A stretch of DNA of 64,000 nucleotides. Origin: an uncultured Pseudomonadales bacterium (GTDB lineage: Bacteria; Patescibacteriota; Microgenomatia; UBA1400; Chazhemtobacteraceae). The stretch is from positions 651,786 through 715,785 of the forward strand of contig CAYQZQ010000001.1 in assembly GCA_964422035.1 (NCBI GenBank). The letters run 5' to 3'. Positions 1 through 64,000 of this stretch are shown in pieces (positions within the stretch are counted from its first letter, which is position 1; every line of letters starts with the position of its first letter). A program made the translations under genes and the position numbers. A model generated the notes under the pieces. The model made no database searches and was not told where the DNA came from. It saw only the letters and a program-made list of their open reading frames with translations.

Positions 1-629
1 TGAGGGATGGGAAGATCAGAAGAGAAAGGGGTTTGCTGGCCTTGTTTTGAGGGTTGAGGAGAGGAGGAAGAAGGACTGGTTTGAGGAGAAGGGGGCTGTT
101 TTGGAGGTTCGGGTTGTTGTTTTTCTGGGGGAGTTGGTTCTGGGGCAGGAGTGGGAGGAGGGGTTTTAGGAGAGTGGCGTTTATTAGTTTTGGCTTTTGT
201 TTTCTTGGGAGCAGCCTTTTTTTGGGTGACTTGAAAGGAGGAAAGAGGAGGAGAGGTTGGTTGTGAGTCAGTTTTTTGTTTGGATTGATTTTTAGGTTTG
301 GAAGGGGCGGGAGAGGAGTCTTTGGGTTGCTGTGGTTGTTGTTTTTGCCAGGTGTAGATGGTGGGAGAGTAGATGGATTTGAAGAAAGCAATGATCCATT
401 GACTTAGGGGTCGACCTTGGACAGGAAGGAAGGCAAGGGCAGCGCCCAGGGAGGCGAAGAAAATTATAAGTGGCCATTTGAAAAGGGCAGGAATAGGAAG
501 GGAGAAGGCGATAACGGCAAGAATACCTCCAGCGGCCAGTTGAAGAAACTGCTTTAGAGTCATGTCGCCGATGAGGCGAAATTGATACTGTGTTACGTTT
601 TGAGGAATAGGATGCTGTTGGACGGGCAT
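1..629 (-). CDS. PrgI-family-like (VirB3-like) T4SS membrane protein, 5' part only (C-terminus beyond window start); N-terminus MPVQQHPIPQNVTQYQFRLIGDMTLKQFLQLAAGGILAVIAF... then Pro/Ser/Lys-rich tail
   Basis: Manual translation of the minus strand from ATG at 629 to position 1 has no stop. It is absent from the ORF track because no stop lies in the window. The N-terminal motif QY.F.LIG.MT.KQF plus two hydrophobic segments matches recalled PrgI-family proteins. The listed 54..266(+) and 292..477(-) ORFs are out-of-frame shadows of it. Confidence 0.5.
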   Translation of the reverse strand, partial: MPVQQHPIPQNVTQYQFRLIGDMTLKQFLQLAAGGILAVIAFSLPIPALFKWPLIIFFASLGAALAFLPVQGRPLSQWIIAFFKSIYSPTIYTWQKQQPQQPKDSSPAPSKPKNQSKQKTDSQPTSPPLSSFQVTQKKAAPKKTKAKTNKRHSPKTPPPTPAPEPTPPEKQQPEPPKQPPSPQTSPSSSSPQPSKQGQQTPFSSDLPIP

Positions 630-736
630 GTTCTTAGTATACAATGAGAGGTCTATTTTGTGGTTGGGGAAATAAAGGTTTGTTTTACAAGAAGGTGATG
701 GTAAAATTAGGTTTAAATTAGCAACTAGAGATTTAT

Positions 737-2965
737 ATGGCAGAAGGTGAACCAATTTCTGGGATCGGGCCAAGTAGTATAAGTCGTGGTCCTGGCCATA
801 AAATGGAGAAAATTTCTCAGCCAACCAGTCAGGCTGAAGTGCCTGATATTAGAATGCAAAGAGATGAAGAAGAGGAGGTTGTTAGTGGTCGGGAAAAGCT
901 TGACGAGGAAAGAGAGATGTGGGAAGAGTTTGAAGAGGGTTATGGGAATAGAAATGAGATGAGGATGCCGGTAGTAACAGTTGAATTGGAAAAACCTGCT
1001 GAGGAGTTTAGTGCAAAAAAGTTTAAAAGGGCAGTACAAAAGGAGTTTTCATCTTGGGTAGATGGCTTAATTGCTAAAACTGGATCGGGGATGTCTGACA
1101 GGCCGGATCATATTAGATTAGGAAGGATGATGGATAGTATGAAAAATGCAGTTGATAGTTTAGAGATAAGAAGAAGCTTGGCAGAAGAGGGAGAGAAGGA
1201 AGTAGTAAGAAAACAGGAAAGTTTTGAAGAGATAAAGAAGAGGTTAATGAAAGAAGAAAAATTTACAGAAGAAGATTTTGAAGAAATGGGGAGAGGAGAG
1301 ATATTAAAAGTAACAAGAGCGAAGAAAGAGATGAAAGAGATTGAGTTTGGTGATAAAGAAAAGGAAAAACTGGAAGCGATTGAGGAAGCCTTGGAGTGGT
1401 CGGGAGCTATGGATGAGTTTATGTGGGGAGTTTATACTCATTGGGGGAGTTTAGGATGGTCAAGAGAATACTGGGCCAATGTCATCATGAATAGAGACAA
1501 AAGAGTGGTTAGATTGAAAGAGTTGTCCAAAATCAGAGAGATAGGACCGGTTAAGGAGGGTGAAATGCCAGTTGAGGAGTATTGGGACAAGGCGCAAAGA
1601 ATGATTATTGCAACAGCTTTGGTATCGATGGAGGCTGGTGAATCGGAAAATGAGAATATCCAAAAAGATTATGAGGTGGTTCCAAAAGATGTGGTGAAGT
1701 TGATAGGAGATGTTTTGACTGAAGAAGTGTCAGATTACTCGATAGACGAAGATTCCGGTGAAGAATCTGTGAAAGCGACACGCACAGTATTGAATATATT
1801 AAATATTGATCCAAAAAGTGATTTATTTGGCAAGACAAGTAAATTTATAAAAGCTTGTAGCTGGGTTGATGCGTGGGGCAGACTGAAAGAAGGAGGTAAA
1901 TACGAAGAAGTTAAAAGCGAAGTTGGTGATTGGATGAGTAAGATGGAGAAGGCGGAGAAAAGCGGTGAAGTGTCTTTTGGTTTGGATTTTGCGTTTAAGT
2001 TAGCTTTGGCTGACATTCATTTTGCAGGAATTGATACTAAATATGGGTGGAGCATGAAAGAAGAGATGAAATTAAAGAAGGAAGAGGGTGGAGATTGGAA
2101 GGTAAAAATAGGTAAAGATTGGAAAAAAACTGGAGAAGTAAAAGAAGGAGAGCAATTGTTTAAGAAAAAATATGATATGGGAGGATGGCCACAAGGAAAT
2201 GATGCCAATTATTTGGTGTGGTCAGGAGCAAGATTGAAAGAGGATGGGGGTCGTGACTGGCCGATAGGGCCTAATGTTCTTATGAGTGAAGAGGATGTTG
2301 AAAGAGCGGATGATCCAAGGCTTGAGACTGTGTTTCCCAATGGAATGATTCCTAACTTTTATGAGAAAGTCAAGCTGATGGTGAAAGTGGGAGTAGAAAA
2401 TTTAGATGTAGAGGAGATGTCTGATCGAGTAAAATCTACACTGGAGAATATTGGGAACATTGGAGAAGAGAAAACTTTTTGGGAGTTGTGGTGGAGAGAA
2501 GAAAATAGACATTATCAATTACCTTGGACAGGAGAAAGTGAAAGAGAAATGAAGGTATTGAGGGTTCCAAGAGATAACGAGCATAGTAAATGGTATGTGA
2601 CCTTGTTAATGGCTAATAGAGTGTTTGAAGCAGCTATCAATGATGATGTTAGGGAATTTCAAGAGCTGGTGTCTGTTGATAAGATGAAAAAGTTGATTAA
2701 AAATGCTGATATTGCTTTTGGGGTTGGTTCTGATAAAGCAAAAAGAATGGTGGTGGGAGTTTTGGCAGCACAGTCTTTATTGTTTAGTGGTTTATCGGAC
2801 CAACTGATTAGTAAAGATCAGAGAGAACAGGCTGTTAAGATGAAGGCAAAAAGCGATATAGGAAATAAGATCAGGTACTTATTAGATGAGGGCAAGCGAA
2901 GAGGGAAGTGGAGTAGTTTATACAATCAAATTATTGAGGAGGGTAAGATTGTCTGGAGAGATTAA
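737..2965 (+). CDS. large acidic (Glu/Lys-rich) hypothetical protein, no TM segments
   Basis: Long uninterrupted ORF of 742 aa, divergent from the PrgI-like gene. No recognisable catalytic motif. Confidence 0.55.
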   Translation: MAEGEPISGIGPSSISRGPGHKMEKISQPTSQAEVPDIRMQRDEEEEVVSGREKLDEEREMWEEFEEGYGNRNEMRMPVVTVELEKPAEEFSAKKFKRAVQKEFSSWVDGLIAKTGSGMSDRPDHIRLGRMMDSMKNAVDSLEIRRSLAEEGEKEVVRKQESFEEIKKRLMKEEKFTEEDFEEMGRGEILKVTRAKKEMKEIEFGDKEKEKLEAIEEALEWSGAMDEFMWGVYTHWGSLGWSREYWANVIMNRDKRVVRLKELSKIREIGPVKEGEMPVEEYWDKAQRMIIATALVSMEAGESENENIQKDYEVVPKDVVKLIGDVLTEEVSDYSIDEDSGEESVKATRTVLNILNIDPKSDLFGKTSKFIKACSWVDAWGRLKEGGKYEEVKSEVGDWMSKMEKAEKSGEVSFGLDFAFKLALADIHFAGIDTKYGWSMKEEMKLKKEEGGDWKVKIGKDWKKTGEVKEGEQLFKKKYDMGGWPQGNDANYLVWSGARLKEDGGRDWPIGPNVLMSEEDVERADDPRLETVFPNGMIPNFYEKVKLMVKVGVENLDVEEMSDRVKSTLENIGNIGEEKTFWELWWREENRHYQLPWTGESEREMKVLRVPRDNEHSKWYVTLLMANRVFEAAINDDVREFQELVSVDKMKKLIKNADIAFGVGSDKAKRMVVGVLAAQSLLFSGLSDQLISKDQREQAVKMKAKSDIGNKIRYLLDEGKRRGKWSSLYNQIIEEGKIVWRD

Positions 2966-2986
2966 TTAAAGAGAGCGAGTTTTTGA

Positions 2987-4684
2987 TTATGTGTTTGGTC
3001 TATTTCGACCTGTGGTGTTATCAATAAATTCATTGACAGTTGAGATGTTGGTTTCTTGACTTTGTATTTTTTTACCCATTTGTTTTATAAATTCTGGGGC
3101 ATTTGGATTTCTCATAACTGTGCCTAGTGAAGTTATTCCACGTCGAGTCATATCAAAGCTTGTTCCCAGTTCTCTTCCTAAATCAGAACCATATTTAAAT
3201 GGCTCTACTTGGAAGGCTTCCTTGATCATATCTACATATTTGGGAGCCATAAAGAGAAGTCCAAGACCTACTAGTGCTACCATGCCACTGGCACCAGCGC
3301 CTTGGTAGGGGAAAAGTACGGGAACACGAGGTGCGGCTGAAGCTTGCAGAAGCCCCTGTGTAATGTTTTCGTACTTAAAATAAAGAGGTTGAACCATGAA
3401 AAGATAGGAAAATAAGAGGAGAAATGATGTGGCTGGAAAAACAATAAGATTGGCAAAAGTGTTTCTTAGCCAGTTGCCGACTGAGTTGGAACCGGGAAAA
3501 ACGTTGCCAAGAAGGATAAGTGGGGCAAAGATCAGATTAATAATGACGGTTATATAGGCACCTATTAGTTTAAAGAATAGTTTTCCATAGGAAATTAATG
3601 TAGCGATTAGGAGAATGGCTCCGACTATTATAGTTGGGATACCACCAACGAAAATTATAGATAAGGCGTTTGCTACGCCCCAAAAGATGCCTGTAATACC
3701 TGCTGGGAGGCCGGTAATGGCTCCGATTGCACCTGGAATACCAGATACGAAGGCAATAAATGTGTTGAAAAATCCACTTAAAATAAGACCAGCCCGACCA
3801 GAAGCAACATTGGCAAGAATATTTCCATATTCAGCGACCGGTCCAGTTTGAATTACATTGAAAGTTTCGAGGGCGCTAAAGCCGAGGAAGAAAAGAAGCC
3901 AGACTAAATCAAACATAAGCCCGATTATGGCGTAAGAAAAGGTGATCAAAAATAGAGTGAATATTAGTTTAGGTAAAGCCTGTTGAATGTTGACTGATGT
4001 TTGAGGATTTATCTTGACGCGGAACATGATCATAAAACCATAAACGAGGAAAAGAAGAACAAAGATCATATAGGCAATATTTCGAAAAGCGCGCCAAATT
4101 GGCAAAAAGCCTTGTAAGCTGGAAAAACCGTATCCACCACTATTGTCCTCTTGAGCATATGAAGGTTGAACAATTTTATGTTTTGCCATGTTGTCTTTAA
4201 CGCTGGCGACGTATTGATAAGTTTGGGCGGGGGGGTTTTTGAAAGGAGAAGATACTAATTGACCTAAGCTGGAAAGGAGGCTGTTATTGGAAGTGGATTG
4301 GTTAACTGCTTGATTGGTGATGTCGATTGTTGCTAGAAGACTCAGAGGCTGGTTTTGCCCTTGTTTTTTTTCATTGAATTTTTTGAATAATTCATCAAAA
4401 ATTGCTTCTCCGGTTTTTTCTTGTTCGCCGATCATAAATTCTAAGGCGTGGAGAATGATGATGTCTCCGAAACCGGTGCCTTCGCCTGTGAATGTGTTGT
4501 TGGTCCCACATTTACCGGCATACCAAGTTTCAAGGTTCATGGTGTCTCCTTGTCTTTTTTCACAGAAATCGTAGAGAGCGTCGTTTAAGGCTTCATTATT
4601 CTTTGCAGCAGCGACAGGATGGGGGAGAAAGGCTGAGGATATGAAAATTAGAGTGGTAAAAAAGATAATGAATTTTTTGCTCAT
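2987..4684 (-). CDS. polytopic membrane protein with signal peptide, ~200 aa exported domain and Gly-rich TM bundle; VirB6/TrbL-like candidate
   Basis: Signal peptide MSKKFIIFFTTLIFISSAFLPHPVAAA, then at least 6 hydrophobic helices rich in G/A/I. The architecture and the pilus-gene neighbourhood support the call. Confidence 0.45.
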   Translation of the reverse strand: MSKKFIIFFTTLIFISSAFLPHPVAAAKNNEALNDALYDFCEKRQGDTMNLETWYAGKCGTNNTFTGEGTGFGDIIILHALEFMIGEQEKTGEAIFDELFKKFNEKKQGQNQPLSLLATIDITNQAVNQSTSNNSLLSSLGQLVSSPFKNPPAQTYQYVASVKDNMAKHKIVQPSYAQEDNSGGYGFSSLQGFLPIWRAFRNIAYMIFVLLFLVYGFMIMFRVKINPQTSVNIQQALPKLIFTLFLITFSYAIIGLMFDLVWLLFFLGFSALETFNVIQTGPVAEYGNILANVASGRAGLILSGFFNTFIAFVSGIPGAIGAITGLPAGITGIFWGVANALSIIFVGGIPTIIVGAILLIATLISYGKLFFKLIGAYITVIINLIFAPLILLGNVFPGSNSVGNWLRNTFANLIVFPATSFLLLFSYLFMVQPLYFKYENITQGLLQASAAPRVPVLFPYQGAGASGMVALVGLGLLFMAPKYVDMIKEAFQVEPFKYGSDLGRELGTSFDMTRRGITSLGTVMRNPNAPEFIKQMGKKIQSQETNISTVNEFIDNTTGRNRPNT

Positions 4685-4731
4685 TGATTTGATTATATCA
4701 ACCTGAGTTAGTAATGGAAACTTGGATTTTG

Positions 4732-7113
4732 TTAATTGCCGATGTAATTTAAGTTTTGGTCGTAGTTGTTGTTAAACCAGATGCCGTATTCACAGTAGTT
4801 TTGGTTTCCCAGGCGAGCGTAGCTGACGCCTTCCTTGCAGGCGGCGCTGTTAAAGCTTGTGATGGCGGCTCGCATAACAGCGTCACTGTAAGGTTTTTTT
4901 TGGCTGACATTTAGAGAAACCATTTTGGCTACGGCATAGGCGGAGTCAACCATGGAGCAGATATTGGTTTCTTGTGAAGAGTTGTGGCATTCATTGTAGG
5001 CGTTGCCGTAGTTGGCACCTCCTGACCAGATGTCTAGATTTTCAGCTGCAGGATTGGGGCATTTATTGGGGAGGAAGCAGTAGGGGTGTTCTGGGTCTCT
5101 TTGGTTTCTTTGAGAGACGGTCTCGCCAATTGAGCCGTCTTTGTTATGTAGGAACTGGAAAGGCCCCCAGGAGCCGCAGCCGTCTCCGGATGGAGCGCAA
5201 TAAGCTTCTGTTTGGCGGTCAAAGTTGTTGGAATATAAGTCGCCCACCTCAACGGTGGAGATGGCGGCGATTACTTTGGGTGAGATGCCAAAGCAGGCGG
5301 CAGCTTGTTGGAAAAGTTGCTTGGCTTGAGAGCTGAACTGGACAGGGTTTTGATAGACGTCTGCCCGAACTGAGAAAGGGGAAGTGTTTTTATATTGCGA
5401 ACAGGATTGGGCGACACCTTGAGAGCTGATGCGGGCATAAGGATCAGAGCAGTCTAAGGTTGAGTCTTGTTGACCGGATGGAATAAGCCACTGATTGCGA
5501 AGCTGGCATAGATCAACATGGGACTGACCGGCTTGTCTGGGGACAGGAGAGGAGTTGTCATTGGTGTTGGTGGTGGTGATGACGACTTCATCTTCTGAAT
5601 CAAAGAAAGAGATAGGAGCTTCGATGCGGGTGTCTTTCTGAGATGAAGGTGTGAAGCTGGGAGTAAATATTTGATAAAGAGAGGAGGAGTTTTGATTAAG
5701 AGAAGAAAGAGAGGTGTTGATGTTTGATTGGGCGGGGTTGTTGGCGATGACGATTGGTTTTCCGGTGACGGTTGCAAGACCTTTAATCTTCCAAGTGGAA
5801 GAGGTTCGTATGGCAATTGGAGTTGTAAGGGGAGTGAGGGTAGGTTTGATGTATCGATAGGAAATATGACGGGTAATTTGGACGGGAACGATGACTGTCT
5901 GGGAGAAAGAAGGGGCGAGGGCTAGGTGTTGAGGGTTGGTTAGAGGAGAGGGAAGATAGATGGCGTCAATGATGTTGTCACATTGGTTTCTATCAAATTC
6001 ACCTGAAGTGATCTGTTCTTGTAGTTGGGTAAGAAAACTGGGAATGGATTGTTGTTCTTGGGATTGGTTGATGAAGCGATCATTTGTAAGAGAGCCTTCC
6101 CGTTGGTTGTTGATCCATTGAGGAGAGTAGAGGTTGACTAGACCGGTTTGGGGGTTAGTTAAACCTTCATCTAAGGCAGCTAGGTAGGGTAGATTTTCGC
6201 CATAGACGGAAGAGATAAAGGAAAAGCTTTGGCTTAGTTGAGCTAAGTAGCCGCGGTAGTTGTCAAAGGGTAAAGGTAAGAGAGCATCGTAGGCAGCCTT
6301 GGTGTCAGGTTTGAGGGTGTTGTAGGCTTTGGTGTAATTGCAAAATCTTATCTCGATGTGTTTTTTGAAGAAGGGAATATTAAAGTCAATAGAGGGGTCA
6401 ACAACTAATAAACAACGAGATTGATTGGCTAGTTCTATGGCTAAACGTTTTATGTCTTTGGTTTGTTGATTGCCGTCTTTGTCAAAGTATTGGATTTGGT
6501 AGTTTTGATAGATCTCTTCTTCTCCACCAGGAAGTAAAGTTCTTATATCAGGATAGTCTTCGTTCTGGCGGATAAAGGCGGCTTTGGCTTTGGCTTGTTG
6601 CTGGAAGGTGGTAGTGCGCCAGTAGGTGCGATAGGCTTCTTTAGGGAGAGGTGAGTCGGTGGCAGGATAGTAGGTGTTGGGCTGGTCAAAAAGAGCTTGA
6701 AAAGGGTATATTTGGGCATTGCGGTCAGGAGAGGATTGATGAATGATTTGAGCGTTGGCTCCAAAACCACCTAGTTGGGCGCGGTCCATATTAGCGTAGA
6801 TTTCAGTGGTCAATTCACCGTTAGTTTGGTACTTGGTGCAATTGCCGTATTGGTCGGTTTCTACACAAGGCAGAGATGAGTAGGAGAGATTTAGGGGTTC
6901 TTTGTCACTTTCAAAGTTAACATTGACTTTGGGGCTGGAGGTACAGGTTAACTGATAATCATCGAGGTCTTGATGGATAAGATCGGTTTCGGTTTCGCAG
7001 TCTTCGGTGGGGCGGTAGGGATTTTGTCCGGCAGGACAAGGGGCAGCCAGAGTAGGAGAAGATAAAAGAAGGGTAAAAAAAAGTAGGGGTAGAATTTTAA
7101 GCAAACGCTTCAT
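4732..7113 (-). CDS. large secreted protein; C-terminal region lytic-transglycosylase-like (VirB1-like?)
   Basis: The likely start is the internal MKRLLKILPLLFFTLLLSSPTLAAP signal peptide at 7113, not 7338. The C-terminus carries AISTVE...GPFQF...GNAYNEC, resembling the SLT motifs ES / GLMQ / AYNAG. Confidence 0.45.
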   Translation of the reverse strand: MKRLLKILPLLFFTLLLSSPTLAAPCPAGQNPYRPTEDCETETDLIHQDLDDYQLTCTSSPKVNVNFESDKEPLNLSYSSLPCVETDQYGNCTKYQTNGELTTEIYANMDRAQLGGFGANAQIIHQSSPDRNAQIYPFQALFDQPNTYYPATDSPLPKEAYRTYWRTTTFQQQAKAKAAFIRQNEDYPDIRTLLPGGEEEIYQNYQIQYFDKDGNQQTKDIKRLAIELANQSRCLLVVDPSIDFNIPFFKKHIEIRFCNYTKAYNTLKPDTKAAYDALLPLPFDNYRGYLAQLSQSFSFISSVYGENLPYLAALDEGLTNPQTGLVNLYSPQWINNQREGSLTNDRFINQSQEQQSIPSFLTQLQEQITSGEFDRNQCDNIIDAIYLPSPLTNPQHLALAPSFSQTVIVPVQITRHISYRYIKPTLTPLTTPIAIRTSSTWKIKGLATVTGKPIVIANNPAQSNINTSLSSLNQNSSSLYQIFTPSFTPSSQKDTRIEAPISFFDSEDEVVITTTNTNDNSSPVPRQAGQSHVDLCQLRNQWLIPSGQQDSTLDCSDPYARISSQGVAQSCSQYKNTSPFSVRADVYQNPVQFSSQAKQLFQQAAACFGISPKVIAAISTVEVGDLYSNNFDRQTEAYCAPSGDGCGSWGPFQFLHNKDGSIGETVSQRNQRDPEHPYCFLPNKCPNPAAENLDIWSGGANYGNAYNECHNSSQETNICSMVDSAYAVAKMVSLNVSQKKPYSDAVMRAAITSFNSAACKEGVSYARLGNQNYCEYGIWFNNNYDQNLNYIGN

Positions 7114-7138
7114 GAGGATATTGTAGCAATAAGAAGGG

Positions 7139-7492
7139 TTATGGAGTGAGATTGATCTGGGTGACGGGAGCACCAGTGAACTGTTCGATAAGATAAAGGA
7201 CAAACCAAGCGAGAGCAAGACCGGCGATACCGATGATGGCGTAGGTGAGAGCTTTGTAAGCGCCTTGAACTTGTTTGGGGTCGTCGCCGGCCATGATAAG
7301 TCTGGCTCCGGCGAAGAGGATAACACCAAAGGCGACAAGAATGAGTAGGGGAGAAAGAATGCTGATGATGTTTAGAAGAACGCACTTGATGCCGGTGATG
7401 GTGGGAATGATTTCTCCGTCGACTTGTTGAGCGCATCCTTGATTAACCCACTGGTTGGCTTCAATTTTAGCGGCGTGTGCGGTTAGATTCAT
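7139..7492 (-). CDS. VirB2/TrbC-like pilin paralog 1 (two TM segments flanking a GDDPKQVQGAYKAL loop)
   Basis: About 110 aa, hydrophobic-loop-hydrophobic layout. The loop motif is related to paralogs 2-7. Confidence 0.6.
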   Translation of the reverse strand: MNLTAHAAKIEANQWVNQGCAQQVDGEIIPTITGIKCVLLNIISILSPLLILVAFGVILFAGARLIMAGDDPKQVQGAYKALTYAIIGIAGLALAWFVLYLIEQFTGAPVTQINLTP

Positions 7493-7515
7493 ATGTGTAA
7501 TTATAAACTAATAAC

Positions 7516-7550
7516 AAAAACCCTCTGGAGTAGAGGGTTTTTGCTTTATT
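7516..7550. terminator. bidirectional rho-independent terminator hairpin (AAAAACCCTCT-GGAGTA-AGAGGGTTTTT) flanked by T/A runs
   Basis: Perfect inverted repeat followed by a T-run on the plus strand and an A-run upstream. It lies between pilin paralogs 1 and 2. Confidence 0.6.
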
Positions 7551-7566
7551 TTTTGCTTTATGATGC

Positions 7567-7896
7567 TTATTTTAGGGAAGGAAGAGAAAGCTCGGAGATT
7601 GATTGACCGAAGAGGAAGGTGGTGATTAGGTTAATCAAAGCGTAAGCAGCAGCGATGACGATTAACCCAATGACTGCATTGGTAATTTTCTTTTGTGCTT
7701 CTTCAGTTTTGGCTTTATCGCCACCTGAAGTAATCCATTGAAAACCGCCCAGGATTAAAAAGATGAAAGCAGCTAGAGCACCGAGAACAATAGAGGCGTT
7801 AACCAAACCTTGAAGTAAGGTTCCGATATTGCTAATGGCGTAACTTGGTTCGGGGACTCCGACTGATTCGGCAAATGCTTTTTTGATTATTTGCAT
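7567..7896 (-). CDS. VirB2/TrbC-like pilin paralog 2
   Basis: Contains QWITSGGDKAKTEEAQKKITNAVIGLIVI between two hydrophobic helices. Confidence 0.65.
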   Translation of the reverse strand: MQIIKKAFAESVGVPEPSYAISNIGTLLQGLVNASIVLGALAAFIFLILGGFQWITSGGDKAKTEEAQKKITNAVIGLIVIAAAYALINLITTFLFGQSISELSLPSLK

Positions 7897-7957
7897 GTTG
7901 ATGTGTATTTAGTAATTGTTAATGAAATTATACTTAGCTTAAAAGATAACTGTCAAA

Positions 7958-8272
7958 TTAAGAAGTAGGTAGGGCTTGGTCTAGACCTAAGAAGTTTTTG
8001 ATAAGAACAAAAACTGCGTAAGAGGCGACGACGATGATAAGACCGGTTAAACCATTGGTAATTTGCTTTTGAGCTTGTTCAACTTTAGCTTTGTCTCCAC
8101 CTGAGGTAATCCACTGAAGGCCGCCTAAGATAAAGTAAATGAGGGCAGCCAGAGCGGCGATGATGATAAGGGCATTGATTAGGCTGCTGATTAGAGTACC
8201 TACGTCTTGAAAGGCGAAAAAGCCTTGAGTTTGGGTTTTAAGATTTGATTGCATATTAGAAGTTCCAGTCAA
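7958..8272 (-). CDS. VirB2/TrbC-like pilin paralog 3
   Basis: Contains LQWITSGGDKAKVEQAQKQITNGLTGLII. Confidence 0.65.
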   Translation of the reverse strand: MTGTSNMQSNLKTQTQGFFAFQDVGTLISSLINALIIIAALAALIYFILGGLQWITSGGDKAKVEQAQKQITNGLTGLIIVVASYAVFVLIKNFLGLDQALPTS

Positions 8273-8591
8273 TATTTAGTAAATCAATTTTTAAGAATTC
8301 ACTGATAAGGCTGACAATGGCAAAGGAGGCGACTAGAATGATAAGGCCGGTTAAAGCATTGGTAATTTGCTTTTGAGCTTGTTCAACTTTAGCCTTGTCT
8401 CCACCTGAAGTAATCCACTGGAGACCTCCTATAATAAAGTAGATTAGAAAGGCTAGGCCGCCGACGATGACTAGCGCTTTCCAGATTTGACCAATATAAA
8501 AGGCAAGGCCGGCTCCGGCCTGTGAGGGGGTAGTGAATTGGTTAAGGACAGGGTTTTTGATGGCGGCGTGTGTTTGGGGTACTATTTTCAT
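8256..8591 (-). CDS. VirB2/TrbC-like pilin paralog 4
   Basis: Contains LQWITSGGDKAKVEQAQKQITNALTGLII. Overlaps paralog 3 by 17 nt. Confidence 0.65.
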   Translation of the reverse strand: MKIVPQTHAAIKNPVLNQFTTPSQAGAGLAFYIGQIWKALVIVGGLAFLIYFIIGGLQWITSGGDKAKVEQAQKQITNALTGLIILVASFAIVSLISEFLKIDLLNIDWNF

Positions 8592-8941
8592 GAAAGGTCC
8601 AGTAATTTTAATGGTTCAAGGAGTTGAATGTCGAGAATGTTGCCGATGATGGCGATGGCAAAGTAGGCTACAAGGACGATGACAAGGCCGGTTAAACCAT
8701 TGGTAATCTGCTTTTGAGCTTGTTCAACTTTAGCTTTGTCTCCACCTGAGGTGATCCATTGAAGAGCTCCGATGAGGAAGTAGAGGATGAAGGCGAGTCC
8801 GGCGGTGACGGTAAGGAAACCTATTACTGTTGAAAATAAATTTTCAAAAAGGGCTGGGTCTTGAGGATCTTGCATGTATTTGCCGGGGCCGGTGATGTTA
8901 CCCAGGTCAATCTGGGCGTAGGCTTGGGGTATTATTTTCAT
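8588..8941 (-). CDS. VirB2/TrbC-like pilin paralog 5
   Basis: Contains LQWITSGGDKAKVEQAQKQITNGLTGLVI. ATGA overlap with paralog 4. Confidence 0.65.
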   Translation of the reverse strand: MKIIPQAYAQIDLGNITGPGKYMQDPQDPALFENLFSTVIGFLTVTAGLAFILYFLIGALQWITSGGDKAKVEQAQKQITNGLTGLVIVLVAYFAIAIIGNILDIQLLEPLKLLDLS

Positions 8942-8943
8942 GA

Positions 8944-9297
8944 TTAGTTAACGGTTTGTAATTGAGGGCTTAGGATGTAGGTGTAGCTGCCGAAAAGAAG
9001 TTTGCTGATTATGGCGGTGACGATAAAGACAGCTACCATGACAAGTAAACCAATGAGAGCATTGGTGATTTGTTGTTGGGCGGAGCGGACTTTGTCCTGA
9101 TCGCCAGCGGCGGTGATGATAGAGAAACCTCCTAAAAGCATTTGGATTAAAGCAAAGAGACCGGCGGCTACAAAGATAACTCTAATTAAAGTTGAGAGAA
9201 AGCTGCCAAGGTCGCTGGTTTCAGTAACGACTGAAGGAGGAGGGGTGAGTTTGCCGACAACATCTTTGGCATAAGTTTTTGAGATTAGACTTAACAT
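8944..9297 (-). CDS. VirB2/TrbC-like pilin paralog 6 (divergent loop AAGDQDKVRSAQQQITNALIGL)
   Basis: Same two-TM architecture. Confidence 0.6.
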   Translation of the reverse strand: MLSLISKTYAKDVVGKLTPPPSVVTETSDLGSFLSTLIRVIFVAAGLFALIQMLLGGFSIITAAGDQDKVRSAQQQITNALIGLLVMVAVFIVTAIISKLLFGSYTYILSPQLQTVN

Positions 9298-9298
9298 A

Positions 9299-9634
9299 TT
9301 AAAAGATTGGCAAACCGCCGACGTTAAATAATATTCGAGTTATCCAGAAAGCGATAACTGCCAGGGCTAGCCCTAGTAAGGAAAATAGTAACATATTAGA
9401 AGCTTTTTGTGTTTCTTTGGGGTTGCCCCCAGCGATTATGTAACGGAAACCGGCTATAAGAGAGGAGATGAAAGCAGCAAGACCGGCTACAATGGTGATG
9501 TTTTGAATAATGGGGCTTAAGATACTGGAAAAAGTTGGGTTACTACCTAAAGATTTGCTGGGAGTAAAGGCGTCACCTAGATCAGTGGCAGCGTAAACTA
9601 GCGGTGCGGTCAAAAGTTTGCCTGTGAGTTTCAT
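9299..9634 (-). CDS. VirB2/TrbC-like pilin paralog 7 (loop AGGNPKETQKASNML)
   Basis: Same two-TM architecture. It is the first gene of the minus-strand array. Confidence 0.6.
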   Translation of the reverse strand: MKLTGKLLTAPLVYAATDLGDAFTPSKSLGSNPTFSSILSPIIQNITIVAGLAAFISSLIAGFRYIIAGGNPKETQKASNMLLFSLLGLALAVIAFWITRILFNVGGLPIF

Positions 9635-9670
9635 GTAAACAAATTATAACAGGTAGGTATAATAAAGGCC

Positions 9671-10741
9671 ATGAAGGCTATAAATAAGCTACAGAATTTT
9701 AAGATAAGGTTTGACAAGATCTTGCAAGAAGAGATCTTGGAGTGGAGGAGAGAGGCGGTGAGGTTAGATGAGCGGTGGGAGCTATTTATGAAAGTACTGG
9801 AAGAGTTTGTAGTTAGGGGCGGGAAAAGGATAAGGCCGGCGTTTTTATACTATTCATATTTGGCTTGTGGAGGAGAAGAGGCGGAGAAAGCAATGAGAGC
9901 AGGGGTAAGTCTGGAGCTTTTGCATGCGTTTTTGTTGATTCACGATGATATGATAGATAATTCTGATTTAAGACGAGGGGGTCCGACTGTTCACAAGGTT
10001 TTTGAGGAGGAGCACAAGAAAATGTCTTTGGAAGGAAATAGTGAGGAGTTTGGTAGATCAACGGCAATGATTTTAGGAGACGTGGTGCAGATGCTAGCAA
10101 GAAAACAGTTGCGCAAGGTGGACTTGAGGGAAGATATGTATAGAGAAAGCGAGAAAATAATGGAAGATCTTTTATGGGAGACGGCGTATGGTTGGTATAT
10201 TGAGATGTTGAATGCAAAAACCAGAGTGATTGAAGAGAAAGATGTTAAAAGATCGATGGAGTATGTTTCAGCTAGATATACAGTGTCAGGGCCGGTGAAG
10301 ATGGGAGCGATGTTGGCAGAAGCTGAAGTAGGAAAAATTAAGGCACTGGAGGAGTATGGACTGAATTTGGGTTTGGCTTTTCAGATTCAGGATGATGTTT
10401 TGGGGATGTTTGGAGATGAAGCAAAGGTGGGCAAGCCGGTGGAAAGTGATTTGAAAGAGGGAAAAAAGACGCTTTTGATTTTAAGAACACTTGACAAGCT
10501 TGAAGATGAAGAAACTAAGAATAAGCTGATGAGTATATATGGAAACAGTGAGGCAACAAGGCAGGATTTGGTTTGGGTGAGAGATTTAATAAAGAGTGAA
10601 GGTGTTTTGGAGGAGGTAAAAGGGGAGGCAAGAGGGTTGGCTGAGAAAGCGAAAAAGGAGTTAAAAAGCTTAGATTGGGATGAGAAAGGAGAGGGGTTTC
10701 TATTGGGTATAGCTTCATATATAGTAGAAAGACAAGTATGA
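9671..10741 (+). CDS. trans-isoprenyl diphosphate (polyprenyl) synthase
   Basis: FARM motif LIHDDMIDNSDLRRG and SARM motif FQIQDDVLG...GK. Confidence 0.85.
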   Translation: MKAINKLQNFKIRFDKILQEEILEWRREAVRLDERWELFMKVLEEFVVRGGKRIRPAFLYYSYLACGGEEAEKAMRAGVSLELLHAFLLIHDDMIDNSDLRRGGPTVHKVFEEEHKKMSLEGNSEEFGRSTAMILGDVVQMLARKQLRKVDLREDMYRESEKIMEDLLWETAYGWYIEMLNAKTRVIEEKDVKRSMEYVSARYTVSGPVKMGAMLAEAEVGKIKALEEYGLNLGLAFQIQDDVLGMFGDEAKVGKPVESDLKEGKKTLLILRTLDKLEDEETKNKLMSIYGNSEATRQDLVWVRDLIKSEGVLEEVKGEARGLAEKAKKELKSLDWDEKGEGFLLGIASYIVERQV

Positions 10742-11247
10742 GAAAAGTTCAAGTAGTAAATAACCAAGGGGAGACGATTGGAGAAGAGGAGAAGCTGGCA
10801 GCACACAAGAAGGGTTTATTGCACAGAGCGTTTTCAGTCTTTGTTTTTAATAGTGATGGAGAGTTGATGTTACAACAAAGAGCCAGTGGTAAATATCACT
10901 CAGGAGGTTTGTGGAGTAATACATGTTGCTCTCATCCGGAGCCGGGAGAAGAAGTGTTGGAGGCGGCGCATAGGAGAATTCAAGAAGAGATGGGGTTTGA
11001 TTGTGAGATGGAAGAGAAGTTTACATTTCAATACAGAGTGGAGTTTGAGAATGGGTTAGTGGAAAATGAGTATGATCATGTGATTTTTGGAGAGTATGAT
11101 GGAGAACCTGATCCTAGTGAAGAAGAGGCAGATGATTGGAAGTGGGAGAGTTTGGAAAAAATTAGAGAGGAAGTGGAGGAGAAACCAGAGAAGTTTAGTT
11201 TTTGGTTTAAGGGTTTGTTATCTGAGGTTATTGAAAAGAGAAGTTAA
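10738..11247 (+). CDS. idi: isopentenyl-diphosphate delta-isomerase, type 1 (Nudix)
   Basis: LHRAFSVFVFN...WSNTCCSHP...GE...ENEYDHV matches recalled E. coli Idi active-site regions. Confidence 0.85.
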   Translation: MRKVQVVNNQGETIGEEEKLAAHKKGLLHRAFSVFVFNSDGELMLQQRASGKYHSGGLWSNTCCSHPEPGEEVLEAAHRRIQEEMGFDCEMEEKFTFQYRVEFENGLVENEYDHVIFGEYDGEPDPSEEEADDWKWESLEKIREEVEEKPEKFSFWFKGLLSEVIEKRS

Positions 11248-11963
11248 GAGGTTTTGTTTTTTGAGTCTCCTCCAAAACGGCGATCGCGTGAAGTGTAGCT
11301 TTGGAGAGCTTTGTTGAATTGGTTGGTGTCAAAGTCAGGGAAGAGAGTATCGGTAAAGTAGAGCTCTGAATAAACTGCTTGCCAGGGCAAGAAGCCGGAA
11401 AGGCGAACTTCACCTCCGGTGCGGATGATTAGGTCAGGGTCAGGCAGGTCAGCAGTATCAAGCATGGAGGAGAAAAGCTCTTCGGTGACTTCTTTGGCCT
11501 GGTAACCTTTTTTGATGATTTTTTTGACAGCTCGAAGTATTTCGTCACGGCCGCCGTAGTTTAGAGCAAAGGAAACAGTAATTTGATCATTGTCTTTGGA
11601 TTTTTGAATCAGTTTTTGAACTTTTTGGGCGATGTCTTGAGGGAAGCGGTCTACTTGACCAAGAACATTTAGTCTAGCACCTTTTTTAATGAATCTATCA
11701 GCTAAAGTTTTTAAGCCCTTGCGGAAGATTGAGAAAAGAGCCTGAATTTCATCCTTGTCTCTTTTCCAGTTTTCGGTTGAGAAAGCCCAGAAGGTGACGT
11801 AGGGGATATTAAGTTGGGCACAGCGCTCAATGATGGGTTCGATTACATTCATGGCAGCGTGGTCGTGACCTTCGACGGGTTCTTTGTCTTGGTTTTTAGC
11901 CCAGCGACGATTGCCGTCCATGATGATAGCAACGTGTTGAGGGGTTTTTAGGCTTTTTTCCAT
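11244..11963 (-). CDS. uppS: undecaprenyl-diphosphate synthase (cis-prenyltransferase)
   Basis: HVAIIMDGNRRWA motif, plus RTGGEVRLSGFLPWQ near the C-terminus. Confidence 0.85.
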   Translation of the reverse strand: MEKSLKTPQHVAIIMDGNRRWAKNQDKEPVEGHDHAAMNVIEPIIERCAQLNIPYVTFWAFSTENWKRDKDEIQALFSIFRKGLKTLADRFIKKGARLNVLGQVDRFPQDIAQKVQKLIQKSKDNDQITVSFALNYGGRDEILRAVKKIIKKGYQAKEVTEELFSSMLDTADLPDPDLIIRTGGEVRLSGFLPWQAVYSELYFTDTLFPDFDTNQFNKALQSYTSRDRRFGGDSKNKTS

Positions 11964-12023
11964 AGAACTGATTATAACAATTATGTGTTTGCGTTAATTA
12001 TGCGTTAATTATGCGGGAATTAT

Positions 12024-12353
12024 TTAAAATGGAAGAATTGAAGAATCGTAGTTTAGCATAGAAGTGATAATTTTAACAATTAAAAATGAGGCTAAGACAA
12101 TAACAAGTCCGATAAAACCATTTAGGAGGCGGGTGTTGGTTTTGCTGAGAGACTCCGGGTCATCGCCGCCGAATATGTAGCCAAAAGAAGTGATGATTAG
12201 ATTAATAAAGAAGATAAAAGCGATGATGAAGAAAGCAACATCTAAAAGGTTGAAGCCGCCGGAGGTGATTAATTGGGTAATAGTGGGGTTGTTGGAGGAG
12301 AACTTAGTAGCGGGGTTGTAGAGGTTTGATATGTCTACTTGAGCTAGTTGCAT
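12024..12353 (-). CDS. VirB2/TrbC-like pilin paralog 8 (loop GGDDPESLSKTNTRLLNGFIGL)
   Basis: Two TM segments plus a GGDDP loop, as in paralog 1. Confidence 0.55.
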   Translation of the reverse strand: MQLAQVDISNLYNPATKFSSNNPTITQLITSGGFNLLDVAFFIIAFIFFINLIITSFGYIFGGDDPESLSKTNTRLLNGFIGLVIVLASFLIVKIITSMLNYDSSILPF

Positions 12354-12357
12354 GGGT

Positions 12358-12903
12358 CTATTGTAAACCAGGTAGGCCTAGAATGTTAATACCGATTATA
12401 TTCATGAGTATAGTGGAGAAGATTATGAAAATGAGTCCGGCGATGGCGGAGGTGATAACCTCTTTGCCGGCGTTGACTTTGTCAGGAATGCCGCCGGAAG
12501 TGGTGATTAAAAATAAACCATAGACAATAAGAATTAAAGCGATGGCCCCACCGATGCCGATACCTAAGGTGAGAATGTTTTTGATAAAACCGTCTCCTTG
12601 TAGATTGGTGGGAATGCAGCCTAAGGCTGTGTTGATTCCTTGGTTACCATTACACTGAAGATTGTTGACATCAGAAGATCCTTTAAGGTTTTTGTTTTTT
12701 TGGTCTCTGGTGTTTTCGCAAGCTTCGAGTGAGGAGTAGACGGAGTCGCCGCTGTTGAGATTGGTTTCTTGGCAACTGCAGCCGTAACTAGTACAGTGAA
12801 GAATGTAGTTTTGGGAGCTCTGGGCTTTGGCAGGTAAAGAAGTGAGGAGAGAGAAGGATAGAAGAGCGGTAAAGATAATAATAATTTTAGTTTTCATAAG
12901 CAA
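12358..12903 (-). CDS. pilin-like protein with N-terminal Cys-rich secreted domain (paralog 9)
   Basis: Classic signal peptide, an ~90 aa domain with 8 Cys, then the TM-ITTSGGIPDKVNAGKEVITSAIAGL-TM module. Confidence 0.55.
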   Translation of the reverse strand: MLMKTKIIIIFTALLSFSLLTSLPAKAQSSQNYILHCTSYGCSCQETNLNSGDSVYSSLEACENTRDQKNKNLKGSSDVNNLQCNGNQGINTALGCIPTNLQGDGFIKNILTLGIGIGGAIALILIVYGLFLITTSGGIPDKVNAGKEVITSAIAGLIFIIFSTILMNIIGINILGLPGLQ

Positions 12904-12942
12904 TGGTTAAATTTTACCAGAGAAGTAGGTACAATATAAACC

Positions 12943-14727
12943 ATGAGGAAATATGTAAAGATTGGATTGTTGATAACAGTGATAGTAGGAGGGGTGGTAG
13001 TATTTGCGACTAATAATAGAATTAGAGCTGAGGAAAACTGTGAACAGTTTAAGGAAAACAGTGGAAATTATTATGAGTGTTTGGGAAAAGAGATTAGTGA
13101 TTTAGAAGAGAAGCTACAACTTTCTAAGGCAGCTACTGCTCCTTTGGAAGCAGAGATGAATAAATTAGAAAGCAGGATTGATTCGATTCAAGCTCAGATT
13201 AGGGCGGCAGAAACAAGGAGAGAAAAACTGGTGGAAGAGATAGAGGAAAGAGAAGATAATTTGGCGGTTCAGTATGTTTTGTTGCGTCAGAAGTTGCGAG
13301 AGTATTACAAAAGAATGAGATCTTCCTCAAGTATGGTGTTTTTATTATCAGAAGTTGGTTCAGGAGAGGTGAGTAGAGATTTAGGATATAGAGAAGTGGC
13401 AACAAAACAAGATAGGAAGTTAATTTTGTCGATCTCAGATGAAATTGTAGGGTTAGAAGAGGATAAAAAGCAGGTGGAGGAAAGTAAAAAGGAGTTGGCA
13501 GTGCTACAAAGTCGGCTGGATGAGCAAAAGGAATTTTTTGAAGGGGAGATAGCAGGAGCGAAGGCTTATCAGACAGATTTGGAGGGGCAAATTGCAGAAC
13601 TGACTTCGAAGCAGCAGCAGTTGTTAGCGGAAAAGTATGGAAGTTTAAATTTGCCAGAAAGTTTAGGGGCGGGAACGTTGTATTGTACAGATGATAGAAA
13701 TCTAAATCCGGGCTTTTCACCAGCTTTTGCTTTTTACACTTATGGAATTCCTCATAGGGTGGGGATGAGTCAATATGGGGCTTACGGGAGAGCTAGTTCA
13801 GGACAGAGTTATACACAGATTTTAGAAGCTTATTTTAGTGCGTCTCTTGAATGTAAAGATATGCCAAGTGAGATTTTGGTAGAAGGATATGGTGTTCGTA
13901 GTATGGATGATTATGTTAAGGGAGTGGTGAATAAAGAGATGGGAGCTGATTTAGTTGAAGCACTGAAAGCTCAGGCAGTGGCAGCTCGTTCTTATGCTTT
14001 GGCTTATACTAATAATGCTCAAAAATCGATTTGTGCAACTCAGAGTTGTCAGGTTTATTCTGATGCAAGAAGAGGGGTGGTTGACGGTGCAGTGGATGCG
14101 ACAGGTAAGAATGTGTGTGGAGATGGGCGGGCACAAGTTTTAACTTCTAATGGGCAGCCAGTGACTGCGTGGTATGCATCAACGGCAGGTGGTTATACGT
14201 TTTTTAATTCTGATGTGTGGGGTGGGTCAAGAAGACCTTGGACAAAGCGGGTGGTAGATGCTTCTGGTTCGGTGGGTAGTTTTAGTGATTTGCATAATAA
14301 AGCGTATGATAAAGATTCATCTTGTTTTTATGCAGCTCAAGGCTGGAGAAGTCAATATGATAATTCGGCTTGGCTTAAAAGTGAGGAGGTGGCAGATATT
14401 GTGAATGTGTTGATGCTGGCTAATAAGGATAGTTCAACGCAGGTGCACTTGCCACAGGTGGATAAGCCAAATCCGGATGGTAAAGAGACTTGGGATGCAG
14501 AAAGAGTAAAGTCAGAGTTAAGGTCCAAGGATGGCAATCCTTATAATTCTGTGTCTTCGGTTTCGGTGAGTGTTGATTTTGGTACAGGAAGAGTTACGAG
14601 CGTGACAGTGTCAGGAGATACAGGAACTAAGTCTTTTGATGGGAGTCGTTTTATAGATTACTTTAATTTGAGAGCGCCAGCTAATATTCAGATAGTGGGA
14701 CCGTTGTTTAATGTGGAAACTAAGTGA
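12943..14727 (+). CDS. SpoIID/LytB-domain protein with N-terminal coiled-coil
   Basis: GIPHRVGMSQYGAYGRA motif (SpoIID GVGMSQYGA). The N-terminus is heptad-rich. Confidence 0.7.
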   Translation: MRKYVKIGLLITVIVGGVVVFATNNRIRAEENCEQFKENSGNYYECLGKEISDLEEKLQLSKAATAPLEAEMNKLESRIDSIQAQIRAAETRREKLVEEIEEREDNLAVQYVLLRQKLREYYKRMRSSSSMVFLLSEVGSGEVSRDLGYREVATKQDRKLILSISDEIVGLEEDKKQVEESKKELAVLQSRLDEQKEFFEGEIAGAKAYQTDLEGQIAELTSKQQQLLAEKYGSLNLPESLGAGTLYCTDDRNLNPGFSPAFAFYTYGIPHRVGMSQYGAYGRASSGQSYTQILEAYFSASLECKDMPSEILVEGYGVRSMDDYVKGVVNKEMGADLVEALKAQAVAARSYALAYTNNAQKSICATQSCQVYSDARRGVVDGAVDATGKNVCGDGRAQVLTSNGQPVTAWYASTAGGYTFFNSDVWGGSRRPWTKRVVDASGSVGSFSDLHNKAYDKDSSCFYAAQGWRSQYDNSAWLKSEEVADIVNVLMLANKDSSTQVHLPQVDKPNPDGKETWDAERVKSELRSKDGNPYNSVSSVSVSVDFGTGRVTSVTVSGDTGTKSFDGSRFIDYFNLRAPANIQIVGPLFNVETK

Positions 14728-14759
14728 TAGAAAAATAGAGGATAGTGTAAAATTAAGGC

Positions 14760-15452
14760 ATGCCAGAGATATTTAATGCTGAAAAAAAGAAGACTGATAA
14801 GAAAAAAGAGAAGGTGAGTGTGAGAGAGGGTGTTAAAAAGGAAGAGAAAGGAGTAAGCAGTAGTGAAGTATATGAGAAATTAAAGAGTCAAAGTAGATCC
14901 GGAACTTGGAATGCGTTTGCAATTGCCCCTCAAAATGTGCGATTTGAGACTCAAGAGCCTGAAGAGGATGTGATTTTGATGTTGAGGCAACACCCGATTG
15001 TTAATGTGGGCTGGGTTCTGATAGCTATATTATTATTGTTAACACCTACGATGGGAGGGTTGTTGCCGTTTGATATTTTGCCGGTTAGATTTCAGGTGAT
15101 GACGGTGATAGGTTGGTATCTTTTGGTGACAGCTTTTATCTTTCATAAGTTTTTAGACTGGTATTTTAATGTTTACATTGTGACTGATGAGAGAATGGTA
15201 GATATTGATTTTTATGGCCTTGGATACCGAGATTTGACGGTGGCAAAATTAAAAAATATTGAAGATATTAATTTTACTCAAGCTGGTGGAATGGCGGCGA
15301 TGTTTAATTATGGAGATGTGTATGTGCAGACGGCGGGTGAGAAAAGAGAGTTTGATTTTGTGAGGGTGCCGGAGCCAGGGAAAGTGGTGGACATTATTTA
15401 CCAGCTTTTACAGGAGGAAGAGCTGGAAGAGCTGGAGGGAAGGTTAAGATAG
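14760..15452 (+). CDS. membrane protein with bacterial PH (bPH_2/YdbT-like) domain
   Basis: Two TM helices followed by YFNVYIVTDERMVDIDFYGL, typical of bPH. Confidence 0.5.
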   Translation: MPEIFNAEKKKTDKKKEKVSVREGVKKEEKGVSSSEVYEKLKSQSRSGTWNAFAIAPQNVRFETQEPEEDVILMLRQHPIVNVGWVLIAILLLLTPTMGGLLPFDILPVRFQVMTVIGWYLLVTAFIFHKFLDWYFNVYIVTDERMVDIDFYGLGYRDLTVAKLKNIEDINFTQAGGMAAMFNYGDVYVQTAGEKREFDFVRVPEPGKVVDIIYQLLQEEELEELEGRLR

Positions 15453-15471
15453 TTATAAATAAATTTTAAAA

Positions 15472-15687
15472 ATGAATTTTGATACAAACTTTATATGGCA
15501 GGTTTTAAAGTGGGGGTACGTGTTGGCGTTTGGGTTGTATTTTGTATTTGCAGTTATAGTTTATAGGCAGGTTGAGTTGATGAATAGGACACTGAATGGA
15601 TCGATGGAGTTGTCTTTTAAGATTGCGGCTTTGATTTTAGTGATAGTGTCGGGGGTAGTTTTGGTAATGTCGTTTTTGATTTTGTAA
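15472..15687 (+). CDS. small two-TM membrane protein
   Basis: ORF plus hydrophobicity only. Confidence 0.35.
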   Translation: MNFDTNFIWQVLKWGYVLAFGLYFVFAVIVYRQVELMNRTLNGSMELSFKIAALILVIVSGVVLVMSFLIL

Positions 15688-15731
15688 AAGAATTTTTCTT
15701 GGCGGCTTGATTTTATTGGTACACTGTACTT

Positions 15732-17576
15732 ATGAGACCGGATGGATTGAGCATTGAGCATTTTCAGTTAGTGGGAGCGGCTAGTGGTGAAAACTGGTCC
15801 CAGGTGAGAGTGGTGGTGCCCTTAAATAAGGAAGAGTTGAAGATGAGAGGGGTGTTGGCAGTGGTAGTGCGAGTGAAAAATGTTGAGGAGGCAGCTGGAG
15901 TAGGAGTCGAGATGTTACAAGATTTGGTAGAGAAGTTTCAGTCTGAGGCGGGGGTGGGTCGATGGGAGTGGGTAAGGCAAGCGGCTGCGTGGTTGGAAGA
16001 AGAGAGGGGAGAAGGCATAGTGGCGGTGATGGTGCCAGTTGATGGGAAAAGGGCGATGTATATTGCTGGGCGGGGTGATATGGTGGTTGAGTTACAAAGA
16101 GAAGGAAATAGTAAGTTGTTATGGGGGAGAGGACAAGATAAGGCTGTGTCGGGGTGGTTGCAAGAGGATGATGAGATAATGCTAGGGACGGATACTTTTT
16201 ATGATAAGGTGTGGAGTAATTTGGATATAGAAGTAGGAGAAGAAAGAATAGAAGAAGCTGGTACGAAAATTACCAGTTCAGAGAATGGAGCTTTAATGGC
16301 GGGATTGGTTCTTGAAGTGGGAGAGATGAGGGAGGAAAGTGAAGAGGTAGCTGGAGAGATAGAGGAAAGTAGAGAGCCAGAGAGAAAAGTTAAAAGAAAG
16401 TGGGCAGGTGAGGGTAAAAAAAAGAAGAGATCTTGGTTGAATCTGCGGAAAAGGAAAAGTTCTGCAGTGAAGCTTTTCCCAGCAAGTAAGGAGGAGTGGA
16501 GTTTGAGGATAGGGGTGGTGTTTTTGATTATTTTTGTAATTAGTGTGTCGTTGGGGGCCTGGCGGAAGAGTAAGCGGGAGAGGCTGGCTGAGTTTAAGGG
16601 GGTGGCGGAGCCGATTGAGTATAATTTGCAAGAGGCGCAAAAACTATTGGAGGTAAATCCAGTAAGGGCAAGAAGTTTAGTGGTTGAAGCTCAAAAATTA
16701 GTTGAGGAACAGGGAGATAGATTTGTGGAAGGAGGTCAGGAGAAAGAATGGGAGAATTTGGTGTCAGAGGTTGATAAAGTGTGGACTGAGGTGTCGGGAG
16801 AAAAAACTTTACAGGCTGATAAGTGGTTAGATTTGTCGGTGGTAAAAGAGGCGGTTGAGGTGAGAGAGATAGTGGTTGAGGAAGATAGTTTGTGGGTAAG
16901 AGATGGAGAAGATAGTCTGCTGGTGATTAATTTGGATGATAAAAGTAGCCAGGTTGTAGCAGGAGGTGAGGTGGCAGGAAAGGCTAGAGCGTTGGGGGTT
17001 TTGGGTGAGGCAGGATTGGTGGGCAAAGACAGTGGAGTGTGGCAGGTGGAAAAAAGTGGAGATGTGAGCCAGGCATTTGAGATAGAAGGAATAAATCTGG
17101 TTGATTTGGAGGGGTACGCGAATAACATATATGTTTTGGCAGATGAGGGTGTTTTTAAGTATCCGGGAATAGAAGAGGGGTTTGGTAAAAGGAGAAGATA
17201 CCTGGGAGCAGGTGAAGAGGTATCAGTAGGTCAGGTTTTGGAGATGGAGATTGATGGTGATATCTGGGTTTTAGGTGAAAAAGGAGAGGTGGAAAGGTTA
17301 AGCAGAGGCCAGAAAACAAACTTTTCTTTGGAGGGAATGGTGGGAGAGTGGCAGGAACCTAAGGGACTGATGGTTGATAAGGAAAGAGGCAGTGTTTGGG
17401 TATGGGATAAAGGAAGAGGGGAAGTGATAGAGTTTGGCAGAGAAGATGGTCAGTATAAACATGCATGGAAGGAGGAGAAGTTGAAAGATTTTGAAGTAGT
17501 GGAGTGGGATGGAGAGAGAAATAGGCTGATAGCAACTGAAGGAAGCCAGCTTTGGGTGATGGAGATAAAAGAGTAA
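15732..17576 (+). CDS. membrane protein: N-terminal PP2C-like phosphatase-like domain, single TM, C-terminal repeated Trp-containing (beta-propeller-like) exported domain
   Basis: MYIAGRGDMVVEL and DDEIMLGTDTFYDKV resemble the PPM motifs ANAGDSRAVL and LILASDGLWDV. TM segment VVFLIIFVISVSLGAW. Repeated LWV/VWV blades. Confidence 0.4.
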   Translation: MRPDGLSIEHFQLVGAASGENWSQVRVVVPLNKEELKMRGVLAVVVRVKNVEEAAGVGVEMLQDLVEKFQSEAGVGRWEWVRQAAAWLEEERGEGIVAVMVPVDGKRAMYIAGRGDMVVELQREGNSKLLWGRGQDKAVSGWLQEDDEIMLGTDTFYDKVWSNLDIEVGEERIEEAGTKITSSENGALMAGLVLEVGEMREESEEVAGEIEESREPERKVKRKWAGEGKKKKRSWLNLRKRKSSAVKLFPASKEEWSLRIGVVFLIIFVISVSLGAWRKSKRERLAEFKGVAEPIEYNLQEAQKLLEVNPVRARSLVVEAQKLVEEQGDRFVEGGQEKEWENLVSEVDKVWTEVSGEKTLQADKWLDLSVVKEAVEVREIVVEEDSLWVRDGEDSLLVINLDDKSSQVVAGGEVAGKARALGVLGEAGLVGKDSGVWQVEKSGDVSQAFEIEGINLVDLEGYANNIYVLADEGVFKYPGIEEGFGKRRRYLGAGEEVSVGQVLEMEIDGDIWVLGEKGEVERLSRGQKTNFSLEGMVGEWQEPKGLMVDKERGSVWVWDKGRGEVIEFGREDGQYKHAWKEEKLKDFEVVEWDGERNRLIATEGSQLWVMEIKE

Positions 17577-17585
17577 AATAAGGGT

Positions 17586-18026
17586 ATGACAGTTGTAAAT
17601 AGAAAAGCCAAGTATGAGTATGAAATTTTGGAAACCTGGGAAGCAGGGATAGTTTTGGATGGTTGGGAAGTGAAAAGTGCTAAAAAAGATCAGGTGTCTT
17701 TGTCTGGCTCAAGGGTGACGGTTCGAGATGGAGAGCTTTATGTAGTTGGAATGCAGATTAATCCGTATCAAAAACAGGTTGAAGAGCAAAAACCAGACAG
17801 GTCTAGAAAGCTTCTTTTATCAAAAAAAGAGATTGATAGTATTGTGGGTAATCTGAGTCGAAAAGGATTGACCGTGGTGCCTTTAAAGTGCTATAATAAG
17901 GGTGGATTGGTGAAGTTAGAGATAGGGTTGGTAAGGCGAAAAAAAGAATGGGAGAAGAGAAGGAAGATAAGGAAAAGAGAAGCAGAGAGAAAGGTCAAAA
18001 ACTTATTAAAAGTACATAAAAAGTGA
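17586..18026 (+). CDS. smpB: SsrA-binding protein
   Basis: KAKYEYEILETWEAGIVLDGWEVKS matches SmpB. The tmRNA lies immediately downstream. Confidence 0.85.
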   Translation: MTVVNRKAKYEYEILETWEAGIVLDGWEVKSAKKDQVSLSGSRVTVRDGELYVVGMQINPYQKQVEEQKPDRSRKLLLSKKEIDSIVGNLSRKGLTVVPLKCYNKGGLVKLEIGLVRRKKEWEKRRKIRKREAERKVKNLLKVHKK

Positions 18027-18280
18027 ATAATAAAGTTAAAGTTCTCTGGAATAAAGTAATGCCTGATTGTGTTTCTGGTTTGAGTTGGGGAAAAGAGCTG
18101 GGAAACATAGAAGGAGAAGAGGAATGGAAAATAACTTTGGAGAGCAACCTTTCAGAACTAGATGAAGAAGAGTTTGATGTGTTTTTGGCTCAGTTGGTTA
18201 TTAAAGCTTCGGGTAAAGGGGTGGTAGGCAAGGATTTGACAGGCACGATTGAGTTAATGAGAAAATGGCGCAATAAGTAG
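18023..18280 (+). CDS. small hypothetical protein
   Basis: ORF only. ATGA overlap with smpB. Confidence 0.3.
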   Translation: MNNKVKVLWNKVMPDCVSGLSWGKELGNIEGEEEWKITLESNLSELDEEEFDVFLAQLVIKASGKGVVGKDLTGTIELMRKWRNK

Positions 18281-18317
18281 ATTTTTGAGAGATTTTTGAT
18301 ATAATATAGGTTCAGTT

Positions 18318-18715
18318 GGGGACGTTTCGGCTTCGACGAGTATGTACTTTAACAACAGCAAGCTAAGCTGAGTCAACTTATGAAACTGACTTAAAACAAA
18401 ACATGAGGATTCTATCCTTGCTAACATAACTTTCTCGGAAGGGGAAGATTATGTTCCGGCCACTTCAGGCTATGCTTACGCATATGCTTAAAAGTGAAAG
18501 GCGTTTTTAGGTAAGATGTCTGGGGCAAGCCTAAAAGCGTTTACTTACTCAGACTGCAAAAATCAGAGCTGACCTAACTGATTTTTAAGAATTTTGGTCA
18601 AACTTTATGTTGAGGTTTGTTTATTGGCTGGCATAAAGCATTACAATAAACTAAGCTTGTAGAAGTTGTTTAGGATCATGTTCGGACGTGGGTTCGAATC
18701 CCACCGTCTCCACCA
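18318..18715 (+). ncRNA. ssrA: tmRNA (SsrA)
   Basis: 5' end GGGGACGTTTCGGCTTCGACG pairs with the 3' end CGTCTCCACCA. The T-arm GGTTCGAATCC is present. Candidate tag ORF 18420..18491 reads ANITFSEGEDYVPATSGYAYAYA*. Confidence 0.85.
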
Positions 18716-18721
18716 AGAAAA

Positions 18722-18746
18722 CCTCGATCTTTGATCGGGGTTTTTT
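18722..18746 (+). terminator. rho-independent terminator after tmRNA (CCTCGATC-TTT-GATCGGGG + T6)
   Basis: 8-bp stem, 3-nt loop, T-run. Confidence 0.6.
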
Positions 18747-18766
18747 GTTTGGGGTAAAGTTAAGTT

Positions 18767-19432
18767 GTGGGTTGGTTTTGGAAGTTTTTATATCCTAAGT
18801 ATTGTTGCTTGTGTGGAGAGATGGGGGAATGGTTGTGTGAGAGTTGTAAGAGTGATTTGAGATGGATTGAGTTGAGGTGTCCTTCTTGTGGTAGGGAAAC
18901 AGTAGGAGGGAGAAAACATGAGAAATGTGAGGGGGATTTGTCTGGCTTGATAGCTATTTATGATTACAGGCAGGAAAAGGTGCGAGGTGTGGTAAAAGCG
19001 TTTAAGTATAAGTTGGTAAAAAGTATGGGAGGGTTATTGCTTGAAGAAGTGAATTTGGGGGTGAAAAGAGGGGAATTTGATTGTCTGGTGCCGGTGGCAC
19101 TTCACAGAAGAAGAGAAAATTGGCGGGGTTTTAATCAGGCTGAGGTTCTGGCGGAGCTGATAAGTGAAAGAGTGGGTATTAGGGTGGAGGATGTTTTGGA
19201 GCGGGTTAGGTATACACAGCCTTTGGTGGAGCTGGAGAATTATAAAAAGAGAAAGGAAGAGATTAAAGGAGTGTTTAAAGTAAAAGATGAATGTAGAGGT
19301 AAAATAAGGGATAAAAGAGTACTATTAGTTGATGATGTGTTTACAAGTGGAAGTACGATGAGGGAGGCAGCAAAGACGTTAAAAAGAGCAGGGGCAAGAG
19401 AGGTGTGGGGCTGGGTATTGGCGGGTAGATAG
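18767..19432 (+). CDS. comFC: ComF-family (ComFC-like) phosphoribosyltransferase/competence protein
   Basis: N-terminal double Cys pairs (CCLCGE..CESC, CPSCGRE). C-terminal PRTase motif VLLVDDVFTSGSTM. Confidence 0.7.
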   Translation: MGWFWKFLYPKYCCLCGEMGEWLCESCKSDLRWIELRCPSCGRETVGGRKHEKCEGDLSGLIAIYDYRQEKVRGVVKAFKYKLVKSMGGLLLEEVNLGVKRGEFDCLVPVALHRRRENWRGFNQAEVLAELISERVGIRVEDVLERVRYTQPLVELENYKKRKEEIKGVFKVKDECRGKIRDKRVLLVDDVFTSGSTMREAAKTLKRAGAREVWGWVLAGR

Positions 19433-19458
19433 TGGATAAATGGTAAAATAGTGGGGCT

Positions 19459-19543
19459 GGTGGGGTGCTCCGAATTGGTTAAGGAACCGGTCTTGAAAAC
19501 CGGCGCCCGCAAGGGCTTGTGGGTTCGAGTCCCACCCCCACCG
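19459..19543 (+). tRNA. tRNA-Ser (anticodon TGA), type II with long variable arm
   Basis: Acceptor GGTGGGG/CCCCACC, anticodon loop CTTGAAA, T-loop TTCGAGT. The D-arm appears to carry one extra nucleotide. Confidence 0.75.
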
Positions 19544-19587
19544 CAGATATAGTTGAGTATTGTTTTGGGTTATGTTAGGGTGAAGGT

Positions 19588-20502
19588 ATGAGGGCAATAA
19601 TGGAAGAGAGGGTTCAAAGAGATTTTTTTAGAAAGATTAAGAATGTTTCGGGTTTATCAAACAGAGAATTGGGAAAGTTGGTTGATCTTAAAGCAAACTC
19701 TTTTGGGGATTGGAGTAGAGGGAGAACGAGTCCAACATATACGAAGTTGAAATATTTAGGAAATCGATTTGGTGTCAAGATTCCTGTCAATATAGAGACA
19801 AGGTGTGAAAATTGGGGACAAGTTAGAGGGGGAAAGGTTTCTCAGAAGATGAGAAAAATGGCACCTGAAAAGTATGAGGGAAGTGGTGTGCTATTAAGAA
19901 ATAAATTTAGCGATCCTTTTTGCTCGAAAGAGTTAGCTGAGTTTGTGGGCATTGTCTTGGGTGATGGTTGTTTGACCGGAAGTCAGTTGCAGATAACCTT
20001 GAATTCTGTAGCGGATGAAAAGTATGTTAAATATGTAAAAAGTTTGATATTGAGATTGTTTAGATACAAAGCAGGTATTTATAAGAAAAAAGATAGTAAA
20101 GCAGTTGTGGTGTGTGTGACAGGAGTTAATTTTGTAAATTTAATGAAGAAATATGGCTTGGAGACAGGAGATAAAGTTAGAAATCAGGTGTCTGTTCCAG
20201 GCTGGATTAGAAAGACAAAGAAGTTTAGAAAATCCTGCTTGAGGGGTTTGGTGGATACAGATGGTGGAATTCATTGGCATAAATATAAAATTCAAAATAA
20301 GCAATATAGTTATCTAAAATTGTGTTTTTCGAATAGGTCTGTGCCTTTAAGAAAATTTGTTTTTGAAACACTTGAGATGATGGGATTTAATCCCAAAATG
20401 GCAATGAATAAGCATGTGTGGTTGTATTCTGATGAAGAGTCTCGAAAGTATCTGAAAGTAATTGGTAGCTCTAATTTTAGGCTGAACAGGATGATTAGAT
20501 GA
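19588..20502 (+). CDS. HTH + double-motif LAGLIDADG homing-endonuclease-like protein
   Basis: FVGIVLGDGCL and LRGLVDTDGGIHWHK motifs. The N-terminus is HTH-like (LSNRELGKLVDL). Confidence 0.65.
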   Translation: MRAIMEERVQRDFFRKIKNVSGLSNRELGKLVDLKANSFGDWSRGRTSPTYTKLKYLGNRFGVKIPVNIETRCENWGQVRGGKVSQKMRKMAPEKYEGSGVLLRNKFSDPFCSKELAEFVGIVLGDGCLTGSQLQITLNSVADEKYVKYVKSLILRLFRYKAGIYKKKDSKAVVVCVTGVNFVNLMKKYGLETGDKVRNQVSVPGWIRKTKKFRKSCLRGLVDTDGGIHWHKYKIQNKQYSYLKLCFSNRSVPLRKFVFETLEMMGFNPKMAMNKHVWLYSDEESRKYLKVIGSSNFRLNRMIR

Positions 20503-20517
20503 TATAATTACTTGCGA

Positions 20518-20607
20518 GGAGACGTGCCCGGAATTGGTATCGGAGCGCCCTGCTAAGGCGTCGCCCTGTTTAAGGGCTTGTGGGTTCGAGTCCCACCGTC
20601 TCCGCCA
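20518..20607 (+). tRNA. tRNA-Ser (anticodon GCT)
   Basis: Acceptor GGAGACG/CGTCTCC+G+CCA, anticodon loop CTGCTAA, long variable arm. Confidence 0.75.
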
Positions 20608-20635
20608 AGATGAATGCAGGTGAGTTTGTGATAGG

Positions 20636-21187
20636 ATGAAACTAATGCCCGAAGAAAAAAAACAAGAGAGTCAAACGGCTCAACCAAGCATAAAAGGAGA
20701 AGAAAAGACTTTATTGGAGTGGAAAAGCTTGGAGAGACCTTTTAAGGAGAGAGGAAGGGATTTTTATAGTACGGTTTTGGTATTGGCGATACTGGTGGGA
20801 GTTATTTTATTCTTTATAGAAGGGCTAATGCCGGTGTTGTTGGTGGCTTCGGTAGTATTTGTGGTGTTTGTTATGTCTAAGGCAGAACCTAGGGTAGTTG
20901 AGCACAAAATAACTACCAGAGGTATAGAGACAGAAAGAAATAAGTTTTGGTGGGATGAGTTGATAATTTTTTGGTTTGAGAAAAAATGGGGGAATGATTT
21001 GGTGCATGTTTTAACTAGAAGAAACTGGCCAAGACAGATACTGCTGGTGTTGCCAGAGAGTGGTGAGGTGAAGAAAGAGAGGATTAAGGAAGTATTGGGT
21101 ACTTATTTGCCTTTGGAGAAACCACCGGATTCGTGGTTGGATAAGGCTGTTAATTGGTTGGGGGAGAAAGTGCCTTTGGAAGAGTAG
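20636..21187 (+). CDS. hypothetical two-TM membrane protein
   Basis: ORF plus hydrophobic segments. No assignable motif. Confidence 0.4.
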   Translation: MKLMPEEKKQESQTAQPSIKGEEKTLLEWKSLERPFKERGRDFYSTVLVLAILVGVILFFIEGLMPVLLVASVVFVVFVMSKAEPRVVEHKITTRGIETERNKFWWDELIIFWFEKKWGNDLVHVLTRRNWPRQILLVLPESGEVKKERIKEVLGTYLPLEKPPDSWLDKAVNWLGEKVPLEE

Positions 21188-21360
21188 AGTTTTGGGTTTT
21201 GATATGAAAGCTAGATAAAATTTGTAGACAAGCCCCTAGTGAGAAGAGGAGATTTAAAAGAAGTATGGGTGGAATTTGTGATTTGTATTATAATAGGGTT
21301 GCCTTAAGAGACAAAATAATGTTCTTTTATCAGGATCTAGCCGATAGGCTAGTTGGAGAA

Positions 21361-21432
21361 GTCCCCGTAGTTTAATGGATAAAACACGGCCCTGCGGAGG
21401 CTGAGCTACAAGTTCGAATCTTGTCGGGGACA
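21361..21432 (+). tRNA. tRNA-Arg (anticodon GCG)
   Basis: Acceptor GTCCCCG/CGGGGAC, anticodon loop CTGCGGA, T-loop TTCGAAT. Confidence 0.65.
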
Positions 21433-21440
21433 CAATTTTT

Positions 21441-21525
21441 GGAGGGTTGGCCGAGTGGTTTAAGGCGCCGATTTCGAAAGTCGGTGGGCTTTATGCCCGC
21501 ACAGGTTCGAATCCTGTACCCTCCG
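21441..21525 (+). tRNA. tRNA-Ser (anticodon CGA)
   Basis: Acceptor GGAGGGT/ACCCTCC, anticodon loop TTCGAAA, long variable arm. Confidence 0.75.
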
Positions 21526-21612
21526 CATAAAACTTCTTTTGCTTATGAGTGGTACTTTAGAGTTTAGCTTGAAGGTATAAATGAGGCTGAATGCGATATA
21601 ATAGTAGTTATT

Positions 21613-21695
21613 GGAGGAGTCGCATAGTGGTCGATTGCACGAGCTTGGAAAGTTCGAGCCGCAAGGCTTCGTGGGTTCGAATCCCACCTCCTCCG
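21613..21695 (+). tRNA. tRNA-Ser (anticodon GGA)
   Basis: Acceptor GGAGGAG/CTCCTCC, anticodon loop TTGGAAA, long variable arm. Confidence 0.75.
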
Positions 21696-21784
21696 CAGAG
21701 CAAATGCGTGTGATAGTTATGCAGATTGTTTGATTAGTTGAGCCTTGAAGCGGCTGAGTTTGAATTATGAGGTAAAATAAAGGC

Positions 21785-23554
21785 ATGGATCAGGTAGAAC
21801 AGGTGAAGCGCAAAGTTGATGTGGTAGAAGTAGTTGGAGATTATGTGGCTTTAAAAAAGGCAGGGAGAAATTTTAAAGGCTTGTGTCCTTTCCATAGTGA
21901 GAAGACGGCTTCTTTTATGGTTAATCCTGAGTTGCAGATATATAAATGCTTTGGGTGTGGAAAAGGAGGAGATGTGATTTCGTTTATTGAGGAGATGGAG
22001 GGAGTTGAGTTTAGAGAGGCGCTGGAGATGTTGGCTGATAGAGCGGGGGTCAAGCTTAAACCGATGGGTGAAAGGAAAGACAGGAGTGAGCAGAAAAGAA
22101 TGATTGAAGCACATGAGCTGGCAAAAGAGTATTACCATTATTTATTGACTGAGCACAAAAGGGGTAAAGAGGCTTTAAAGTACTTAAATGATAGAGGGGT
22201 GGGAGAGAAATTAATTGAGGAGTTTAAATTGGGTTATGCCTTGGAAAGCTGGGAAGGATTGTATAAGTATTTGGTTAATAAGAAGAATTTTGAGCCGGAG
22301 TTGTTAGTTAGGGCAGGGCTTTTAATTAAGTCCAGTAAGGGAAAGGGTTATTATGACCGGTTTAGAGGAAGAGTGATGTTTCCTTTAATTGATCACAGAG
22401 GAAGAAATTTGGCTTTTGGAGGAAGGATACTGCCCGGTCTTGGTGATGAAAAAACTCCCAAGTACATTAATTCTCCAGAGACAGATATTTATCACAAGTC
22501 GGAGATGTTGTATGGCTTTTATCAGGCTAAGCAAGCGATAAGAAAGAATGATCGAGTAGTGGTGGTTGAGGGAGAGATGGATATGATTAGTAGTTACGGA
22601 GCGGGGGTAACAGAGACGGTGGCTATTAAGGGAACGGCTTTAACTATTCAGCAGGTAAGGTTGATAAAAAGATTGACTAAGAGAATGGTGTTGGCTTTGG
22701 ATGCGGATGAGGCAGGCCAGGATGCATCTAAGCGAAGTATTGAGGTGGCAGAAAAACAGGGAGTTAATGTTAGAGTGGTAGCAATTGAGGGAAGCAAGGA
22801 TCCAGATGATGTGGTGAGAAAAAGTAAGGGTAAATGGAAAAAAATGGTTGAAAATGCTCAAGAGGTCTATGACTATTTAATTGAAAAAGCAAAAGAAAGG
22901 CATAATCTTGAGAGTGGGGAAGGTAAAAATGGGTTTACAGAAGAGATTTTACCGGTCCTGGCTAGAATTAGGAACCAGGTAGTGATGGCTCATTATCTTA
23001 AGAAGGTGGCAGACACTTTAGATGTTAGTGAGGATTGGGTGGTAAGAGAGGTTGAGAGAAAAATTAAAGCGGGTGAGGTGGGAGAAAAGGAAAGAGAGAT
23101 GGAGAAAGAAGAGAGCAAAGAGAAGGAAAGTAGAAAAGAACAGCTATTGAGGGAGATCTGGGCGTATTTATTACGGGTTGACAGGGAAGTGGGGAGTGAG
23201 GCAATAGGAAGACTGAGAAAGATAAAAGTAGGGTCTAAACTAAGGAAGCTTTTGAACAACTGGGAGGAGTACTTTATAAAGAAAGATAAAGGTAGGGTAG
23301 CTGAGTGGATAAAACAATTACCTGATGAGTTGAAAAAGGTGCCACAAGAGGCGTATATGAAAGAGGTAGAGGAGGAGAGAGTTAAGTGGAATCTGCAGTT
23401 GGCAATTGATGAGTATGAAGAGCTTTTGTTGCGCAACAGGCTCAGAGAGTTGGAAAACAAGATAGGAAAAGCAGAGAAGGATGAGGATGAGAAAGCGTTG
23501 GAAGAAAACCGAACAGAGTTTGTAAGATTGAGTAAGAGATTGTCTGAAATTTGA
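21785..23554 (+). CDS. dnaG: DNA primase
   Basis: CHC2 zinc finger CPFHSEKTASF...CFGCGKGGD. Toprim motif VVVVEGEMD. Confidence 0.9.
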   Translation: MDQVEQVKRKVDVVEVVGDYVALKKAGRNFKGLCPFHSEKTASFMVNPELQIYKCFGCGKGGDVISFIEEMEGVEFREALEMLADRAGVKLKPMGERKDRSEQKRMIEAHELAKEYYHYLLTEHKRGKEALKYLNDRGVGEKLIEEFKLGYALESWEGLYKYLVNKKNFEPELLVRAGLLIKSSKGKGYYDRFRGRVMFPLIDHRGRNLAFGGRILPGLGDEKTPKYINSPETDIYHKSEMLYGFYQAKQAIRKNDRVVVVEGEMDMISSYGAGVTETVAIKGTALTIQQVRLIKRLTKRMVLALDADEAGQDASKRSIEVAEKQGVNVRVVAIEGSKDPDDVVRKSKGKWKKMVENAQEVYDYLIEKAKERHNLESGEGKNGFTEEILPVLARIRNQVVMAHYLKKVADTLDVSEDWVVREVERKIKAGEVGEKEREMEKEESKEKESRKEQLLREIWAYLLRVDREVGSEAIGRLRKIKVGSKLRKLLNNWEEYFIKKDKGRVAEWIKQLPDELKKVPQEAYMKEVEEERVKWNLQLAIDEYEELLLRNRLRELENKIGKAEKDEDEKALEENRTEFVRLSKRLSEI

Positions 23555-23642
23555 ATAAGCAGGCTAGAGATGATATATTGTGTTAGTGTTGTTAGTAGTT
23601 ATAAACCGCTTCCTATGGGGAGTGAATTTTTAGGTTGTTAAG

Positions 23643-24740
23643 ATGTTTAAACAGAAAAAAATAAGTGGTAAGCAAATAAGGGGAATCGAAGAGCTTTTGA
23701 AGAGAGGAAAGGAACAGGGTTTTGTAACAATTGATGATATGTTAAGAGTATTTCCTGAAGCTGAGAAACAGGTAGGTTATATAGATTTTTTGTATAAAAA
23801 ACTTTTAGAGTCAGATATTGATGTATTTGAAGAAGTCGAGAAAGAGAAAGATGAAGCCGACATCTCGGAGGATTTAGAGAAAGAGCTTGAGTCTTTGAGT
23901 TCTATGGATGATAAATCTGTAAAGGATCCAGTAAGGATGTATTTAAAAGAGATAGGAAGAATTCCTTTGCTTAAGCGGGAAGAAGAGATTTCCTTGGCCC
24001 AAAAAGTTGACAAGGGGGATAAGGATGCAAAAGACAAATTAACCTCTTCTAACTTGAGACTGGTGGTTTCGATTGCCAAGAAATACATTGGTAGAGGAAT
24101 GAGCTTTTTGGACTTGATTCAAGAAGGTAATAAGGGTTTGATTAGAGCAGTTGAAAAGTATGACTGGACTAAGGGATACAAGTTTTCTACTTATGCTACT
24201 TGGTGGATCCGTCAGGCAATTACTAGGGCTATTGCTGATCAGGCAAGAACAATTCGAATTCCGGTTCATATGGTTGAGACGATAAATAAGGTAATGAAGA
24301 GCCAAAGACAGTTAATGCAGAATTTAGGTAGGGAGCCAACTCCAGAAGAGGTAGCTGAGGAGGTTAATATGAAGGAAGAGAAGGTTAGAGAGATATTTAA
24401 GATTGCACAAAAGACTACTTCTCTGGAAACTCCTATTGGGGATGAAGGAGATAGTCAGTTAGGTGACTTTATTGAAGATGAAAATACTGCTACTCCTTAT
24501 GAAAATACAAGTGTTCAGTTGTTGCGTGAGAATGTGGGACAGGTTTTGGATAGCTTGTCAGACAGAGAAAAAAAGGTGTTGATGATGAGGTTTGGTTTGC
24601 AAGGAGAGAAGCCAAAGACATTGGAAGAGGTAGGAAGCAAATTTGGAGTAACGAGAGAGAGAATCAGACAAATTGAAGCGAAAGCTTTAAGGAAACTTAG
24701 ACATCCTTCTCAGAAGAAGAGGATGCAGGATTTTCTTTAA
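23643..24740 (+). CDS. rpoD: RNA polymerase sigma-70 factor
   Basis: [11 protein letters not shown] (region 1.2), [19 protein letters not shown] (region 2), region 4 HTH. Confidence 0.9.
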
Positions 24741-25419
24741 AATTTAACTTGTTTTTTCCGGGTACGAAGTGGTGTTTTTTGCAGCGGGCGGTGTAGTTTT
24801 CTTTGGCACCGACGACAACGGTAGGGTCGGTGTAGTTGGCTGGTTTGCCGTTAACTAAGCGCTGGGTGCGAGTGGCGTTAAGATTACCACAGTCTTTATG
24901 GGTGCAGACAGCTTTGTGTTTTTCAACGTGGTCGGCTCGGGCGATGATATCTGGCATGGGGCCTGGGAAAGGCTCCCCGCGAAAGTCGGTGTCTAGGCCG
25001 GCTATGCGAATATCTAGGTTTGGTTGTTCTGGAGAGCGTTGGGCAAATACATTATCTATAAAATCAAGAACAATAGCTAGGTCTTTATCAAAAAATTGCC
25101 CTTCATCAATATAAATAGCACGGAGCTTGCGGTATTGAGGTTTGATATTTTGAATTGTCGCTTGTTGGGGGTCTTGAGGAAGATCTTGAAAAAGGATTTT
25201 AACTAATTGATGGGAGTCTTTTAGAGAGGTGGCTTGAGCTTCTTTGCCATTGTGGGCACCGATGATGTTTTCTCCGTAGCGATTGTCTTTATGGTGGTTG
25301 AAAGCGAGAAAGTCTTTGCCGGGCTGTTGTCCTCCGATTAGTCGACGGTTGATAATTTCAGCGATCTCGGCAGATTTACCAGAGAACATAGGACCAGTTT
25401 CAACGTTTATAGGTGACAT
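24697..25419 (-). CDS. tdk: thymidine kinase
   Basis: P-loop GPMFSGKS. C-terminal zinc ribbon CTHKDCG...CKKHH. Confidence 0.8.
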
Positions 25420-25479
25420 ACATGGGGAATTATAGATTTTTGTGATGATTTAGCAAGTGAGGTTTGTTACAATAAAGTA

Positions 25480-25809
25480 ATGTTAATGAATTTGGTAGTT
25501 AATGCGATAGCTTTTTATGTGGTGGGTTATTTGGTGCCAGGGATGGTGCTTGAGGGGTGGCAGGCTTTGTTGGTTGTGTCAGTAGTATGGGGGTTGATAA
25601 CAATGTTTGTGAAGCCGGTTTTATCATTTTTGACACTGCCGATTAATGTTTTGAGTCTGGGGCTGTTTTCGTTTATCTTGAATGCCTTGCTTTTGATGTT
25701 GACAGCAAGTTTGGTACCAGGGTTTGGAGTGGAGAGCTTTTTGTCGGCTCTTTTGGCATCGTTGCTTTTGTCTTTGGTGAATGCGGTTTTGACGAGAATG
25801 GGTAGATGA
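25480..25809 (+). CDS. DUF360-like small membrane protein (phage-holin-IV superfamily-like)
   Basis: About 109 aa with 3-4 TM segments. Resembles the recalled DUF360 layout. Confidence 0.4.
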   Translation: MLMNLVVNAIAFYVVGYLVPGMVLEGWQALLVVSVVWGLITMFVKPVLSFLTLPINVLSLGLFSFILNALLLMLTASLVPGFGVESFLSALLASLLLSLVNAVLTRMGR

Positions 25810-25832
25810 GGAAGGAGTTGGAAGGATGGTAA

Positions 25833-26069
25833 TTGAGAGAGGAAGGTTCGGTTGAGAAGTTGGTTAGAGAGTTTGATTTTGATGATTTTGAGAGTGCTTT
25901 GAGGTTTGTTAATGAGGTGGGAGAGTTGGCTGAGGAGAGAGATCATCATCCGGTGATTGCTTTGGAATGGGGGAAAGTAGAGGTGGTTTGGTGGAGTCAT
26001 GAAAAAGGAAGGGTTGAAGAAATTGATTGGAAAATGGCAGAGGCATGCAATGAGGTTTATAAGATATAG
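25833..26069 (+). CDS. pterin-4a-carbinolamine dehydratase (PCD/DCoH)
   Basis: ERDHHPVIALEW motif. Confidence 0.65.
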   Translation: MREEGSVEKLVREFDFDDFESALRFVNEVGELAEERDHHPVIALEWGKVEVVWWSHEKGRVEEIDWKMAEACNEVYKI

Positions 26070-26115
26070 TTGAGGCTGGTTGTGGTAAAATAAGAATGTT
26101 GATTAACAACTAATA

Positions 26116-26187
26116 TTCCCCTGTAGCTCAGCGGTAGAGCGGGTGCCTGTTAAGCACTAGGTCGCTGGTTCGAATCCAGCCGGGGGA
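26116..26187 (+). tRNA. tRNA-Asn (anticodon GTT)
   Basis: D-arm GCTCAGCGGTAGAGC, anticodon loop CTGTTAA, T-loop TTCGAAT. CCA is not encoded. Confidence 0.75.
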
Positions 26188-26223
26188 GCACCTAAATTTA
26201 GCTTTAGATTAGATATACCCCTA

Positions 26224-26883
26224 TTGTTGGATATACAAACCAGTCGATTGTATAATTTGAGTATGAGATTAGTATATCCAGTGGATAAAGATACAGTAAC
26301 ACAAGCGTTTGGAGAAGATAATTCTAATCACCCTGTTAGGAAAGATTTTTACAATCTATTTGATAATAGACATCCAGGCGTAGATTTTGGAGTAAAAGTG
26401 GGTACTGTGGTGAGAGCAGCTGGAGCAGGTGTTGTGGTTAGGAAAGAGAATCATAAAGGGATGGGGAATGTCGTTGGAGTACGCAATGGAAATATTGTGA
26501 TGTTGTATGCTCATTTGAAAAAAATTAAGGTTGATCTTGGTCAGGTTTTGGATGAGGGTGTGGTAATTGGTTTATCGGGTGAGACTGGAAATGCTTGCGG
26601 TGTACCCCATTTACATTTTGAGATTAGAGATATTACTAAGGGAAGTCTAAAAGAGATGGTGTTTGATCCTCCATTTGAGGGAGATGTGCCCCAATGGAAA
26701 GAGGAGTTTGAATATGTTGTAAATAACAAAAACGCCAAGAAGACTTGGAAATTGTTGGCCGAGTTATTTTTTGGAGATGAAAAGAGTTGGTTGAAATTGA
26801 AAAAACGAAATACAGATCTTGATTATGAGGAGAAAGAGGTTATTAATGATGGAAGTATTGTTTTGGTGCCAAACTATAAATAG
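26224..26883 (+). CDS. M23-family peptidase (LytM domain)
   Basis: HPGVDFG...YAHL...GETGNACGVPHLHFEIR. Confidence 0.75.
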   Translation: MLDIQTSRLYNLSMRLVYPVDKDTVTQAFGEDNSNHPVRKDFYNLFDNRHPGVDFGVKVGTVVRAAGAGVVVRKENHKGMGNVVGVRNGNIVMLYAHLKKIKVDLGQVLDEGVVIGLSGETGNACGVPHLHFEIRDITKGSLKEMVFDPPFEGDVPQWKEEFEYVVNNKNAKKTWKLLAELFFGDEKSWLKLKKRNTDLDYEEKEVINDGSIVLVPNYK

Positions 26884-26936
26884 TTGTGCTAGATTTGTGC
26901 AAGTTGTGGAATGGGGAGTATTGATATAATTTAAGT

Positions 26937-27638
26937 ATGAGTATTGTTGCAAGTATTGGTGGGGGTGAGATTAAGGAAAGAGAAACTGAGTTGATTGATA
27001 AAGAGTTGTTGAAGATGGTTAACAAGCAGAGACCAAGAGTGTTGTTTGTTCCGACAGCAAGTGAGGATGCGGAAAATTACTGGCAAACATTTAGAGATTA
27101 TTATGGTTCTCTAGGGGCTGAAACGGAAGTGTTGTGGTTGCTTGATGAAAGTAAGAGAGTAGCAGGTATAAGAGATTTTGTATTGAGTTTTGACATGGTC
27201 TATGTGGGAGGAGGTAATACAAAGATGATGCTAGAAGTATGGGAAGAGCAAGGAGTAGATAATGTTTTGAGAGAAGGGTATGAAAATGGGTTGTTACTAT
27301 CAGGCTTAAGTGCGGGAGGCATGTGTTGGTTTGAGTTTGGCTTGTCTGACTCGCCAAAATTTAATAACTCAGATGATGAAGATTTGATTTTAATTGAGGG
27401 TTTAGGTTTAGTAGATGGTTTATTTAGCCCTCATCATATTAGAGAACCAGAAAGAGAAGAAAAGTTGCAGGAAATTATGAAAGGACTTCCTGGAGTGAAT
27501 GGTTATGCAGTTGATGATAATGCTGCTTTGGTGATTGATGATGAGAAAGTTAGAGTTTTGTGTTCAAGAGATGGGGCTTTGGTAAAGAGATATCAATACG
27601 ATGGTGAGGAGTTAGAGCAAAGTGTAATGGAGGAATAA
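26937..27638 (+). CDS. peptidase S51 (dipeptidase E-like)
   Basis: LSGLSAGGMCWFEFG catalytic-Ser context, plus the VGGGNT motif. Confidence 0.65.
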   Translation: MSIVASIGGGEIKERETELIDKELLKMVNKQRPRVLFVPTASEDAENYWQTFRDYYGSLGAETEVLWLLDESKRVAGIRDFVLSFDMVYVGGGNTKMMLEVWEEQGVDNVLREGYENGLLLSGLSAGGMCWFEFGLSDSPKFNNSDDEDLILIEGLGLVDGLFSPHHIREPEREEKLQEIMKGLPGVNGYAVDDNAALVIDDEKVRVLCSRDGALVKRYQYDGEELEQSVMEE

Positions 27639-27689
27639 TTGCATTTTTTATGGTTTGAGTTAGTTGTGGGATGGGGAGCCAAATTTGAT

Positions 27690-28349
27690 TTACTCGAACT
27701 TAACAGTTTTAACAGCTTCAATCATTTTTTCTTTAACTTTATCCCAACCTATCGTTTGATGCATCCTGGGCATAGGTTGTTGTTCTGCATTCTTAAAATA
27801 AACTAACGATTTCATGATATGAGTTTTACTGTAACCAATTGTTTGATACTTTTTTTCCATAAGTTTACACAATTCATTCAATGTGTACTTATTTAACAAA
27901 AAGTAAAGATCGATAAAGTCCTTTTTACTCCCCCTCACACCGATGGTTTGTAGTTTAGTACAAGCAATATCCTCAATTGAGCTAAGTTGAATATTTTGCC
28001 AATAAGTTGTTGGTGCAATTAGATCATAAGGATACTCTAAAAACTGTAGTTTGACTCCATTGAGAAATGTATTTAGTGTGCCTTCAGCGAGTTCGGTTTG
28101 TTTTAGATTGGCAAACCTAGTTAGTTTTGACTGCAACCTTTGTGGATCAAATGAGTTTTTTATAAAAAAGTCTAGATCTTCAGATTCACGATGTCCAAGT
28201 TGAAGTGACAAAGCTGTCCCGCCGGATAAATAAAATTCATCTAAAAAATTTGGTTGTTTTGTTTGGAAAAGATCTATCAGTTTAGCCGTTTGATTGGGAA
28301 GAGTTTCTGGGAAAAATTGTTTACTATTCACGGTAGGTAAAGGCTCCAA
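27690..28349 (-). CDS. AbiEii/AbiGii-type nucleotidyltransferase toxin family protein
   Basis: LSGGTALSLQLGHRESEDLDFF NTase motif. C-terminal KKDFIDLYFLL. Confidence 0.7.
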   Translation of the reverse strand: MEPLPTVNSKQFFPETLPNQTAKLIDLFQTKQPNFLDEFYLSGGTALSLQLGHRESEDLDFFIKNSFDPQRLQSKLTRFANLKQTELAEGTLNTFLNGVKLQFLEYPYDLIAPTTYWQNIQLSSIEDIACTKLQTIGVRGSKKDFIDLYFLLNKYTLNELCKLMEKKYQTIGYSKTHIMKSLVYFKNAEQQPMPRMHQTIGWDKVKEKMIEAVKTVKFE

Positions 28350-28561
28350 AAATTTTGTGATTTCGGCTCGAGCTTGAGGTGAGGCATCATATTTTTGATT
28401 TGGGTAGTACCTGCTTTCTTCAATAACCAGGATACAGATTTTTCATCTCCTTTGTTAAGTAAGGTTTGGACAATGTATTGTTTATGTTTTTGCCAACTTA
28501 GCTGGCTTAAATCATCGCCCCAAAAGTATTTTTTAGCCTGGGAGGGAATAGTATCTACCAT
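28328..28561 (-). CDS. small partner protein of the AbiEii-like NTase (putative antitoxin, non-AbiEi type)
   Basis: Overlaps the toxin start by 22 nt. FWGDDLSQL...W motif recalled from small proteins preceding AbiEii homologs. Confidence 0.5.
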   Translation of the reverse strand: MVDTIPSQAKKYFWGDDLSQLSWQKHKQYIVQTLLNKGDEKSVSWLLKKAGTTQIKNMMPHLKLEPKSQNFWSLYLP

Positions 28562-28674
28562 ACTTAAATTATACTAAAAATATGACTTAAACGATAGTTT
28601 GGATAGTTTCCTGTAGGGGAGCAGTATTAACTAACTTTACTGAAGGTCTTTTTGTAATATCTATTTAGTGGATT

Positions 28675-29418
28675 TTATTCTCTGAATTTTTTGTTTAGCT
28701 GAATGCCTATAAAAAGAAATATGCCGGCAAAAAGAAGTAGGATAAATAAATCAGTAATAGGGTTGAAATGAGTTTTTCCCTCAATTCCGTATCTGAATAA
28801 ATCATTGGCATAAGACAAGGGTGAGAGGTATGTGGCTGTTTTTGCCCATATAGGTAAGTTTTCGATGGGGATAAAAATGCCGCTGATAAACATTAGGGGA
28901 AGGCGAATAAAGTTAAGCATCATCATGATATCGCCCGGATTTTCTGTTGGGAACATGGCAAACATATTGCCCAGCAGAGAAAAAGATAAAGAGGCAGTAA
29001 TTAGTCCGATGAATAAAATAAGTGGATTGACCAGAGATACTCCGAGGAATAACCAGGTGGTAATTAAACCTAGGGAGGATATGAACAGACTAAATAAAAC
29101 CCCTCCTAAGGCTTTACCTAACACTATGGCGTAGAAAGATATGGGAGCGGAAATAAGCCGATCAAATGTCTTAACCCGTCTTTCTATGGGAATGGCAACT
29201 GGGCCGATTGATGAGGCTGAAAACAAGACGGTCAAAGAAATTAAGCCGGGGATCAGGGCTGAAACTGGGATGTTTCTGCCAACAGCAAAAGAGAGAAACA
29301 TAAATAAAGGGAACATAACTCCAAACATCAAGGTGCCAGGCCGAAGATAATAGATTTTGATATCTTTTTTTGTAATCGCCCAGGCGGCTTTTAAGTTGTT
29401 CATAATTTTTTGGATCAT
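28675..29418 (-). CDS. ABC-2 type transporter permease
   Basis: Six TM segments. ATGA-type overlap with the upstream ATPase. Confidence 0.65.
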   Translation of the reverse strand: MIQKIMNNLKAAWAITKKDIKIYYLRPGTLMFGVMFPLFMFLSFAVGRNIPVSALIPGLISLTVLFSASSIGPVAIPIERRVKTFDRLISAPISFYAIVLGKALGGVLFSLFISSLGLITTWLFLGVSLVNPLILFIGLITASLSFSLLGNMFAMFPTENPGDIMMMLNFIRLPLMFISGIFIPIENLPIWAKTATYLSPLSYANDLFRYGIEGKTHFNPITDLFILLLFAGIFLFIGIQLNKKFRE

Positions 29419-30362
29419 TTGTTTTGAGTTAACTTTGTAAACACATCTTCTAAATTAGGTCCAAGTGTATTCAGGTTGATAATTTTGAGATTGTTCTCAA
29501 GACTGAAGTCCCAAAGTTCAGATAAGACCTTTTCCGGGCTGTTAGTAAATAATTTATATTTATCACCTAATTTTTGAATTTTGTTAACATGAGAGGATTT
29601 AGTAAGGATATTTATTTTTTTTCGAGAAAGGGGTTTATTAAAGGCTGTCTCTATTGATTGGACACTTTGGATCGTCTTTTTTAGATTCTCCGGTGTATCT
29701 ATGGCTGCAATTTTTCCGTGATTAATGATTGCTACCCGGTCACAGGTTTTATTAGCTTCCTCAATGTTGTGGGTGGTTAGAAAAATAGTAATATTTTGGT
29801 GATTGAGGCTATTGATAATTTCTTTGATAATTTTAGCGCTTTCTACATCGAGTCCGGATGTAGGCTCGTCTAAGAATAACAGGCGAGGGTTGTTGATTAG
29901 ACCCATGGCTAGAGTTAGCCTCCGCTTCATTCCTTTAGAGTATGTTTGGACCTTGTCGTCTCTACGATGAAAAAGCTCAAAAGTCTCTAGTAGTTCCTCG
30001 GCTTTTCGACGAGCTTGATTTTTCTCCAGATGGTAAAGATCAGCGGTAAAAATTAGATTCTCCCAGGCGGTTAAGTCCTTATAAATATTTGATTCTTCTG
30101 GGACGATCCCGATTAGTTTTTTTGCCTCAATAATTTCTTTTTCAATATCATGGTCAAAGATTTTTGCTTTGCCACCTGTTGGTTTAGTTAAGCCGGTTAA
30201 TATTCTGATGGTTGTTGTTTTGCCGGCACCGTTTGGTCCCAAAAAACCAAAAACTTCCCCCTTTTCAACCTGGAAAGAGATGTCATTGACAGCTTTTAGT
30301 TGGCCAAATTTCTTGGTAAGGTTATTTACTTTGATTGCTGTCTTATTTTTTTTAGTGGCCAT
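29415..30362 (-). CDS. ABC transporter ATP-binding protein
   Basis: Walker A GPNGAGKTT, signature LSGGMKRRL, Walker B LLFLDEPT. Confidence 0.85.
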   Translation of the reverse strand: MATKKNKTAIKVNNLTKKFGQLKAVNDISFQVEKGEVFGFLGPNGAGKTTTIRILTGLTKPTGGKAKIFDHDIEKEIIEAKKLIGIVPEESNIYKDLTAWENLIFTADLYHLEKNQARRKAEELLETFELFHRRDDKVQTYSKGMKRRLTLAMGLINNPRLLFLDEPTSGLDVESAKIIKEIINSLNHQNITIFLTTHNIEEANKTCDRVAIINHGKIAAIDTPENLKKTIQSVQSIETAFNKPLSRKKINILTKSSHVNKIQKLGDKYKLFTNSPEKVLSELWDFSLENNLKIINLNTLGPNLEDVFTKLTQNK

Positions 30363-30657
30363 CTTGAATTCCCAAAATAGTTAATTTTTCCAATGCTTTG
30401 ATTCCTCTTGGTTCATCTTTTTTGATAAAAAGGCCGGAATTTTCTTTAAGCTTGAAACTTTTTTCATCTTTAATAAACACTCCCTTACCTTGGAGAACTA
30501 GAAAGAAGACGGCGTAGGGTTCGGGGTGGGGTGGTATTTCTTGATTGGCGTCAAGACAAACCAGGGCAACATTAAATGTTTTTGATTTTAGAACATCAGT
30601 TTTTACCGGTCTTGTCTTAGTAAAAGCCTGAGAAGATAAAATATTATCTATTTTCAT
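30352..30657 (-). CDS. cupin-domain protein
   Basis: Small beta-barrel-like sequence with PHPEPYAVFFLVLQGKG. Confidence 0.5.
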   Translation of the reverse strand: MKIDNILSSQAFTKTRPVKTDVLKSKTFNVALVCLDANQEIPPHPEPYAVFFLVLQGKGVFIKDEKSFKLKENSGLFIKKDEPRGIKALEKLTILGIQDGH

Positions 30658-31039
30658 TGGATTTATCCTTTAAATGTTTTTGATAAAATTTGACCATTTT
30701 ATTCATCATTTTTCTTCTTTCAATAATTACTTCTAGCCAGTTTTTTAAAAGTTCTTCGCCTTTTTTGGTTACTTGATAGATTCTTTTGTCAGGCTTTTCT
30801 TCTCCCTTTTGCCACCTGGAAGTTAATAGGCCTTGTTTTTCCATTCTTCGCAGTAGGGTATAGGCAGAACCAAGTTTAATTTTATGCCTGCCTTCGGTTA
30901 AGTCTTCAATTGACTCAACAATTTTATAACCGTAAGAAGGTTTTTCATAAATTACTCTTAAAATCAAAAACTGCACCCAGCGTTTTTCCGGATATTTTTT
31001 ACAATGGTTATTCTTGTTTTTACTATTCATACATAACAT
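30644..31039 (-). CDS. PadR-family transcriptional regulator
   Basis: ILRVIYEKPSYGYKIVESIEDLTEGRHKIKLGSAYTLLRRMEKQGLLTS. Confidence 0.75.
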   Translation of the reverse strand: MLCMNSKNKNNHCKKYPEKRWVQFLILRVIYEKPSYGYKIVESIEDLTEGRHKIKLGSAYTLLRRMEKQGLLTSRWQKGEEKPDKRIYQVTKKGEELLKNWLEVIIERRKMMNKMVKFYQKHLKDKSNENR

Positions 31040-31158
31040 TGTTATACATGGTCAGAGTTTTGTCAATAGGGTTTGAAGTAAAGCTTGAAAGTCAAAAGAA
31101 AAAAATCTTTTTTTCTTTTACAATAACTGATTGACTTAATGGCAATTATAGTTATAAT

Positions 31159-31485
31159 ATGAATGTGAGTTCATATAATTGCTGTTCACCATCAAGTAAG
31201 GAGGCAGATCAAGTTAAGTCACTATCTGTTTTACTTAAATTAGTGAGTGAGGAGAGCCGGTTAGAGATTTTATGCATTCTTTGTTTGGGAGAGCATTGTG
31301 TTTGTGAGATTATGGAGCATGTTGACATGTCTCAAAGTTTAATCTCTCATCATTTGAAGGATTTAAGGGATGGAAATATTGTTTCCAATGAGAAAAAGGG
31401 TGTGCGGGTTTACTATTCTTTGACTGATAAGGGAAAAAAGATTATAAATTTGTTATTTCAAATTTCGCAGGAGGTAAAATTATGA
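31159..31485 (+). CDS. ArsR/SmtB-family metalloregulator
   Basis: RLEILCILCLGEHCVCEIMEHV...SHHLKDL HTH with CxC. Confidence 0.75.
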   Translation: MNVSSYNCCSPSSKEADQVKSLSVLLKLVSEESRLEILCILCLGEHCVCEIMEHVDMSQSLISHHLKDLRDGNIVSNEKKGVRVYYSLTDKGKKIINLLFQISQEVKL

Positions 31486-31739
31486 AAATTGAGGTATTAG
31501 GTTCTGGTTGTTCGGCTTGTGCCAAGTTAAATGAAATTGTAAATCAAGCAGCTGAAGAAATGGGGTTAAAAGAGAGGGTGGAGTATTTAGCTGGTGTTGA
31601 GGGCACTTCTCGAATTATTGAAATGGGAGCTATGAGTAGTCCGGTTTTAGCAATTAATGATCAGGTTGCTACGGTGGGTTTTATTGCCGATATAGAAAAA
31701 ATTAAGCAAGTAATTAATAAGTTTAGGGATAAAAAATAG
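31482..31739 (+). CDS. thioredoxin-like redox-active disulfide protein 2 family
   Basis: 85 aa with a GSGCSAC motif. Operon with ArsR. Confidence 0.6.
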   Translation: MKIEVLGSGCSACAKLNEIVNQAAEEMGLKERVEYLAGVEGTSRIIEMGAMSSPVLAINDQVATVGFIADIEKIKQVINKFRDKK

Positions 31740-31917
31740 TGTATGAGTATATTTGCGCCAGTTCAACGATTTGCAGATTTGGCTACTTACGGATGGTTAG
31801 GAATAGCTGAAGGTTCGTATGCCGGGGACGGAGTTAATTTTTTTATTTACGGTCTCAATGCTTGTGCTAGAAGTGGAGGTTGAAGGTCTTAATTATTCCA
31901 CATTCAAGGTGAAATAA

Positions 31918-32331
31918 TTAGTTGCTGTTTTGACCAGGAGTTCTCATAAATCCGGTACCTACTTGAATATTTTGAGCAGTGATGCTCCCATCAGAATTTG
32001 ATTGCCCAGTGATAATTACACTTGACCCTTCTGCAATATCATCTCTCGAGCTTTCTTCTGATTTACTTACTGTCGTTGAATTGGTTAAGATTATTATCTT
32101 GCTGCTATTATCAGCAAGTTTTACAGTGATACTTGAGTTATCCAAACTTATTACTTCACCTTTTGCGGTGCTTAGTCCACTCCTCGCAGCATTTTTTTGC
32201 ACTTTCATTTGTTCAGAGTTGGCAGGCCAACTAGGCATTTTACTTTCTTGGTATTTCATACCACCATAAAAGCCTCCGCCACCAGTTGCTGCAGCTGTTA
32301 AAACAATTGCGATTATTAAATTATTTTTCAT
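31918..32331 (-). CDS. small secreted Ser/Thr-rich protein (last gene of efflux operon)
   Basis: Signal/TM N-terminus. No assignable motif. Confidence 0.4.
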   Translation of the reverse strand: MKNNLIIAIVLTAAATGGGGFYGGMKYQESKMPSWPANSEQMKVQKNAARSGLSTAKGEVISLDNSSITVKLADNSSKIIILTNSTTVSKSEESSRDDIAEGSSVIITGQSNSDGSITAQNIQVGTGFMRTPGQNSN

Positions 32332-32351
32332 TATTGTTCACCTCCTCTTTA

Positions 32352-33569
32352 TTATTCATATCTTAAGGCGTCAATAGGTTGTAATTTTGCTGCCTTTTGA
32401 GCTGGATACCATCCAAACAGTATTCCTATTACGGCTGAGACTCCAAACGCCAGCAATATTGATTGTATTGACAATATAAACGGTAGATTCATTGAGCTGG
32501 ATATAATAAATGAAGCTCCAATTCCAATTGTTGTTCCAATTACTCCGCCGATAAATGTAATCATCACTGCTTCTGTTAGAAATTGCGAATTAATGATACT
32601 TGCTTTAGCACCCAGAGCCTTTCGAAGGCCAATCTCTCGGGTGCGTTCAGTTACAGTAACAAGCATAATGTTCATAATTCCAATTCCCCCAACAATAAGA
32701 GATATGGCCGCAACTCCTGTAAGAAGGGTAGTGAAAGTGTCGGTTACTGAAGTAACGGTTGAGAGAATATCTTCCTGAGATCTTATTCTAAAGTCAGCTT
32801 GTTCGGGGTTTTTAATTTTATGTCTTGTCAGTAGTAAATTAGTTAACTCCTCTTGTGTTTGAACCATTACCTCTTCGTTTATAGCACTAACTGAAATTGA
32901 GCTAACATAATCGACCCCAAAAAGTAATTTTTGGGCTGTGGTTAGGGGAATAAACACAACATCATCTTGGTTATACATACCGGCTCCGCCCTTTGCTTCG
33001 GTTAAACCTACAACGGTGAAAACCTGTCCATTAATTCTTATTATCTGTCCAACGGGATTTACCCCTTCTCCAAATAGACCTATCGATGTTTCAGGACCCA
33101 GTACGGCTACCTTATTTAGTACACTTATGTTTCTATCAGTGATAAAGTTTCCGGATGAGAGGGTAAGATTTCTGATGTCAGCATATTCAGGGAGTACGCC
33201 ATAAACATTTGTATTTGTGTTGTTTTTACCGACCACTATTTGAGTTTTGGATGCGTATTCTGCTGAAACCTTGTTTACTGTTGTAATTTGAGTAGAAGCG
33301 GCAATTGCTTTAGCGTCATCGTAAGTTAAAGTTTGCACACTTCCTCCGCTAACACCTTTTGAGGATTGAGAACCTGGAGAGATTGTGATCAAGTTTGAAC
33401 CAAGTGACTGAATATTGCTTGTAATAGAAGCTTGAGATGCCTGACCCAAGGACATTAATGCTATTACACTTCCAATGCCAATAATTACTCCAAGCATTGC
33501 AAGGCCTGTTCTGGCCTTATTGAGTGTTAATACCGACAAACTTTCTGCTATTAGTTCTGATAATTCCAT
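32352..33569 (-). CDS. MacB/FtsX-like ABC transporter permease
   Basis: N-terminal TM segment, large periplasmic domain, C-terminal FtsX-like 3-TM segments. Confidence 0.75.
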   Translation of the reverse strand: MELSELIAESLSVLTLNKARTGLAMLGVIIGIGSVIALMSLGQASQASITSNIQSLGSNLITISPGSQSSKGVSGGSVQTLTYDDAKAIAASTQITTVNKVSAEYASKTQIVVGKNNTNTNVYGVLPEYADIRNLTLSSGNFITDRNISVLNKVAVLGPETSIGLFGEGVNPVGQIIRINGQVFTVVGLTEAKGGAGMYNQDDVVFIPLTTAQKLLFGVDYVSSISVSAINEEVMVQTQEELTNLLLTRHKIKNPEQADFRIRSQEDILSTVTSVTDTFTTLLTGVAAISLIVGGIGIMNIMLVTVTERTREIGLRKALGAKASIINSQFLTEAVMITFIGGVIGTTIGIGASFIISSSMNLPFILSIQSILLAFGVSAVIGILFGWYPAQKAAKLQPIDALRYE

Positions 33570-33583
33570 ATTTACTTCTTTTT

Positions 33584-34291
33584 TTAATATTTTTTTTGCT
33601 TTCTGTTATAATTGTCTTCGGCTATTTTGCCATCACGAATTTTTATGATCCTTTTTGCATATTCTGCAATTTCAAGTTCGTGTGTAATCATTAGAATTGT
33701 ATTACCTCTCTCATTTATGTCTTGAAATATCTTCATTAGTTCGATTGCTTGTTTTGTTGCAATGTTTCCGGTCGGCTCGTCGGCAAGTATTATGCTCGGG
33801 TTCATAGAGAGGGCCCTGGCTATTGCCACTCTTTGTTGTTGACCGCCAGAAAGCTGACCGGGAGTATGGTCAAGTCTATCTCCAAGACCCACCATTTCCA
33901 AGTATTTTTTGGCTTTTTTAACCCTGTTTTCTTTAGCAATACCGCCGTACATCATGGGAATAGAGACGTTTTTCAATGCGCTGGTTCTAGGCAAGAGGTT
34001 GTACAATTGGAAGACAAATCCAATTTTTTCATTTCTAATATCGGCCAATTTATCTTCGTTTAAACTTTCGATGTTTTTGCCATCAAGAACGTACTCTCCA
34101 GATGTTGGTTTATCAAGAGCTCCGATTATGTGCATAAGAGTTGACTTTCCTGATCCTGAAGGACCCATTATGGCTACAAATTCACCCTTTCTCACTTTAA
34201 AAGAAACGCTGTCTAGTGCTTTTACCTCAACTTCACCGGTTTTGTATATTTTGGAGATACCTTTTACTTTAATAAGAGATTGTGTTGTCAT
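33584..34291 (-). CDS. ABC transporter ATP-binding protein (MacB/LolD-like)
   Basis: GPSGSGKST, LSGGQQQRVAIARAL, ILADEPTGN. Confidence 0.85.
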   Translation of the reverse strand: MTTQSLIKVKGISKIYKTGEVEVKALDSVSFKVRKGEFVAIMGPSGSGKSTLMHIIGALDKPTSGEYVLDGKNIESLNEDKLADIRNEKIGFVFQLYNLLPRTSALKNVSIPMMYGGIAKENRVKKAKKYLEMVGLGDRLDHTPGQLSGGQQQRVAIARALSMNPSIILADEPTGNIATKQAIELMKIFQDINERGNTILMITHELEIAEYAKRIIKIRDGKIAEDNYNRKQKKY

Positions 34292-34305
34292 AATATTACA
34301 TTGAG

Positions 34306-35559
34306 TTAACGTATCTTCATTCCACCGCCCGAGCTTCCGCCGACCGGGAATATACTTCCACTTTTTGACTCTCCAGATGATTGGGTGGAAGTTGTTGTTC
34401 CTATTATCACCACATCTCCCTCATTTGCTCCCGATAATATTTCAATAGCAGTGTCGCTTGATATGCCCAGTTCCACTGTTTGATTTATTTCTTGATTTTT
34501 TTTAATAACTTTCATGGATGCGGTTTCGCCTTGATAATTAATTGCAGCTGGCGGAACAGTTAAAACATCACTTTTTGTTTTGACAATGATATTTGCTGTT
34601 GCTGCCATGTTTGGTAAAATTTGCTCTGATTTTGTATCAATTTGAACAATGACAGGATAAGTTGTTACGTTGCTGGTTATAGTTCCAACTCTGTCAACAC
34701 TAACGACTTTTCCGGTGAATGTTTTGTCAGGTATTGAATCAAGGATTATTGTTGTTTTTTGTCCTGGCTTAATTTGAGAGACATCAATTTCACTAACATC
34801 AAATGTTGCGATTGGCAGGCCTTCTGTTCCGATGGTGGCTATTCTTTGATTAGCGCGGGCGCCGCTTGATGTTTCTGTGGCGCCGATATTCATTCCTTCA
34901 GCAATGGTTACACTCTTTATAGTGCCGGAACTAGGTGATGTAATTGTGGGTGAAGCGGTTTTGAAAGAAACAGAAGTGGAGTAAAGTTTTGCCTCTGCAG
35001 ATTTTACCGAGTCGTATGCATTATCGTTTGCAACCTCTGCATTGGTTCTATCTTCTTTCGTTTCTAAACTCTCATCATCATCATGGCCTTGAATTTCATC
35101 ATAGACAACAGCCAGTGATGCCTGTGTCTTTCTGTAATTATTGTTTGCGGCGTTTAGTGAACTTTGAGCGTTGATATAGGTTGAGTATGCCGAAGCATAA
35201 TTTTGTTCTCCCTGGACATCAAGATCGATTTCAGCCAGTTTTTGTCCCACAACCACCTCGTCGCCGTCATTGACATAAACTTTGGTTATTGTTCCACTCG
35301 CTTGAGTAGTGACATTTTCTATATTAGATGAAATTACAGTACCCGAAGCGGTAATGGAAGATACTATTGTTTCACGCTTTACCGTGGCTGTTTGGTTAAT
35401 AACTTCTGGTTCACTATTGTTGTTTCTAATAAGAAGAAATGTTACTGTGCCAACAATCAAAATAATAACTACCAGCCGTTTTTTATTTGTGACCGTTGAT
35501 TTAATAAATTTTATTATCTTCTTTTTCATGTCTTTTTTGTTTATATTTACTACTGCCAA
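34306..35559 (-). CDS. HlyD-family periplasmic adaptor (membrane fusion protein)
   Basis: N-terminal TM segment, coiled-coil, beta-barrel domain. Precedes the ABC pair. Confidence 0.65.
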   Translation of the reverse strand: MAVVNINKKDMKKKIIKFIKSTVTNKKRLVVIILIVGTVTFLLIRNNNSEPEVINQTATVKRETIVSSITASGTVISSNIENVTTQASGTITKVYVNDGDEVVVGQKLAEIDLDVQGEQNYASAYSTYINAQSSLNAANNNYRKTQASLAVVYDEIQGHDDDESLETKEDRTNAEVANDNAYDSVKSAEAKLYSTSVSFKTASPTITSPSSGTIKSVTIAEGMNIGATETSSGARANQRIATIGTEGLPIATFDVSEIDVSQIKPGQKTTIILDSIPDKTFTGKVVSVDRVGTITSNVTTYPVIVQIDTKSEQILPNMAATANIIVKTKSDVLTVPPAAINYQGETASMKVIKKNQEINQTVELGISSDTAIEILSGANEGDVVIIGTTTSTQSSGESKSGSIFPVGGSSGGGMKIR

Positions 35560-35666
35560 TTTGTATAGATAAAGGCATCCTATTATTTAAATCTGAAAGA
35601 TTCCTTAAAAAATGAAACACCCCCGCTTAAAAACGAGGGTGTTTTTCCCGCCTTGGGAAGGTATAC

Positions 35667-36179
35667 TTACTCAGTAGCAAACCATCGAGATAGGATGTTT
35701 TGCACAAATTTCGCAATCCTGCCACTTAAGGCTTGTTTGGCAGATTCATCCAAGTTGTGTCTTTCGACAATACTGTCTACACGATTATTGGCTTGTTCTG
35801 TCAGAAACTCTTCCGCATCTTCTTGAGTAGTACCATTTTCAGCTATGATATCACTCATGGATTCATTGTTTTGACAAGCTTTTCGCATCTCTTCACGGGT
35901 TAGTTTCGTAAACTCTTGCATCGCAGCCCCTCTTTCCTCACGGAAGGCCATTTTTGTCTCCCGTCTTGCAGTCACATCTTCCTCTGAAGGGTTTCCCCGC
36001 TCAGCTCTAAAGTCTTCTCTCATCTCTTCGGGAATAAGATGAAACCTGTCTTCATCTCCATCAAACTTGCCTTTTCCGCCAAAACCACCACCAAAAGCTG
36101 ACGCAGATTGTGGGAGAACTAGTGCACCCAGTAAAGCAAGACTAGAAACACCAAGTAGTACCTTTTTTTTCATGTTCAT
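35667..36179 (-). CDS. small secreted charged protein (signal peptide + Glu/Arg-rich)
   Basis: MNMKKKVLLGVSSLALLGALVLPQSASA signal peptide. It sits between the TCS and the efflux genes. Confidence 0.45.
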   Translation of the reverse strand: MNMKKKVLLGVSSLALLGALVLPQSASAFGGGFGGKGKFDGDEDRFHLIPEEMREDFRAERGNPSEEDVTARRETKMAFREERGAAMQEFTKLTREEMRKACQNNESMSDIIAENGTTQEDAEEFLTEQANNRVDSIVERHNLDESAKQALSGRIAKFVQNILSRWFATE

Positions 36180-36313
36180 ATATTTATCACCTCCTTTCGT
36201 TATTTTTCGACCTTGTGTGTCCCAGTAACTATTTCATTTAGTATGTGGTTTACATTAATAACAAAGTCGAATTGTTAGTAATGTATCAATACTTTTTGAA
36301 AAAACACTTAAAG

Positions 36314-37348
36314 TTATAATGGAAGCTTAACTGTAAATTGGGAGCCTTTATTAACTTTGCTTTCCACACTTATACTACCGGAATGTTGATCTACTATTTT
36401 TTTGGCAATTGCAAGTCCTAAACCATAGCCTTCTGCAATTTTTTTAGATCTTGACTTTTCAGCTCTATAAAATCTATCCCAGATGTGAGGTAGATCGCTG
36501 TTCGCAATACCAATACCGGTATCTTTTACGACAATCTCCATACTGCTTTTTAGTTTAAATATTTCTACACTTACACTACCTTTCTCTTTTGTGTATTTTA
36601 TTGCATTATCAATGAGTATGATAAGAAGTTTTTCTATACCATCTTTGTTCCCTTCTAATACTATACTTTGAGACTTAGTTTTAAAGTCTATATTTTTCTT
36701 TTTGGCGATAGGCATGAATCTCTTAGTGATTTTGTCCAATAAATTCTCAATATCAACTTGTTCATAAAAAGCATTCCCACTTTCCTGATTTTTTGCTAAA
36801 AGCAGCAAATCATTTGTCAAACGCTTTAATCCCAAGGCTTCTTCTAAACTACTTGTTATTGCATCTCTTGCCTTTTTAATGTCGAGTTTCTTGTTATCTA
36901 GTGCAACTTCAAGTGTAGTGATTAGTGCGGTTAAAGGTGTTTTGAGTTCATGTGAGGCGTCGGCTACGAATCTTTTTTGCTCGTTCAAAGCTTCTTCAAT
37001 AGGCTTTAGGGTTTTACCTGCTAGAAAATAGCCTGCAGAGGCAGAAAAGACAAATATTGCCGTGTTGGCATAGACGAGGATTTTTAGTATTTGATTTCTT
37101 ACGGCTTCGATATCTTCAGGTAAGATTCGAAGCTGCCTATTTGATAGTCTTGATGGACGAAACGATTCTTCGCTTAAGTTAAACTTTTTTTCAATCATGT
37201 TCATTCTTGTTTGAAATTCATGATTAACCTGGCGATAAATGAAAACACTAAAAGATAGGCTGACAAGCATTATTATAAGAAGATACAGGGCGGTGAGCTT
37301 AATTCTTGCTTTTTTAAACACAATTTTAATCTTGAATGGTATAGCCAA
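36314..37348 (-). CDS. sensor histidine kinase
   Basis: H-box ADASHELKTPL. G-boxes DTGIGI / GYGLGLAI. Confidence 0.85.
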   Translation of the reverse strand: MAIPFKIKIVFKKARIKLTALYLLIIMLVSLSFSVFIYRQVNHEFQTRMNMIEKKFNLSEESFRPSRLSNRQLRILPEDIEAVRNQILKILVYANTAIFVFSASAGYFLAGKTLKPIEEALNEQKRFVADASHELKTPLTALITTLEVALDNKKLDIKKARDAITSSLEEALGLKRLTNDLLLLAKNQESGNAFYEQVDIENLLDKITKRFMPIAKKKNIDFKTKSQSIVLEGNKDGIEKLLIILIDNAIKYTKEKGSVSVEIFKLKSSMEIVVKDTGIGIANSDLPHIWDRFYRAEKSRSKKIAEGYGLGLAIAKKIVDQHSGSISVESKVNKGSQFTVKLPL

Positions 37349-38003
37349 ATCCCCTAACTGTTTTAATTATCTTGGATTTGTTCTGAAACGGTTTTTCAAT
37401 TTTTTTTCTTAAAAAACCCACAAACACTTCCACAGTATTAGGTAACACATCAGAATCATAATTCCACACGTGGCTGATAATCTGATTCCTGTTCACTACC
37501 AAATTTTTATTTCTCATCAGATATTCCAGTATTGAAAATTCCTTTTTTGAAATATCCAAGACTTTTCCTGATCTTTTAACCTGCTTGGTAAGTGTATTTA
37601 ATTCTAAATCCTTTACTTTTAGTACTTGTCCAAGAGATTGTTTGGGGCGCCTTGAAAGAGCGCGTATTCTTGCCATCAATTCAGAAAAAGAAAAAGGCTT
37701 AGCTAAGTAGTCATCGGCACCGGCGTCAAGTCCTTTTACCTTGTCTTCTGTCAAATCTTTTGCTGTTAGCATTAATATTGGAGTGTGATTTTTTTCTTCT
37801 TTTCTTAGTTTTTCACAAATTGTTATCCCACCCATTTCGGGAAGCAAAAGGTCAAGAATTATCACATCGTAATCTTCTGTGCTTGCCAGATCAAAACCCT
37901 TCTCACCGTCATAGGTAATGTCTACGGCGTAGTTATTTTGTTTCAAACCGTCACGAATGGTATTAGCAATTTTGTGCTCGTCTTCAACAATAAGAACTTT
38001 CAT
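37326..38003 (-). CDS. OmpR-family response regulator
   Basis: Receiver MKVLIVEDE...D...K, plus a C-terminal winged helix. Confidence 0.85.
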   Translation of the reverse strand: MKVLIVEDEHKIANTIRDGLKQNNYAVDITYDGEKGFDLASTEDYDVIILDLLLPEMGGITICEKLRKEEKNHTPILMLTAKDLTEDKVKGLDAGADDYLAKPFSFSELMARIRALSRRPKQSLGQVLKVKDLELNTLTKQVKRSGKVLDISKKEFSILEYLMRNKNLVVNRNQIISHVWNYDSDVLPNTVEVFVGFLRKKIEKPFQNKSKIIKTVRGFGYTIQD

Positions 38004-38382
38004 TTAGTAGTGATATTATATCTAATTTCTGAAAATAATCTGAAAAACGGCTTTGTTGTTTTCAGGCTTGGACATTTCCTTACCCTGAGGTTTTGTAGAA
38101 ATCAGTTAACCTGATAGTCTAGGCTTTTTGAGTATGGTTGCCTTGAAACGTTAAAAATGAAGTGAGATTGGGTAAAAAGGATGTATCTTGACACAAGCCT
38201 GAATCAGAGATTGTTGATATTGCGATAAAGTTATTAGAAAGCGACAGGGAGGATGAGGAGATAAGAGTTAGTAGAAGGTTAAGAGTTTGGTTTTGATTAT
38301 AAAGATCACAACTGGTTAATTGTGTGATGGTCTAGTTATTTTGAGTCTGAGAGTTTATTGACATTTAGTGGATACTTGAATA

Positions 38383-39099
38383 TCAGAGTAGCTTAAAGCT
38401 TGAGAGAATCTGGGAGACTTGTTGATCTTGAGTGTTTTGGATTGGGGTGATGTTGACAATAATGACAGAGCTATCTTGAGGGAAGAAGTAGTACTCAGTG
38501 AGAGATTCTGAGTTGTTGATGTACTGGTAGGCAGATTGGTTATTAATTGTGGTTTGGTTGAGGTTGGATGAGGAGTAAGAGTCAAATCTTTGAGCTAGTA
38601 GCTGGGCAACTTGCTGATTGGTCAGGTCTGGGTTTGTGCTATTGCAACCGATGGTGATTTTGGATTGGTCTTGATTGATGGTTTGTGTGGTTATGGGTTT
38701 GGATGAAAGGAGAATGGTATTGGTTTCTTCATCTTGAGCTTGATCGTATATGTACCAACTTTGGGGATGCTTTATTTGGTATTTGCATTTGGTGTCTGTA
38801 AAGGTTTTCCAGTCATTGGTTGAGTTTGGCGTGATGGGGGTGGTTTGAGTATTGATAATTGAGGAGCTGGCTGGTGGTCCAGATTTAATAGTTGATCTTA
38901 TAAAGAAGTACCAAACAATAAAAGCAATAAGTGTGAAAATAGCAAGAGAGGCAAGAGAGATAAGGGTAATGCGGAGGGTTTTGTTATTTTGAGGTTTTTT
39001 GGGGGGTTTGATTGGTTGGTTGGATGGTGGTGTAGGGGGTGGTTGAGTTGTAGGGGGTTGGTTTTGGGGAGTTGGTTGTTGATTTTTGGCTTGTGTCAT
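38383..39099 (-). CDS. membrane-anchored Pro/Thr/Gln-rich low-complexity protein
   Basis: Proline-rich N-terminus, single TM segment, Q/T/N-rich exported domain. Confidence 0.45.
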   Translation of the reverse strand: MTQAKNQQPTPQNQPPTTQPPPTPPSNQPIKPPKKPQNNKTLRITLISLASLAIFTLIAFIVWYFFIRSTIKSGPPASSSIINTQTTPITPNSTNDWKTFTDTKCKYQIKHPQSWYIYDQAQDEETNTILLSSKPITTQTINQDQSKITIGCNSTNPDLTNQQVAQLLAQRFDSYSSSNLNQTTINNQSAYQYINNSESLTEYYFFPQDSSVIIVNITPIQNTQDQQVSQILSSFKLL

Positions 39100-39147
39100 G
39101 ACTATAGTTTAGTATACTGATGATAGTAATTAGTATAAAGGAAGGGG

Positions 39148-39873
39148 GTGAAAAAAATGAAAAGGACAAAAATAATGAGTGGAGTTGTAGCTATGGTGCT
39201 TAGTTTGGTTCTTGTGGGTACAGTGAGTGCTCAAGAAAGTGAGTTGCCCGAGCCGGGACTGACACCCGATAGCCCGCTATATTTTTTGGATAGTTGGGGT
39301 GAGGGTATTGGTTTGGCTTTGACTCAAGACTCAGAGGTGAAAGCAAGAAAACAGATCAGGATTTCTCAAGAGAAGCTGGCTGAAGCTAAAGTTATGGGCG
39401 AGAAAGGTGATGCGGAGGCAGCAGAGATTGCTTCTAACAGATATGGTGAGATGATAAATGGAGCTGCAGAAAACGTGGCAGTAGCAGCACAGTCTGGCGA
39501 AGGTGTGGCTGATGCAGTAGCAGATCTGTTGGCAACGACAGCTGCAATTTCTCAGAGTGTGTTGGCTGATGTGTATGAACGAGTACCTGAACAAGCAAAA
39601 GCCTCGATTCAAAGAGCGATGGAAGAGTCGTCTGCTGGAATAAGTAGAGCGGTTGATGCTGTATCCGGAGCTCAGCAAGAGCAGGTTCGAGAGAGAGTAA
39701 ATGAGAGCTTGCAGAAAGCTCGTGAGTCAGCTCCTGAAGAAGCGCAGCAGTATATTCCTGCAAATCAAGGGGGTGAATCTGGTTCTGATAACGCTCCTGA
39801 TGTGGGTGGTTCTGATGCTGGAAGTAATGCTAATGATCAAGGTGGTGCACCAGCTAATATTCCTGGAAGATAA
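39148..39873 (+). CDS. secreted Ala/Glu-rich hypothetical protein
   Basis: Signal peptide. Contains PDSPLYFLDSWGE and helical A/E-rich repeats. Confidence 0.45.
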   Translation: MKKMKRTKIMSGVVAMVLSLVLVGTVSAQESELPEPGLTPDSPLYFLDSWGEGIGLALTQDSEVKARKQIRISQEKLAEAKVMGEKGDAEAAEIASNRYGEMINGAAENVAVAAQSGEGVADAVADLLATTAAISQSVLADVYERVPEQAKASIQRAMEESSAGISRAVDAVSGAQQEQVRERVNESLQKARESAPEEAQQYIPANQGGESGSDNAPDVGGSDAGSNANDQGGAPANIPGR

Positions 39874-40002
39874 AAAAAGAAGAAGCACTGATTCTTTCCT
39901 ATTAAAACAGGGAAGGTCAGTGTGTTGATAGAAATGATGTGATAAATGATTTGTAGTGTTATTTTCTGAGGAGGAAGTTGTCTTTTTTGTTATGATTATG
40001 AT

Positions 40003-40332
40003 ATGAATTTTGAAGAATATCAGAGTGAATCAGGAAAGACAGCGATTTATCCTGATAAAGGGAGTAATTTTATTTATCCGGTTTTGGGGTTAGTGGGTGA
40101 AGCAGGTGAGGTGGCTGAAAAAATAAAGAAGATATTGCGAGATTCTAAGGGGGAAATAGGTGACAGAAAAAAAGAAGAGATTAAAAAGGAGTTGGGTGAT
40201 GTGTTGTGGTATTTGTCACAGTTGAGCACAGAGTTGAACTTGTCTTTGAGTGATATTGCTGAGCTTAATATAGAGAAATTACAATCACGACGTGCAAGGG
40301 GCACGCTTCATGGAAGTGGAGATGACAGATAA
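40003..40332 (+). CDS. MazG-like nucleotide pyrophosphohydrolase domain protein
   Basis: LVGEAGEVAEKIKK...ELGDVLWYL matches the MazG EEXXE/D motifs. Confidence 0.65.
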   Translation: MNFEEYQSESGKTAIYPDKGSNFIYPVLGLVGEAGEVAEKIKKILRDSKGEIGDRKKEEIKKELGDVLWYLSQLSTELNLSLSDIAELNIEKLQSRRARGTLHGSGDDR

Positions 40333-40840
40333 TATGAATAGAAAAATTAAGGTCAATGATTTAATGCAGGAAGGGTATGAGTATGAGTTAATGGAAGAGG
40401 AAGGCCAAGGTTTTGATGAGGGTTTTGAGCCAGATTTGAGTCCTAAAAGGTTGTTGGAGCTGGGAGTGTTTGGGGGTGTGTATATGAGAGATTGTAAAGA
40501 TGAATTTGGAGATTGGTTTGACGATGCAAAATTGGCTGAGGGCAGGAGGGATGGGAAGTTGAATTTTTTTGAAGTGACGGCGTCGCAGTCTTTATCAGTG
40601 TGGAGAGAGAAGGGGTGGATAAACGAGGAGCATGATCCTAGAGGGTGGTTTCAGTGGTATTGTCGATATTATAAGGGGAGGAGATTGCCCCAAGAAGATG
40701 AAAGGCAGATAAAGCGGTGGAGGGCATTTAAGAGACATTGGGCTCAAGTAGAAAAGAATTGCCTAAAGGGTGATTGGGATTGTAGAAAAAAGCAAAGACA
40801 GGCCTTGCTTCATTGGGCTTATGATTCGAGAAAGATCTGA
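40292..40840 (+). CDS. hypothetical Trp/Arg/Cys-rich protein (start uncertain: 40310/40322/40334 alternatives)
   Basis: Contains GWFQWYCRYYKGRR and RWRAFKRHW. No family recognised. Confidence 0.45.
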   Translation: MQGARFMEVEMTDNMNRKIKVNDLMQEGYEYELMEEEGQGFDEGFEPDLSPKRLLELGVFGGVYMRDCKDEFGDWFDDAKLAEGRRDGKLNFFEVTASQSLSVWREKGWINEEHDPRGWFQWYCRYYKGRRLPQEDERQIKRWRAFKRHWAQVEKNCLKGDWDCRKKQRQALLHWAYDSRKI

Positions 40841-40842
40841 GT

Positions 40843-41604
40843 TTACTTTTTGGGAGGGAGGGGAATAAGGAGAGAGGTTGTTTTTTTATATTGTTGATAG
40901 TTATTTTGAGAGCCGTATTTTTTTTGGTGGCGTTTTTCCAGGAGAGGAATGCCGGATATGAATAAAAGAAGAATGGTAATAAATAAGGGGCTGGAGATAG
41001 TTAGCCAAGAAAGAGATTGTTGGTATGGCATGGTGATGATAAAAATGCCCAGCCAAATGGTGATCTCGCCAAAATAGTTGGGATGTCGAGAGTATTTCCA
41101 GACACCAGAAGTGATGAAAGTGTTGGGGTGTTTGTTTTTGAAGATAAATTTTTGGAAGTCTGCTAGTGACTCGATGATGAGGCCAACAAAGAAAAGAAGG
41201 GTGCCAAATAAGGTTAAGAGGTGTGGTTGGGGAGAGGGAAGGGTTAAAAGGTATATGCTTGGAAGGGTGATGATCCAGACTGATATACCTTGAAGAAGCC
41301 AGAATTGAGCGAATTTTAAAAAGTTGTTTCGAATTTGATCGAAGCGTTTATCTTTTTTGATTTTTAGGATTCTTAAAGATAAGTAACTGGCTAGTCTGGT
41401 AGCCCAGATGGTGATTAAGATAGAGATGAGAATTTGAGGAAAGGTTAGGGGTGAGTTAGTTAAAGAGAGGAAAAGGATGATGATAATGAAGGTGAGGCCG
41501 TAGGTGAGGTCGGTAAATTTGTCTGTTTGAAGGATGAAGGCAAGAGTAAAGAAGACAAGTTGGGTGATTAAGCTGATAATTAAAGTAAGTAGATAGGGGT
41601 TCAT
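40843..41604 (-). CDS. DUF1295/steroid-5-alpha-reductase-like (ICMT-like) membrane protein
   Basis: SRHPNYFGEITIWLG motif. Multiple TM segments. Confidence 0.65.
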   Translation of the reverse strand: MNPYLLTLIISLITQLVFFTLAFILQTDKFTDLTYGLTFIIIILFLSLTNSPLTFPQILISILITIWATRLASYLSLRILKIKKDKRFDQIRNNFLKFAQFWLLQGISVWIITLPSIYLLTLPSPQPHLLTLFGTLLFFVGLIIESLADFQKFIFKNKHPNTFITSGVWKYSRHPNYFGEITIWLGIFIITMPYQQSLSWLTISSPLFITILLLFISGIPLLEKRHQKKYGSQNNYQQYKKTTSLLIPLPPKK

Positions 41605-41624
41605 GTAAGTATTATAACCAAATT

Positions 41625-43031
41625 TTAGTCAGCTAGACCTTTGACTGATTTTGTTTTTTGGGGAGGAGAGAAGTCTTGCGGAGTTTTGTGAATTTGGGGT
41701 GGTTGGATCCATTTTTCGGCTAAAGATTTTGTGTTAACCACGTTTAATTGCTTGAACATAAACTCAAATCTGTCAGTTAGAGATTGTCTGATTTGAGATT
41801 TGTTTTTCTTTGGTATTAACCAGGTTTGTTTTTTGAAGTGGCCCCAGGCTTTCTTCCTGAGTTTGTAGTGGAATTGTTCGTCGGTTTGATCCTTTTTTCT
41901 TTCGTCTTGTTTGTTTTGGTCAAGCCAGTTGTATATTTGTTCAAGAAGATCTTGGGGGAAGGCGGGGTGGTCCATGATGATGTTTTGAAAGCCTGTAGCT
42001 AGGTGTACTTCGATGGCTTGGGCTTTGGGGAATTGGGCAAAGTATTGATCAGGAAGGGTACTGGCTCCGTGTTGGACAGCACCGCTGATGTTGTGTTTTC
42101 GGCAGGCCTGAGAGATGTTTTTGAGAACTTGGAAATCAACAGGGACATTGGCTAGAGATCCATCTTCAAGAACAACTCCACCGTGATGGGTACCGGTGGC
42201 AACGCTGATTTTGCTTATACCAGTGAGCTCGGAGCCAAGTTTTTGATTGAAACCTTGAATGTAGGCCTGGAAATCTTCTAAAGTGGAGTTTTTACCGCCG
42301 ATGTGACCGATTTCTCCACCGAGACTGATGGTGATGTTATCGGGTTCTATGCTGCGAATAAACTCTGCCAGTTCAATGGAGTATTTGATGTTGCCTTGTT
42401 GTTGCTTTTTTTCGGTGGGTTTGTCTAGATCTACAAGAGTACTCATGTCGATGTCGATGTTGTAAAAACCGGCATTGATGGCTTGTTGGGCGAGGTCTTT
42501 GATGGCTTGGATTTCTCCTTGTTTTGGTTTACCGGGTTGTTGGGCTTTGGCTTGGAAATGATCGCCTTGAAGAGGAATACCTCCCTGCCAGTTTTCTTTG
42601 ATGGCGGCGGCAAGGACAACGGTGGTGTATTCTTGGGGATGTTGGTCGGTGTAGTCGATCTCACTTCTGGCAATTTCACAGATTAGAGTACCAACATTAA
42701 GTTTGTTGGCGGCTTTAAATATAGAACGGGCAAGGTCATAGGTGATACCTCTGAGATTAATGGCAGGTACGGTGAAGTTTAGAGGTGCTTCTTCTCTGCC
42801 CCGAGCTATATATAGATCGTTGATGGATGCAGGTTTGATGTTGAGTTTTTGGGCTGCTTCCCAGATGAGCCAGCGAGACAGTTGTTTGTCTTGTTCTGAG
42901 CCAAAGACAGCTTGAAGGACAAGTTTGTCTATTGTGTCCCTTTTGAGTTTTTCGGGATCTTGAATAGTGACCTGATGATTTTCAATTGAAAGAGTGTCTT
43001 TGATGATGTGTTTGATTTTGGGAGTCAGCAT
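41625..43031 (-). CDS. class II ketose-bisphosphate aldolase family protein (long form)
   Basis: FTVPAINLRG, LQGDHF, GGEIGHIGG, VQHGAS correspond to class II FBA metal and phosphate-binding regions. Confidence 0.5.
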   Translation of the reverse strand: MLTPKIKHIIKDTLSIENHQVTIQDPEKLKRDTIDKLVLQAVFGSEQDKQLSRWLIWEAAQKLNIKPASINDLYIARGREEAPLNFTVPAINLRGITYDLARSIFKAANKLNVGTLICEIARSEIDYTDQHPQEYTTVVLAAAIKENWQGGIPLQGDHFQAKAQQPGKPKQGEIQAIKDLAQQAINAGFYNIDIDMSTLVDLDKPTEKKQQQGNIKYSIELAEFIRSIEPDNITISLGGEIGHIGGKNSTLEDFQAYIQGFNQKLGSELTGISKISVATGTHHGGVVLEDGSLANVPVDFQVLKNISQACRKHNISGAVQHGASTLPDQYFAQFPKAQAIEVHLATGFQNIIMDHPAFPQDLLEQIYNWLDQNKQDERKKDQTDEQFHYKLRKKAWGHFKKQTWLIPKKNKSQIRQSLTDRFEFMFKQLNVVNTKSLAEKWIQPPQIHKTPQDFSPPQKTKSVKGLAD

Positions 43032-43062
43032 ATTTTATTAAGATTGTCAGAGGTGTTTTTGT

Positions 43063-43737
43063 CTACTTGGTAATTAAGATGATGGTGATGATAGCCAGGA
43101 CGGGAATTAACCATTTAGCAAGTTTTTTGTTTAATCGTTCAAGTAATCGAGAGACAAGAATAAAGATGGCAAAAAAGCCAACAATTAAACTAGAGGGAGG
43201 AGTGGAGGTTGAAGATTGGATGATTTTGGGCCAGGCGGGGCCGCGAAGAACGATCAGGTGGATAAGGATGGCAAGTCCGGCTAGTCTGCCACCTATATAT
43301 TGAAGCCTCCACCAGGTTTTGGTACCCAGGGACTGTTCAATTAATTTAGCTGAGATGATAAAGAGGAAGAACATGATGATTAAGCCAGCCAGGCCTGGGT
43401 AGGCAGAGAGAGGTTTGTAGTTATAAAAGCCCCAAGGTCCTGAACGGGCTAGAGGAAACATGGATAGATAAACGTGGGAGGCGCCGGCAAAGAAAGCTAA
43501 GATGCCTAGTTCTTTGCGGTATGTTAAGTATTTGTCCCAGATTTGGTAGAGACGGCTAAGCATACCTAAACTAAGAGCGATGCCTAAAAGGATTATTGAA
43601 GTGTCGGCTAAGGCTCGATTGTATACACGGGGTGATAAGCCTTGAAGTTGTAGGGAGTTGTAGTAGGAAAAGAGGATAAAAATAATAAGGGAGAAAATTA
43701 TAGAGACGATGTATTGTCTTGTCTGTTCTTTGTTCAT
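43063..43737 (-). CDS. MsrQ/YedZ-like ferric-reductase-type transmembrane protein
   Basis: RKELGILAFFAGASHVYLS and WWRLQYIGGRLAGLAILIHLIV parallel the recalled His-containing helices of E. coli MsrQ. Confidence 0.5.
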   Translation of the reverse strand: MNKEQTRQYIVSIIFSLIIFILFSYYNSLQLQGLSPRVYNRALADTSIILLGIALSLGMLSRLYQIWDKYLTYRKELGILAFFAGASHVYLSMFPLARSGPWGFYNYKPLSAYPGLAGLIIMFFLFIISAKLIEQSLGTKTWWRLQYIGGRLAGLAILIHLIVLRGPAWPKIIQSSTSTPPSSLIVGFFAIFILVSRLLERLNKKLAKWLIPVLAIITIILITK

Positions 43738-43758
43738 TTGTTTAATTTAATCATATCT

Positions 43759-44370
43759 TTAGATTATAAGTTCTGGTTTTATTATTTTAGATATTTTTTG
43801 GAAGTCCTCTTTCATGGTTGAGCGCAAGTTGGGATTGTATAAGGCGGCAGCTGGATGATAGAGGGCAAAGATGGTGGTTTCTCCAAAACTGGTGGGTGTC
43901 TGCCAGGTTTTGCCGTGGAGTTTGCTAATGGGGTAGTATTTATCGTTTTTGAAGATGTAATTAAGCAGGAAGTTAAGTGAGAATCTACCTAGGGTAGCGA
44001 TTACTTGAGGTTTTATGATTTTAATTTGCTTTATAAGTAGAGGGGAGTAAAGGTCAATTTCTTTGGGTTGAGGGTCCCTGTTGTTGGGGGGGCGGTCTTT
44101 GACGATATTGGTGATGTAGACATTTTGGCGTTTAAGGTTGATACTTTGAAGAAGTTTGTCGAGGTGTTTGCCTGCGGCACCAACAAAAGGGCGACCGGTT
44201 TCGGCTTCTTTTTGACCGGGAGCTTCTCCAATGAAGATGATGTCTGCGTCTAGGCTACCTTCCCCGATGACTGGTTGATAGTTATTTTTTTGGCGATATT
44301 TGAATAGGGGAGAGTCGGTGAGATTTTTGAGTTTTTGGTTGAGTTTTTCCATGGATTGTTGTTTGCCCAT
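43759..44370 (-). CDS. uracil-DNA glycosylase, family 4
   Basis: IFIGEAPG and RPFVGAAG motifs. Confidence 0.8.
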   Translation of the reverse strand: MGKQQSMEKLNQKLKNLTDSPLFKYRQKNNYQPVIGEGSLDADIIFIGEAPGQKEAETGRPFVGAAGKHLDKLLQSINLKRQNVYITNIVKDRPPNNRDPQPKEIDLYSPLLIKQIKIIKPQVIATLGRFSLNFLLNYIFKNDKYYPISKLHGKTWQTPTSFGETTIFALYHPAAALYNPNLRSTMKEDFQKISKIIKPELII

Positions 44371-44407
44371 AAGGGCATTGTAAACAAAGAAAGGCAGGGG
44401 ATAAAGT

Positions 44408-45514
44408 TTGTGTAAAATAAAGAGTGTGAAAAAGATATTGATGGGATTATTTAGTTTTTGTCTGCTTTTTTTAGCAAGTGAGAGTGTGGTGTGGGCACGA
44501 TCAGAAAATGAAACGGTAGAGGTGGAAGTGAAAGAGGTTTTGGAAGAGAAAAAAACAGAGAGTTATGAGGGAGAAGAAGGGTGGGAGCAGTGGTTAAGGG
44601 TGGAGGTAATAGAAGGGGAAGGGGTGGGTGAGGAGATTTTTGTAAAGAGTGGAGTGGTAGGGTTGGTGAATCAACCAAAGTATAAACAGGGAGACAGGGT
44701 GGTATTGATGAGAAATGAGGTAGCGGGTGAGGAGAGATATGTGATTGTTGATTATGTAAGGAGAGAGGCGCTCTATTGGTTGTTTGGCTTGTTTGTGTTG
44801 GTGGCTGTAGTGGTGGGAAGAAAGTGGGGTTTGTTGTCTATTTTGGGAATGGGTTTTTCCTTTTTGGTGATTTTTAAGTTGTTGATACCGTTGATTATGC
44901 AGGGCTTTAGTCCGGTTTTGGTATCGATACTGGTGGCTGGGCTGATAATTCCAGTAACTTTTTATCTATCTCATGGGTTAAACAAGAAAACAAGTGTGGC
45001 GGTGGTAAGCACCTTAATTTCCTTGGTAATTACGGGAGTTTTGGTGTTGATATTTACAGAAACGACAAAACTGACTGGTTTTGCTAGTGAGGAAGCGGGA
45101 TTTTTACAGGTGCATATGGGGGGAGAGATTAATATTAAGGGGCTTTTGTTGGCGGGAATGATTATTGGTACTTTGGGTATCTTGGATGATGTGACAATTA
45201 ATCAGGCGGCCATTGTTGAGAAGTTGAAAGAAGCTAATAAGGAGATGGGGTTTGGAGAATTATATAAAAAAGCGATGAGTGTGGGGCAAGATCATATCTC
45301 ATCGATGGTTAATACTTTAGTTTTGGTATATACAGGGGCTTCTTTACCGCTTTTACTTTTGTTTGTGGACAGTTCAAGTAGTTTTGAAAGGGTGTTGAAT
45401 AGTGAGATTGTGGCTGATGAGATAGTTAGAACTTTGGTGGGAAGTGTGGGTTTGATGTTGGCGGTACCGATTACTACTTTTTTGGCGGCAAGGTGGATGA
45501 AGAAAGCTGATTAA
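44408..45514 (+). CDS. YibE/F-like multi-TM membrane protein
   Basis: Signal/TM segment, about 120 aa exported domain, at least 6 TM segments. Confidence 0.4.
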   Translation: MCKIKSVKKILMGLFSFCLLFLASESVVWARSENETVEVEVKEVLEEKKTESYEGEEGWEQWLRVEVIEGEGVGEEIFVKSGVVGLVNQPKYKQGDRVVLMRNEVAGEERYVIVDYVRREALYWLFGLFVLVAVVVGRKWGLLSILGMGFSFLVIFKLLIPLIMQGFSPVLVSILVAGLIIPVTFYLSHGLNKKTSVAVVSTLISLVITGVLVLIFTETTKLTGFASEEAGFLQVHMGGEINIKGLLLAGMIIGTLGILDDVTINQAAIVEKLKEANKEMGFGELYKKAMSVGQDHISSMVNTLVLVYTGASLPLLLLFVDSSSSFERVLNSEIVADEIVRTLVGSVGLMLAVPITTFLAARWMKKAD

Positions 45515-45549
45515 TGGTTAAGAATGGAGGTAATAGAAAAAGAGAGGTT

Positions 45550-45579
45550 GGGATAGGGATAGGGATAGGGATAGGGATA
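45550..45579. repeat. (GGGATA)x5 microsatellite
   Basis: Read directly: five perfect hexamer units, plus a degenerate sixth. Confidence 0.9.
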
Positions 45580-46022
45580 GGAGTAAGGCATTGACTGGAA
45601 GTTGGTAGTTTAAAGTAGATCTTAGGTGTTAGATTGATTTAGAAAATCGTTGATTTTATGTTTGGAGAATGTAGTACCGTTGTATTAACTGTATGAGTTA
45701 GATGGCGTGTAAGTTGGTGTAATCCTAGTTATTGTGTGGTAGCTTTTTTAAAAGTAGTTTTCATTTATACCAGCAGCAATCTTTTCTCAAATTTAGCCAA
45801 AAAAAATCTGGGTATTTATATCTCTATCAAAGCAGAGATGCTATAAATACCCAGAAAGGGTGCAAACAGAAAAAGCAAAGTTGGGTGGATGCCTCCCACA
45901 AAGGTTCTTGTGGGAGGCATTATCTGCCAAGTTGACAAAGATTCTGCCAACAAGGTGTGGACTCAGCGGAGGGAGAGTGTCTAGAGACTAGAGGATTTGG
46001 TGGGTGAACCTCAAATTTATTC

Positions 46023-47912
46023 TTATCCTACTTCTTGTGATTCTTTCCAATCACAGTAGTCAAAGATTTCACAACTATCATCATAGTGGTTTCCACCAAA
46101 TAGTGTTCCTTCCTCATGGGCTATACCACAGATATCTTTAAATTCTCTAAACGGTTTTTGAGTAAGAAGCCTACCCTGCCAAGTTGGTGGTTCACAATCT
46201 AATGCACATAGTTCCGCAAGATACGCATCTGACCACTTCCAAGCAGTAGCTTCTTTTTCACTTACTCTATCATCACCGTTAGTATCTGCTGCAAAAGGCA
46301 CATAAGGATTACAATAAGTCACCCAGTGTCCTCTAACAGTACGAACATAGGTGTATAGCCAACGACCTGTCCACCTGGAGGCACACTCTTCTTCGTAAAG
46401 TTTTGTTACACCTTCAGTTGTACCTTCGTCTACAAAACAAACTGCTCCTGTTCCTGCATCGACAAAGGTCTCAGTCCAATCACTGGCAATATACTGTTTG
46501 CCTTTCCTGAATTTCTTACCATTCAGGTCGTTAATCCAGTCACCCCATTCAGGTTCACCTACATTGTGTGGATTGGTATAAACTTTTCCTTCAGATACTA
46601 TATTTCCTTCAGAACATTCATCATAGCAACGTTCATCATAAGGAAACTCTTCACGTTCATTATACCAATCATCATCACAACCCCCCCCATTACGATCTAC
46701 CCATTCGACCCAACCAACGAAGACATTGGAGCAACGTCCACATTGCTCATTCTCGTAGGACTTTGTGTCTGTTTCTTCCCCGCTGGTTGTATCACATATA
46801 TGATCTGGGTCTCTCAAATCGGGTGTCACCGTAGTGTAAGTACGGGTACGGACGAATTGCTGGTTAGCGTCATCTTCTACCCACGCTGACCATTCTCCGT
46901 ATGTAGTAACTGGATCACCTAATTCATCGCAGACAGTGTAGCAGTCTTCAACAGAGAAGTTGCCACGCATGGCATCAAGAAGAACATCTGATCCTCCACC
47001 AGATGGTGAGTACCATAGTTCTATATCTCCAGAATGGCTTCCACCACCCAAAACCCAGGTGTCGTTGTGGGGACCGGGTTCGTTATATTGACGGGTGTTC
47101 CCATCAATGATTACATTCATGTAAACGGAGCCGTCACCGATGTTCTGAAGATTTCTGGCTTCAAAGTTTAAAGACCATTCTCGACCGCCTTCAACACATT
47201 CTCCCGAAAGCACTTCTCGCCATATCGAGCCACTTGGTTCTGGTAGTGGTCGAGTTTCCTCATCCACTCCTTCGTTACAAACGATTTGTTGATCTTGGGC
47301 GTCGTAGTAAGTGACTGTTCTGGTTCGGAATTCGATTCCCTCATCCAAATCAGCTTCCCACTCAGACCATTCACCATAGACCGGATCACCAACCTCATCA
47401 CAGGTTTCGTAGGGGATCACACAGCCAGCAGCAAGTATTTCTGCTCCGGTGTGTCCTTCCCACTCAGTGTCCATGTTTTTACCTGGATAGCTGTTGGTTA
47501 TAGGACGGTCTTGGCAACCCCAATCCCAACCACATTTTCCAGGTTTCCAATCAGACCAACCCCAATCCCAACCACATTTTCCAGGTTTCCAATCAGACCA
47601 ACCCCAACCCCAACTCCAACTCCATTCAAGAGTTTTATGTTCCCATCCAACTATATAGTCGAATGGTGGGATGATATCAGCAGCATGGTTATCGTGGCCC
47701 TGTTGGAGGATGGCGTGTCCGCTTATGTTCATCGGATTCCAGCCATTTGCTGCAGTATCTGGAGGATGTGCGTGACAGATATCAACTTTGTCACCACCAC
47801 CGCCAGTAGCGAAGGCTGTAGTTGTAAGTGCAAGTGCTACAAAAAGCACTGCTACCACAACATACAGGTACTTCTTTTGGAGTAAGGTTTTCATACTTTG
47901 TTTTCCTCCCAT
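46023..47912 (-). CDS. large secreted Trp/Cys/Asp/Glu-rich repeat protein
   Basis: Signal peptide MKTLLQKKYLYVVVAVLFVALALTTTAFA. Contains WSWSWGWGWSDWKPGKCGWDWGWSDWKPGKCGWDWG. Many Cys. Strong RBS GGGAGGA upstream. Confidence 0.6.
   Translation of the reverse strand: MGGKQSMKTLLQKKYLYVVVAVLFVALALTTTAFATGGGGDKVDICHAHPPDTAANGWNPMNISGHAILQQGHDNHAADIIPPFDYIVGWEHKTLEWSWSWGWGWSDWKPGKCGWDWGWSDWKPGKCGWDWGCQDRPITNSYPGKNMDTEWEGHTGAEILAAGCVIPYETCDEVGDPVYGEWSEWEADLDEGIEFRTRTVTYYDAQDQQIVCNEGVDEETRPLPEPSGSIWREVLSGECVEGGREWSLNFEARNLQNIGDGSVYMNVIIDGNTRQYNEPGPHNDTWVLGGGSHSGDIELWYSPSGGGSDVLLDAMRGNFSVEDCYTVCDELGDPVTTYGEWSAWVEDDANQQFVRTRTYTTVTPDLRDPDHICDTTSGEETDTKSYENEQCGRCSNVFVGWVEWVDRNGGGCDDDWYNEREEFPYDERCYDECSEGNIVSEGKVYTNPHNVGEPEWGDWINDLNGKKFRKGKQYIASDWTETFVDAGTGAVCFVDEGTTEGVTKLYEEECASRWTGRWLYTYVRTVRGHWVTYCNPYVPFAADTNGDDRVSEKEATAWKWSDAYLAELCALDCEPPTWQGRLLTQKPFREFKDICGIAHEEGTLFGGNHYDDSCEIFDYCDWKESQEVG
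47521..47604. repeat. perfect 42-bp tandem duplication (2 units) inside the secreted-protein gene, encoding GWSDWKPGKCGWDW x2
   Basis: 47521..47562 is identical to 47563..47604. Confidence 0.9.
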
Positions 47913-47958
47913 TCTCTAAGTGTTTCTCTTCACTAGTTTCTTTCTCTTTATCCCCCTT

Positions 47959-47975
47959 TGTTGGTCTAAGACCAA
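47959..47975. promoter_or_regulatory. 17-bp palindrome GTTGGTCT-A-AGACCAAC about 45 nt upstream of the secreted-protein start; candidate operator
   Basis: Perfect 8-bp arms with a 1-nt spacer. Lies in a 510-bp AT-rich divergent intergenic region. Confidence 0.4.
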
Positions 47976-48425
47976 CCGACATGGAAATTAACATCAGTAT
48001 TACCTTATTCTAATCACCTCCTAGGTGTCGTACATATTTTTTTGCTTTTTCTGTTGTTAAAGTACTAGGTATGTTTTTATAAGTATTGAGGTAGTATGGG
48101 TGACATACCTATAGGGTAAAAATACAATAAAAGTTATTAAATGTCAATAATGGTCACTATATAGAATAGATTTATAGATTTTGCTATTTCAGAAAAGAAC
48201 CTGTTGTCAAAATATTTTCAGGCAGTTTTTATAGCTTTTTTTAAATTTTCAAATGCTACTACATTATCACTTTATACTCCCGAACCTCATGAATTATAGG
48301 TTTTTGTTTGTTGATTGTAGGAATCTTTTTATTACAGCTTGATTTTTGAAAAGAGATTACCTCAGTCATTTTTTTGTTTGAAGTGGTGACTTGTATAATG
48401 AAGTTATTGTTAATTAAAGATAAAT

Positions 48426-48806
48426 ATGAGTGGATTTTATACAAAGCTAGAAAAGGAAACGGTTGAGAATGAAAATTTTAGAAAGGTGTTGTTTACGGCT
48501 GCTCACAGCCAGCTGGTGTTGATGAGCTTGAAGCCCGGTGAAGATATTGGGATGGAGGTTCACGGTGATGATGATCAGTTTATTAGGGTTGATGGAGGAG
48601 TGGGGAAGGCGATAATAGGGGAGGAAGAGTTTGATTTGGAGGATGGAGATGCTATTGTGGTGCCGGCGGGAGAGAGGCATAATGTTGTAAATGTTTCAGA
48701 AGATGAGGAGTTAAAGCTTTATACAATTTATTCTCCTGCTCATCATGAGGATGGGACAGTCCATGTAACTAAAAAAGAAGCAATGGAGGCTGAGGAAGAC
48801 CATTAA
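48426..48806 (+). CDS. cupin-2 domain protein
   Basis: GEDIGMEVHGDDDQFIRVDGGVGKAIIGEEEF...VVPAGERHNVVN. TGTATAAT extended -10 about 25 nt upstream. Confidence 0.6.
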   Translation: MSGFYTKLEKETVENENFRKVLFTAAHSQLVLMSLKPGEDIGMEVHGDDDQFIRVDGGVGKAIIGEEEFDLEDGDAIVVPAGERHNVVNVSEDEELKLYTIYSPAHHEDGTVHVTKKEAMEAEEDH

Positions 48807-48922
48807 TTGGTGGTTTGATTGTCATCGGGCAGGCTGGATGTTATAATTGTGAACGTTAGTGTTTAGAGTATCTTTTTGGAATTTTTCTTAAAAGAGCATT
48901 TTTTGAGAGGTGGTGAGACATT

Positions 48923-49177
48923 GTGAACAACAAATTATTCGTAGGTAACCTTGACTGGGGAATGACAGATGAAGATCTGGGTAAATTATTTTCTCAGTAC
49001 GGTGACGTAGAAGAAGCAGTAGTAATTACTGAACGAGGTAGTACTCGTTCTCGCGGCTTCGGTTTTGTAACCATGAAGACAGAAGATGGTGCTAAAAAAG
49101 CTAAAGAAGAGTTAGATGGTAAAGACCATGAAGGTAGAGAGCTTAGAGTAAACGAAGCAAAACCTAAATCTGAATAA
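48923..49177 (+). CDS. RRM-type RNA-binding protein
   Basis: RNP-2 LFVGNL and RNP-1 RGFGFVTM. Confidence 0.8.
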   Translation: MNNKLFVGNLDWGMTDEDLGKLFSQYGDVEEAVVITERGSTRSRGFGFVTMKTEDGAKKAKEELDGKDHEGRELRVNEAKPKSE

Positions 49178-49245
49178 GATTTATAAAAATAGAATTAGGC
49201 AGGGTGTAATGCTCTGCCTTTTCTATATCTTAAAAGTGAAGATTT

Positions 49246-50196
49246 TTAGGTTTGTCCGAGGATGAAGATTTCCAGTTTGGGAGTGAGGTGGTATTTTTGC
49301 TTGATCTTTTGTTTTATTAGCTTGATAAGTTTTTGAACATCTTGGCAGGTGGCGTTGTTTTGATTGACAATAAAGTTGGCGTGTTTGGTAGAGATTTGTG
49401 CTCCACCAATTGTTTTGCCTTTAAGATTGGCTTGATCGATAAGGTAGCCAGTTGATTGGGTGGGTGAGTTAATTTTTTGGGCTTGTTTTTGGGTGATGTT
49501 TTGGAATATGCAGCCTGAGGAGGGCATATTTAAAGGCTGGGTGTCGACTCTTCTTTTAACTGCTTTTTTGCCTATTTTGGTTAGATTGTCGTGATTGCCT
49601 TTTTTAAGTTTGAAAGTGGCTGAGAGGACGATGTCTTTTGTTTGGTGGAGGATGGAGTAGTCGTAGGCGAAGCGCATTTGTTTTTTAGTATAGGTTTTGA
49701 TGGTTTGGGAAGGAGTGATAACTTTTACTTTTTGAACATAATCTCCGATGAGCTTGTTTAGGTGATGGGAGTTGTTATATATGGCAGCGCCGATTGTGCC
49801 TGGTAAGCCTAGGAATGAGGCTAGACCCTTTAGACCGCTTTTTATGGTGTATTGAATGAGTTTGTTGGTGGGAAGCCCAGATTGGGCTTGGATGAGGGTG
49901 TAGGGGGTGTCGGGAAGCTTAGAAGAGGTGATTTTAGTGGTTTTGTTTTTGATAATAAGGCCTCGGAAGCCCTTGTCGGTGACAAGCACGTTTGAGCCTG
50001 AGCCAAGCACCTGAAAGGGAACTTGATGTTTGGTGGCTAAATTAACGGCTTTGATGAGTTGTTTTTGTGTTTTGGCAGGGTAAAAAAGATCAGCCGGGCC
50101 GCCTATTTTGAAGTAGGTATGGGTTTTTAGGGGAATGTTGGTTTGAAGTTGAGGAGCAAGGGCGTCTATAAGTGGCTGATATTGGCTGTTTTTCAT
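49246..50196 (-). CDS. murB: UDP-N-acetylenolpyruvoylglucosamine reductase
   Basis: FKIGGPADLF and LGSGSNVLV FAD-binding motifs. Confidence 0.75.
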   Translation of the reverse strand: MKNSQYQPLIDALAPQLQTNIPLKTHTYFKIGGPADLFYPAKTQKQLIKAVNLATKHQVPFQVLGSGSNVLVTDKGFRGLIIKNKTTKITSSKLPDTPYTLIQAQSGLPTNKLIQYTIKSGLKGLASFLGLPGTIGAAIYNNSHHLNKLIGDYVQKVKVITPSQTIKTYTKKQMRFAYDYSILHQTKDIVLSATFKLKKGNHDNLTKIGKKAVKRRVDTQPLNMPSSGCIFQNITQKQAQKINSPTQSTGYLIDQANLKGKTIGGAQISTKHANFIVNQNNATCQDVQKLIKLIKQKIKQKYHLTPKLEIFILGQT

Positions 50197-51581
50197 GTTC
50201 TTTGATACAAAATGGCGGTTTCGTCTTGATAGATTTCTTCCCAGGGTGTCTGAGAGTTTTTAAGCTTAAGATCAAGGAAGGTACCTGGGGGAATGAGAAG
50301 ATAATCAATTTTGTATTGATCAAGCAGTTTTTGATAATTTGGCTGGGCTTGGATGATTTGAAGATGGATTCTATAAGGATATTTCCCTGAGGGATGAGGG
50401 CGGGCGGGGATATGACCGGCTATGAAGGGCAGGCTGTCGGGTAGTTGCCAGGTTAGGTAGCCTCCCCAGCGGTAGAAATTAAAGATGCGGCCGGAGAAGT
50501 TGTTTTGTTGAATAAAATCGATGGCTTGGCAGGGGTGATTAATCTTGCCTTGATGGCAGTAGTTGTTTGGGTTTGAGTTGTAGCGGATGGTGCGGGGGAG
50601 AATAAGGGTGAGGGAGACAATAAAGCCTGTTATGAGGATGAAGTTGGTGAGAGACTTGGCTTTTTTTAGGGAGACAAGCCGGGAAAGGGATAGTGATTGG
50701 ATAAAAAAGAATATTGTGAGGTTACGTCGGGCGGAGATGGATAAGTAGAGGGCTGAAAGGGTAGCTAGGGCCCAGAAGAGGTGTTTTTTAATGTTCTGGG
50801 CGGGTTTTTGGAAGAAGATGATCAGATAGGTGAGGAAAAAATAAGCAATCAGGAGCTTAATAGAGAGAGAGGGCGGCGTCCATTCGGCGATCATTTTATC
50901 TAAGGGAGAGAGAGTAGTAATAAAGACATGGGTGTAGTTTTGTAGTTTATGGGGGTTGATGATGGGGGCAAGAAAGGCGGGTATTGACAAGAGGATGGGT
51001 AACCAGGGTGGAGATTTTTTGTTGACAAGAGATATTATTATTTTTGTAAAGTAGTAGAGACCAACGAGAAGTAGGCCGTAAAAATATGATCCATGGAAGT
51101 TGCTCCATAATACAAATAAAGTGAATAGTGATAGAGAGTAAGTAAAGGGTTTTTTGACTTTTTTAAATATATAGAACAGTAGAGAGAGAAAGAGAAGGGC
51201 AGTGATCTGACCACGAAGGCCGTAGCGGAAGGTAAACCAGCCGCCTACGGTAGTAATAAGAGCTATGAAGGTGGTTTTGGTGGTGTCTTTATCAAAAAGG
51301 AGCCAGATGACAAAGAAACTACTAGTTATAAATAGAGAGTTGATAATGCTAAGTCCCCAGAAACCAAGATGGCGATAGAGAAAGGCTATTAAAGGTTGAT
51401 AAAGGGTGTAGGAGTTTGGCCAGGGTTGATTGTGTAGAAGGACGGTAAGAGTGTTTTTGAGTAAGGGTTGGCCGTGATCTAGAAAATGTTGACCAAAACG
51501 TATGTGCCAGCCAAGATCAGCACCTTGGGCGGGTAGAAGGTAAGTTATAAATATGGTGATGAAGAGAAACAGGCTAGACAT
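50193..51581 (-). CDS. large polytopic membrane protein (possible membrane glycosyltransferase/ligase-like)
   Basis: At least 10 TM segments. Overlaps murB and the sulfotransferase gene by a few nt. Confidence 0.4.
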   Translation of the reverse strand: MSSLFLFITIFITYLLPAQGADLGWHIRFGQHFLDHGQPLLKNTLTVLLHNQPWPNSYTLYQPLIAFLYRHLGFWGLSIINSLFITSSFFVIWLLFDKDTTKTTFIALITTVGGWFTFRYGLRGQITALLFLSLLFYIFKKVKKPFTYSLSLFTLFVLWSNFHGSYFYGLLLVGLYYFTKIIISLVNKKSPPWLPILLSIPAFLAPIINPHKLQNYTHVFITTLSPLDKMIAEWTPPSLSIKLLIAYFFLTYLIIFFQKPAQNIKKHLFWALATLSALYLSISARRNLTIFFFIQSLSLSRLVSLKKAKSLTNFILITGFIVSLTLILPRTIRYNSNPNNYCHQGKINHPCQAIDFIQQNNFSGRIFNFYRWGGYLTWQLPDSLPFIAGHIPARPHPSGKYPYRIHLQIIQAQPNYQKLLDQYKIDYLLIPPGTFLDLKLKNSQTPWEEIYQDETAILYQRT

Positions 51582-52542
51582 TTTTCCAGGATGATAAATC
51601 AGTGTTAATTAGTTTTTCGAGTTTATTGATGTCTTTTTTGTAGTATTGGTATAACTTGTTTTTTACGGGCTGGCTTAGAGGAGGTTTGGTAGTGGGGGTG
51701 AGGTTGAGGTGGTGATAAAGGTTGTAAAGGCGTCGATGTCTGCTTAGTTTGTGATGAAGTTGTTTGAGTTTAAGTTTTTCTAAGGTGTTAAGAAGGGTAA
51801 AGCTTAAATTTTTTATAAGTGGGGATTTTGTTTTGACAGCAGAATGGCGTTTTTTGTTAAGACTTGGGGGTGAAAAGGAAGAGTCGACTTGTAGAAAGTT
51901 GTAAGCTTGTTTGATCAGGTCTTTGGGGTTGTTGATAACTTGATCGTAAAGGAAAACTTGAATATTTTTGGAAGGAAAATGGTGGTAATAGGCTTGTAAG
52001 TGTTGATGATAAAGACCCCAGGGGAGGCGGAGTTTTTGAGTATTGTTTTGTAAAATAGCTTGCTGGAAGTCTGGAGGGACTTGGGTGTGTACTAAGGCTT
52101 TGAGGTGATGGTAGGCGGAGTAAATCATGTCGACTGGGTTTCGCAAGATGGCAATGATTTTGATGTTTGGGAAGTGTTTTTTGATTCTAAAAGGAGCTTT
52201 GGGGTCAGCAAGGTAAGCGACGCTGAATTCTCCTTTGGTTTGGTTGGGTTTTGACCAGTTAAAGTTATCTAGATACCAGTTAATGCCTTTTAAGTAACGG
52301 TCTTTTTGTGAGTAGTTTCTGCGGAATAGAGATTGACTGAAGAAATTTTGCTCTTTATCTAGAGGGTGAAGTTTGTTTTGATTGTGCTTGGTGGGGAAGG
52401 AGATTTGAGGGTGTTCGTATAGGCATTGGCTAAGCCAGGTTGAGGCGCTTCTGGGAGCGCCGATGCCTATAAAGTTAATTTGTCTTTTGGGAGACATAAG
52501 GTATTTTAGCAAGTGATAGAATCTTGTTATGAAGAAAGGCAA
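51574..52542 (-). CDS. sulfotransferase-family protein
   Basis: 5'-PSB-like IGIGAPRSASTWL and 3'-PB-like RNPVDMIYS. Confidence 0.55.
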   Translation of the reverse strand: MPFFITRFYHLLKYLMSPKRQINFIGIGAPRSASTWLSQCLYEHPQISFPTKHNQNKLHPLDKEQNFFSQSLFRRNYSQKDRYLKGINWYLDNFNWSKPNQTKGEFSVAYLADPKAPFRIKKHFPNIKIIAILRNPVDMIYSAYHHLKALVHTQVPPDFQQAILQNNTQKLRLPWGLYHQHLQAYYHHFPSKNIQVFLYDQVINNPKDLIKQAYNFLQVDSSFSPPSLNKKRHSAVKTKSPLIKNLSFTLLNTLEKLKLKQLHHKLSRHRRLYNLYHHLNLTPTTKPPLSQPVKNKLYQYYKKDINKLEKLINTDLSSWKNV

Positions 52543-53332
52543 AAGAGTTGGTCTGGCATTAAGCTGTGGGGGTTGGAGGGGCTTGTCTTATGTGGGAGTG
52601 ATCAAGAAGTTGGAAAAGATTGGGGTGGAGATTGATGCAATAGTGGGAAGCAGTGCGGGTGCGATGATTGGGGGAATGTATGCTTTGAGGCAAGATATTG
52701 GTGAGATTGAAGAATATTTTTTGAAGTTAAGATACAGAGATTTATTGCGAGCTTTTAGTGATCCTTTTGCAAGGACGGGTTTGTTTAAAGGGGAGAAAAC
52801 AGAGAAATATTTAAGGGGAATGCTCGGTGAAGTAAAAATTGAAGACTTGAGCATTGAATTTGCAGCAGTGGCGACTAATATCTTAAGAGGGGAGTCGGTG
52901 GTGATAGACAAGGGGGATTTAGTATCAGCGGTGAGAGCGTCCGGTTCTTTGCCTTTTATATTTGAACCAGTTGAGTATCGGGGGGTGAAGTTAGTTGATG
53001 GGGGTGCTTCGATGCCTATTCCAGTGGAAGTAGCTAAAAGTATGGGGGTTGATGTGGTGATCGCGGTTAATCCATATGGTAATTTGTTTTCTGGGTTGGA
53101 GGAAGGGGGAAGAAGTTTGTCAAGACTGGAGATGGTGAAGTTGACTTATTATTCTGTTATGAGCAGATTGGCGTATGAGAATGCAAAAAAAGCAGATGTG
53201 GTGTTGGAGCCGAAAATTAAAGAAGGGAGTTTTGGAATTTTTAGAAAGTTTGTGGATAATCCTACAGTAATAGAGGATGGGGTGAGAGCGGTGATTGAAA
53301 ACGAAGAAAAAATTAAAAAGATGTGTTTTTAA
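52529..53332 (+). CDS. patatin-like phospholipase
   Basis: GGWRG oxyanion motif, GSSAG nucleophile, VDGG. Confidence 0.75.
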   Translation: MKKGKRVGLALSCGGWRGLSYVGVIKKLEKIGVEIDAIVGSSAGAMIGGMYALRQDIGEIEEYFLKLRYRDLLRAFSDPFARTGLFKGEKTEKYLRGMLGEVKIEDLSIEFAAVATNILRGESVVIDKGDLVSAVRASGSLPFIFEPVEYRGVKLVDGGASMPIPVEVAKSMGVDVVIAVNPYGNLFSGLEEGGRSLSRLEMVKLTYYSVMSRLAYENAKKADVVLEPKIKEGSFGIFRKFVDNPTVIEDGVRAVIENEEKIKKMCF

Positions 53333-53510
53333 GTGGAATGGTAAAAGCTTTATAGAGAGGCAACTTTTGTTGTATTTGAGTAAATATAGTCAGGTTGAAT
53401 ATAAGGGTGTAAAAAAGGCGAAAACAGGCCATGTGTGTGAAAAATTATAAGAGAAAGTGAGGAGAGTTTGATATAATAAGGGAGTTAGAAAATTAATAAA
53501 GGAGGGGTAG

Positions 53511-54023
53511 ATGGCTAAAAAAGTTAAATTTAAAAGAGGTGACTTGGTTGTTGATAAAGGGAGAGTTTATAAGATTTTTAAAGTGAGAAAAAGAGAGGGC
53601 GATGAGGGTGAAGAGCAAAGAATTGTCCACTACAGACCACTTTTTGAGAATAGAAAAAATGAAACCCTTGAAGTTTCAATACCGGCGGAAAATATGAAGA
53701 AGAGTGGAATTAGAAAGCCGGTAACTAAAAAAAAGATGAAAGAGTATCTTAAGAGCCTGGAAGAGCTTAAAGATATTGACAAGAGATTGAATATTAAAAG
53801 TGCCAAGGCAGTTTTGGGTGATAATGATATTGATGAAACTGTGGAAATGCTTAGAATGTCTTGGGCTGATAAGCTAAATGAGGAGGTGAACTTTACAACC
53901 AGCAAAAGAAGGGTGTTTAAGCGACTTAAAAGTAGAATTGCGGCTGAGATGGCAGCCATTATGGATATAAGCTTAAATGATGCTCAGAAAAAGATTAATG
54001 AAGCTCTGAGTAAGGCTAAGTAA
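53511..54023 (+). CDS. CarD/CdnL-family RNAP-binding regulator
   Basis: N-terminal FKRGDLVVDKGRVYKI Tudor-like domain, plus a helical C-terminus. Confidence 0.5.
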   Translation: MAKKVKFKRGDLVVDKGRVYKIFKVRKREGDEGEEQRIVHYRPLFENRKNETLEVSIPAENMKKSGIRKPVTKKKMKEYLKSLEELKDIDKRLNIKSAKAVLGDNDIDETVEMLRMSWADKLNEEVNFTTSKRRVFKRLKSRIAAEMAAIMDISLNDAQKKINEALSKAK

Positions 54024-54043
54024 TTGCTTGTTAAAATGAAGTT

Positions 54044-54355
54044 ATGAAGTTACAGATTGTCTGGCATGAGATTGACAGGGATCAGTCTGAAGAGAATTTA
54101 GTTGTGGAGAAGCTAGCCCCTCTTGATAAGTTATTGGCAGATTGGGAAGAAGAGCTGAAAGAAGCAGTGGTAAGAATTGAGGAGGGGGCAAGATGGGGTT
54201 ATAAGATTAGTTTTAATATGAGGATTGGACAAAAAGATATTTATGCCGAAGCTCATGAAGATGAATTGGTGAATGCAGTTGTGGCTGTTAGAGAAAAAGT
54301 TGAAAGGCAGATTAAAGAAGTTAAGGAGGACTTGGGTTGGAAAGGAAGATCTTGA
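54044..54355 (+). CDS. hpf: ribosome hibernation factor (HPF/RaiA short form)
   Basis: About 100 aa with the beta-alpha-beta-beta-beta-alpha pattern and a conserved AEA.ED.Y.A.D motif. Confidence 0.65.
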   Translation: MKLQIVWHEIDRDQSEENLVVEKLAPLDKLLADWEEELKEAVVRIEEGARWGYKISFNMRIGQKDIYAEAHEDELVNAVVAVREKVERQIKEVKEDLGWKGRS

Positions 54356-54385
54356 CTGAGAAGAATGTAGTGTTAGACTTTAAAT

Positions 54386-55141
54386 ATGAAGAATATAAAT
54401 GAGATTGTCTTATTGTTTTTAGGTGCTGTTTTATTGGTAGGGACGGCTCTGCTGGGTACATATATATTTCCTTGGCAAGATTTGAAATGGGGAAGCTTGA
54501 AAATGGCACAGGAAAGAACAATTACGGTAAGTGGAGAGGCTATGAGGCAAGAGCAAAATCAAGTAGCACAGTTTTCAGCAGGAGTAAGGGCAATAGAAGA
54601 TGATAAAGAGGTGGCAATAGAGAAGGTAAATCAAGCAGTAGCTGAGATTATAAAGAGGGTGAAAGATTTTGGGGTAAAAGAAGAGGATATTAAGACTCAA
54701 AGCTTGAGTGTGCATCAGACTGAGGATAGGTACTGGGATGAGGACAGTGGTAGTTATAAGGATAGGTCCGGTCAATGGAGGGTGAATAACACGGTTGAAA
54801 TTACGCTAAGAGAGGTAGATAGAGTTTCTCAAATGACTGATTTGTTATCAGAGTCAGGAGCAACAAATGTGTATGGACCAAATCTGAGAGTTGATAGTAG
54901 TCAGAAATTAGGAGATGGCTTGTTAAGCTTGGCGGTGGCTGATGCTAGAAATAAGGCTGAAGGGTTAGCAAATCAGATGGGAGTCAGGTTGGGTGAGGTG
55001 GTTAGAGTAGTTGAGGAAGGTACTACGTCGGATAGAAGTGTGGTGCCATTAATGGAAGCAGGAGCGGGAGGAGGAGCACCAATTGAGCCAGGGAGTACTA
55101 GGGTCAGTAAGTCAGTGACAGTGGTGTTTGAGATTAAATAA
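54386..55141 (+). CDS. SIMPL/DUF541-family periplasmic protein
   Basis: N-terminal TM segment, ITVSGEA...Q motif, typical length. Confidence 0.55.
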   Translation: MKNINEIVLLFLGAVLLVGTALLGTYIFPWQDLKWGSLKMAQERTITVSGEAMRQEQNQVAQFSAGVRAIEDDKEVAIEKVNQAVAEIIKRVKDFGVKEEDIKTQSLSVHQTEDRYWDEDSGSYKDRSGQWRVNNTVEITLREVDRVSQMTDLLSESGATNVYGPNLRVDSSQKLGDGLLSLAVADARNKAEGLANQMGVRLGEVVRVVEEGTTSDRSVVPLMEAGAGGGAPIEPGSTRVSKSVTVVFEIK

Positions 55142-56396
55142 TCAAGAAGTGAGGGTTAAGAGTTCAGGTTTAAGTATAAGAGCAAGGCCTAGTAGAAGAA
55201 TGAGAATGCCTCCAATTAGGCGGGAAAGACGTGCATATTTATTTTGAATACCGATGGCGTGAAGAGTAGACATGGCAATGGTGAAGATAATTAAGTCATC
55301 GATCATGAAGATGATTACATAAAAGGCGAGATATAGATAGTATTGGACCGGTGGTAGTTGATTTAAGCTGAGGATATGAGTGTATATAGCTGGTAGGCCG
55401 GCGGAACAGACCAGTTCTATCAAGTTAACAGCAAAAGCGATGACAGCAATACCCAAGATGGCTAGAAGGAGGTTGTGTTGGTGGACTGATTGTTTTAGTT
55501 TTTCAAAAAATTTTTTTTCGCTGTTTTTCACTGGTGGTTTCACAGCCTCCTTGAGGGTTGGAAAAGTAGTCTTTAAGGTAGTAAACTCCTGCTCCTATGG
55601 CAAGTGCACCTATGACAAGGCGTACCCAGGAGATGAAGCCGATAAAGAGAAAGAAGTTAAGCCAGGCGGAAAGGAAAAGAAAATAGACGATACCGGAAGC
55701 TAAAATGAAGCTTAAGCCAAGTATCCATTGTCTGGCACGATTTTTCATGCCCAAAAGTAAGCTGATTAAGAATAATAGTACCCACATGGCGCAAGGATTG
55801 AAGCCGTCGAGAAGAGCGATCAAAAAGGTGAGGACCGGAAGAGAAAGGTTTTCCAGTTTGACACTGCCGATTAGGGGTAGTGAGATTTCTTCAGGTAGAG
55901 ATTGGTTTTGGAGGATTTTTTTTGGTTGAGTTTGGGAGTCTTTTTGGGGAGTTTGAGTGGGAGTGGGAGTGGGTGATTGAGGATTGAGTTGGGATTGAGA
56001 GATAAAGTCCCCTACAGGATCGGGATCGCCCTGTTGTGCAGTTTGTTCGATAATAGTGGTTAGCTTTTGAGGGGTAGTGTTTTTATTGAAACCGGTTATG
56101 TATTGATTGCCGATGATGGTTAGAGGGACCCCGTTGGTGTTGATGTTAAAAACCTGGCCAATTTGTGAAAGCAGGCGAGCGTTTTGAGGGTTTTGACTGA
56201 TTTCAAGGGAGTGGATTTTAAGGTAGGGGTATTGTTGGGGAAGGTCTTCCATATATTCTTCTTGATTGGCACAATGAGGGCAGGAGATGGAGTGGAAGAA
56301 ATAAAGGTTTACCTGATCTTGCTGAGCGCTAGTGGGAGTAGTAAGGGAGAAAAAAGATAAAGAAACTAGAATCAAAGAAGATAAGAGCTTTTTCAT
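55142..56396 (-). pseudogene. thioredoxin-like domain fused to DsbD/CcdA-like transmembrane domain, split into two ORFs (55503..56396 and 55142..55543) by a 1-nt frame change in an A8/T8 homopolymer
   Basis: Upstream ORF carries CPHC and the DGFNPC TM motif. Downstream ORF carries VCSAGLP. The two frames encode SEKQRKKIF and SEKKFFEKLKQ across 55505..55520. Removing one A restores a single ~420 aa ORF. Confidence 0.55.
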
Positions 56397-56665
56397 TTAT
56401 CTTTGTGTTCTTCGATGATTTTGATTAGTTTTTCTTTGGGAACTTCTCCATTGAGTCGGAGAATTTCATCTTTCTTTTTATTAAGAAAGATGAATACGGG
56501 GAGGCGGGTATCTTCAATATCATATTTTTCCATGACTTTTTTGTCCTTATCAAAGTCATAGTATTTGGTATTAAGCCAGGGGTATTGTTGTTCTATTTCT
56601 TGAAAACGAGGTCGCATGACCAGACAAGAAGAGCACCAGTCAGCTCCAATCTTTAGAATTTTCAT
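56393..56665 (-). CDS. thioredoxin-family protein (WCSSC active site)
   Basis: MKILKIGADWCSSCLVM. The start is moved to the internal ATG at 56665. The ORF-track start at 56815 adds an implausible N-terminal extension. Confidence 0.65.
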   Translation of the reverse strand: MKILKIGADWCSSCLVMRPRFQEIEQQYPWLNTKYYDFDKDKKVMEKYDIEDTRLPVFIFLNKKKDEILRLNGEVPKEKLIKIIEEHKDK

Positions 56666-56744
56666 ACTTTTAAGTTTACTATTTTTAGAGTTGTTTGGCC
56701 AGGAAAAAGCCGATGTTGATAATGGGTTGGGGGAGATTGGTATA

Positions 56745-57302
56745 ATGTGGGTTATGTCAACTAAAGGCCGAATACCACAAAATTGGAGATTGAGGAAAGA
56801 GAGATTGACGGGCAATTCTTTGCAGTATAAAAAATATGAAGAGTTTGAGAGTGGAGAGATGGTGGTTAAGAAGAGATGTTTGAGTTATCGTAATTGGGAA
56901 GTTGTACTAGACGGATCGGTTAGAGATTTTGGTAAAAATGTGATTAAAAAAGTTTTGGCTACAGCTGGATTGAGAGAGAGGCCTAAAGAGACTAGTAAAT
57001 TGGTGTTGTCTTTATTGTCCCGACAGGAAGATTGGATAAGTGACCAATTAGATGTTTTGGCAAAAGGAATGATTAGTGGGGCAGGAGAGGTTAAGTTAGA
57101 AGTTAAAGAAGGGGTATTGTTGGCGGCAAATGATTTAGCAGCGGGAGGTGAGTTGGATGCAGTGCAGTTAGCCCAGGTAGCGCAGGGGGCAGGGTTAGAT
57201 GAACATGAGGCCTTAAAATATGTAAAGATAACAATGGATGGGGCAAGTGAGACGGCTATAAAGAAGGTGTATTTGGGAGAGCAAGAAAAAGTAAGAGTTT
57301 AA
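56745..57302 (+). CDS. hypothetical soluble protein (start uncertain)
   Basis: ORF 56616.. overlaps the thioredoxin gene. The internal starts at 56745 or 56754 follow a TATAAT at 56741-46. Confidence 0.4.
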   Translation: MWVMSTKGRIPQNWRLRKERLTGNSLQYKKYEEFESGEMVVKKRCLSYRNWEVVLDGSVRDFGKNVIKKVLATAGLRERPKETSKLVLSLLSRQEDWISDQLDVLAKGMISGAGEVKLEVKEGVLLAANDLAAGGELDAVQLAQVAQGAGLDEHEALKYVKITMDGASETAIKKVYLGEQEKVRV

Positions 57303-58048
57303 GGATTTAGGGTTAAAGTTTGAGGTTCAGTGGTGGTGGTGTTGTTTTGAGAGTCTGTGATGGTGATGGTGAAGTAATAAATTTGATTTGAGTTAAGATC
57401 GGTGAGGGTGGCTCTATGTTGGGTTTTGGTCTCTTGTGCCACAGTGTATGTATAAAGAGGAGGCTGGTTATTTTTATTGGGTAGATTTTGATAAAGCTTA
57501 AGTTGTGAGGCTACAGGTTGTGATGTGTTGAAGGTGATTAGAGCTGAACGGGGAGGGATCTGGGTGATTTGGGGGGTAGAGATGGTGGCTGATGCTTTAG
57601 CTGGTTGAGATTGAGGTTGAGGATTGGTTATATATTTGATAGTTAAGGGCAAGCCGGCAGTGATGGATAGGATCAGTAAGGTGGGAATGACTACGCCAAT
57701 AATAGATCGAGGTTGAAGGGAGGACTGAGAAGAGTTTTTTTGTTTGTATAGTTGTTTGAGGTGTTGATGGGGAAAAAAATTGCCATGACCTTGTGGACAG
57801 GCCCAGATTTGGGTGTCTGATTTGTCGGGTCTGATAAGAGAGAGGCGATCTTGGCATATTGGACAGCGAAGAGGGTCGGGAGGATCGATATCTTTGTCGG
57901 GTTGATTTTCTTCAAGTTGGTTGACTGTTTGTTTGTCGATTTTTTTTACAAGATGAGGGGCGAGCCAGTTTCCTTGACAGTTGGAGCAGTGATGGATTTT
58001 CTGATGGTCGGTGGTTTCTAGTTGAGATTGGCAATAGGGGCAGTTCAT
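57299..58048 (-). CDS. tandem zinc-ribbon + single TM + exported Thr/Gln-rich domain protein
   Basis: Four CxxC pairs: CPYC...CSNC and CPIC...CPQGH. Confidence 0.5.
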   Translation of the reverse strand: MNCPYCQSQLETTDHQKIHHCSNCQGNWLAPHLVKKIDKQTVNQLEENQPDKDIDPPDPLRCPICQDRLSLIRPDKSDTQIWACPQGHGNFFPHQHLKQLYKQKNSSQSSLQPRSIIGVVIPTLLILSITAGLPLTIKYITNPQPQSQPAKASATISTPQITQIPPRSALITFNTSQPVASQLKLYQNLPNKNNQPPLYTYTVAQETKTQHRATLTDLNSNQIYYFTITITDSQNNTTTTEPQTLTLNP

Positions 58049-58063
58049 AGATTTAGTATATAT

Positions 58064-59008
58064 TTAGAAGGCGGCAATTAAAACTGCAAAGCCGTGATTG
58101 GCAGCAGCGCACGCCCAGACGTATGAGCCATCCTGCATTAATGCTTGGTGTCCTAAAGAGCTGTTCCAAGCTTGGAGAGCGGTTTGAGCTGTGGGATATC
58201 CATAAAGAATGTTTTCTGCGACTTGATTGAAGCGTATCCTGTCTTGTTGTTTGTACTGTTGGATTAAGGGATTAAAACCATGGTGGTCGTCAAGTTTTCC
58301 CAGTTCGATGAGTTGGTTAACTCGGATTGAGGCAATTGTACAGAGAGTGTTGTCTTGCTTGAACTCAGGGACGCCGTGTTCTCGTCGATATTTTTGGATT
58401 TCCTGCCAGATCTCTACCCCGGTATAGTAGTCCGGTTTGGGGGTGATCGAGGAAGGTTGGGTATGGGTTTTATTTTGAGGTGAGGCTAGAACTACTACTG
58501 ATATCAGTTCTTTGGGTGAGGTTAGTTCAAGCTGTGAGGTGCCAATATGCTGAAATGATTGGTCCAGTAGGGTTTGAGGCTCGTTGTTTATCCAGATTTC
58601 TTCGGATGTTTGGATTAAGGGGAGCGGGGATGTTTGGGTTAAAAAAGCAATGTGTTGATAGTCGTAGTCAGCGAGCTGGGCGGCTTTTTTGATATCAAGT
58701 TGGGGGGAATCGGTTGCAGTTTGGCTGGCGAGGTTAAGAGCTATGTAGTAGGCGGCATCATTAAGTTTTGAGTGGGGTTGGAGGGAAGGTAGATTGTTTT
58801 GGTTGCGAAATGAGTTGATGGCAGGGATGGGTTGTGATTTGAGTGTGGGTGTGGAGTAGCCCAGGCGAGATTTAATCTTTTGATAAAAGTCTTGAGCTAG
58901 TTGGGGTTGGTAGAGAAGAAAGGCGGCTAGGATAGAGAGGCTGATTATGGAAGGAAGCAGGCGGAGAAAGATTTTTGGAAGCTTGAATTTGTTTGTAGAG
59001 GTTGCCAT
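58064..59008 (-). CDS. membrane-anchored CAP/SCP (PR-1-like) domain protein
   Basis: C-terminus LCTIASIRVNQLIELGKLDDHHGF...GHQALMQDGSYVWACAAANHG resembles the CAP signatures. Confidence 0.5.
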   Translation of the reverse strand: MATSTNKFKLPKIFLRLLPSIISLSILAAFLLYQPQLAQDFYQKIKSRLGYSTPTLKSQPIPAINSFRNQNNLPSLQPHSKLNDAAYYIALNLASQTATDSPQLDIKKAAQLADYDYQHIAFLTQTSPLPLIQTSEEIWINNEPQTLLDQSFQHIGTSQLELTSPKELISVVVLASPQNKTHTQPSSITPKPDYYTGVEIWQEIQKYRREHGVPEFKQDNTLCTIASIRVNQLIELGKLDDHHGFNPLIQQYKQQDRIRFNQVAENILYGYPTAQTALQAWNSSLGHQALMQDGSYVWACAAANHGFAVLIAAF

Positions 59009-59113
59009 GTATTAATTTTACAACAGAGGTTGTAAGGTTTGGAATGAGCTGGTATGATACTGATAGTTTTCACAGGCCCACAGAAGGTGCTGGACAAAGA
59101 AAGGAGGTGCTAG

Positions 59114-59392
59114 ATGGATAAAAACTTAAATGATAAACAAAAAAAGAGATTATATGTAGGCAATTTGCCGTATAGTGTACGGACGCCTGATCTAAGGCAG
59201 ATGCTTTCATCGTTTGGTGAAGTAGAAGATGCTGTTGTGATGCAAGAGCCGGATTCTGATAAATCAAAAGGATTTGGGTTTGTAACTATGGGTACAGTAG
59301 CTCAGGCAGAAAGAGCAGCAAGTCAGATGAATGGAAAAGAGATTGAAGAGAGAATTATTGTTTGTAATATAGCTAAGCCCAGGGAAGAATAA
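59114..59392 (+). CDS. RRM-type RNA-binding protein (second copy)
   Basis: LYVGNL and KGFGFVTM. Confidence 0.8.
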   Translation: MDKNLNDKQKKRLYVGNLPYSVRTPDLRQMLSSFGEVEDAVVMQEPDSDKSKGFGFVTMGTVAQAERAASQMNGKEIEERIIVCNIAKPREE

Positions 59393-59409
59393 GACTTGAT
59401 GGTACAATT

Positions 59410-61344
59410 TTGGGTATGAATATGGAGAAATTTAAGAAAGTAGTGGTGATAGGTTTTGTGTGGGCAGTGATAGGTGGCTTATTATTGGGTATGCTGGATG
59501 TGGATGCTATTTTAGTTTCTTCTAAACATGATTTGGGTAGTATTCCTTATTTGTCGTGGGTTTCGGTATCTTGGGTTTTATTGTTGGGAGTGCTATTAAT
59601 GTTAGCTTGGTTTGGGGTATGGTTATGGTTGGTGGGTTGGTTGTTGGCGTGGATGGATCGAGATTTTGATTTAGAGAAAAAAACTTTGGTAGCTTTAGGG
59701 GGCGGAGGAGCTCTTTTTGGTGTAGTTTTGGGTTTTATGGGAAGTGGGGCTGTGGGTTTGTTAAGTTGGGTGAAGGTTTTGGGTTTGTCAGTTGGGATTG
59801 GAGTGCTGGTTGGTTTTGTGATCTGGATTTTTATTGACTGGATGGAAGTAAGAGGTTTTAAGTGGGAAAAATGGTGGTTGATGTTTAGTTGGTTAGTGGG
59901 GGTAGTATTTACAGTGGTTGTTTTGGTAGTTATTTTTCAGGGGATAAGGGTTTTATCTAAAGGTAGAGTTAATCAAGTTATGGAAGGGGCAGGAGGAGAA
60001 GGCAAAAATCTTATTCTGATTACTATGGAGGCTTGGAGAGAAGATGATTTTAATGATAGTTTGATGGGAAGCTTGAGTAGGTGGAGCGAGGAGGCTTTGG
60101 TGTTTGAGAAAGCATACAGTCCAGCTCCTTGGACATTGCCTAGTTTTGCTTCGATGATGAGTGGTTATTATCCTGGTCAGTTAGGTGTAAGTACAACGGA
60201 CTACTCGGTAGATGAAATTAAATATGGTGGTAGATTAGTTGAGGAAGTGGAGACTTTGGCGGAAAGATTGGGTAGTGAAGGTTATTTAACGCAAGGTTTT
60301 TTGACCAATGAGTGGTTGTCTAGAGAGAGGGGTTTTGGTCAGGGTATGGAAGGAGTAGTTCAGTTGGAGGTTCAAAGGCCTTATCATTATGTGTTTCATG
60401 GCAAGGATATGAGTTTGGTGCAGTGGTATAAAAGATTGGGCTTGGAAAAAGAGGTTATTAAGGGATGGGATTTTTTGGTGGGAGAGGCGAGTTTGCATAA
60501 ATGGGGAACAGATGCAGAGCAAGTAGTGGGATTGGGGAGAAATTGGTTGCTTAAGGAGCCAGTTGAGCCTTTCTTTTTATGGATGCATTTGATGGACCCT
60601 CATGCGCCTTATCAGCCAGAGGAAAGGTATGGTCCAGAGGCGACAGAGGTGGCTGAAGAGAAAATAAGAGAGTTGCAGGAGTTGCGACCATTAGATAGGG
60701 AAAAAATAAGGTGGAGAGAGATAGATAAAAAAGTGTATAAGGAACTGTATCAGGGAGAACTTAAATATGTAGATGAAAATTTGGTATCTAGGTTTTTAAA
60801 AAGAGTAGAAGAATGGGGTTATTTGGATGATAGTGTAGTGGTGATTACTTCAGATCATGGAGAAGAGTTTTGGGAGCATGGTGGACTTGGTCATGCAACG
60901 ACTTTGTATGACGAGCAAGTGAGAGTTCCGTTGATGGTGAGAGCGCCAGAGCAAAAGCCAGATATAAGAGATGATGTAGTTAGTTTGGTTGATTTGAAGT
61001 ATTCAATGCTGGATATATTGGACATAGAAGAAAGTGATAGGAGTTGGTGGAGTGATAATTATGAAAATAGAGTGTGGTTAGAGGGGAACGGGAGAGGTCC
61101 GTATTTGAAAGCAGTGGTAGAAGACGGGTGGAAATTAATCTGGAATATGTTTGAAGATAGTTATGAATTGTATGATTTAAGAGTGGATGAGGGGGAGAAA
61201 AACAATGTAGTTAATAAGTATGTAGGAGTAACTGCAAGGTTAAAGAAGTTATTGCAAGAGCACGTGGAAGAAAATGAGGAGTTTTATCAAAGATTAGATA
61301 AGGGTGAAGTAAAAGAAGGTTTGGGTGATGTAGTAGGTTATTAA
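59410..61344 (+). CDS. membrane-anchored sulfatase/alkaline-phosphatase-superfamily protein (LtaS-like architecture: 5 TM + exported catalytic domain)
   Basis: N-terminal TM bundle. LILITMEAWRED, PWTLPSFASMMSG and ITSDHGEEFWEHGGLGHAT match the sulfatase metal-binding regions. Confidence 0.6.
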   Translation: MGMNMEKFKKVVVIGFVWAVIGGLLLGMLDVDAILVSSKHDLGSIPYLSWVSVSWVLLLGVLLMLAWFGVWLWLVGWLLAWMDRDFDLEKKTLVALGGGGALFGVVLGFMGSGAVGLLSWVKVLGLSVGIGVLVGFVIWIFIDWMEVRGFKWEKWWLMFSWLVGVVFTVVVLVVIFQGIRVLSKGRVNQVMEGAGGEGKNLILITMEAWREDDFNDSLMGSLSRWSEEALVFEKAYSPAPWTLPSFASMMSGYYPGQLGVSTTDYSVDEIKYGGRLVEEVETLAERLGSEGYLTQGFLTNEWLSRERGFGQGMEGVVQLEVQRPYHYVFHGKDMSLVQWYKRLGLEKEVIKGWDFLVGEASLHKWGTDAEQVVGLGRNWLLKEPVEPFFLWMHLMDPHAPYQPEERYGPEATEVAEEKIRELQELRPLDREKIRWREIDKKVYKELYQGELKYVDENLVSRFLKRVEEWGYLDDSVVVITSDHGEEFWEHGGLGHATTLYDEQVRVPLMVRAPEQKPDIRDDVVSLVDLKYSMLDILDIEESDRSWWSDNYENRVWLEGNGRGPYLKAVVEDGWKLIWNMFEDSYELYDLRVDEGEKNNVVNKYVGVTARLKKLLQEHVEENEEFYQRLDKGEVKEGLGDVVGY

Positions 61345-61358
61345 GATAGATAAAATAA

Positions 61359-63386
61359 ATGAAATACTTTATATGTTTATTACTGGTGATTGCTGGTTGG
61401 CAGATGGGACTGGTGGAAGAGGTGTGGGCGGATGAAAGAGGAGAAGTGATAATAATTAATCAAGTAAGAGGAGAAAGGTGTTGTGGTGAGGGATCTGTTG
61501 AAAATTTAGAGTTTCAATTGAAGTTGTTGGAAGAGAAAGACTTAAAAGGTTTTTTCTTGTTGCGATATGATGCTTTGAAAAATGAAGAAATGATGGGGTT
61601 GGTAAATAAGTATTGGCAAAAAGGGGTGATAAGCCCCGGTGTTTTGATGGAGGTAATACCTGGCTTGGTTGATAGAGAAATTTATGAAAAAAAAGGAGGA
61701 GAGTGGTATGAGGCAAGAAAAGTGTTTAGTGTTGGATATGGTCAGCTGGAAAGAAAAGAGATAATTGATAGGTTAATGAGTGAGTTTTATGGTCAATTTG
61801 GATTTTATCCTAAGATTGGAGGAGCATGGATGGTGGATGGGTTTTCGTTAGATTATATGTATGAGCGTTATGGAGTGGAGGTTTTTGAGATTACTAGAGA
61901 GCAATGGGGAACGGATACTTATAAGTTATATGGAGGGATGCACTATCCATATTTGGCCAGTGAAAGTTGGCCATTGGTTCCAGATTTTGTAGATGGGAAA
62001 GTGTTAATGGTAAGACAGACGATTAGTGATCCTTTGTATAACTATGGAGACAATAGTGATTCTTTTACTTCTCAGCCTAATGATTATTCCAACGGTGGTA
62101 AGAATTTTAAGTATTTTAAGGCTTTATTCGATCAAGTTGTAATTGAAAACGAATCAGGTTGGGCTGTGTTGGGGCTTGAGAATTCAATGGAGGAAAGATA
62201 TCAAAGAGAGTTTGAGAGACAATTAGAGTATGTGAAGGAATTAAGAGACAAAAAGATGGTGAAAGTAGTAAGTGAGATTGATCAATTGCGGCATTGGAAA
62301 AAGAATGAGGTAAGGATTTATGAAGGTAAGGACCTGATTAATGATGAGAGTGATCAGAGGGTGTGGTGGGTGGAAAGCGGGAGGTATAGGATGAGAATAA
62401 GAAGTGATGGAGAGAAGGTTTTTATTGACGATGTAAGGATTTATGATGATTGGCAGGATCCATATTGGAAAGAAAAAGTTGAAACAGAAGGGGTTTGGGT
62501 TGTCCCCTTTTTGATTGATGGGTCTCGTTGGTATAAAGAGGAAGATGAAAAGCTTTGGTGGAGGGGTTGGTTTGGGCCGCCGGAGGTAGAAAAAAAGTTT
62601 AAAAATGTAAGTAGTGATGTTGGAAGTGATCCGATGAGATTGGTTTTAGGAGAATCTAACGGAGTTGAATTAAAAGATGGTGTTTTGCAGTGGGATGGTG
62701 GAAAGAAGAAAATTAATTTTTATAAGGATCATTGGGTGGGAGAGGGTTTTGGTGTTGGAGACTTAGAGTATGTTGGATGGCAGGATGAAAATTATCCGGT
62801 GGTTGTTGAGAGAGATGGAGAGGGCAAAGAATTGACATTTAAATGGTTGATTGATGGAGAGGTCAGTCATTGGATGAAGATAGAGGGTGAAAAGCAAAGT
62901 TATTGGAGTTGGGGGAGCAGAGAAGAGTTATGGGGTCAGATTTTAGAGGATCATTATGCTTATGCTTGGCCGGAGCCAAGACATAGAGAGGTAAGTGGAA
63001 GTGAGAGTGTTGTATATGCTCATAATTTAGTAGCGGTTGCAGGCAGGAATCCAGTTAGGTTGGTGGTTTTGCTTTATGATAAAGCGGGAATGGGGGTAGT
63101 CAATGACATGCTTGAGATTGGAATAAAAGGAGAGGGAATAGAGACAAATTTAATAAGTCAAGATAAAAGACAAGTGCAGTTAATTGATTTATATAGTGAA
63201 AAGCCTCAAAAGGCTGAAGTAGAGCTAGTATTAGGAAATGAGGTAATAAAAAAAACAGTATGGTGGGCGCCTAATTGTAAACAAAACTGGAAGTACTGCA
63301 TGACTCATTCAATAAAAGGTTGGTGGTATTTGAGAGGCGTGGGAGGAGATTGGTTAAGAAGGGTGGTGTTAGGAGAAAGCCAGTGA
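61359..63386 (+). CDS. large secreted hypothetical protein (Trp/Tyr-rich)
   Basis: Signal peptide MKYFICLLLVIAGWQMGLVEEVWA. No family recognised. Confidence 0.5.
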   Translation: MKYFICLLLVIAGWQMGLVEEVWADERGEVIIINQVRGERCCGEGSVENLEFQLKLLEEKDLKGFFLLRYDALKNEEMMGLVNKYWQKGVISPGVLMEVIPGLVDREIYEKKGGEWYEARKVFSVGYGQLERKEIIDRLMSEFYGQFGFYPKIGGAWMVDGFSLDYMYERYGVEVFEITREQWGTDTYKLYGGMHYPYLASESWPLVPDFVDGKVLMVRQTISDPLYNYGDNSDSFTSQPNDYSNGGKNFKYFKALFDQVVIENESGWAVLGLENSMEERYQREFERQLEYVKELRDKKMVKVVSEIDQLRHWKKNEVRIYEGKDLINDESDQRVWWVESGRYRMRIRSDGEKVFIDDVRIYDDWQDPYWKEKVETEGVWVVPFLIDGSRWYKEEDEKLWWRGWFGPPEVEKKFKNVSSDVGSDPMRLVLGESNGVELKDGVLQWDGGKKKINFYKDHWVGEGFGVGDLEYVGWQDENYPVVVERDGEGKELTFKWLIDGEVSHWMKIEGEKQSYWSWGSREELWGQILEDHYAYAWPEPRHREVSGSESVVYAHNLVAVAGRNPVRLVVLLYDKAGMGVVNDMLEIGIKGEGIETNLISQDKRQVQLIDLYSEKPQKAEVELVLGNEVIKKTVWWAPNCKQNWKYCMTHSIKGWWYLRGVGGDWLRRVVLGESQ

Positions 63387-64000
63387 TTATTGAAGGTGTT
63401 TGAGGCCTAGTGTGGTGATGTCTGAGATTTTGGGATTTTTGATTTGTAGTTTTTGATTGGAGAGAAGAATGCCTGGGACTAGTTGACCATCGAAGAGATG
63501 ATCTCCTGACCATTTTTGATTGTTTTTGGTTAAGACTCTTTCACCCAAGTCGCCAACAGCGGTTTCCCATGAGGCACGGAATCCTTTTTTATAGCCAACT
63601 ATTAAATCAGGAGCGTTGTTGAGGTTGGAGATACCCAATTCTTTTTTGGTGTAGATGTGATTGATTACATTTTGCCCTTGGAATGAGAGATTCTCTAGTA
63701 TGTTGATGATGTCCTTGGTGATTTTTGGTTCTTGTTTTGAGGTAACAATGCCGTGTTTTTCTCTGTTTTTGAGGTTTAGATATATACTGTTGAAGCCTAG
63801 GGCGTAGGCTTTGGTTTTTTTCCAGTTGGTGTTTTGTAGTAGATCGTTGCTTTTTTTATTATTTTTAAGAGTGAGAAGGTTGTTTTCAACAAGGAGATTA
63901 TTAAGATTGACGTGATAGTCTAAGGGTCCAAAACCATGATCTGATAAAACAATGAGTAGGTCATCTTTGCTTAGGTGTTTTAGGAATTTTCCGATTGTTT
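63387..64000 (-). CDS. alkaline-phosphatase-family (type I phosphodiesterase/nucleotide pyrophosphatase-like) protein, C-terminal part (N-terminus beyond window end)
   Basis: Manual translation from 63998 downward is open: ...LLIVLSDHGFGPLDYHVN...SGDHLFDGQLVPGILL. The ORF track lists only the last 83 aa from an internal Met. Confidence 0.55.
   Translation of the reverse strand, partial: TIGKFLKHLSKDDLLIVLSDHGFGPLDYHVNLNNLLVENNLLTLKNNKKSNDLLQNTNWKKTKAYALGFNSIYLNLKNREKHGIVTSKQEPKITKDIINILENLSFQGQNVINHIYTKKELGISNLNNAPDLIVGYKKGFRASWETAVGDLGERVLTKNNQKWSGDHLFDGQLVPGILLSNQKLQIKNPKISDITTLGLKHLQ

Follow-up and report, generated by a model that had tools for sequence, protein, structure and literature searches.

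Probable gene conversion of a short hairpin-tip segment among three tandem VirB2-like pilin genes of a Patescibacteria genome

Three adjacent members (p3, p4 and p5) of an old tandem array of VirB2-like pilin genes carry segments that are nearly identical at the DNA level, and these segments most probably arose by recurrent, non-reciprocal homologous recombination over short tracts, that is, by interlocus gene conversion. Within the window, the 64,000-nucleotide stretch of DNA that we analyzed, overwriting between copies was confined to the approximately 81–90 nt that encode the tip of the pilin hairpin, and this homogenization went on after the lineage of the window had left its closest sampled relatives. 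Gene conversion between tandem copies is a textbook process, and the locus is a new, well-supported example of that known process (concerted evolution by gene conversion) in a known kind of array, with no new mechanism involved.

Organization of the pilin gene array

The array comprises seven tandem VirB2-like pilin genes, p1 to p7, that lie back to back on the minus strand at 7139–9634 of the window (Table 1), and all seven (7/7) are complete open reading frames with start and stop codons. When compared with the Pfam family PF18895 (T4SS_pilin), whose curated cut-off is 26.6 bits, p1–p5 scored above the threshold (27.5–43.5 bits) and p6 and p7 just below it. The name "pilin", used in the preliminary description, is thus correct in the sense of a VirB2-like T4SS pilin (PF18895) and not of a type IV pilus pilin. 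In addition, p4 gave a sub-threshold match to NCBIfam NF045849 ("Mbov_0395 family pilin-like conjugal transfer protein", from mycoplasma ICEs), with 29.3 bits against a cut-off of 40 and an E-value of 4.9e-7, which fits the published link between the T4SS of Patescibacteria and monoderm conjugation systems. The nearest genomes found are MAGs of the Microgenomates group and of other Patescibacteria.

Table 1. Genes of the pilin array and the shared core in the window.
Feature	Position	Strand	Length	PF18895 score (bits)	Remark
p7	9299–9634	-	111 aa	24.2	first gene of the array
p6	8944–9297	-	117 aa	24.5	pilin paralog
p5	8588–8941	-	117 aa	27.5	pilin paralog, probable conversion acceptor
p4	8256–8591	-	111 aa	33.9	pilin paralog, probable donor type
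p3	7958–8254	-	98 aa	37.5	pilin paralog; length counted from the ATG at 8254
p2	7567–7896	-	109 aa	43.5	pilin paralog
p1	7139–7492	-	117 aa	36.9	last and most divergent pilin paralog
Homogenized core in p3	8039–8119	-	81 nt
Homogenized core in p4	8343–8423	-	81 nt		encodes residues 57–83
Homogenized core in p5	8684–8764	-	81 nt		77/81 identical to p3, 74/81 to p4

To collect the arrays of relatives, designated here by L numbers, we scanned genome and metagenome collections and then looked up the contigs. Complete or near-complete arrays were available from L001, L002, L009, L012, L029 and L035, and shorter pieces from L011, L025, L026, L028, L031 and L032. These relatives are metagenomic contigs from mixed populations, and some of the differences among them may be strain mixtures.

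Extent and protein position of the shared core

On the minus strand and in codon register, the core consists of 27 codons encoding LQWITSGGDKAKVEQAQKQITN[G/A]LTGL. Its pairwise identity among p3, p4 and p5 is 76/81, 77/81 and 74/81 (91–95%), and the longest exact runs in the three pairs measure 37, 44 and 26 nt. Identity drops to just 42–67% in the 45 nt to either side of the core, 46–53% of the aligned bases differ over the coding sequence outside it, and amino-acid identity in these flanks is 28–39%. A BLAST comparison of the region against itself returned alignments of 90 nt (94.4% identity) for p3/p5 and of 116 nt (89.7%) for p3/p4. The copies stand in direct orientation, 304 and 341 bp apart, and a degenerate 52-mer motif for the core has three exact matches in the 64-kb window (8065–8116, 8369–8420 and 8710–8761), with none expected from 100 shuffles. 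The preliminary description had placed a near-identical segment of about 65 nt in paralogs 3, 4 and 5 (8058–8120, 8361–8420 and 8702–8765), within coding sequence that had otherwise diverged strongly; both the sharing and the divergence of the flanks are confirmed by these figures, while the length has to be corrected to 81 nt.

The near-identical set is limited to these three genes. In p6 the corresponding sequence is 54–57% identical to the cores of p3–p5. The homologous segment of p2 (7663–7743) is only 74–75% identical to them and falls outside the set, and its third-position matches are not significantly clustered (P 0.17; see below for the method).

An AlphaFold2 model of p4, based on 33 homologs, predicts a helical hairpin with helices at residues 22–61 and 66–100 joined by a loop at 62–65, and with a pLDDT of about 95 over residues 40–90. 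In this model, the core starts in the final turn of helix 1, spans the SGGD loop and takes in the first 18 residues of helix 2, and hence it encodes the predicted helix-loop-helix tip of the hairpin. Residues G55, G64, D65, A72, I76, G82 and L83, which are nearly invariant, lie in or beside the core, the most conserved part of the family. A Foldseek search of the PDB with the p4 model gave no match with E<1; the matches were non-specific helical hairpins, the third being the Aeropyrum pernix conjugation pilus 8dfu (E 1.7, probability 0.84). A profile search of PDB sequences with the pilin found nothing relevant.

Silent sites in the core and in the flanks

At positions where two paralogs encode the same amino acid, they also agree in the codon in 21/25, 22/26 and 19/25 cases within the core, compared with 9.6–9.9 expected from the codon usage of the window (binomial P 4e-6, 1.5e-6 and 1.5e-4). 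In the flanks, the corresponding counts are 12/26, 8/18 and 12/26, which do not exceed expectation, and Fisher tests of core against flank yielded P values of 0.005, 0.006 and 0.028. The dS between paralogs, estimated with the Nei-Gojobori method (NG86), is 0.26, 0.26 and 0.43 in the core, imprecise values that rest on about 19 synonymous sites, versus 1.3–2.2 (saturated) in the flanks. The check proposed in the preliminary description, namely whether synonymous divergence in the core is comparable to that of the flanks, thus has a clear outcome: it is not. Third-position matches are also clustered along the genes in all three pairs of the window (P 0.0005, 0.0015 and 0.0009), according to a home-made Sawyer-type permutation of third codon positions; in most control pairs from other genomes, the clustering was not significant.

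One way to obtain similar DNA without any exchange would be purifying selection on the most conserved part of the protein combined with codon bias, such that preferred codons make the copies alike. The strong conservation of the core in the family, with its nearly invariant residues, is what this explanation requires, and the third-position identity of the core is indeed modestly higher in many paralog pairs. Nevertheless, it predicts about 38% same-codon use, against the 76–85% observed, and orthologs that encode the same amino acids use different codons. Moreover, the amino acids of the core are themselves lineage-specific and common to the paralogs: the window has KQ and DKAK, L035 has KH and DKTK/DKNK, and in the more distant L025/L035 strain p3 and p4 share KH. 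Codon bias cannot yield lineage-specific silent states that are common to paralogs, and for this reason we regard the explanation as very unlikely.

Concerted change in close relatives

The core and its flanks give opposite pictures of relatedness. Core nucleotide identity is 91–95% among the paralogs of the window, 83–86% to the orthologs in L026 and L032, and 63–72% to those in L009, whereas the flanks encoding the transmembrane (TM) helices are 48–57% identical among the paralogs of the window and 85% identical to their orthologs. The clearest case is L026, an independent ENA assembly in which the array is about 87% identical to that of the window and the core encodes the same amino acids. 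Six synonymous states (TCC, GCC, GTC, ATC, AAC and ACT) are common to its p3 and p4 at codons where p3, p4 and p5 of the window all carry TCA, GCT, GTT, ATT, AAT and ACC. The dS between the window and L026 orthologs is 1.18 (p3) and 1.21 (p4) in the core, compared with 0.56 and 0.31 in the flanks, and between p3 and p4 within L026 the core dS is 0.29 (5/69 differences). The same holds for p5, whose core in the window is 95% identical to that of p3 of the same genome and 85% identical to that of p5 in L032 (dS 0.97), with the TM helices of the two p5 genes 85% identical.

Traces of exchange are visible in other arrays as well. The p5 core of L035 is a mosaic, in which a p5-type middle (QQDKLQKA, as in p5 of L009 and L029) is bordered by p4-type ends (FQWITSAG and ITNGLTGL); the NGLTGL ending recurs in p4 of L009 and L029 and, in variant form, in p4 of L028 and L031. 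In L012, p4 and p3 (5169–5226 versus 5492–5550) share 59 nt at 91.5% in the same hairpin-tip position as the core of the window, and in L009, p5 and p4 (4775–4842 versus 5119–5186) share a 68-nt patch at 85% at the end of helix 1, with clustered third-position matches (P 0.0002). These are independent patches, similar to that of the window but weaker, and they characterize the conversion as recurrent but episodic. Because the same core lacks significant clustering in most of the other sampled arrays, homogenization is episodic and lineage-specific and is therefore not a general property of these arrays.

These comparisons also bear on constraint at the nucleotide level, which the preliminary description had named as an alternative to gene conversion: an RNA structure, a regulatory site or another DNA or RNA element could forbid silent changes in the tract, and the silent sites are indeed nearly invariant among the three copies within the genome of the window. 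Between close orthologs, however, silent sites of this tract vary freely: the core dS values given above (1.18, 1.21 and 0.97) are at least as high as those of the flanks, and third-position matches between paralog cores in other genomes amount to 9–17/27. The cores do not fold more stably than shuffled sequences (z +1.56, -1.11 and +1.20 for the mRNA-sense cores and +0.78 for the antisense). An Rfam scan of the whole 64-kb window recognized only the tmRNA and six tRNAs and nothing in the array, and there are no inverted repeats in 7000–9700. Of the two possibilities first put forward, gene conversion is upheld by the dS values, the clustering, the trees described below and the shared silent states, while constraint, contradicted by an ortholog core dS of 1.0–1.2, is highly improbable.

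Age of the paralogs

Syntenic seven-gene arrays are present in L001, L002, L009, L012 and L035, and each of p2–p5 has a recognizable ortholog at the same array position in relatives; orthologs of p7 are syntenic in L009, L032 and L035. A neighbor-joining tree of the flanks (231 sites) groups all p4 sequences with 99% bootstrap support, all p5 sequences with 77%, p4 of the window and of L025 with 91%, and p3 of the window, L026 and L025 with 92%. In the tree of the core (81 sites), by contrast, p3, p4 and p5 of the window form a group with p3 of L026 at 63%, a moderate support from a tract of only 81 nt, and every ortholog grouping receives 0%. Since the flank trees group orthologs, the duplication is older than the split of the lineages, and, judged from these sequences, the seven paralogs predate the split of all sampled relatives.

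This age makes it extremely unlikely that p3, p4 and p5 are recent duplicates whose flanks then diverged very fast. Their tandem, adjacent arrangement would suit such an origin, but each of the three has its ortholog at the same position in distant relatives, with the flank groupings of 99%, 77% and 92% just mentioned, and the silent sites of the flanks are saturated, a state that positive selection on the protein would not explain. An assembly or polishing artefact that homogenized a short repeat in the genome of the window deserves as little credence: although short-read contigs of relatives often break at the cores (at the start of L026 and at the ends of L031 and L032), the three copies differ mutually at 4–7 positions, the independent assembly L026 shows the same similarity between its p3 and p4 cores with variants of its own, and four Logan assemblies from separate runs (L035–L038) encode the same p3 and p4 proteins, including the core.

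Proposed course of the conversion

Gene conversion therefore stands as the preferred explanation, and the relatives permit a tentative account of its course. Among the sampled relatives, no conversion event or intermediate was seen directly, and donor and direction are inferred from sequence comparison. From the few metagenomic relatives at hand, the donor would have been a p4-type sequence, transferred early to p3 and in a stepwise manner to p5, partly before the split of the L035 lineage and to completion after it, before the split of L032.

RecA-dependent recombination needs exact runs of a few tens of bases, which is about the minimum for efficient strand exchange. The family is most conserved at the hairpin tip, which is therefore the only place where diverged paralogs retain exact runs of that order, and the confinement of the tracts to the core may be explained in this way: protein conservation would keep runs of 26–44 nt, enough for strand exchange, in this stretch only. 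Once converted, a copy would have higher identity and later conversion would be easier, while flanks with a divergence of about 50% would stop the heteroduplex from extending. Selection would probably also act against conversion of the N- and C-terminal parts, in which paralog-specific sequence would be lost. As a net effect, the three pilins would be identical in their hairpin tip but differ in the regions around it.

The cores as sites of deletion, duplication or shuffling

It is plausible that the repeated cores provide homology for deletion and duplication within the array, and one candidate was found. L027 (ENA ERZ10759834), a 634-nt contig with a coverage of about 3, carries a hybrid gene of 109 aa at 103–432 that joins the N-terminal part of p4 to the C-terminal part of p3 (p4N::p3C) and is followed by p2 at normal spacing. 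The p3–p2 part is 96.6% identical to L026, the contig coming from a strain 3.4% diverged from it, and the switch from p4 to p3 lies within 224–356, a range that includes the core. The hybrid is either an unequal-crossover deletion across the p4 and p3 cores or an assembly chimera, since the L027/L026 strain contains an exact repeat of at least 55 nt that can mislead a de Bruijn assembler.

A further reading, which we consider unlikely although it merits mention, is that the core is more than a by-product of conversion and serves as a shared crossover point at which the N- and C-terminal halves of the pilins are shuffled and the copy number is changed, an event that the L027 fusion would illustrate. 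If this were true, an epibiotic bacterium would vary the parts of its pilus combinatorially while keeping constant the hairpin tip that fits the secretion machinery.

Short contigs that begin (L026, L028 and L030) or end (L031 and L032) in or beside a pilin core were a recurrent observation, and one to be expected if the cores act as repeats on which short-read assembly graphs break.

Comparison with known pilin systems

Two known types of pilin or target variation were considered and rejected. The copies do not resemble the target of a diversity-generating retroelement: nearly all of their differences are T/C and A/G transitions at third positions, silent and running in either direction, with one G/C replacement in addition, and they show no adenine-specific pattern. 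In Neisseria, silent, truncated pilS cassettes donate variable segments to pilE, the single expression locus of a type IV pilus pilin. The window has in common with that system gene conversion between pilin copies with short conserved segments, but here all seven genes are complete, and it is the conserved segment that is transferred, with the variable parts keeping their orthology.

A closer parallel is offered by the Trw T4SS of Bartonella, where both concerted evolution and diversifying selection have been reported for tandem copies of trwL (the VirB2-like major pilin) and trwJ (Nystedt et al. 2008, Mol Biol Evol 25:287, as cited in PMC3483213). As far as that description goes, both cases involve tandem paralogs of the VirB2 family in which recombination between copies homogenizes some of the sequence while other parts diversify. 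In contrast to Bartonella, a diderm alphaproteobacterial pathogen, the window belongs to Patescibacteria with a monoderm-like system, its paralogs are much older and far more diverged, and homogenization affects only one patch of about 81 nt in 3/7 genes.

Arrays of VirB2-like pilin genes in Patescibacteria have been surveyed, and the passages of that survey that deal with them report 441 arrays of 2–11 genes in 383 assemblies, most abundant in Microgenomatia and Saccharimonadia, with a within-array identity of 25% on average and 54% at most, and with one array essential in a cultivated epibiont (PMC12102498, Microb Genom 2025). The array of the window is a locus of this kind, with genes of this family. 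These passages describe variability within arrays and contain no mention of mosaic identity at the DNA level or of gene conversion. Relative to the identities they report, p3 and p4 of the window (55% overall) stand at the top of the range, an effect of the converted core.

Anaplasma phagocytophilum and A. marginale possess 8–15 tandem virB2 paralogs that encode two hydrophobic helices and in which diversity is concentrated in two hypervariable regions, close to the N- and C-termini, around a conserved middle (PMC3556328). These clusters resemble the array of the window in their conserved center and variable ends, but the conserved middle was not attributed to conversion between paralogs; furthermore, the copy number of virB2 differs between Anaplasma strains, whereas the array studied in the window keeps a stable seven genes across distant relatives.

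Three paralogs are thus kept identical at the hairpin tip while their other parts evolve independently. The identical tip suggests an interaction common to the three, whether with the assembly machinery or among the subunits of one filament, and the independently evolving ends suggest paralog-specific roles. Tandem VirB2-like arrays are widespread in Patescibacteria. In practical terms, conversion patches inflate the identity of paralogs, mislead phylogenies of short proteins and break short-read assemblies.

Other features of the locus

Among the large open reading frames tested in the 64-kb window, which is part of a 725-kb contig, Pfam and NCBIfam scans recognized no member of the VirB4, VirB6 or VirB1 families. 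Three large open reading frames lie beside the array, at 4732–7113 (minus strand, 793 aa), 2987–4684 (minus strand, 565 aa) and 737–2965 (plus strand, 742 aa), and none of the three has a match in Pfam or NCBIfam. Counterparts of the 793-aa and 565-aa frames come after the array in L001 and L002, and the 565-aa counterpart in L002 is a multi-pass membrane protein. The three frames are candidates for unrecognized parts of the secretion machinery.

Two more pilin-like genes are located at 12024–12353 and 12358–12897 on the minus strand, with T4SS_pilin scores of 24.0 and 29.5 bits, and the latter has a long Cys-rich N-terminal extension. The pair (12024–12897) lies 2.4 kb from the array, with genes for polyprenyl synthetase, NUDIX and undecaprenyl-diphosphate synthase proteins in between, and the same arrangement of pair and array occurs in L001, L009 and L032.

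Regulatory-type signals are associated with p2. A perfect sigma-70 consensus promoter, TTGACA-18-TATAAT (12/12), is situated at 7927–7956 on the minus strand, between the p3 stop and the p2 start, and a terminator with a 14-bp stem and a T-run (7513–7545) follows directly after the p2 stop. The TTGACA and a TATAAT-like box are kept in the window, L026, L027, L035, L009, L029, L028, L001, L002 and L012. The terminator stem is conserved too, with compensatory substitutions (CCCTCT/AGAGGG, CCCTCC/GGAGGG, CCTTCC/GGAAGG and CCCGCC/GGCGGG). From these signals, p2 may be a separately and strongly expressed major pilin.

A second small repeat joins the 5' ends of p4 and p5 (8565–8593 and 8915–8943; 29 nt at 86%) and consists of the start codon and a short leader, MKI[V/I]PQ[T/A][H/Y]A. 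Many of the paralogs open with a short leader whose end is AxA-Q; in some, a full signal peptide takes its place. In L001, a repeat of 38–51 nt with 88–95% identity stands directly upstream of three separate pilin genes (3465–3503, 4928–4966 and 7074–7111) and may be a shared promoter or leader element.

Follow-up and report, generated by a model that had tools for sequence, protein, structure and literature searches.

An ORF for a helix-turn-helix (HTH)-LAGLIDADG protein lies directly upstream of the tRNA-Ser(GCT) gene in the stretch of DNA analysed here (64 000 nucleotides; hereafter, the window). It belongs to a family of which adjacency to tRNA-Ser genes is a defining property, far from chance: in 75 of the 83 copies examined, the start of a tRNA-Ser gene on the same strand falls between −100 and +45 nt from the stop codon (median +10), compared with 14 of the 622 other ORFs of the same loci. 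This near-constant position points to a selfish gene specialised on tRNA-Ser genes. The explanation that we favour, with moderate confidence, is that the ORF is a free-standing LAGLIDADG homing endonuclease cassette, from a family specialised on the 5' flank of tRNA-Ser genes. The earlier note on this DNA had invoked tRNA genes as integration hotspots; this generic idea does not hold, because the adjacency is specific to tRNA-Ser and extends over the whole family.

The endonuclease ORF and its predicted protein

The features of the locus are reported in table 1. The ORF is separated from tRNA-Ser(TGA) by 43 nt and from tRNA-Ser(GCT) by 15 nt, and both its start and its end fall in intergenic DNA between complete tRNA genes. 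The position between these two genes had been recognized earlier, with gaps given as 45 and 16 nt. In the region 17000–22500, Rfam detects only tRNAs and a tmRNA, and no group I or group II intron. An intron or intein context was thus rejected, in agreement with the earlier note: both flanking tRNAs are intact according to ARAGORN and Rfam. The gene is free-standing, being outside any intron or intein and preceded by a −35/−10-like pair, 6 nt before the ATG, that is conserved in relatives. A sequence-identical protein (P0001), called from the second ATG and therefore 300 aa long, is found in another assembly.

Table 1. Features of the tRNA-Ser(TGA)–tRNA-Ser(GCT) interval (positions in the window).
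Feature	Position	Strand	Basis or remark
tRNA-Ser(TGA), intact left neighbour	19459..19544	+	ARAGORN; Rfam tRNA 52.2 bits
Putative cassette promoter region	19553..19587	+	sequence reading; conservation across loci
HTH-LAGLIDADG endonuclease ORF	19588..20502	+	304 aa, ATG start, stop codon inside coordinates
N-terminal helix-turn-helix domain, residues about 7–61	19606..19770	+	AlphaFold helices H7-21, H25-31, H36-43, H51-61
In-frame deletion junction in Gly/Lys-rich linker, after W76	19813..19818	+	about 25–30 aa lost; alignment
LAGLIDADG motif 1 LAEFVGIVLGDG, residues 116–127	19933..19968	+	catalytic Asp126 codon 19963–19965
LAGLIDADG motif 2 CLRGLVDTDGG, residues 217–227	20236..20268	+	catalytic Asp225 codon 20260–20262
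Putative extended −10-like element TGATATAAT of tRNA-Ser(GCT)	20500..20508	+	sequence reading; 9 nt before tRNA
tRNA-Ser(GCT), intact partner directly downstream, same strand	20518..20607	+	ARAGORN; Rfam 47.9 bits

The two motifs pointed out earlier in this 304-aa ORF, GIVLGDGCL (residues 121–129) and GLVDTDGGIHW (residues 220–230), are both present, and the double LAGLIDADG core is recovered by the profile check: the Pfam family LAGLIDADG_3 (PF14528) matches the window protein marginally above its cut-off (24.3 versus 22.5 bits) and recognizes 20 of 23 family members (lowest E-value 3e-11). In NCBIfam, the protein matches only the endonuclease part of intein-containing proteins, and in PHROGs only a generic 'endonuclease' family. 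Membership of a defence system was rejected, PADLOC giving only weak HTH and 'HEase' hits.

The AlphaFold model (pLDDT 88.9) has both domains at high confidence. The pseudo-symmetric alpha-beta-beta-alpha-beta-beta-alpha fold, present twice, is seen in the model and in its Foldseek matches, the best of which is I-Tsp061I (2dch; E 3.5e-11, probability 1.0). I-AniI, I-DmoI and PI-PfuI also have probability 1.0, intein endonucleases are among the best PDB matches, and further structural matches include the maturase bI3 and WhiA (8dy9_I). The two-motif pseudo-dimeric fold, with an acidic residue ending each motif, is common to I-Tsp061I, I-DmoI, PI-PfuI and the VMA intein endonuclease domains. These archaeal and intein enzymes are the best structural and sequence matches, yet they share only 14–21% identity with the window protein, which differs from them by an additional N-terminal HTH and a basic linker. 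They are encoded in rRNA introns or inteins, whereas the window gene is free-standing, has its own putative promoter and adjoins a tRNA gene.

The HTH-like N-terminal region noticed earlier corresponds to a four-helix domain in the model. By sequence, HTH_31 remains below threshold (E 0.088) and PDB matches to DdrOC/XRE are weak; a few relatives match the HTH_3, HTH_28 or Xre-like-HTH profiles. Positions of the R37/D41/W42 type are nevertheless conserved among the 71 HTH-bearing family members. The part of the linker missing from the window protein is kept in all the other members, both HTH-bearing and HTH-less, according to the alignment; residues 75–81 have a low pLDDT.

Conservation of the catalytic Asp/Glu residues, proposed earlier as a check, is complete. 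D126, G125, G127 and E118 of motif 1, D223, T224, D225 and G226 of motif 2, and K196 are the same in every one of the 80 family proteins. The product of the ORF is a real and apparently active LAGLIDADG DNA-cutting enzyme.

Family distribution and relocation between tRNA-Ser genes

The family is large, with at least 489 loci among species genomes and, when grouped at 50% identity, 738 clusters (E ≤ 1e-30); it occurs in Patescibacteria (CPR) and Omnitrophota. The partner is tRNA-Ser(GCT) in 50 of the 75 tRNA-Ser-associated copies, and in 25 of the 75 the ORF ends inside the tRNA gene. All eight exceptions (8/8) are at contig ends or have the adjoining tRNA-Ser on the opposite strand. A family member on a contig of the viral collection also precedes a tRNA-Ser gene, tRNA-Ser(GGA); the distant LAGLIDADG genes checked in that collection are without a neighbouring tRNA-Ser. 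Apart from the tRNA, the family loci show no conserved partner gene.

Subclades track the isoacceptor (GCT, GGA, CGA or ACT). The neighbour-joining tree contains a GGA clade in which superphyla are mixed, an ACT clade and GCT clades, and overall it broadly follows the superphyla. The genes for all Ser isoacceptors form an unusual cluster, and tRNA-Ser(ACT) is present in addition. A comparable fixed link, with tRNA-Arg(GCG), is seen in another HTH family, analogous to the present one. An HTH gene located 700 bp downstream of the window ORF is already only a remnant in this genome.

LAGLIDADG endonucleases have been described in rRNA insertion sequences of CPR bacteria, inside the 16S and 23S genes and in many cases within group I introns, in a paper that makes no mention of tRNA (PMC11270868). 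They share with the present family the host group, the superfamily and, putatively for the present family, highly conserved structural-RNA genes as targets; the window family, in contrast, is found at tRNA-Ser 5' flanks, outside genes. The literature searched, with most subscription journals outside its coverage, contains no description of a LAGLIDADG–tRNA-Ser association.

Comparison of the orthologous interval, also suggested by the earlier note, revealed that the ORF is not present at this position in all relatives: the site before tRNA-Ser(GCT) is empty in L014, L081–L083 and L107–L112. L014 carries the same syntenic block as the window, with an empty TGA–GCT spacer of 24 nt and a cassette between the CGA and GGA genes, partnered with tRNA-Ser(GGA); in the window, the site before tRNA-Ser(GGA) is empty. 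Near-identical cassettes have moved from one tRNA-Ser gene to another within a single conserved gene block. At another locus, L085, the cassette is again at a different position, after tRNA-Arg(CCG); its N-terminus (MRVIMSEKDQRAFF) is the closest, and its promoter is almost identical. Two family copies are present at L033, a full copy is accompanied at L018 by a 100-aa fragment before tRNA-Ser(GCT), and HTH-less variants, in which the linker is kept, also exist.

In L107/L108, L109 and L112 the tRNA-Ser clusters are complete, and neither tblastn (80 queries) nor an HMM search of the six-frame translations recovers any copy. Among 105 tRNA-Ser genes outside the association, a single degenerate copy was detected. 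Strains showed no difference in presence or absence, the two closest relatives by protein search (L084 and L113; 88% and 86–89%) being short contigs that end before the site. A metagenome scan with a single neighbour protein (183 aa) yielded three relatives only, at about 40% identity. The patchy distribution and the switching of sites fit mobility; selection and synteny fit long vertical inheritance as well.

Putative promoters and a proposed homing mechanism

The −35-like element of the putative cassette promoter, TTGAGT (19553–19558), starts 8 nt past the 3' end of tRNA-Ser(TGA). It is followed by a 17-nt spacer carrying the family-specific motif TTTGGGTTATGTTAG (19564–19578) and by the −10-like element TAGGGT (19576–19581), which is separated by 6 nt from the ATG. 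This short distance suggests that the cassette mRNA is leaderless. The layout TTGACA-N5-TTCGGGTTTTGTTAGTAT-N6-ATG is shared by L001, L002, L004, L005, L007, L008, L014, L015, L023, L028, L032 and L085. The window has a single TTYGGGTWNWRTTAG motif, as does each of 14 loci; where checked, the motif is always directly upstream of HTH-LAGLIDADG-type ORFs.

At the other end of the cassette, the TG of the extended −10-like element TGATATAAT is part of the TGA stop codon of the endonuclease ORF. The sequence (T)GNTATAAT precedes tRNA-Ser genes by roughly 7–16 nt, whether or not the ORF is present. We infer a promoter function for the cassette region and for the tRNA −10-like element; a consensus promoter scanner reported neither, and the basis for both is their conservation from locus to locus.

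Many copies begin within, or immediately after, a fragment resembling the 5' end of tRNA-Ser. When each upstream region was compared pairwise with the tRNA gene downstream of it, no more than about seven loci reached significance, and a position-weight-matrix test was used instead. With a matrix of tRNA-Ser nucleotides 1–16, scores above the 99th percentile of controls were obtained in 21 of 71 upstream regions (0.7 expected), a count inflated by shared ancestry, since related sequences are included and independent cases are few. Most of the matches share one fixed register. In L003 and L052, a stretch of 19–22 nt is a close match to the 5' ends of real tRNA-Ser genes, and in L003 the match is exact. 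Together with the tRNA-Ser specificity, these fragments suggest that the target lies within the neighbouring tRNA-Ser gene. Between cassette-associated and cassette-free tRNA-Ser(GCT) genes, no systematic 5' difference was seen from which a cleavage site could be derived.

According to the homing explanation, the cassette would consist of its own promoter, a probably leaderless ORF, the N-terminal HTH and a single-chain nuclease core with two motifs. The enzyme would recognise DNA of a tRNA-Ser gene or its promoter region and cut cassette-free alleles, into which recombinational repair would then copy the cassette. Such recognition would account for the specificity for tRNA-Ser as well as for the 5'-like fragments at the left edge of many copies.

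Two features of phage T4 endonucleases offer parallels. I-TevI joins a GIY-YIG catalytic domain to an HTH-containing DNA-binding domain at its C-terminus. It is an autorepressor, and its operator, over its own promoter, resembles the homing site at 15 of 20 nt (PMC2988022). In the present family, similarly, tRNA-Ser 5'-like sequence or the family-specific motif overlies the cassette promoter, and this conserved promoter region may also be an operator for a putative repression of the same kind. The T4 seg and mob genes are, like the cassette, free-standing between conserved genes: SegB has tRNA genes on both sides and the tRNA region as its target, and promoters of essential neighbours embedded in the endonuclease genes favour their retention (PMC2988022). 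Clean loss of the cassette would likewise be disfavoured here because the tRNA −10 element, which in the window overlaps the ORF stop codon, or the first tRNA bases overlap the end of the ORF. The seg and mob enzymes are of GIY-YIG or HNH type, phage-borne, and spread during co-infection (PMC2988022); unlike them, the window family is of LAGLIDADG type, resides in cellular chromosomes and has kept its Ser partner across at least two phyla.

Several observations count against the homing explanation: tRNA-Ser genes that have the cassette and those free of it do not differ systematically in their 5' sequences; the tRNA downstream of the cassette is intact, although the host allele would have to escape cutting; part of the linker is missing from the window protein; only a single degenerate copy was found at the 105 unassociated tRNA-Ser genes; strains show no difference in presence or absence; and purifying selection and sequence conservation are strong (see below).

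Alternative explanations and biological significance

The earlier note had left the choice between a selfish homing element and a domesticated protein. The catalytic acids and the patchy sites favour homing and weaken domestication; the strong purifying selection on the family keeps the domesticated alternative in consideration. With a dN/dS of about 0.1 (range 0.06–0.17), nearly all copies intact and a conservation in syntenic pairs equal to or above that of SmpB, ComF and DnaG (in the pair L034/L039, 81% identity for the endonuclease versus 59% for SmpB and 57% for ComF), the family resembles host genes more than a typical decaying homing endonuclease gene. A nuclease or DNA-binding factor kept by the host, with a function tied in cis to tRNA-Ser and closer to HO or WhiA than to a selfish element, would account for these values, for the absence of variation, across all 80 proteins, at catalytic and many further positions, for the breadth and age of the family and for a tree that roughly follows the superphyla. 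Such a factor might, for example, control tRNA-Ser transcription through its HTH, or start gene conversion or repair in the tRNA-Ser cluster. We regard this alternative as somewhat unlikely. The family is missing from several full tRNA-Ser clusters, close relatives have different isoacceptor partners, second copies, a fragment and HTH-less variants occur, and no conserved partner except the tRNA accompanies the gene. WhiA, a known domesticated LAGLIDADG regulator and a match of the model that speaks for domestication, combines a LAGLIDADG fold with an HTH, as does the window protein; it has lost the catalytic acids, carries its HTH at the C-terminus and is conserved throughout its lineages. 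In the present family, by contrast, the catalytic residues are kept, the HTH lies at the N-terminus and the gene is patchily distributed, being absent from L107–L109 and L112; the window protein, moreover, gives no match to the WhiA Pfam profile. A WhiA-type regulator was rejected on these grounds.

The window copy itself could be a decaying, non-functional relic, retained only since its 3' end abuts the promoter of tRNA-Ser(GCT). The in-frame loss of linker is unique to it, its −10 element, TAGGGT against TAGTAT in relatives, is weak, its closest homologue seen is only 61% identical when the neighbouring protein at that locus reaches 75%, and the second HTH gene downstream has already been reduced to a remnant. 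The 304 codons are, however, uninterrupted, all examined invariant residues including D126, K196 and D225 are kept, both domains are modelled with high confidence, and the identical protein P0001 exists elsewhere; decay is in our view very unlikely. A role at the RNA level, as a maturase-like or processing factor for a possibly co-transcribed tRNA-Ser precursor, appears scarcely credible. It would fit the fixed place directly 5' of a same-strand tRNA-Ser, often with overlap, and the LAGLIDADG maturases (bI3, I-AniI) among the structural matches, but the tRNAs are standard cloverleafs with no intron or other RNA element around them, appear to have their own −10 element and occur in related genomes without the protein. 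Maturase function, furthermore, does not need a full DNA-cleavage active site.

Free-standing LAGLIDADG genes of bacterial chromosomes are poorly studied, and the CPR homing endonucleases described in the papers that we found are in rRNA genes. The homing cassette favoured here belongs to a family with one fixed partner, tRNA-Ser, over at least hundreds of lineages and two phyla. By joining signs of mobility with housekeeping-level conservation, it constitutes a natural system for studying the long-term persistence of homing endonucleases and allows one to ask where a selfish element ends and a domesticated gene begins. The candidate targets are known tRNA-Ser flanks, which makes a cheap and concrete experiment possible, and the compact HTH-LAGLIDADG scaffolds might be useful as meganucleases. 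For annotation, the family explains the recurrent 'hypothetical protein' beside tRNA-Ser genes in Patescibacteria and Omnitrophota.

It is also conceivable, though unlikely, that the family is not merely selfish and represents a long-retained, catalytically active nuclease coupled in cis to the tRNA-Ser genes of ultrasmall bacteria. If so, the nuclease might control tRNA-Ser expression or drive duplication, conversion and isoacceptor turnover, and could help to explain the clustered Ser isoacceptors and the extra tRNA-Ser(ACT).

The endonuclease gene and its locus

The endonuclease ORF lies between two tRNA-Ser genes, and the coordinates of the three genes place its start 43 nt after tRNA-Ser(TGA) and its end 15 nt before tRNA-Ser(GCT). 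The next three genes in the ARAGORN prediction (Arg-GCG, Ser-CGA and Ser-GGA) follow within 1.1 kb. All four tRNA-Ser isoacceptor genes and tRNA-Arg(GCG) are packed into 2.3 kb of the window; clustering of every serine isoacceptor is unusual. The order of the block is SmpB, tmRNA, ComF-like protein, tRNA-Ser cluster, DnaG and RpoD, and many Microgenomates loci share most of it (L014, L054, L017, L109 and L112 among the compared loci, numbered with L). The tmRNA gene is an Rfam match and was not reported by the ARAGORN run on the window.

Features of the window in and around the endonuclease cassette
Feature	Position	Strand	Remarks
SmpB to RpoD block	17586-24740
tmRNA gene	18318-18715		Rfam, 126 bits
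tRNA-Ser(TGA)	19459-19544	+	complete; ARAGORN and Rfam agree
-35-like TTGAGT	19553-19558	+	predicted promoter
-10-like TAGGGT	19576-19581	+	predicted promoter
HTH-LAGLIDADG ORF	19588-20502	+	304 codons, uninterrupted
tRNA-Ser(GCT)	20518-20607	+	complete; ARAGORN and Rfam agree
Remnant of second HTH gene	21186-21375		cf. L084 649-1341, L113 650-1342
Spacer before tRNA-Ser(GGA)	21527-21612		empty; includes a short sequence like the ORF 3' end (20479-20508)

The protein has the fold of LAGLIDADG endonucleases. Pfam LAGLIDADG_3 matches it barely above the cut-off (24.3 bits versus 22.5), and matches in NCBIfam and among PDB sequences are confined to the endonuclease parts of intein-containing proteins. 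With a pLDDT of 88.9, the AlphaFold model built from 23 homologues is a confident one; it has an N-terminal domain of four helices, a disordered linker and a core with two lobes. Foldseek relates the core to I-Tsp061I (E = 3.5e-11), the VMA and PI-PfuI intein endonucleases, bI3 maturase, I-AniI, I-DmoI and WhiA; the nearest structures are archaeal intron and intein enzymes. The active site is intact: D126 and D225, the catalytic residues closing motifs 1 and 2, and K196 are invariant in the 23-protein alignment and in 80 of 80 family proteins extracted from genomes.

Relatives start with MSRIVF or MTRVVF at the position equivalent to 19588, and a -10-like hexamer stands exactly 6 nt upstream of it; the true start is therefore likely to be 19588, and not the second ATG used for the identical protein P0001 of another assembly. 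In the window's clade, the upstream layout is TTGACA, 5-6 nt, TTCGGGTTTTGTTAGTAT, 6 nt and ATG. A single copy of the clade-specific motif TTYGGGTWNWRTTAG is present in the window and in each of 14 loci; in the cases checked it always lies immediately upstream of an ORF of this kind. Promoters and leaderless starts are predicted here from sequence: 48 of 71 members carry a -10-like hexamer at a distance of 5-7 nt from the ATG, compared with 26% of other ORFs, which makes leaderless expression of the family likely. The ATG is preceded at exactly 6 nt by a TAnnnT hexamer in 17% of the other ORFs of at least 150 aa in the loci of the family scan (L001-L080), which suggests widespread use of leaderless mRNAs in these genomes.

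At the 3' end, the stop codon TGA supplies the TG of TGATATAAT, 9 nt upstream of tRNA-Ser(GCT); tRNA-Ser genes are preceded by the same (T)GNTATAAT, at a distance of some 7-16 nt, whether or not they have a cassette. Relative to L014, the inserted DNA consists of promoter and ORF (about 19553-20499), flanked on one side by the end of tRNA-Ser(TGA) and on the other by the -10 element of tRNA-Ser(GCT).

Partner specificity of the family

The protein search returned 289 relatives, the best non-identical match being 45% identical, and a profile search of 1.84 billion representatives gave 738 clusters at 50% identity (E<=1e-30). At least 489 loci were confirmed by scanning species-representative genomes, in Microgenomates, Parcubacteria, Kazan, Saccharibacteria-labelled and Omnitrophota assemblies; several of the depositors' taxon labels are plainly unreliable (e.g. 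'Pseudomonadales').

The partner of these genes is specifically tRNA-Ser. The 80 loci fetched hold 83 family copies. For 75 of these, a tRNA-Ser gene on the same strand begins at -100 to +45 nt relative to the stop codon (median +10), versus 14 of 622 other long ORFs in the same tRNA-rich loci. The ORF ends inside the tRNA gene in 25 of the 75. The partners are GCT (50 copies), GGA (12), ACT (6), CGA (6) and TGA (1); three of the eight exceptions are at contig ends and five have an opposite-strand tRNA-Ser directly beside the ORF. A true family member on a contig from a viral collection is again upstream of tRNA-Ser(GGA); the distant LAGLIDADG genes checked in that collection have no neighbouring tRNA-Ser.

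The tRNA-Ser with anticodon ACT (A34) is a well-folded class II tRNA with the loop TTTACTAAA (L001 5864-5951; L002 6991-7079), also present in L004, L005, L007, L008, L010, L016, L028, L069, L109 and L112 and absent from the window. All these loci have tRNA-Ser(GCT) as well, and ACT is the partner of one endonuclease subclade. Serine tRNAs with A34 are unusual in bacteria.

Site switching, empty sites and tRNA-like edges

Cassettes switch between sites. A simple NJ tree contains a GGA-associated clade mixing Microgenomates, Parcubacteria, Kazan and others, an ACT clade, GCT clades divided by superphylum and an Omnitrophota clade, mostly HTH-less. The TGA-GCT spacer of L014 is empty (24 nt, holding only the -10 element of the tRNA); its cassette, grouping with the window's clade in protein and promoter, sits between CGA and GGA, a spacer empty in the window. 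In L085, where the neighbouring protein is about 70% identical, the cassette with the closest known N-terminus (MRVIMSEKDQRAFF) and a near-identical promoter is placed after tRNA-Arg(CCG). L033 has two copies, and L018 has a full copy before GGA and a 100-aa fragment before GCT.

The distribution is patchy. Among loci picked via the 183-aa protein encoded near the cassette, blind to the endonuclease gene (L081-L083, L086, L107-L109 and L112), the site before GCT is empty in L081-L083 and carries a 61% identical copy in L086. No copy was detectable in L107/L108, L109 and L112 by tblastn with 80 queries or by the family HMM on six-frame translations, despite complete tRNA-Ser clusters. The ORF is therefore missing from some relatives; the contigs of the two closest relatives stop short of the cassette site, and all data come from metagenome assemblies. 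The patchiness agrees with the homing-element reading that the earlier note offered alongside a domesticated DNA-binding protein.

Outside the window's clade, the start of the ORF falls within, or immediately behind, sequence similar to the 5'-terminal 16-25 nt of a tRNA-Ser gene. Parcubacteria copies have TATAAT GGAGGT ATGGCTGAGTCGGTT, the ATG there being the start codon, and Microgenomates 'clade B' copies have TATCAT GGAGGTGTCGTCTAGCGGAT ATG. L003 shares 19 nt (GGAGGAGTCGCATAGTTGG), without mismatch, with the 5' end of an actual tRNA-Ser gene; in L052, a stretch of 22 nt is a close match to such an end. With a position matrix built from 180 tRNA-Ser 5' ends, 21 of 71 upstream regions scored above the 99th percentile of controls (0.7 expected), sequences that share ancestry and represent few independent cases. 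The best match is in one register in about 45 loci; pairwise similarity to the locus's own tRNA is significant in only about seven. The window copy has the clade-specific promoter motif in place of a tRNA-Ser-like fragment. In our reading, these edges were left by insertion into a tRNA-Ser gene or by recombination with one, or else the cassette has kept a copy of the enzyme's recognition sequence over its own promoter. For the latter, the I-TevI operator and its resemblance to the homing site of that enzyme provide a precedent (PMC2988022).

Other irregularities occur in these clusters. In L086 (480-577), 43 nt are missing from the tRNA-Ser(GCT) downstream of the endonuclease, with the loss of its variable arm, T arm and 3' acceptor strand, and the anticodon loop is altered; this tRNA is a pseudogene or else an artefact of assembly. 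In the window's empty spacer before tRNA-Ser(GGA), AGGCTGAA...GATATAAT resembles the ORF 3' end AGGCTGAAC...TGATATAAT and could be the footprint of a lost cassette, the match being short enough for chance. In close relatives (86-90% nucleotide identity), an intact ORF of 230 aa occupies the interval from the gene of the 183-aa membrane protein to tRNA-Arg(GCG) and runs into the tRNA gene; of this ORF the window has kept the upstream motif (AGAGTTTTGGGTT...) and roughly 170 nt of the 3' end, an internal deletion having removed about 550 bp. This family lies directly upstream of tRNA-Arg(GCG) in L084, L113, L114 and L116/L117; its N-terminus is HTH_7-like, and its LYWAEG motif is invariant. Compared with LAGLIDADG proteins, it gave 7% in hhalign and no Foldseek match. 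A further nuclease-like gene of the same tRNA cluster is an 83-aa GIY-YIG-domain ORF in L116 (4281-4532) and L117 (3971-4222), separated by some 170 nt from the tRNA-Ser(GGA) upstream of it.

Selection and the nature of the cassette

The family is under strong purifying selection. In the closest pairs dN/dS is 0.06-0.17 (L034/L039, the least saturated pair: dN 0.109, dS 0.79), dS being close to saturation in most pairs. The endonuclease is generally conserved at least as well as its neighbours in syntenic pairs: 81% identity versus 59% for SmpB and 57% for ComF in L034/L039, and 66% versus 39% for DnaG in L017/L018, where RpoD is higher (72%). Nearly all copies are intact. A gene for a purely selfish endonuclease does not usually show such conservation and intactness, which keep alive the main rival explanation, domestication as a still catalytic factor with a tRNA-Ser-linked role, which we consider possible but distinctly less probable than homing. 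The window copy has lost about 25-30 residues of a Gly/Lys-rich linker, kept in every other member, by an in-frame deletion; that this copy is decaying seems unlikely, and action of the protein at the RNA level very improbable.

The best-supported explanation, which we consider fairly probable, treats the cassette as a free-standing homing endonuclease gene that has specialised on DNA at the 5' side of tRNA-Ser genes. The target of the enzyme would lie within the tRNA-Ser gene or its promoter, the cassette would spread via double-strand-break repair, and the promoter motif may serve as an operator. Overlap with the expression signals of the tRNA might hinder loss of the cassette, as embedded promoters do for the T4 seg/mob genes (PMC2988022).

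The closest functional analogues are T4 SegB, also free-standing between tRNA genes but a GIY-YIG enzyme, and the autorepression of I-TevI (PMC2988022). WhiA shares the idea of a scaffold plus HTH, but its catalytic residues, the position of its HTH and its distribution argue against a WhiA-type identity. In the literature searched, no paper linking LAGLIDADG endonucleases to tRNA-Ser was found, and those of CPR bacteria were described only inside rRNA genes.

Follow-up and report, generated by a model that had tools for sequence, protein, structure and literature searches.

Gene organization and expression signals

The window analyzed here is a 64,000-nucleotide stretch of contig CAYQZQ010000001.1 (GCA_964422035.1). 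The organism it comes from is uncultured and apparently belongs to the candidate phyla radiation. The minus strand of the window carries two overlapping genes. The first (28328..28561) has an ATG start and encodes a 77-aa protein of the DUF6922 family (PF21956), termed the partner below, and the second encodes a nucleotidyltransferase of the DUF1814/AbiEii family, termed the toxin. The translations contain the motif FWGDDLSQL...W (partner) and LSGGTALSLQLGHRESEDLDFF (toxin). A gap of 113 nt (28562..28674) separates the partner ATG from the stop codon of an ABC-2 permease gene. An Rfam search gave no match in or near the cassette, and a terminator scan found none after the toxin gene.

The longest open reading frame of the toxin gene (27690..28349, minus strand) starts at a TTG and encodes 219 aa, and an earlier note on this DNA had described it as overlapped by the partner over 22 nt. 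Both reading frames exist, but the overlap is 22 nt only if the longest one is assumed, and an overlap of 4 nt is favored. Among 39 related loci, 24 have ATGA at the junction of partner stop and toxin start, and the window has GTGA at the equivalent position (28328..28331, minus strand), where a toxin GTG overlaps the partner TGA stop codon by 4 nt; the remaining loci of the 39 have gaps of 1 to 8 nt or a 1-nt overlap. From this comparison of homologues, the toxin gene most likely starts at GTG 28331 and spans 27690..28331 on the minus strand, encoding 213 aa, in agreement with the 213-aa product recorded at NCBI (P0023). The in-frame TTG farther upstream is found at an identical −22 offset in 18 of the 39 loci and falls within the segment coding for the conserved C-terminal NFW motif of the partner, suggesting that it is a by-product of that coding sequence and not a start. 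The 219-aa form with its 22-nt overlap was rejected on the strength of the junction comparisons together with the recorded product. The 4-nt overlap that we favor is an arrangement typical of translational coupling. Such coupling is compatible with formation of a toxin-partner complex but does not demonstrate one.

A perfect −10 hexamer, TATAAT (28568..28573, minus strand), lies 6 nt upstream of the partner ATG (TAGTATAAT-ttaagt-ATG), and no Shine-Dalgarno sequence precedes that ATG. An exact TATAAT ends 5 to 8 nt before the partner start in 31 of 44 loci, at exactly 6 nt in 22 of them, compared with 22 of 357 control open reading frame starts (about 6%) in the same loci (Fisher p 6e-22). The position of the −10 box directly before the ATG implies a leaderless mRNA, and the hexamer is probably the promoter of a leaderless bicistronic transcript, with the transcription start placed from the sequence. 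A −10 box is likewise placed at about 6% of the other starts; it is a feature compatible with the host and not unique to the cassette. A generic promoter scan missed it because the scan requires a −35 hexamer. A repeat search also found a tandem direct repeat of 8 to 9 nt (28593..28609, minus strand; AAACTATCC AAACTATCG on the coding strand), about 20 to 36 nt upstream of the −10 box. The two closest relatives (L001 and L044), but none beyond them, have its core, CTATCG(T), in the corresponding position; the repeat is possibly a candidate operator, an assignment that we make with low confidence.

The toxin is a DUF1814/AbiEii-family nucleotidyltransferase

The toxin matched the Pfam profile PF08843 with 66.5 bits (cut-off, 22.5 bits; E 4.4e-18) over residues 27 to 214 and profile positions 3 to 228 of 238, and 11 PADLOC AbiEii models also matched it. 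Four motifs of the AbiEii family were defined by Dy et al. in 2014, including hG[GS]-x(n)-DhD with a family-specific Arg, a motif III made up of a Lys with hydrophobic flanks and an Arg 7 residues on, and a motif IV of the form +DxxD (PMC3985639). All four are recognizable in the toxin, and they vary little or not at all among 123 toxin homologues. Motifs I and II read L35-S-G37-G38 ... R48-E-S50-E-D52-L-D54, with a spacer of 13 residues between GG and DxD compared with 15 to 16 in AbiEii; motif III reads K126-LQTIGV-R133, with the same +7 spacing as AbiEii K173/R180; and motif IV is the pentad K137-D138-F-I-D141. Residues H47, R48, S50, K126, R133, D138, and D141 are invariant among the 123 homologues. 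The catalytic Asp pair, which the earlier note had asked to see on an alignment, is intact, with D52 present in 121 and D54 in 119 of the 123.

The AlphaFold2 model of the toxin has a pLDDT of 94.4. In a Foldseek search against the PDB it matched JHP933 (E 8.8e-6), MenT1 (1.6e-4), MenT4 (4.2e-4), and ANT(2'')-Ia (3.8e-3), each with a probability of 1.00 and TM scores of 0.47 to 0.56. At the sequence level the connection to solved MenT/AbiEii structures is marginal (JHP933, E 0.28 with a 36-sequence profile), and the link of the toxin to these proteins is therefore made through the Pfam match and the fold comparison. A sequence search returned 1,539 relatives, and the best 120 matches share 57 to 80% identity with the toxin. 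The profile match and the four motifs bear out the AbiEii-type assignment of the earlier note, and the toxin belongs to the DUF1814/AbiEii-MenT nucleotidyltransferases.

The partner belongs to the DUF6922 family

The partner matched DUF6922 (PF21956) with 38 bits (cut-off, 27 bits; E 1.2e-9); it is too short for an AbiEi and belongs to a distinct family. Residues F13, W14, G15, D16, W45, N70, and W72 are invariant in 22 close homologues, and F13, W14, G38, W45, and W72 are conserved to at least 90% in 79 diverse DUF6922 members, giving a family core of FW(G)D...W...NFW. Nearly all of 833 DUF6922 representatives are stand-alone proteins of 72 to 105 aa. The partner is basic, with a pI of 9.6, and the 100-aa branch of the family has a median pI of 9.97. 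A five-helix protein is predicted by AlphaFold2 (pLDDT 82.6).

None of the AbiEi models (Pfam AbiEi_1-4 and PADLOC AbiEi) matches the partner, nor does any Pfam helix-turn-helix (HTH) family. Searches of the PDB by phmmer, by a 79-sequence profile, and by Foldseek with the model gave no match, AbiEi (6Y8Q) included, and none was found among BFVD viral structures, PHROGs, NCBIfam, or PADLOC. Nonsignificant similarities were to armadillo repeats (Foldseek, E above 2) and to Pumilio/PUF RNA-binding repeats (profile against the PDB, E 0.1), the latter falling in the conserved core H-x2-YI[IV]-x2-LL-x-GD, a helix-G-D-helix element, and likewise below significance. Rare family members carry an N-terminal DNA-binding domain, as in P0282 (HTH_17, 2.5e-16), and P0184 has a weak, subthreshold HTH_11/DeoR match at its N terminus. 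Antitoxins typically show modularity of this kind. Since some members add a separate HTH domain, DUF6922 itself is suggested not to be the DNA-binding part. The searched literature contained no mention of "DUF6922" or "PF21956", nor of a pairing of DUF6922 with an AbiEii-type toxin.

Linkage, genomic context, and mobility

An AbiEii gene lies directly downstream of the partner gene in 39 of 43 genome loci, and one further locus has a 52-aa remnant there; four of the 43 partner genes are without an intact toxin gene. The same order was found for all six metagenome relatives and for all three members of the distant 100-aa DUF6922 branch. In the reverse direction, a PF21956 gene stands directly upstream in three of three toxin homologues. 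These counts substantiate the statement of the earlier note that small proteins of this kind precede AbiEii homologues. Chimeric open reading frames that join DUF6922 to AbiEii-like sequence (P0193, P0194, P0287, and P0389) indicate that the two genes are adjacent in further lineages. Decayed copies, in which a frameshifted or truncated toxin gene stands beside an intact partner gene (L002, L029, and L038), show the pattern expected of addiction modules. Gene order and linkage, from which its role is read, suggest that the partner serves the toxin as a dedicated companion. One genome departs from this order: there, the gene that a DUF6922 gene overlaps by 4 nt encodes the tRNA ligase RtcB and not an AbiEii protein. 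A recurrent alternative pairing with RtcB was rejected, since each of the six relatives nearest to that partner stands before an AbiEii gene.

The pairing of an AbiEii-type gene with DUF6922 in place of the usual large antitoxin recurs in uncultured bacteria. The closest relative of the cassette (80% toxin identity) has entirely different neighbor genes around the pair, other copies adjoin PIN/Phd and Fic genes, and the cassette is found across unrelated neighborhoods and phyla. The cassette is mobile.

In the window, the toxin is the first gene of a compositionally atypical block of about 10 kb (27690..38003), delimited by GC skew and GC content. Among the minus-strand genes within it, plus-strand GC skew ranges from −0.21 to +0.19 and GC content from 0.31 to 0.44, compared with 0.17 to 0.37 and 0.40 to 0.47 for well-supported minus-strand genes outside it; the toxin gene has a GC content of 0.33 and an atypical skew. 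Apart from the toxin-partner pair, Pfam identifies in the block a PadR-cupin-ABC-2 transporter operon, genes for an ArsR regulator and a DUF5666 protein, an HlyD/MacB-type efflux system, and a histidine kinase together with its response regulator. The idea of an isolated defense or addiction island thus stands in part: the pair does sit at the edge of an atypical block, but that block also carries transporters and regulators. The block is context and lies outside the mechanism of the module.

Comparison with known systems

The MenA1-MenT1 system of Mycobacterium tuberculosis (Rv0078B/Rv0078A; PDB 8AN5, 8AN4, and 8RR5) also has a compact DUF1814 toxin, MenT1 being about 185 to 195 aa compared with 213 aa here, and the two toxins agree in fold (Foldseek E 1.6e-4, TM about 0.5) at a sequence identity of only about 15%. 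MenT1 T39 and S50 of the toxin described here both lie two residues before the first catalytic Asp. Both antitoxin-position proteins are very short (68 aa for MenA1 and 77 aa here), are encoded upstream, and lack a DNA-binding domain (PMC7450476). However, MenA1 is described as MazE-related and largely a single extended helix, whereas the prediction for DUF6922 is a folded domain of five helices. The partner gave no match to MenA1 in 8AN5 by single sequence, 79-sequence profile, or model, in a PDB set that includes this MenAT1 complex and in which its toxin chains were matched by the toxin model.

The larger systems AbiEi-AbiEii (Lactococcus pNP40; Streptococcus agalactiae SAG1284/1285), MenA3-MenT3, and MenA4-MenT4 share PF08843 and the four motifs with the toxin, and the R-x-[ST]-x-D-x-D loop is common to AbiEii, MenT3, MenT4, and the toxin. 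Like the cassette, they are bicistronic with the antitoxin gene first and overlapping genes, although cotranscription is presumed from sequence in our case. The toxin is about 70 to 80 residues shorter than AbiEii or MenT3. The antitoxins also differ: AbiEi, MenA3, and MenA4 are COG5340 proteins of 170 to 300 aa that combine a winged helix with a C-terminal domain and autoregulate via inverted repeats, whereas the partner is a 77-aa DUF6922 protein in which no DNA-binding domain is recognizable. As far as its sequence tells, the cassette has the antitoxin-first gene order of AbiE but is not AbiE as defined, its partner being no COG5340 winged-helix protein.

JHP933 of Helicobacter pylori (PDB 4OK0 and 4O8S; about 230 aa) ranks first among PDB entries both in structure (E 8.8e-6, TM 0.56) and in the sequence-profile search, and it has the same ...R-F-S-E-D-L-D-F motif. 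It is a stand-alone putative nucleotidyltransferase from a plasticity zone, with no antitoxin mentioned in the searched literature and no known DUF6922 partner. SanaTA, SdenTA, and RlegTA, which came from a shotgun-cloning screen, resemble the cassette in placing a DUF1814 toxin beside a small-to-medium antitoxin gene. Their antitoxins are 136 to 205 aa long and are homologous or structurally related to COG5340/AbiEi, whereas DUF6922 is not. SanaTA defends against T7 phage without Gp4.5, according to a citation of that work in a 2026 preprint (bioRxiv 10.64898/2026.01.19.700257).

Proposed mechanism and alternative explanations

We read the locus as a mobile two-gene cassette of the toxin-antitoxin type, a reading that as a whole we consider reasonably probable. 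By analogy with MenT1, MenT3, MenT4, and AbiEii, the toxin would most likely add nucleotides to the 3' CCA ends of tRNAs, which would block aminoacylation and arrest translation. The DUF6922 partner would take the place of the AbiEi/COG5340, COG4861, or MenA1 antitoxins and would most likely neutralize the toxin through direct binding. Both genes would be expressed as one operon from the −10 box 6 nt before the partner ATG on a leaderless mRNA, and the toxin would be translated by coupling via the 4-nt GTGA overlap, so that its synthesis would be tied to that of the antitoxin. A role of the cassette in defense may be envisaged.

In the version of neutralization that we favor, the partner would induce auto-phosphorylation of the toxin at Ser50, as in type VII systems, with sequestration of the type II kind as the fallback. 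The type VII-like step is favored because an invariant Ser50 is kept in the R-x-S-x-D-x-D loop; Ser50 is present in 123 of 123 toxin homologues and is also kept in distant DUF6922-linked toxins (HRLSxDLDFF). Its position, two residues before D52, corresponds to that of MenT3 S78, MenT4 S67, MenT1 T39, and AbiEii T65. MenT3 is phosphorylated at this position. The spacing of R48-x-S50-x-D52 is that of MenT3 R76/S78/D80 and MenT4 S67/D69 (PMC7450476, PMC11375011) and of AbiEii R63/T65/D67 (PMC3985639). The literature places MenAT1 and MenAT3 among the type VII systems, with antitoxin-induced auto-phosphorylation (PMC11375011), and AbiE was reclassified as type VII by a 2026 preprint (bioRxiv 10.64898/2026.01.19.700257), so the "type IV" label of the earlier note is outdated. 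However, MenT4 has the equivalent Ser yet is unphosphorylated and without MenA4 binding, and a conserved Ser is therefore no proof of a type VII mechanism. Taken alone, the Ser50 step is tentative, and we give it somewhat less than an even chance.

One rival explanation is that the 77-aa protein might be a remnant of a two-domain AbiEi (COG5340) whose winged-helix N terminus was lost, as the earlier note had also considered. The partner does occupy the abiEi position, upstream of and overlapping the abiEii gene, and the fusion protein P0282 has a very weak, subthreshold AbiEi_4 match, which lies only in its HTH part. Against this, the 833 representatives span 72 to 105 aa and are typically stand-alone, the partner is unmatched by AbiEi Pfam or PADLOC models and has no sequence or fold match to 6Y8Q or other PDB entries, and the upstream ABC permease gene lies only 113 nt away. 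Because the conserved −10 box abuts the partner ATG, no upstream N-terminal part has been lost. The remnant explanation is effectively refuted. It is also possible to see the partner as a nucleic-acid binder instead of a toxin inhibitor, either only a transcriptional autoregulator or a tRNA/RNA factor that guides the enzyme to its target or else shields that target (true type IV). The basic pI of the partner and of the 100-aa branch, the weak PUF and armadillo matches, the gene coupled to RtcB, and the tandem direct repeat upstream of the promoter could all be taken this way. We nevertheless regard it as unlikely: the PUF and armadillo similarities do not reach significance, the partner matches no HTH family while some members add a separate HTH, the RtcB neighbor is a one-off, given that the six nearest relatives of the DUF6922 protein concerned precede AbiEii genes, and the best-studied DUF1814 antitoxins (MenA1, MenA3, and AbiEi) all act through contact with their toxin. 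A specific form of this idea makes DUF6922 a single PUF/armadillo-like helical unit that recognizes the tRNA 3' end and either shields or selects the substrate, as a type IV or specificity factor, or presents the substrate-binding cleft for auto-phosphorylation. The basic charge, the subsignificant PUF similarity, and the single RtcB coupling are only hints in this direction, and we rate it as a long shot, although if true DUF6922 would represent a minimal class of DUF1814-enzyme regulators with a new structure.

The remaining explanation does without a toxin-antitoxin pair altogether and pictures a nontoxic enzyme, acting on a small molecule or antibiotic in the manner of ANT(2'')-Ia or serving as a housekeeping RNA-modifying enzyme, with DUF6922 as an accessory subunit. 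ANT(2'')-Ia is a DUF1814 protein and is among the fold matches, but JHP933, MenT1, and MenT4 match better. Not all DUF1814 genes encode toxins (PMC3985639), the family is very well conserved, as the identities among the best 120 matches indicate, and the copy in the window adjoins efflux and transporter genes. However, the motif III and IV residues required for AbiEii and MenT toxicity are invariant, the cassette moves among unrelated neighborhoods and phyla and adjoins PIN/Phd and Fic genes, and decayed toxin genes stand beside intact partners, as for addiction modules. We consider a nontoxic enzyme quite improbable, and the toxin-antitoxin-type cassette is the interpretation that we retain.

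Implications

DUF1814 toxins such as AbiEii and MenT rank among the most abundant effectors of toxin-antitoxin and defense systems. Current work argues that the unrelated proteins MenA1, MenA3, and AbiEi all induce self-phosphorylation of their toxin at an active-site Ser or Thr (PMC11375011; bioRxiv 10.64898/2026.01.19.700257). DUF6922 would add to these three a partner family with no relation to any of them. The DUF6922 protein, small enough for easy dissection, and the invariant Ser of the toxin would thus offer a clean test of whether induced auto-phosphorylation belongs to the toxin fold and not to any one antitoxin. The conserved leaderless-type promoter and the 4-nt coupling would give the cassette a simple expression logic that is likewise open to testing. 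Since AbiEi profiles miss the partner, these cassettes presumably appear as orphan AbiEii genes to tools that require AbiEi, such as PADLOC. The relatives of both proteins (the 833 partner representatives and the 1,539 toxin relatives) come mostly from uncultured lineages, among them Patescibacteria, Chloroflexota, and Armatimonadota, and toxin-antitoxin and defense systems in such genomes may therefore be undercounted.

Identity of the toxin

The toxin gene (27690..28331, minus strand) encodes a protein that belongs to the DUF1814/AbiEii-MenT family on every sequence and fold criterion tested, as the earlier note had proposed. The protein matched Pfam PF08843 (AbiEii, DUF1814) over nearly the whole profile (E 4.4e-18, 66.5 bits) as well as eleven AbiEii models of PADLOC, and its matches to the PDB by sequence alone were marginal. 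Each of the four defining motifs of AbiEii/DUF1814 toxins (Dy et al. 2014, PMC3985639) was readable. Numbered on the 213-aa form, these are motif I/II at G37-G38 ... R48-E-S50-E-D52-L-D54, motif III at K126 ... R133 (the +7 spacing of AbiEii K173/R180), and motif IV at K137-D138-F-I-D141 (+DxxD). Residues H47, R48, S50, K126, R133, D138, and D141 were invariant across 123 aligned homologues. The catalytic Asp pair, on which the earlier note had made its assignment depend, is retained, as D52 and D54 are nearly invariant (121 and 119 of the 123 homologues, respectively). An AlphaFold2 model built with 36 homologues as input had a pLDDT of 94.4 and a pTM of 0.89, and its top PDB fold matches in Foldseek were DUF1814 proteins without exception. 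The E values were 8.8e-6 for JHP933, 1.6e-4 for MenT1, 4.2e-4 for MenT4, and 3.8e-3 for ANT(2'')-Ia.

The partner family

The 77-aa partner (28328..28561, minus strand, ATG start read from the sequence) scored 38 bits on PF21956 (DUF6922), where the cut-off is 27, and searches of NCBIfam, PADLOC, and PHROGs, AbiEi models included, gave zero matches. The partner had been read either as a truncated AbiEi or as a member of a distinct family. A profile made from 22 close homologues and searched against 1.84 billion cluster representatives (E <= 1e-3) found 833 proteins, almost all of them stand-alone and 72-105 aa long. DUF6922 is therefore an intrinsically small family, which, together with the lack of any AbiEi match, rules out truncation and leaves the partner as a member of a distinct family. 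DUF6922 is already a Pfam family; the searchable literature mentions neither DUF6922 nor PF21956, and neither a function nor an AbiEii association was found there.

The conserved core reads, in order, FW(G)D, W, H-x2-YI[IV]-x2-LL-x-GD, W, and KS-x-NFW. AlphaFold2 modeled the partner as a five-helix domain (pLDDT 82.6) with no significant fold match in the PDB or BFVD, and a 79-sequence profile searched against PDB sequences returned only sub-significant PUF repeats (E 0.1). The partner is basic (pI 9.6), as is the 100-aa branch of the family (median 9.97). Extra domains are uncommon: one member has an HTH_17 domain N-terminal to DUF6922 (P0282, 2.5e-16), another a weak, sub-threshold HTH_11/DeoR-type match (P0184, E about 1e-3), a third a duplicated DUF6922 domain (P0216), and in four the domain is joined to AbiEii-like sequence stretches (P0193, P0194, P0287, and P0389).

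Gene boundaries and expression signals

The motifs quoted for both ORFs in the earlier note were found in the translations, and the setting between peptidase genes and an ABC transporter operon was borne out by the gene content. Plus-strand M23 and S51 peptidase genes converge on the toxin 3' end, and 113 nt separate the partner ATG from the end of a PadR-cupin-ABC ATPase-ABC-2 permease operon upstream. For the M23 gene, ATG 26263 is a more probable start than TTG 26224.

The longest toxin ORF read from the sequence (27690..28349, minus strand, TTG start, 219 aa) overlaps the partner by 22 nt, as had been claimed. That TTG, 18 nt above the GTG, lies within the segment coding for the conserved C-terminal NFW motif of the partner, and 18 of 39 related loci likewise have a TTG at this offset. 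The toxin ATG and partner stop overlap as ATGA in 24 of these 39 loci, where the window has GTGA; the others have a 1-8-nt gap or a 1-nt overlap. The toxin product in the NCBI record has 213 aa (P0023). We therefore set aside the 219-aa form and took 27690..28331, with a GTG start, as the toxin gene, which reduces the overlap to 4 nt. A 4-nt gene overlap is a classic arrangement for translational coupling. In the commoner 100-aa branch of DUF6922, a C-terminal extension of about 25 aa (...CLKK...W.Y) is encoded by sequence that overlaps the called toxin start by 52 nt (loci L046, 3001-3872, and L049, 3001-3875), unlike the 77-aa branch in the window, where the partner ends exactly at the toxin start.

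No Shine-Dalgarno sequence lies ahead of the partner gene, which is preceded by TAGTATAAT, whose final T is 6 nt from the ATG (hexamer 28573..28568). Among the window and 43 related loci, an exact TATAAT ended 5-8 nt before the partner start in 31 of 44, and at precisely 6 nt in 22 of 44; at other ORF starts in these sequences the count was 22 of 357 (Fisher p 6e-22). Given this -10 box geometry, the expected transcription start is the A of the ATG or a neighboring position, and the mRNA would be leaderless. An exact TATAAT precedes the ATG by 6-8 nt in nine window ORFs (plus-strand starts 26263, 9671, and 26937; minus-strand starts 28561, 9634, 7492, 4684, 41604, and 11963), which suggests that leaderless transcripts are common in this genome. 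With the 6% control rate, these starts indicate that the style is also used by the host and is not exclusive to the cassette. An identical 15-mer, TATAATTTAAGTATG, is common to the start of the S51 peptidase gene and the DUF6922 gene. Upstream of the -10 box is a tandem repeat, AAACTATCC AAACTATCG; since it is common only to the window and its two closest relatives, we regard it as a weak candidate for an operator.

Linkage of partner and toxin

An AbiEii homologue lies directly downstream of the partner homologue in 39 of 43 loci from species-representative genomes. In the distant 100-aa branch (Actinobacteria, Fervidibacterota, and others), an AbiEii protein of about 206 aa that retains HRLSxDLDFF and motifs III and IV follows in 3 of 3. 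Conversely, a PF21956 gene is directly upstream of 3 of 3 toxin homologues picked only for the length of their contigs. The four exceptions among the 43 loci are a locus with the toxin reduced to a 52-aa remnant (L038), an orphan partner beside a Fic gene and an HTH gene (L033), a partner followed by a Fic gene (L001), and a partner overlapping an intein-containing RtcB gene by 4 nt (L037). Partners without a nucleotidyltransferase, which the earlier note had taken as counting against the pairing, are thus confined to rare, apparently decayed copies. The RtcB case is a one-off replacement, since an AbiEii gene follows in all six nearest metagenome relatives of that partner (6/6). In this Shapirobacteria MAG (L037, 3977-7116, on a contig shared with L054), the RtcB tRNA ligase has 965 aa, its intein carries a LAGLIDADG domain, and its gene stands in place of AbiEii.

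Four independent loci have a Fic/DOC-family gene adjoining either the cassette or the DUF6922 gene (L001, ~4000-4882; L033, 2802-3854; L044, 8917-10002; L053, 21-1124); in two of these loci (L001 and L033) the AbiEii gene is lost. This proximity could be simple clustering of toxin-antitoxin genes in islands.

Genomic setting

The cassette's closest relative (80% toxin and 78% partner identity) has zero neighbors in common with the window; there a Fic gene and a gene of unknown function flank the cassette, and NYN and ORF6N genes are close by. Another copy has a PIN/PhD pair and a Fic gene as neighbors. Host labels include Patescibacteria, Anaerolineae, Verrucomicrobiota, and several Proteobacteria-labeled MAGs.

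A 10.3-kb block (27690..38003) opens with the toxin gene and comprises the toxin-partner pair, PadR-cupin-ABC-2 transporter genes, ArsR, DUF5666, HlyD/MacB efflux genes, and a histidine kinase with a response regulator. The minus-strand genes there are lower in GC and show a GC skew (plus strand) between -0.21 and +0.19, whereas well-supported minus-strand genes outside the block have a skew of 0.17-0.37 and the skew of the rest of the window is extreme. Because of these departures, the block fits an acquired or rearranged accessory segment. The earlier description of an isolated island is borne out only in part: the cassette sits at the edge of the block and not alone. A second skew-breaking stretch (46023-47912, -0.2 to +0.2, lower GC) contains an ORF of 629 aa that matched nothing in Pfam; both stretches are probably acquired or inverted DNA.

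The window's plus strand (1-64000) has 27.9% G and 12.8% C, and in 2-kb bins the skew reaches 0.3-0.65, largely independent of gene strand, which is far stronger than ordinary replication-strand skew. The host appears to be a Beckwithbacteria-like member of the candidate phyla radiation. Several long minus-strand ORFs (e.g., 38383-39099, 40843-41604, 51574-52542, and 57299-58048) keep a plus-strand skew of 0.5-0.6, like plus-strand genes. Since the minus strand is G-poor and hence stop-codon-poor, spurious shadow ORFs may be among them; the one checked (38383-39099) had no Pfam match.

A full-length tmRNA (18318-18715, plus strand) was detected with Rfam (126 bits) and not reported by ARAGORN. 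Four tRNA-Ser genes (anticodons TGA, GCT, CGA, and GGA) and one tRNA-Arg gene, interspersed with protein ORFs, occupy 19459-21696 (plus strand), and a tRNA-Asn gene (26117-26189) lies about 1.5 kb from the cassette 3' end. MenT3 prefers tRNA-Ser. A 109-aa protein (25480-25809, plus strand) matches Phage_holin_4_2 (PF04020, 1.5e-28); its gene is flanked by thymidine kinase and pterin-4a-carbinolamine dehydratase genes, with no other phage genes nearby.

Proposed mechanism and relation to known systems

Nucleotide addition by MenT1, MenT3, and MenT4 to tRNA 3' CCA ends blocks aminoacylation (PMC7450476, PMC10435456). MenA1 and MenA3, which are mutually unrelated, neutralize through induced toxin auto-phosphorylation at T39 and S78 (PMC11375011). 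AbiEi likewise induces auto-phosphorylation of AbiEii T65, and AbiE has been reclassified as type VII (2026 preprint, bioRxiv 10.64898/2026.01.19.700257). The toxin carries the same R-x-S-x-D-x-D loop, with Ser50 invariant. From this literature and the loop, we propose that a leaderless, translationally coupled operon would encode a tRNA 3'-end nucleotidyltransferase and a DUF6922 product of 77 aa that would bind and inactivate the toxin. Inactivation would most likely come about through induced auto-phosphorylation of Ser50; plain sequestration is the other option. MenT4 calls for caution, as this toxin has the equivalent Ser yet is neither bound by MenA4 nor phosphorylated (2026 preprint, bioRxiv 10.64898/2026.01.19.700257).

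The pair is not a strict AbiE system, since the defining COG5340 antitoxin is absent, nor is it MenAT1-like by homology, as no tie between DUF6922 and MenA1 was detected. In function MenAT1 is nearest: in both, the toxin is compact and the antitoxin (here a predicted one) is very short and has no DNA-binding domain. Cassettes of this class are probably missed by detection rules that depend on AbiEi, and the proposed unifying model of auto-phosphorylation could be tested on DUF6922 as a further independent, putative antitoxin family.
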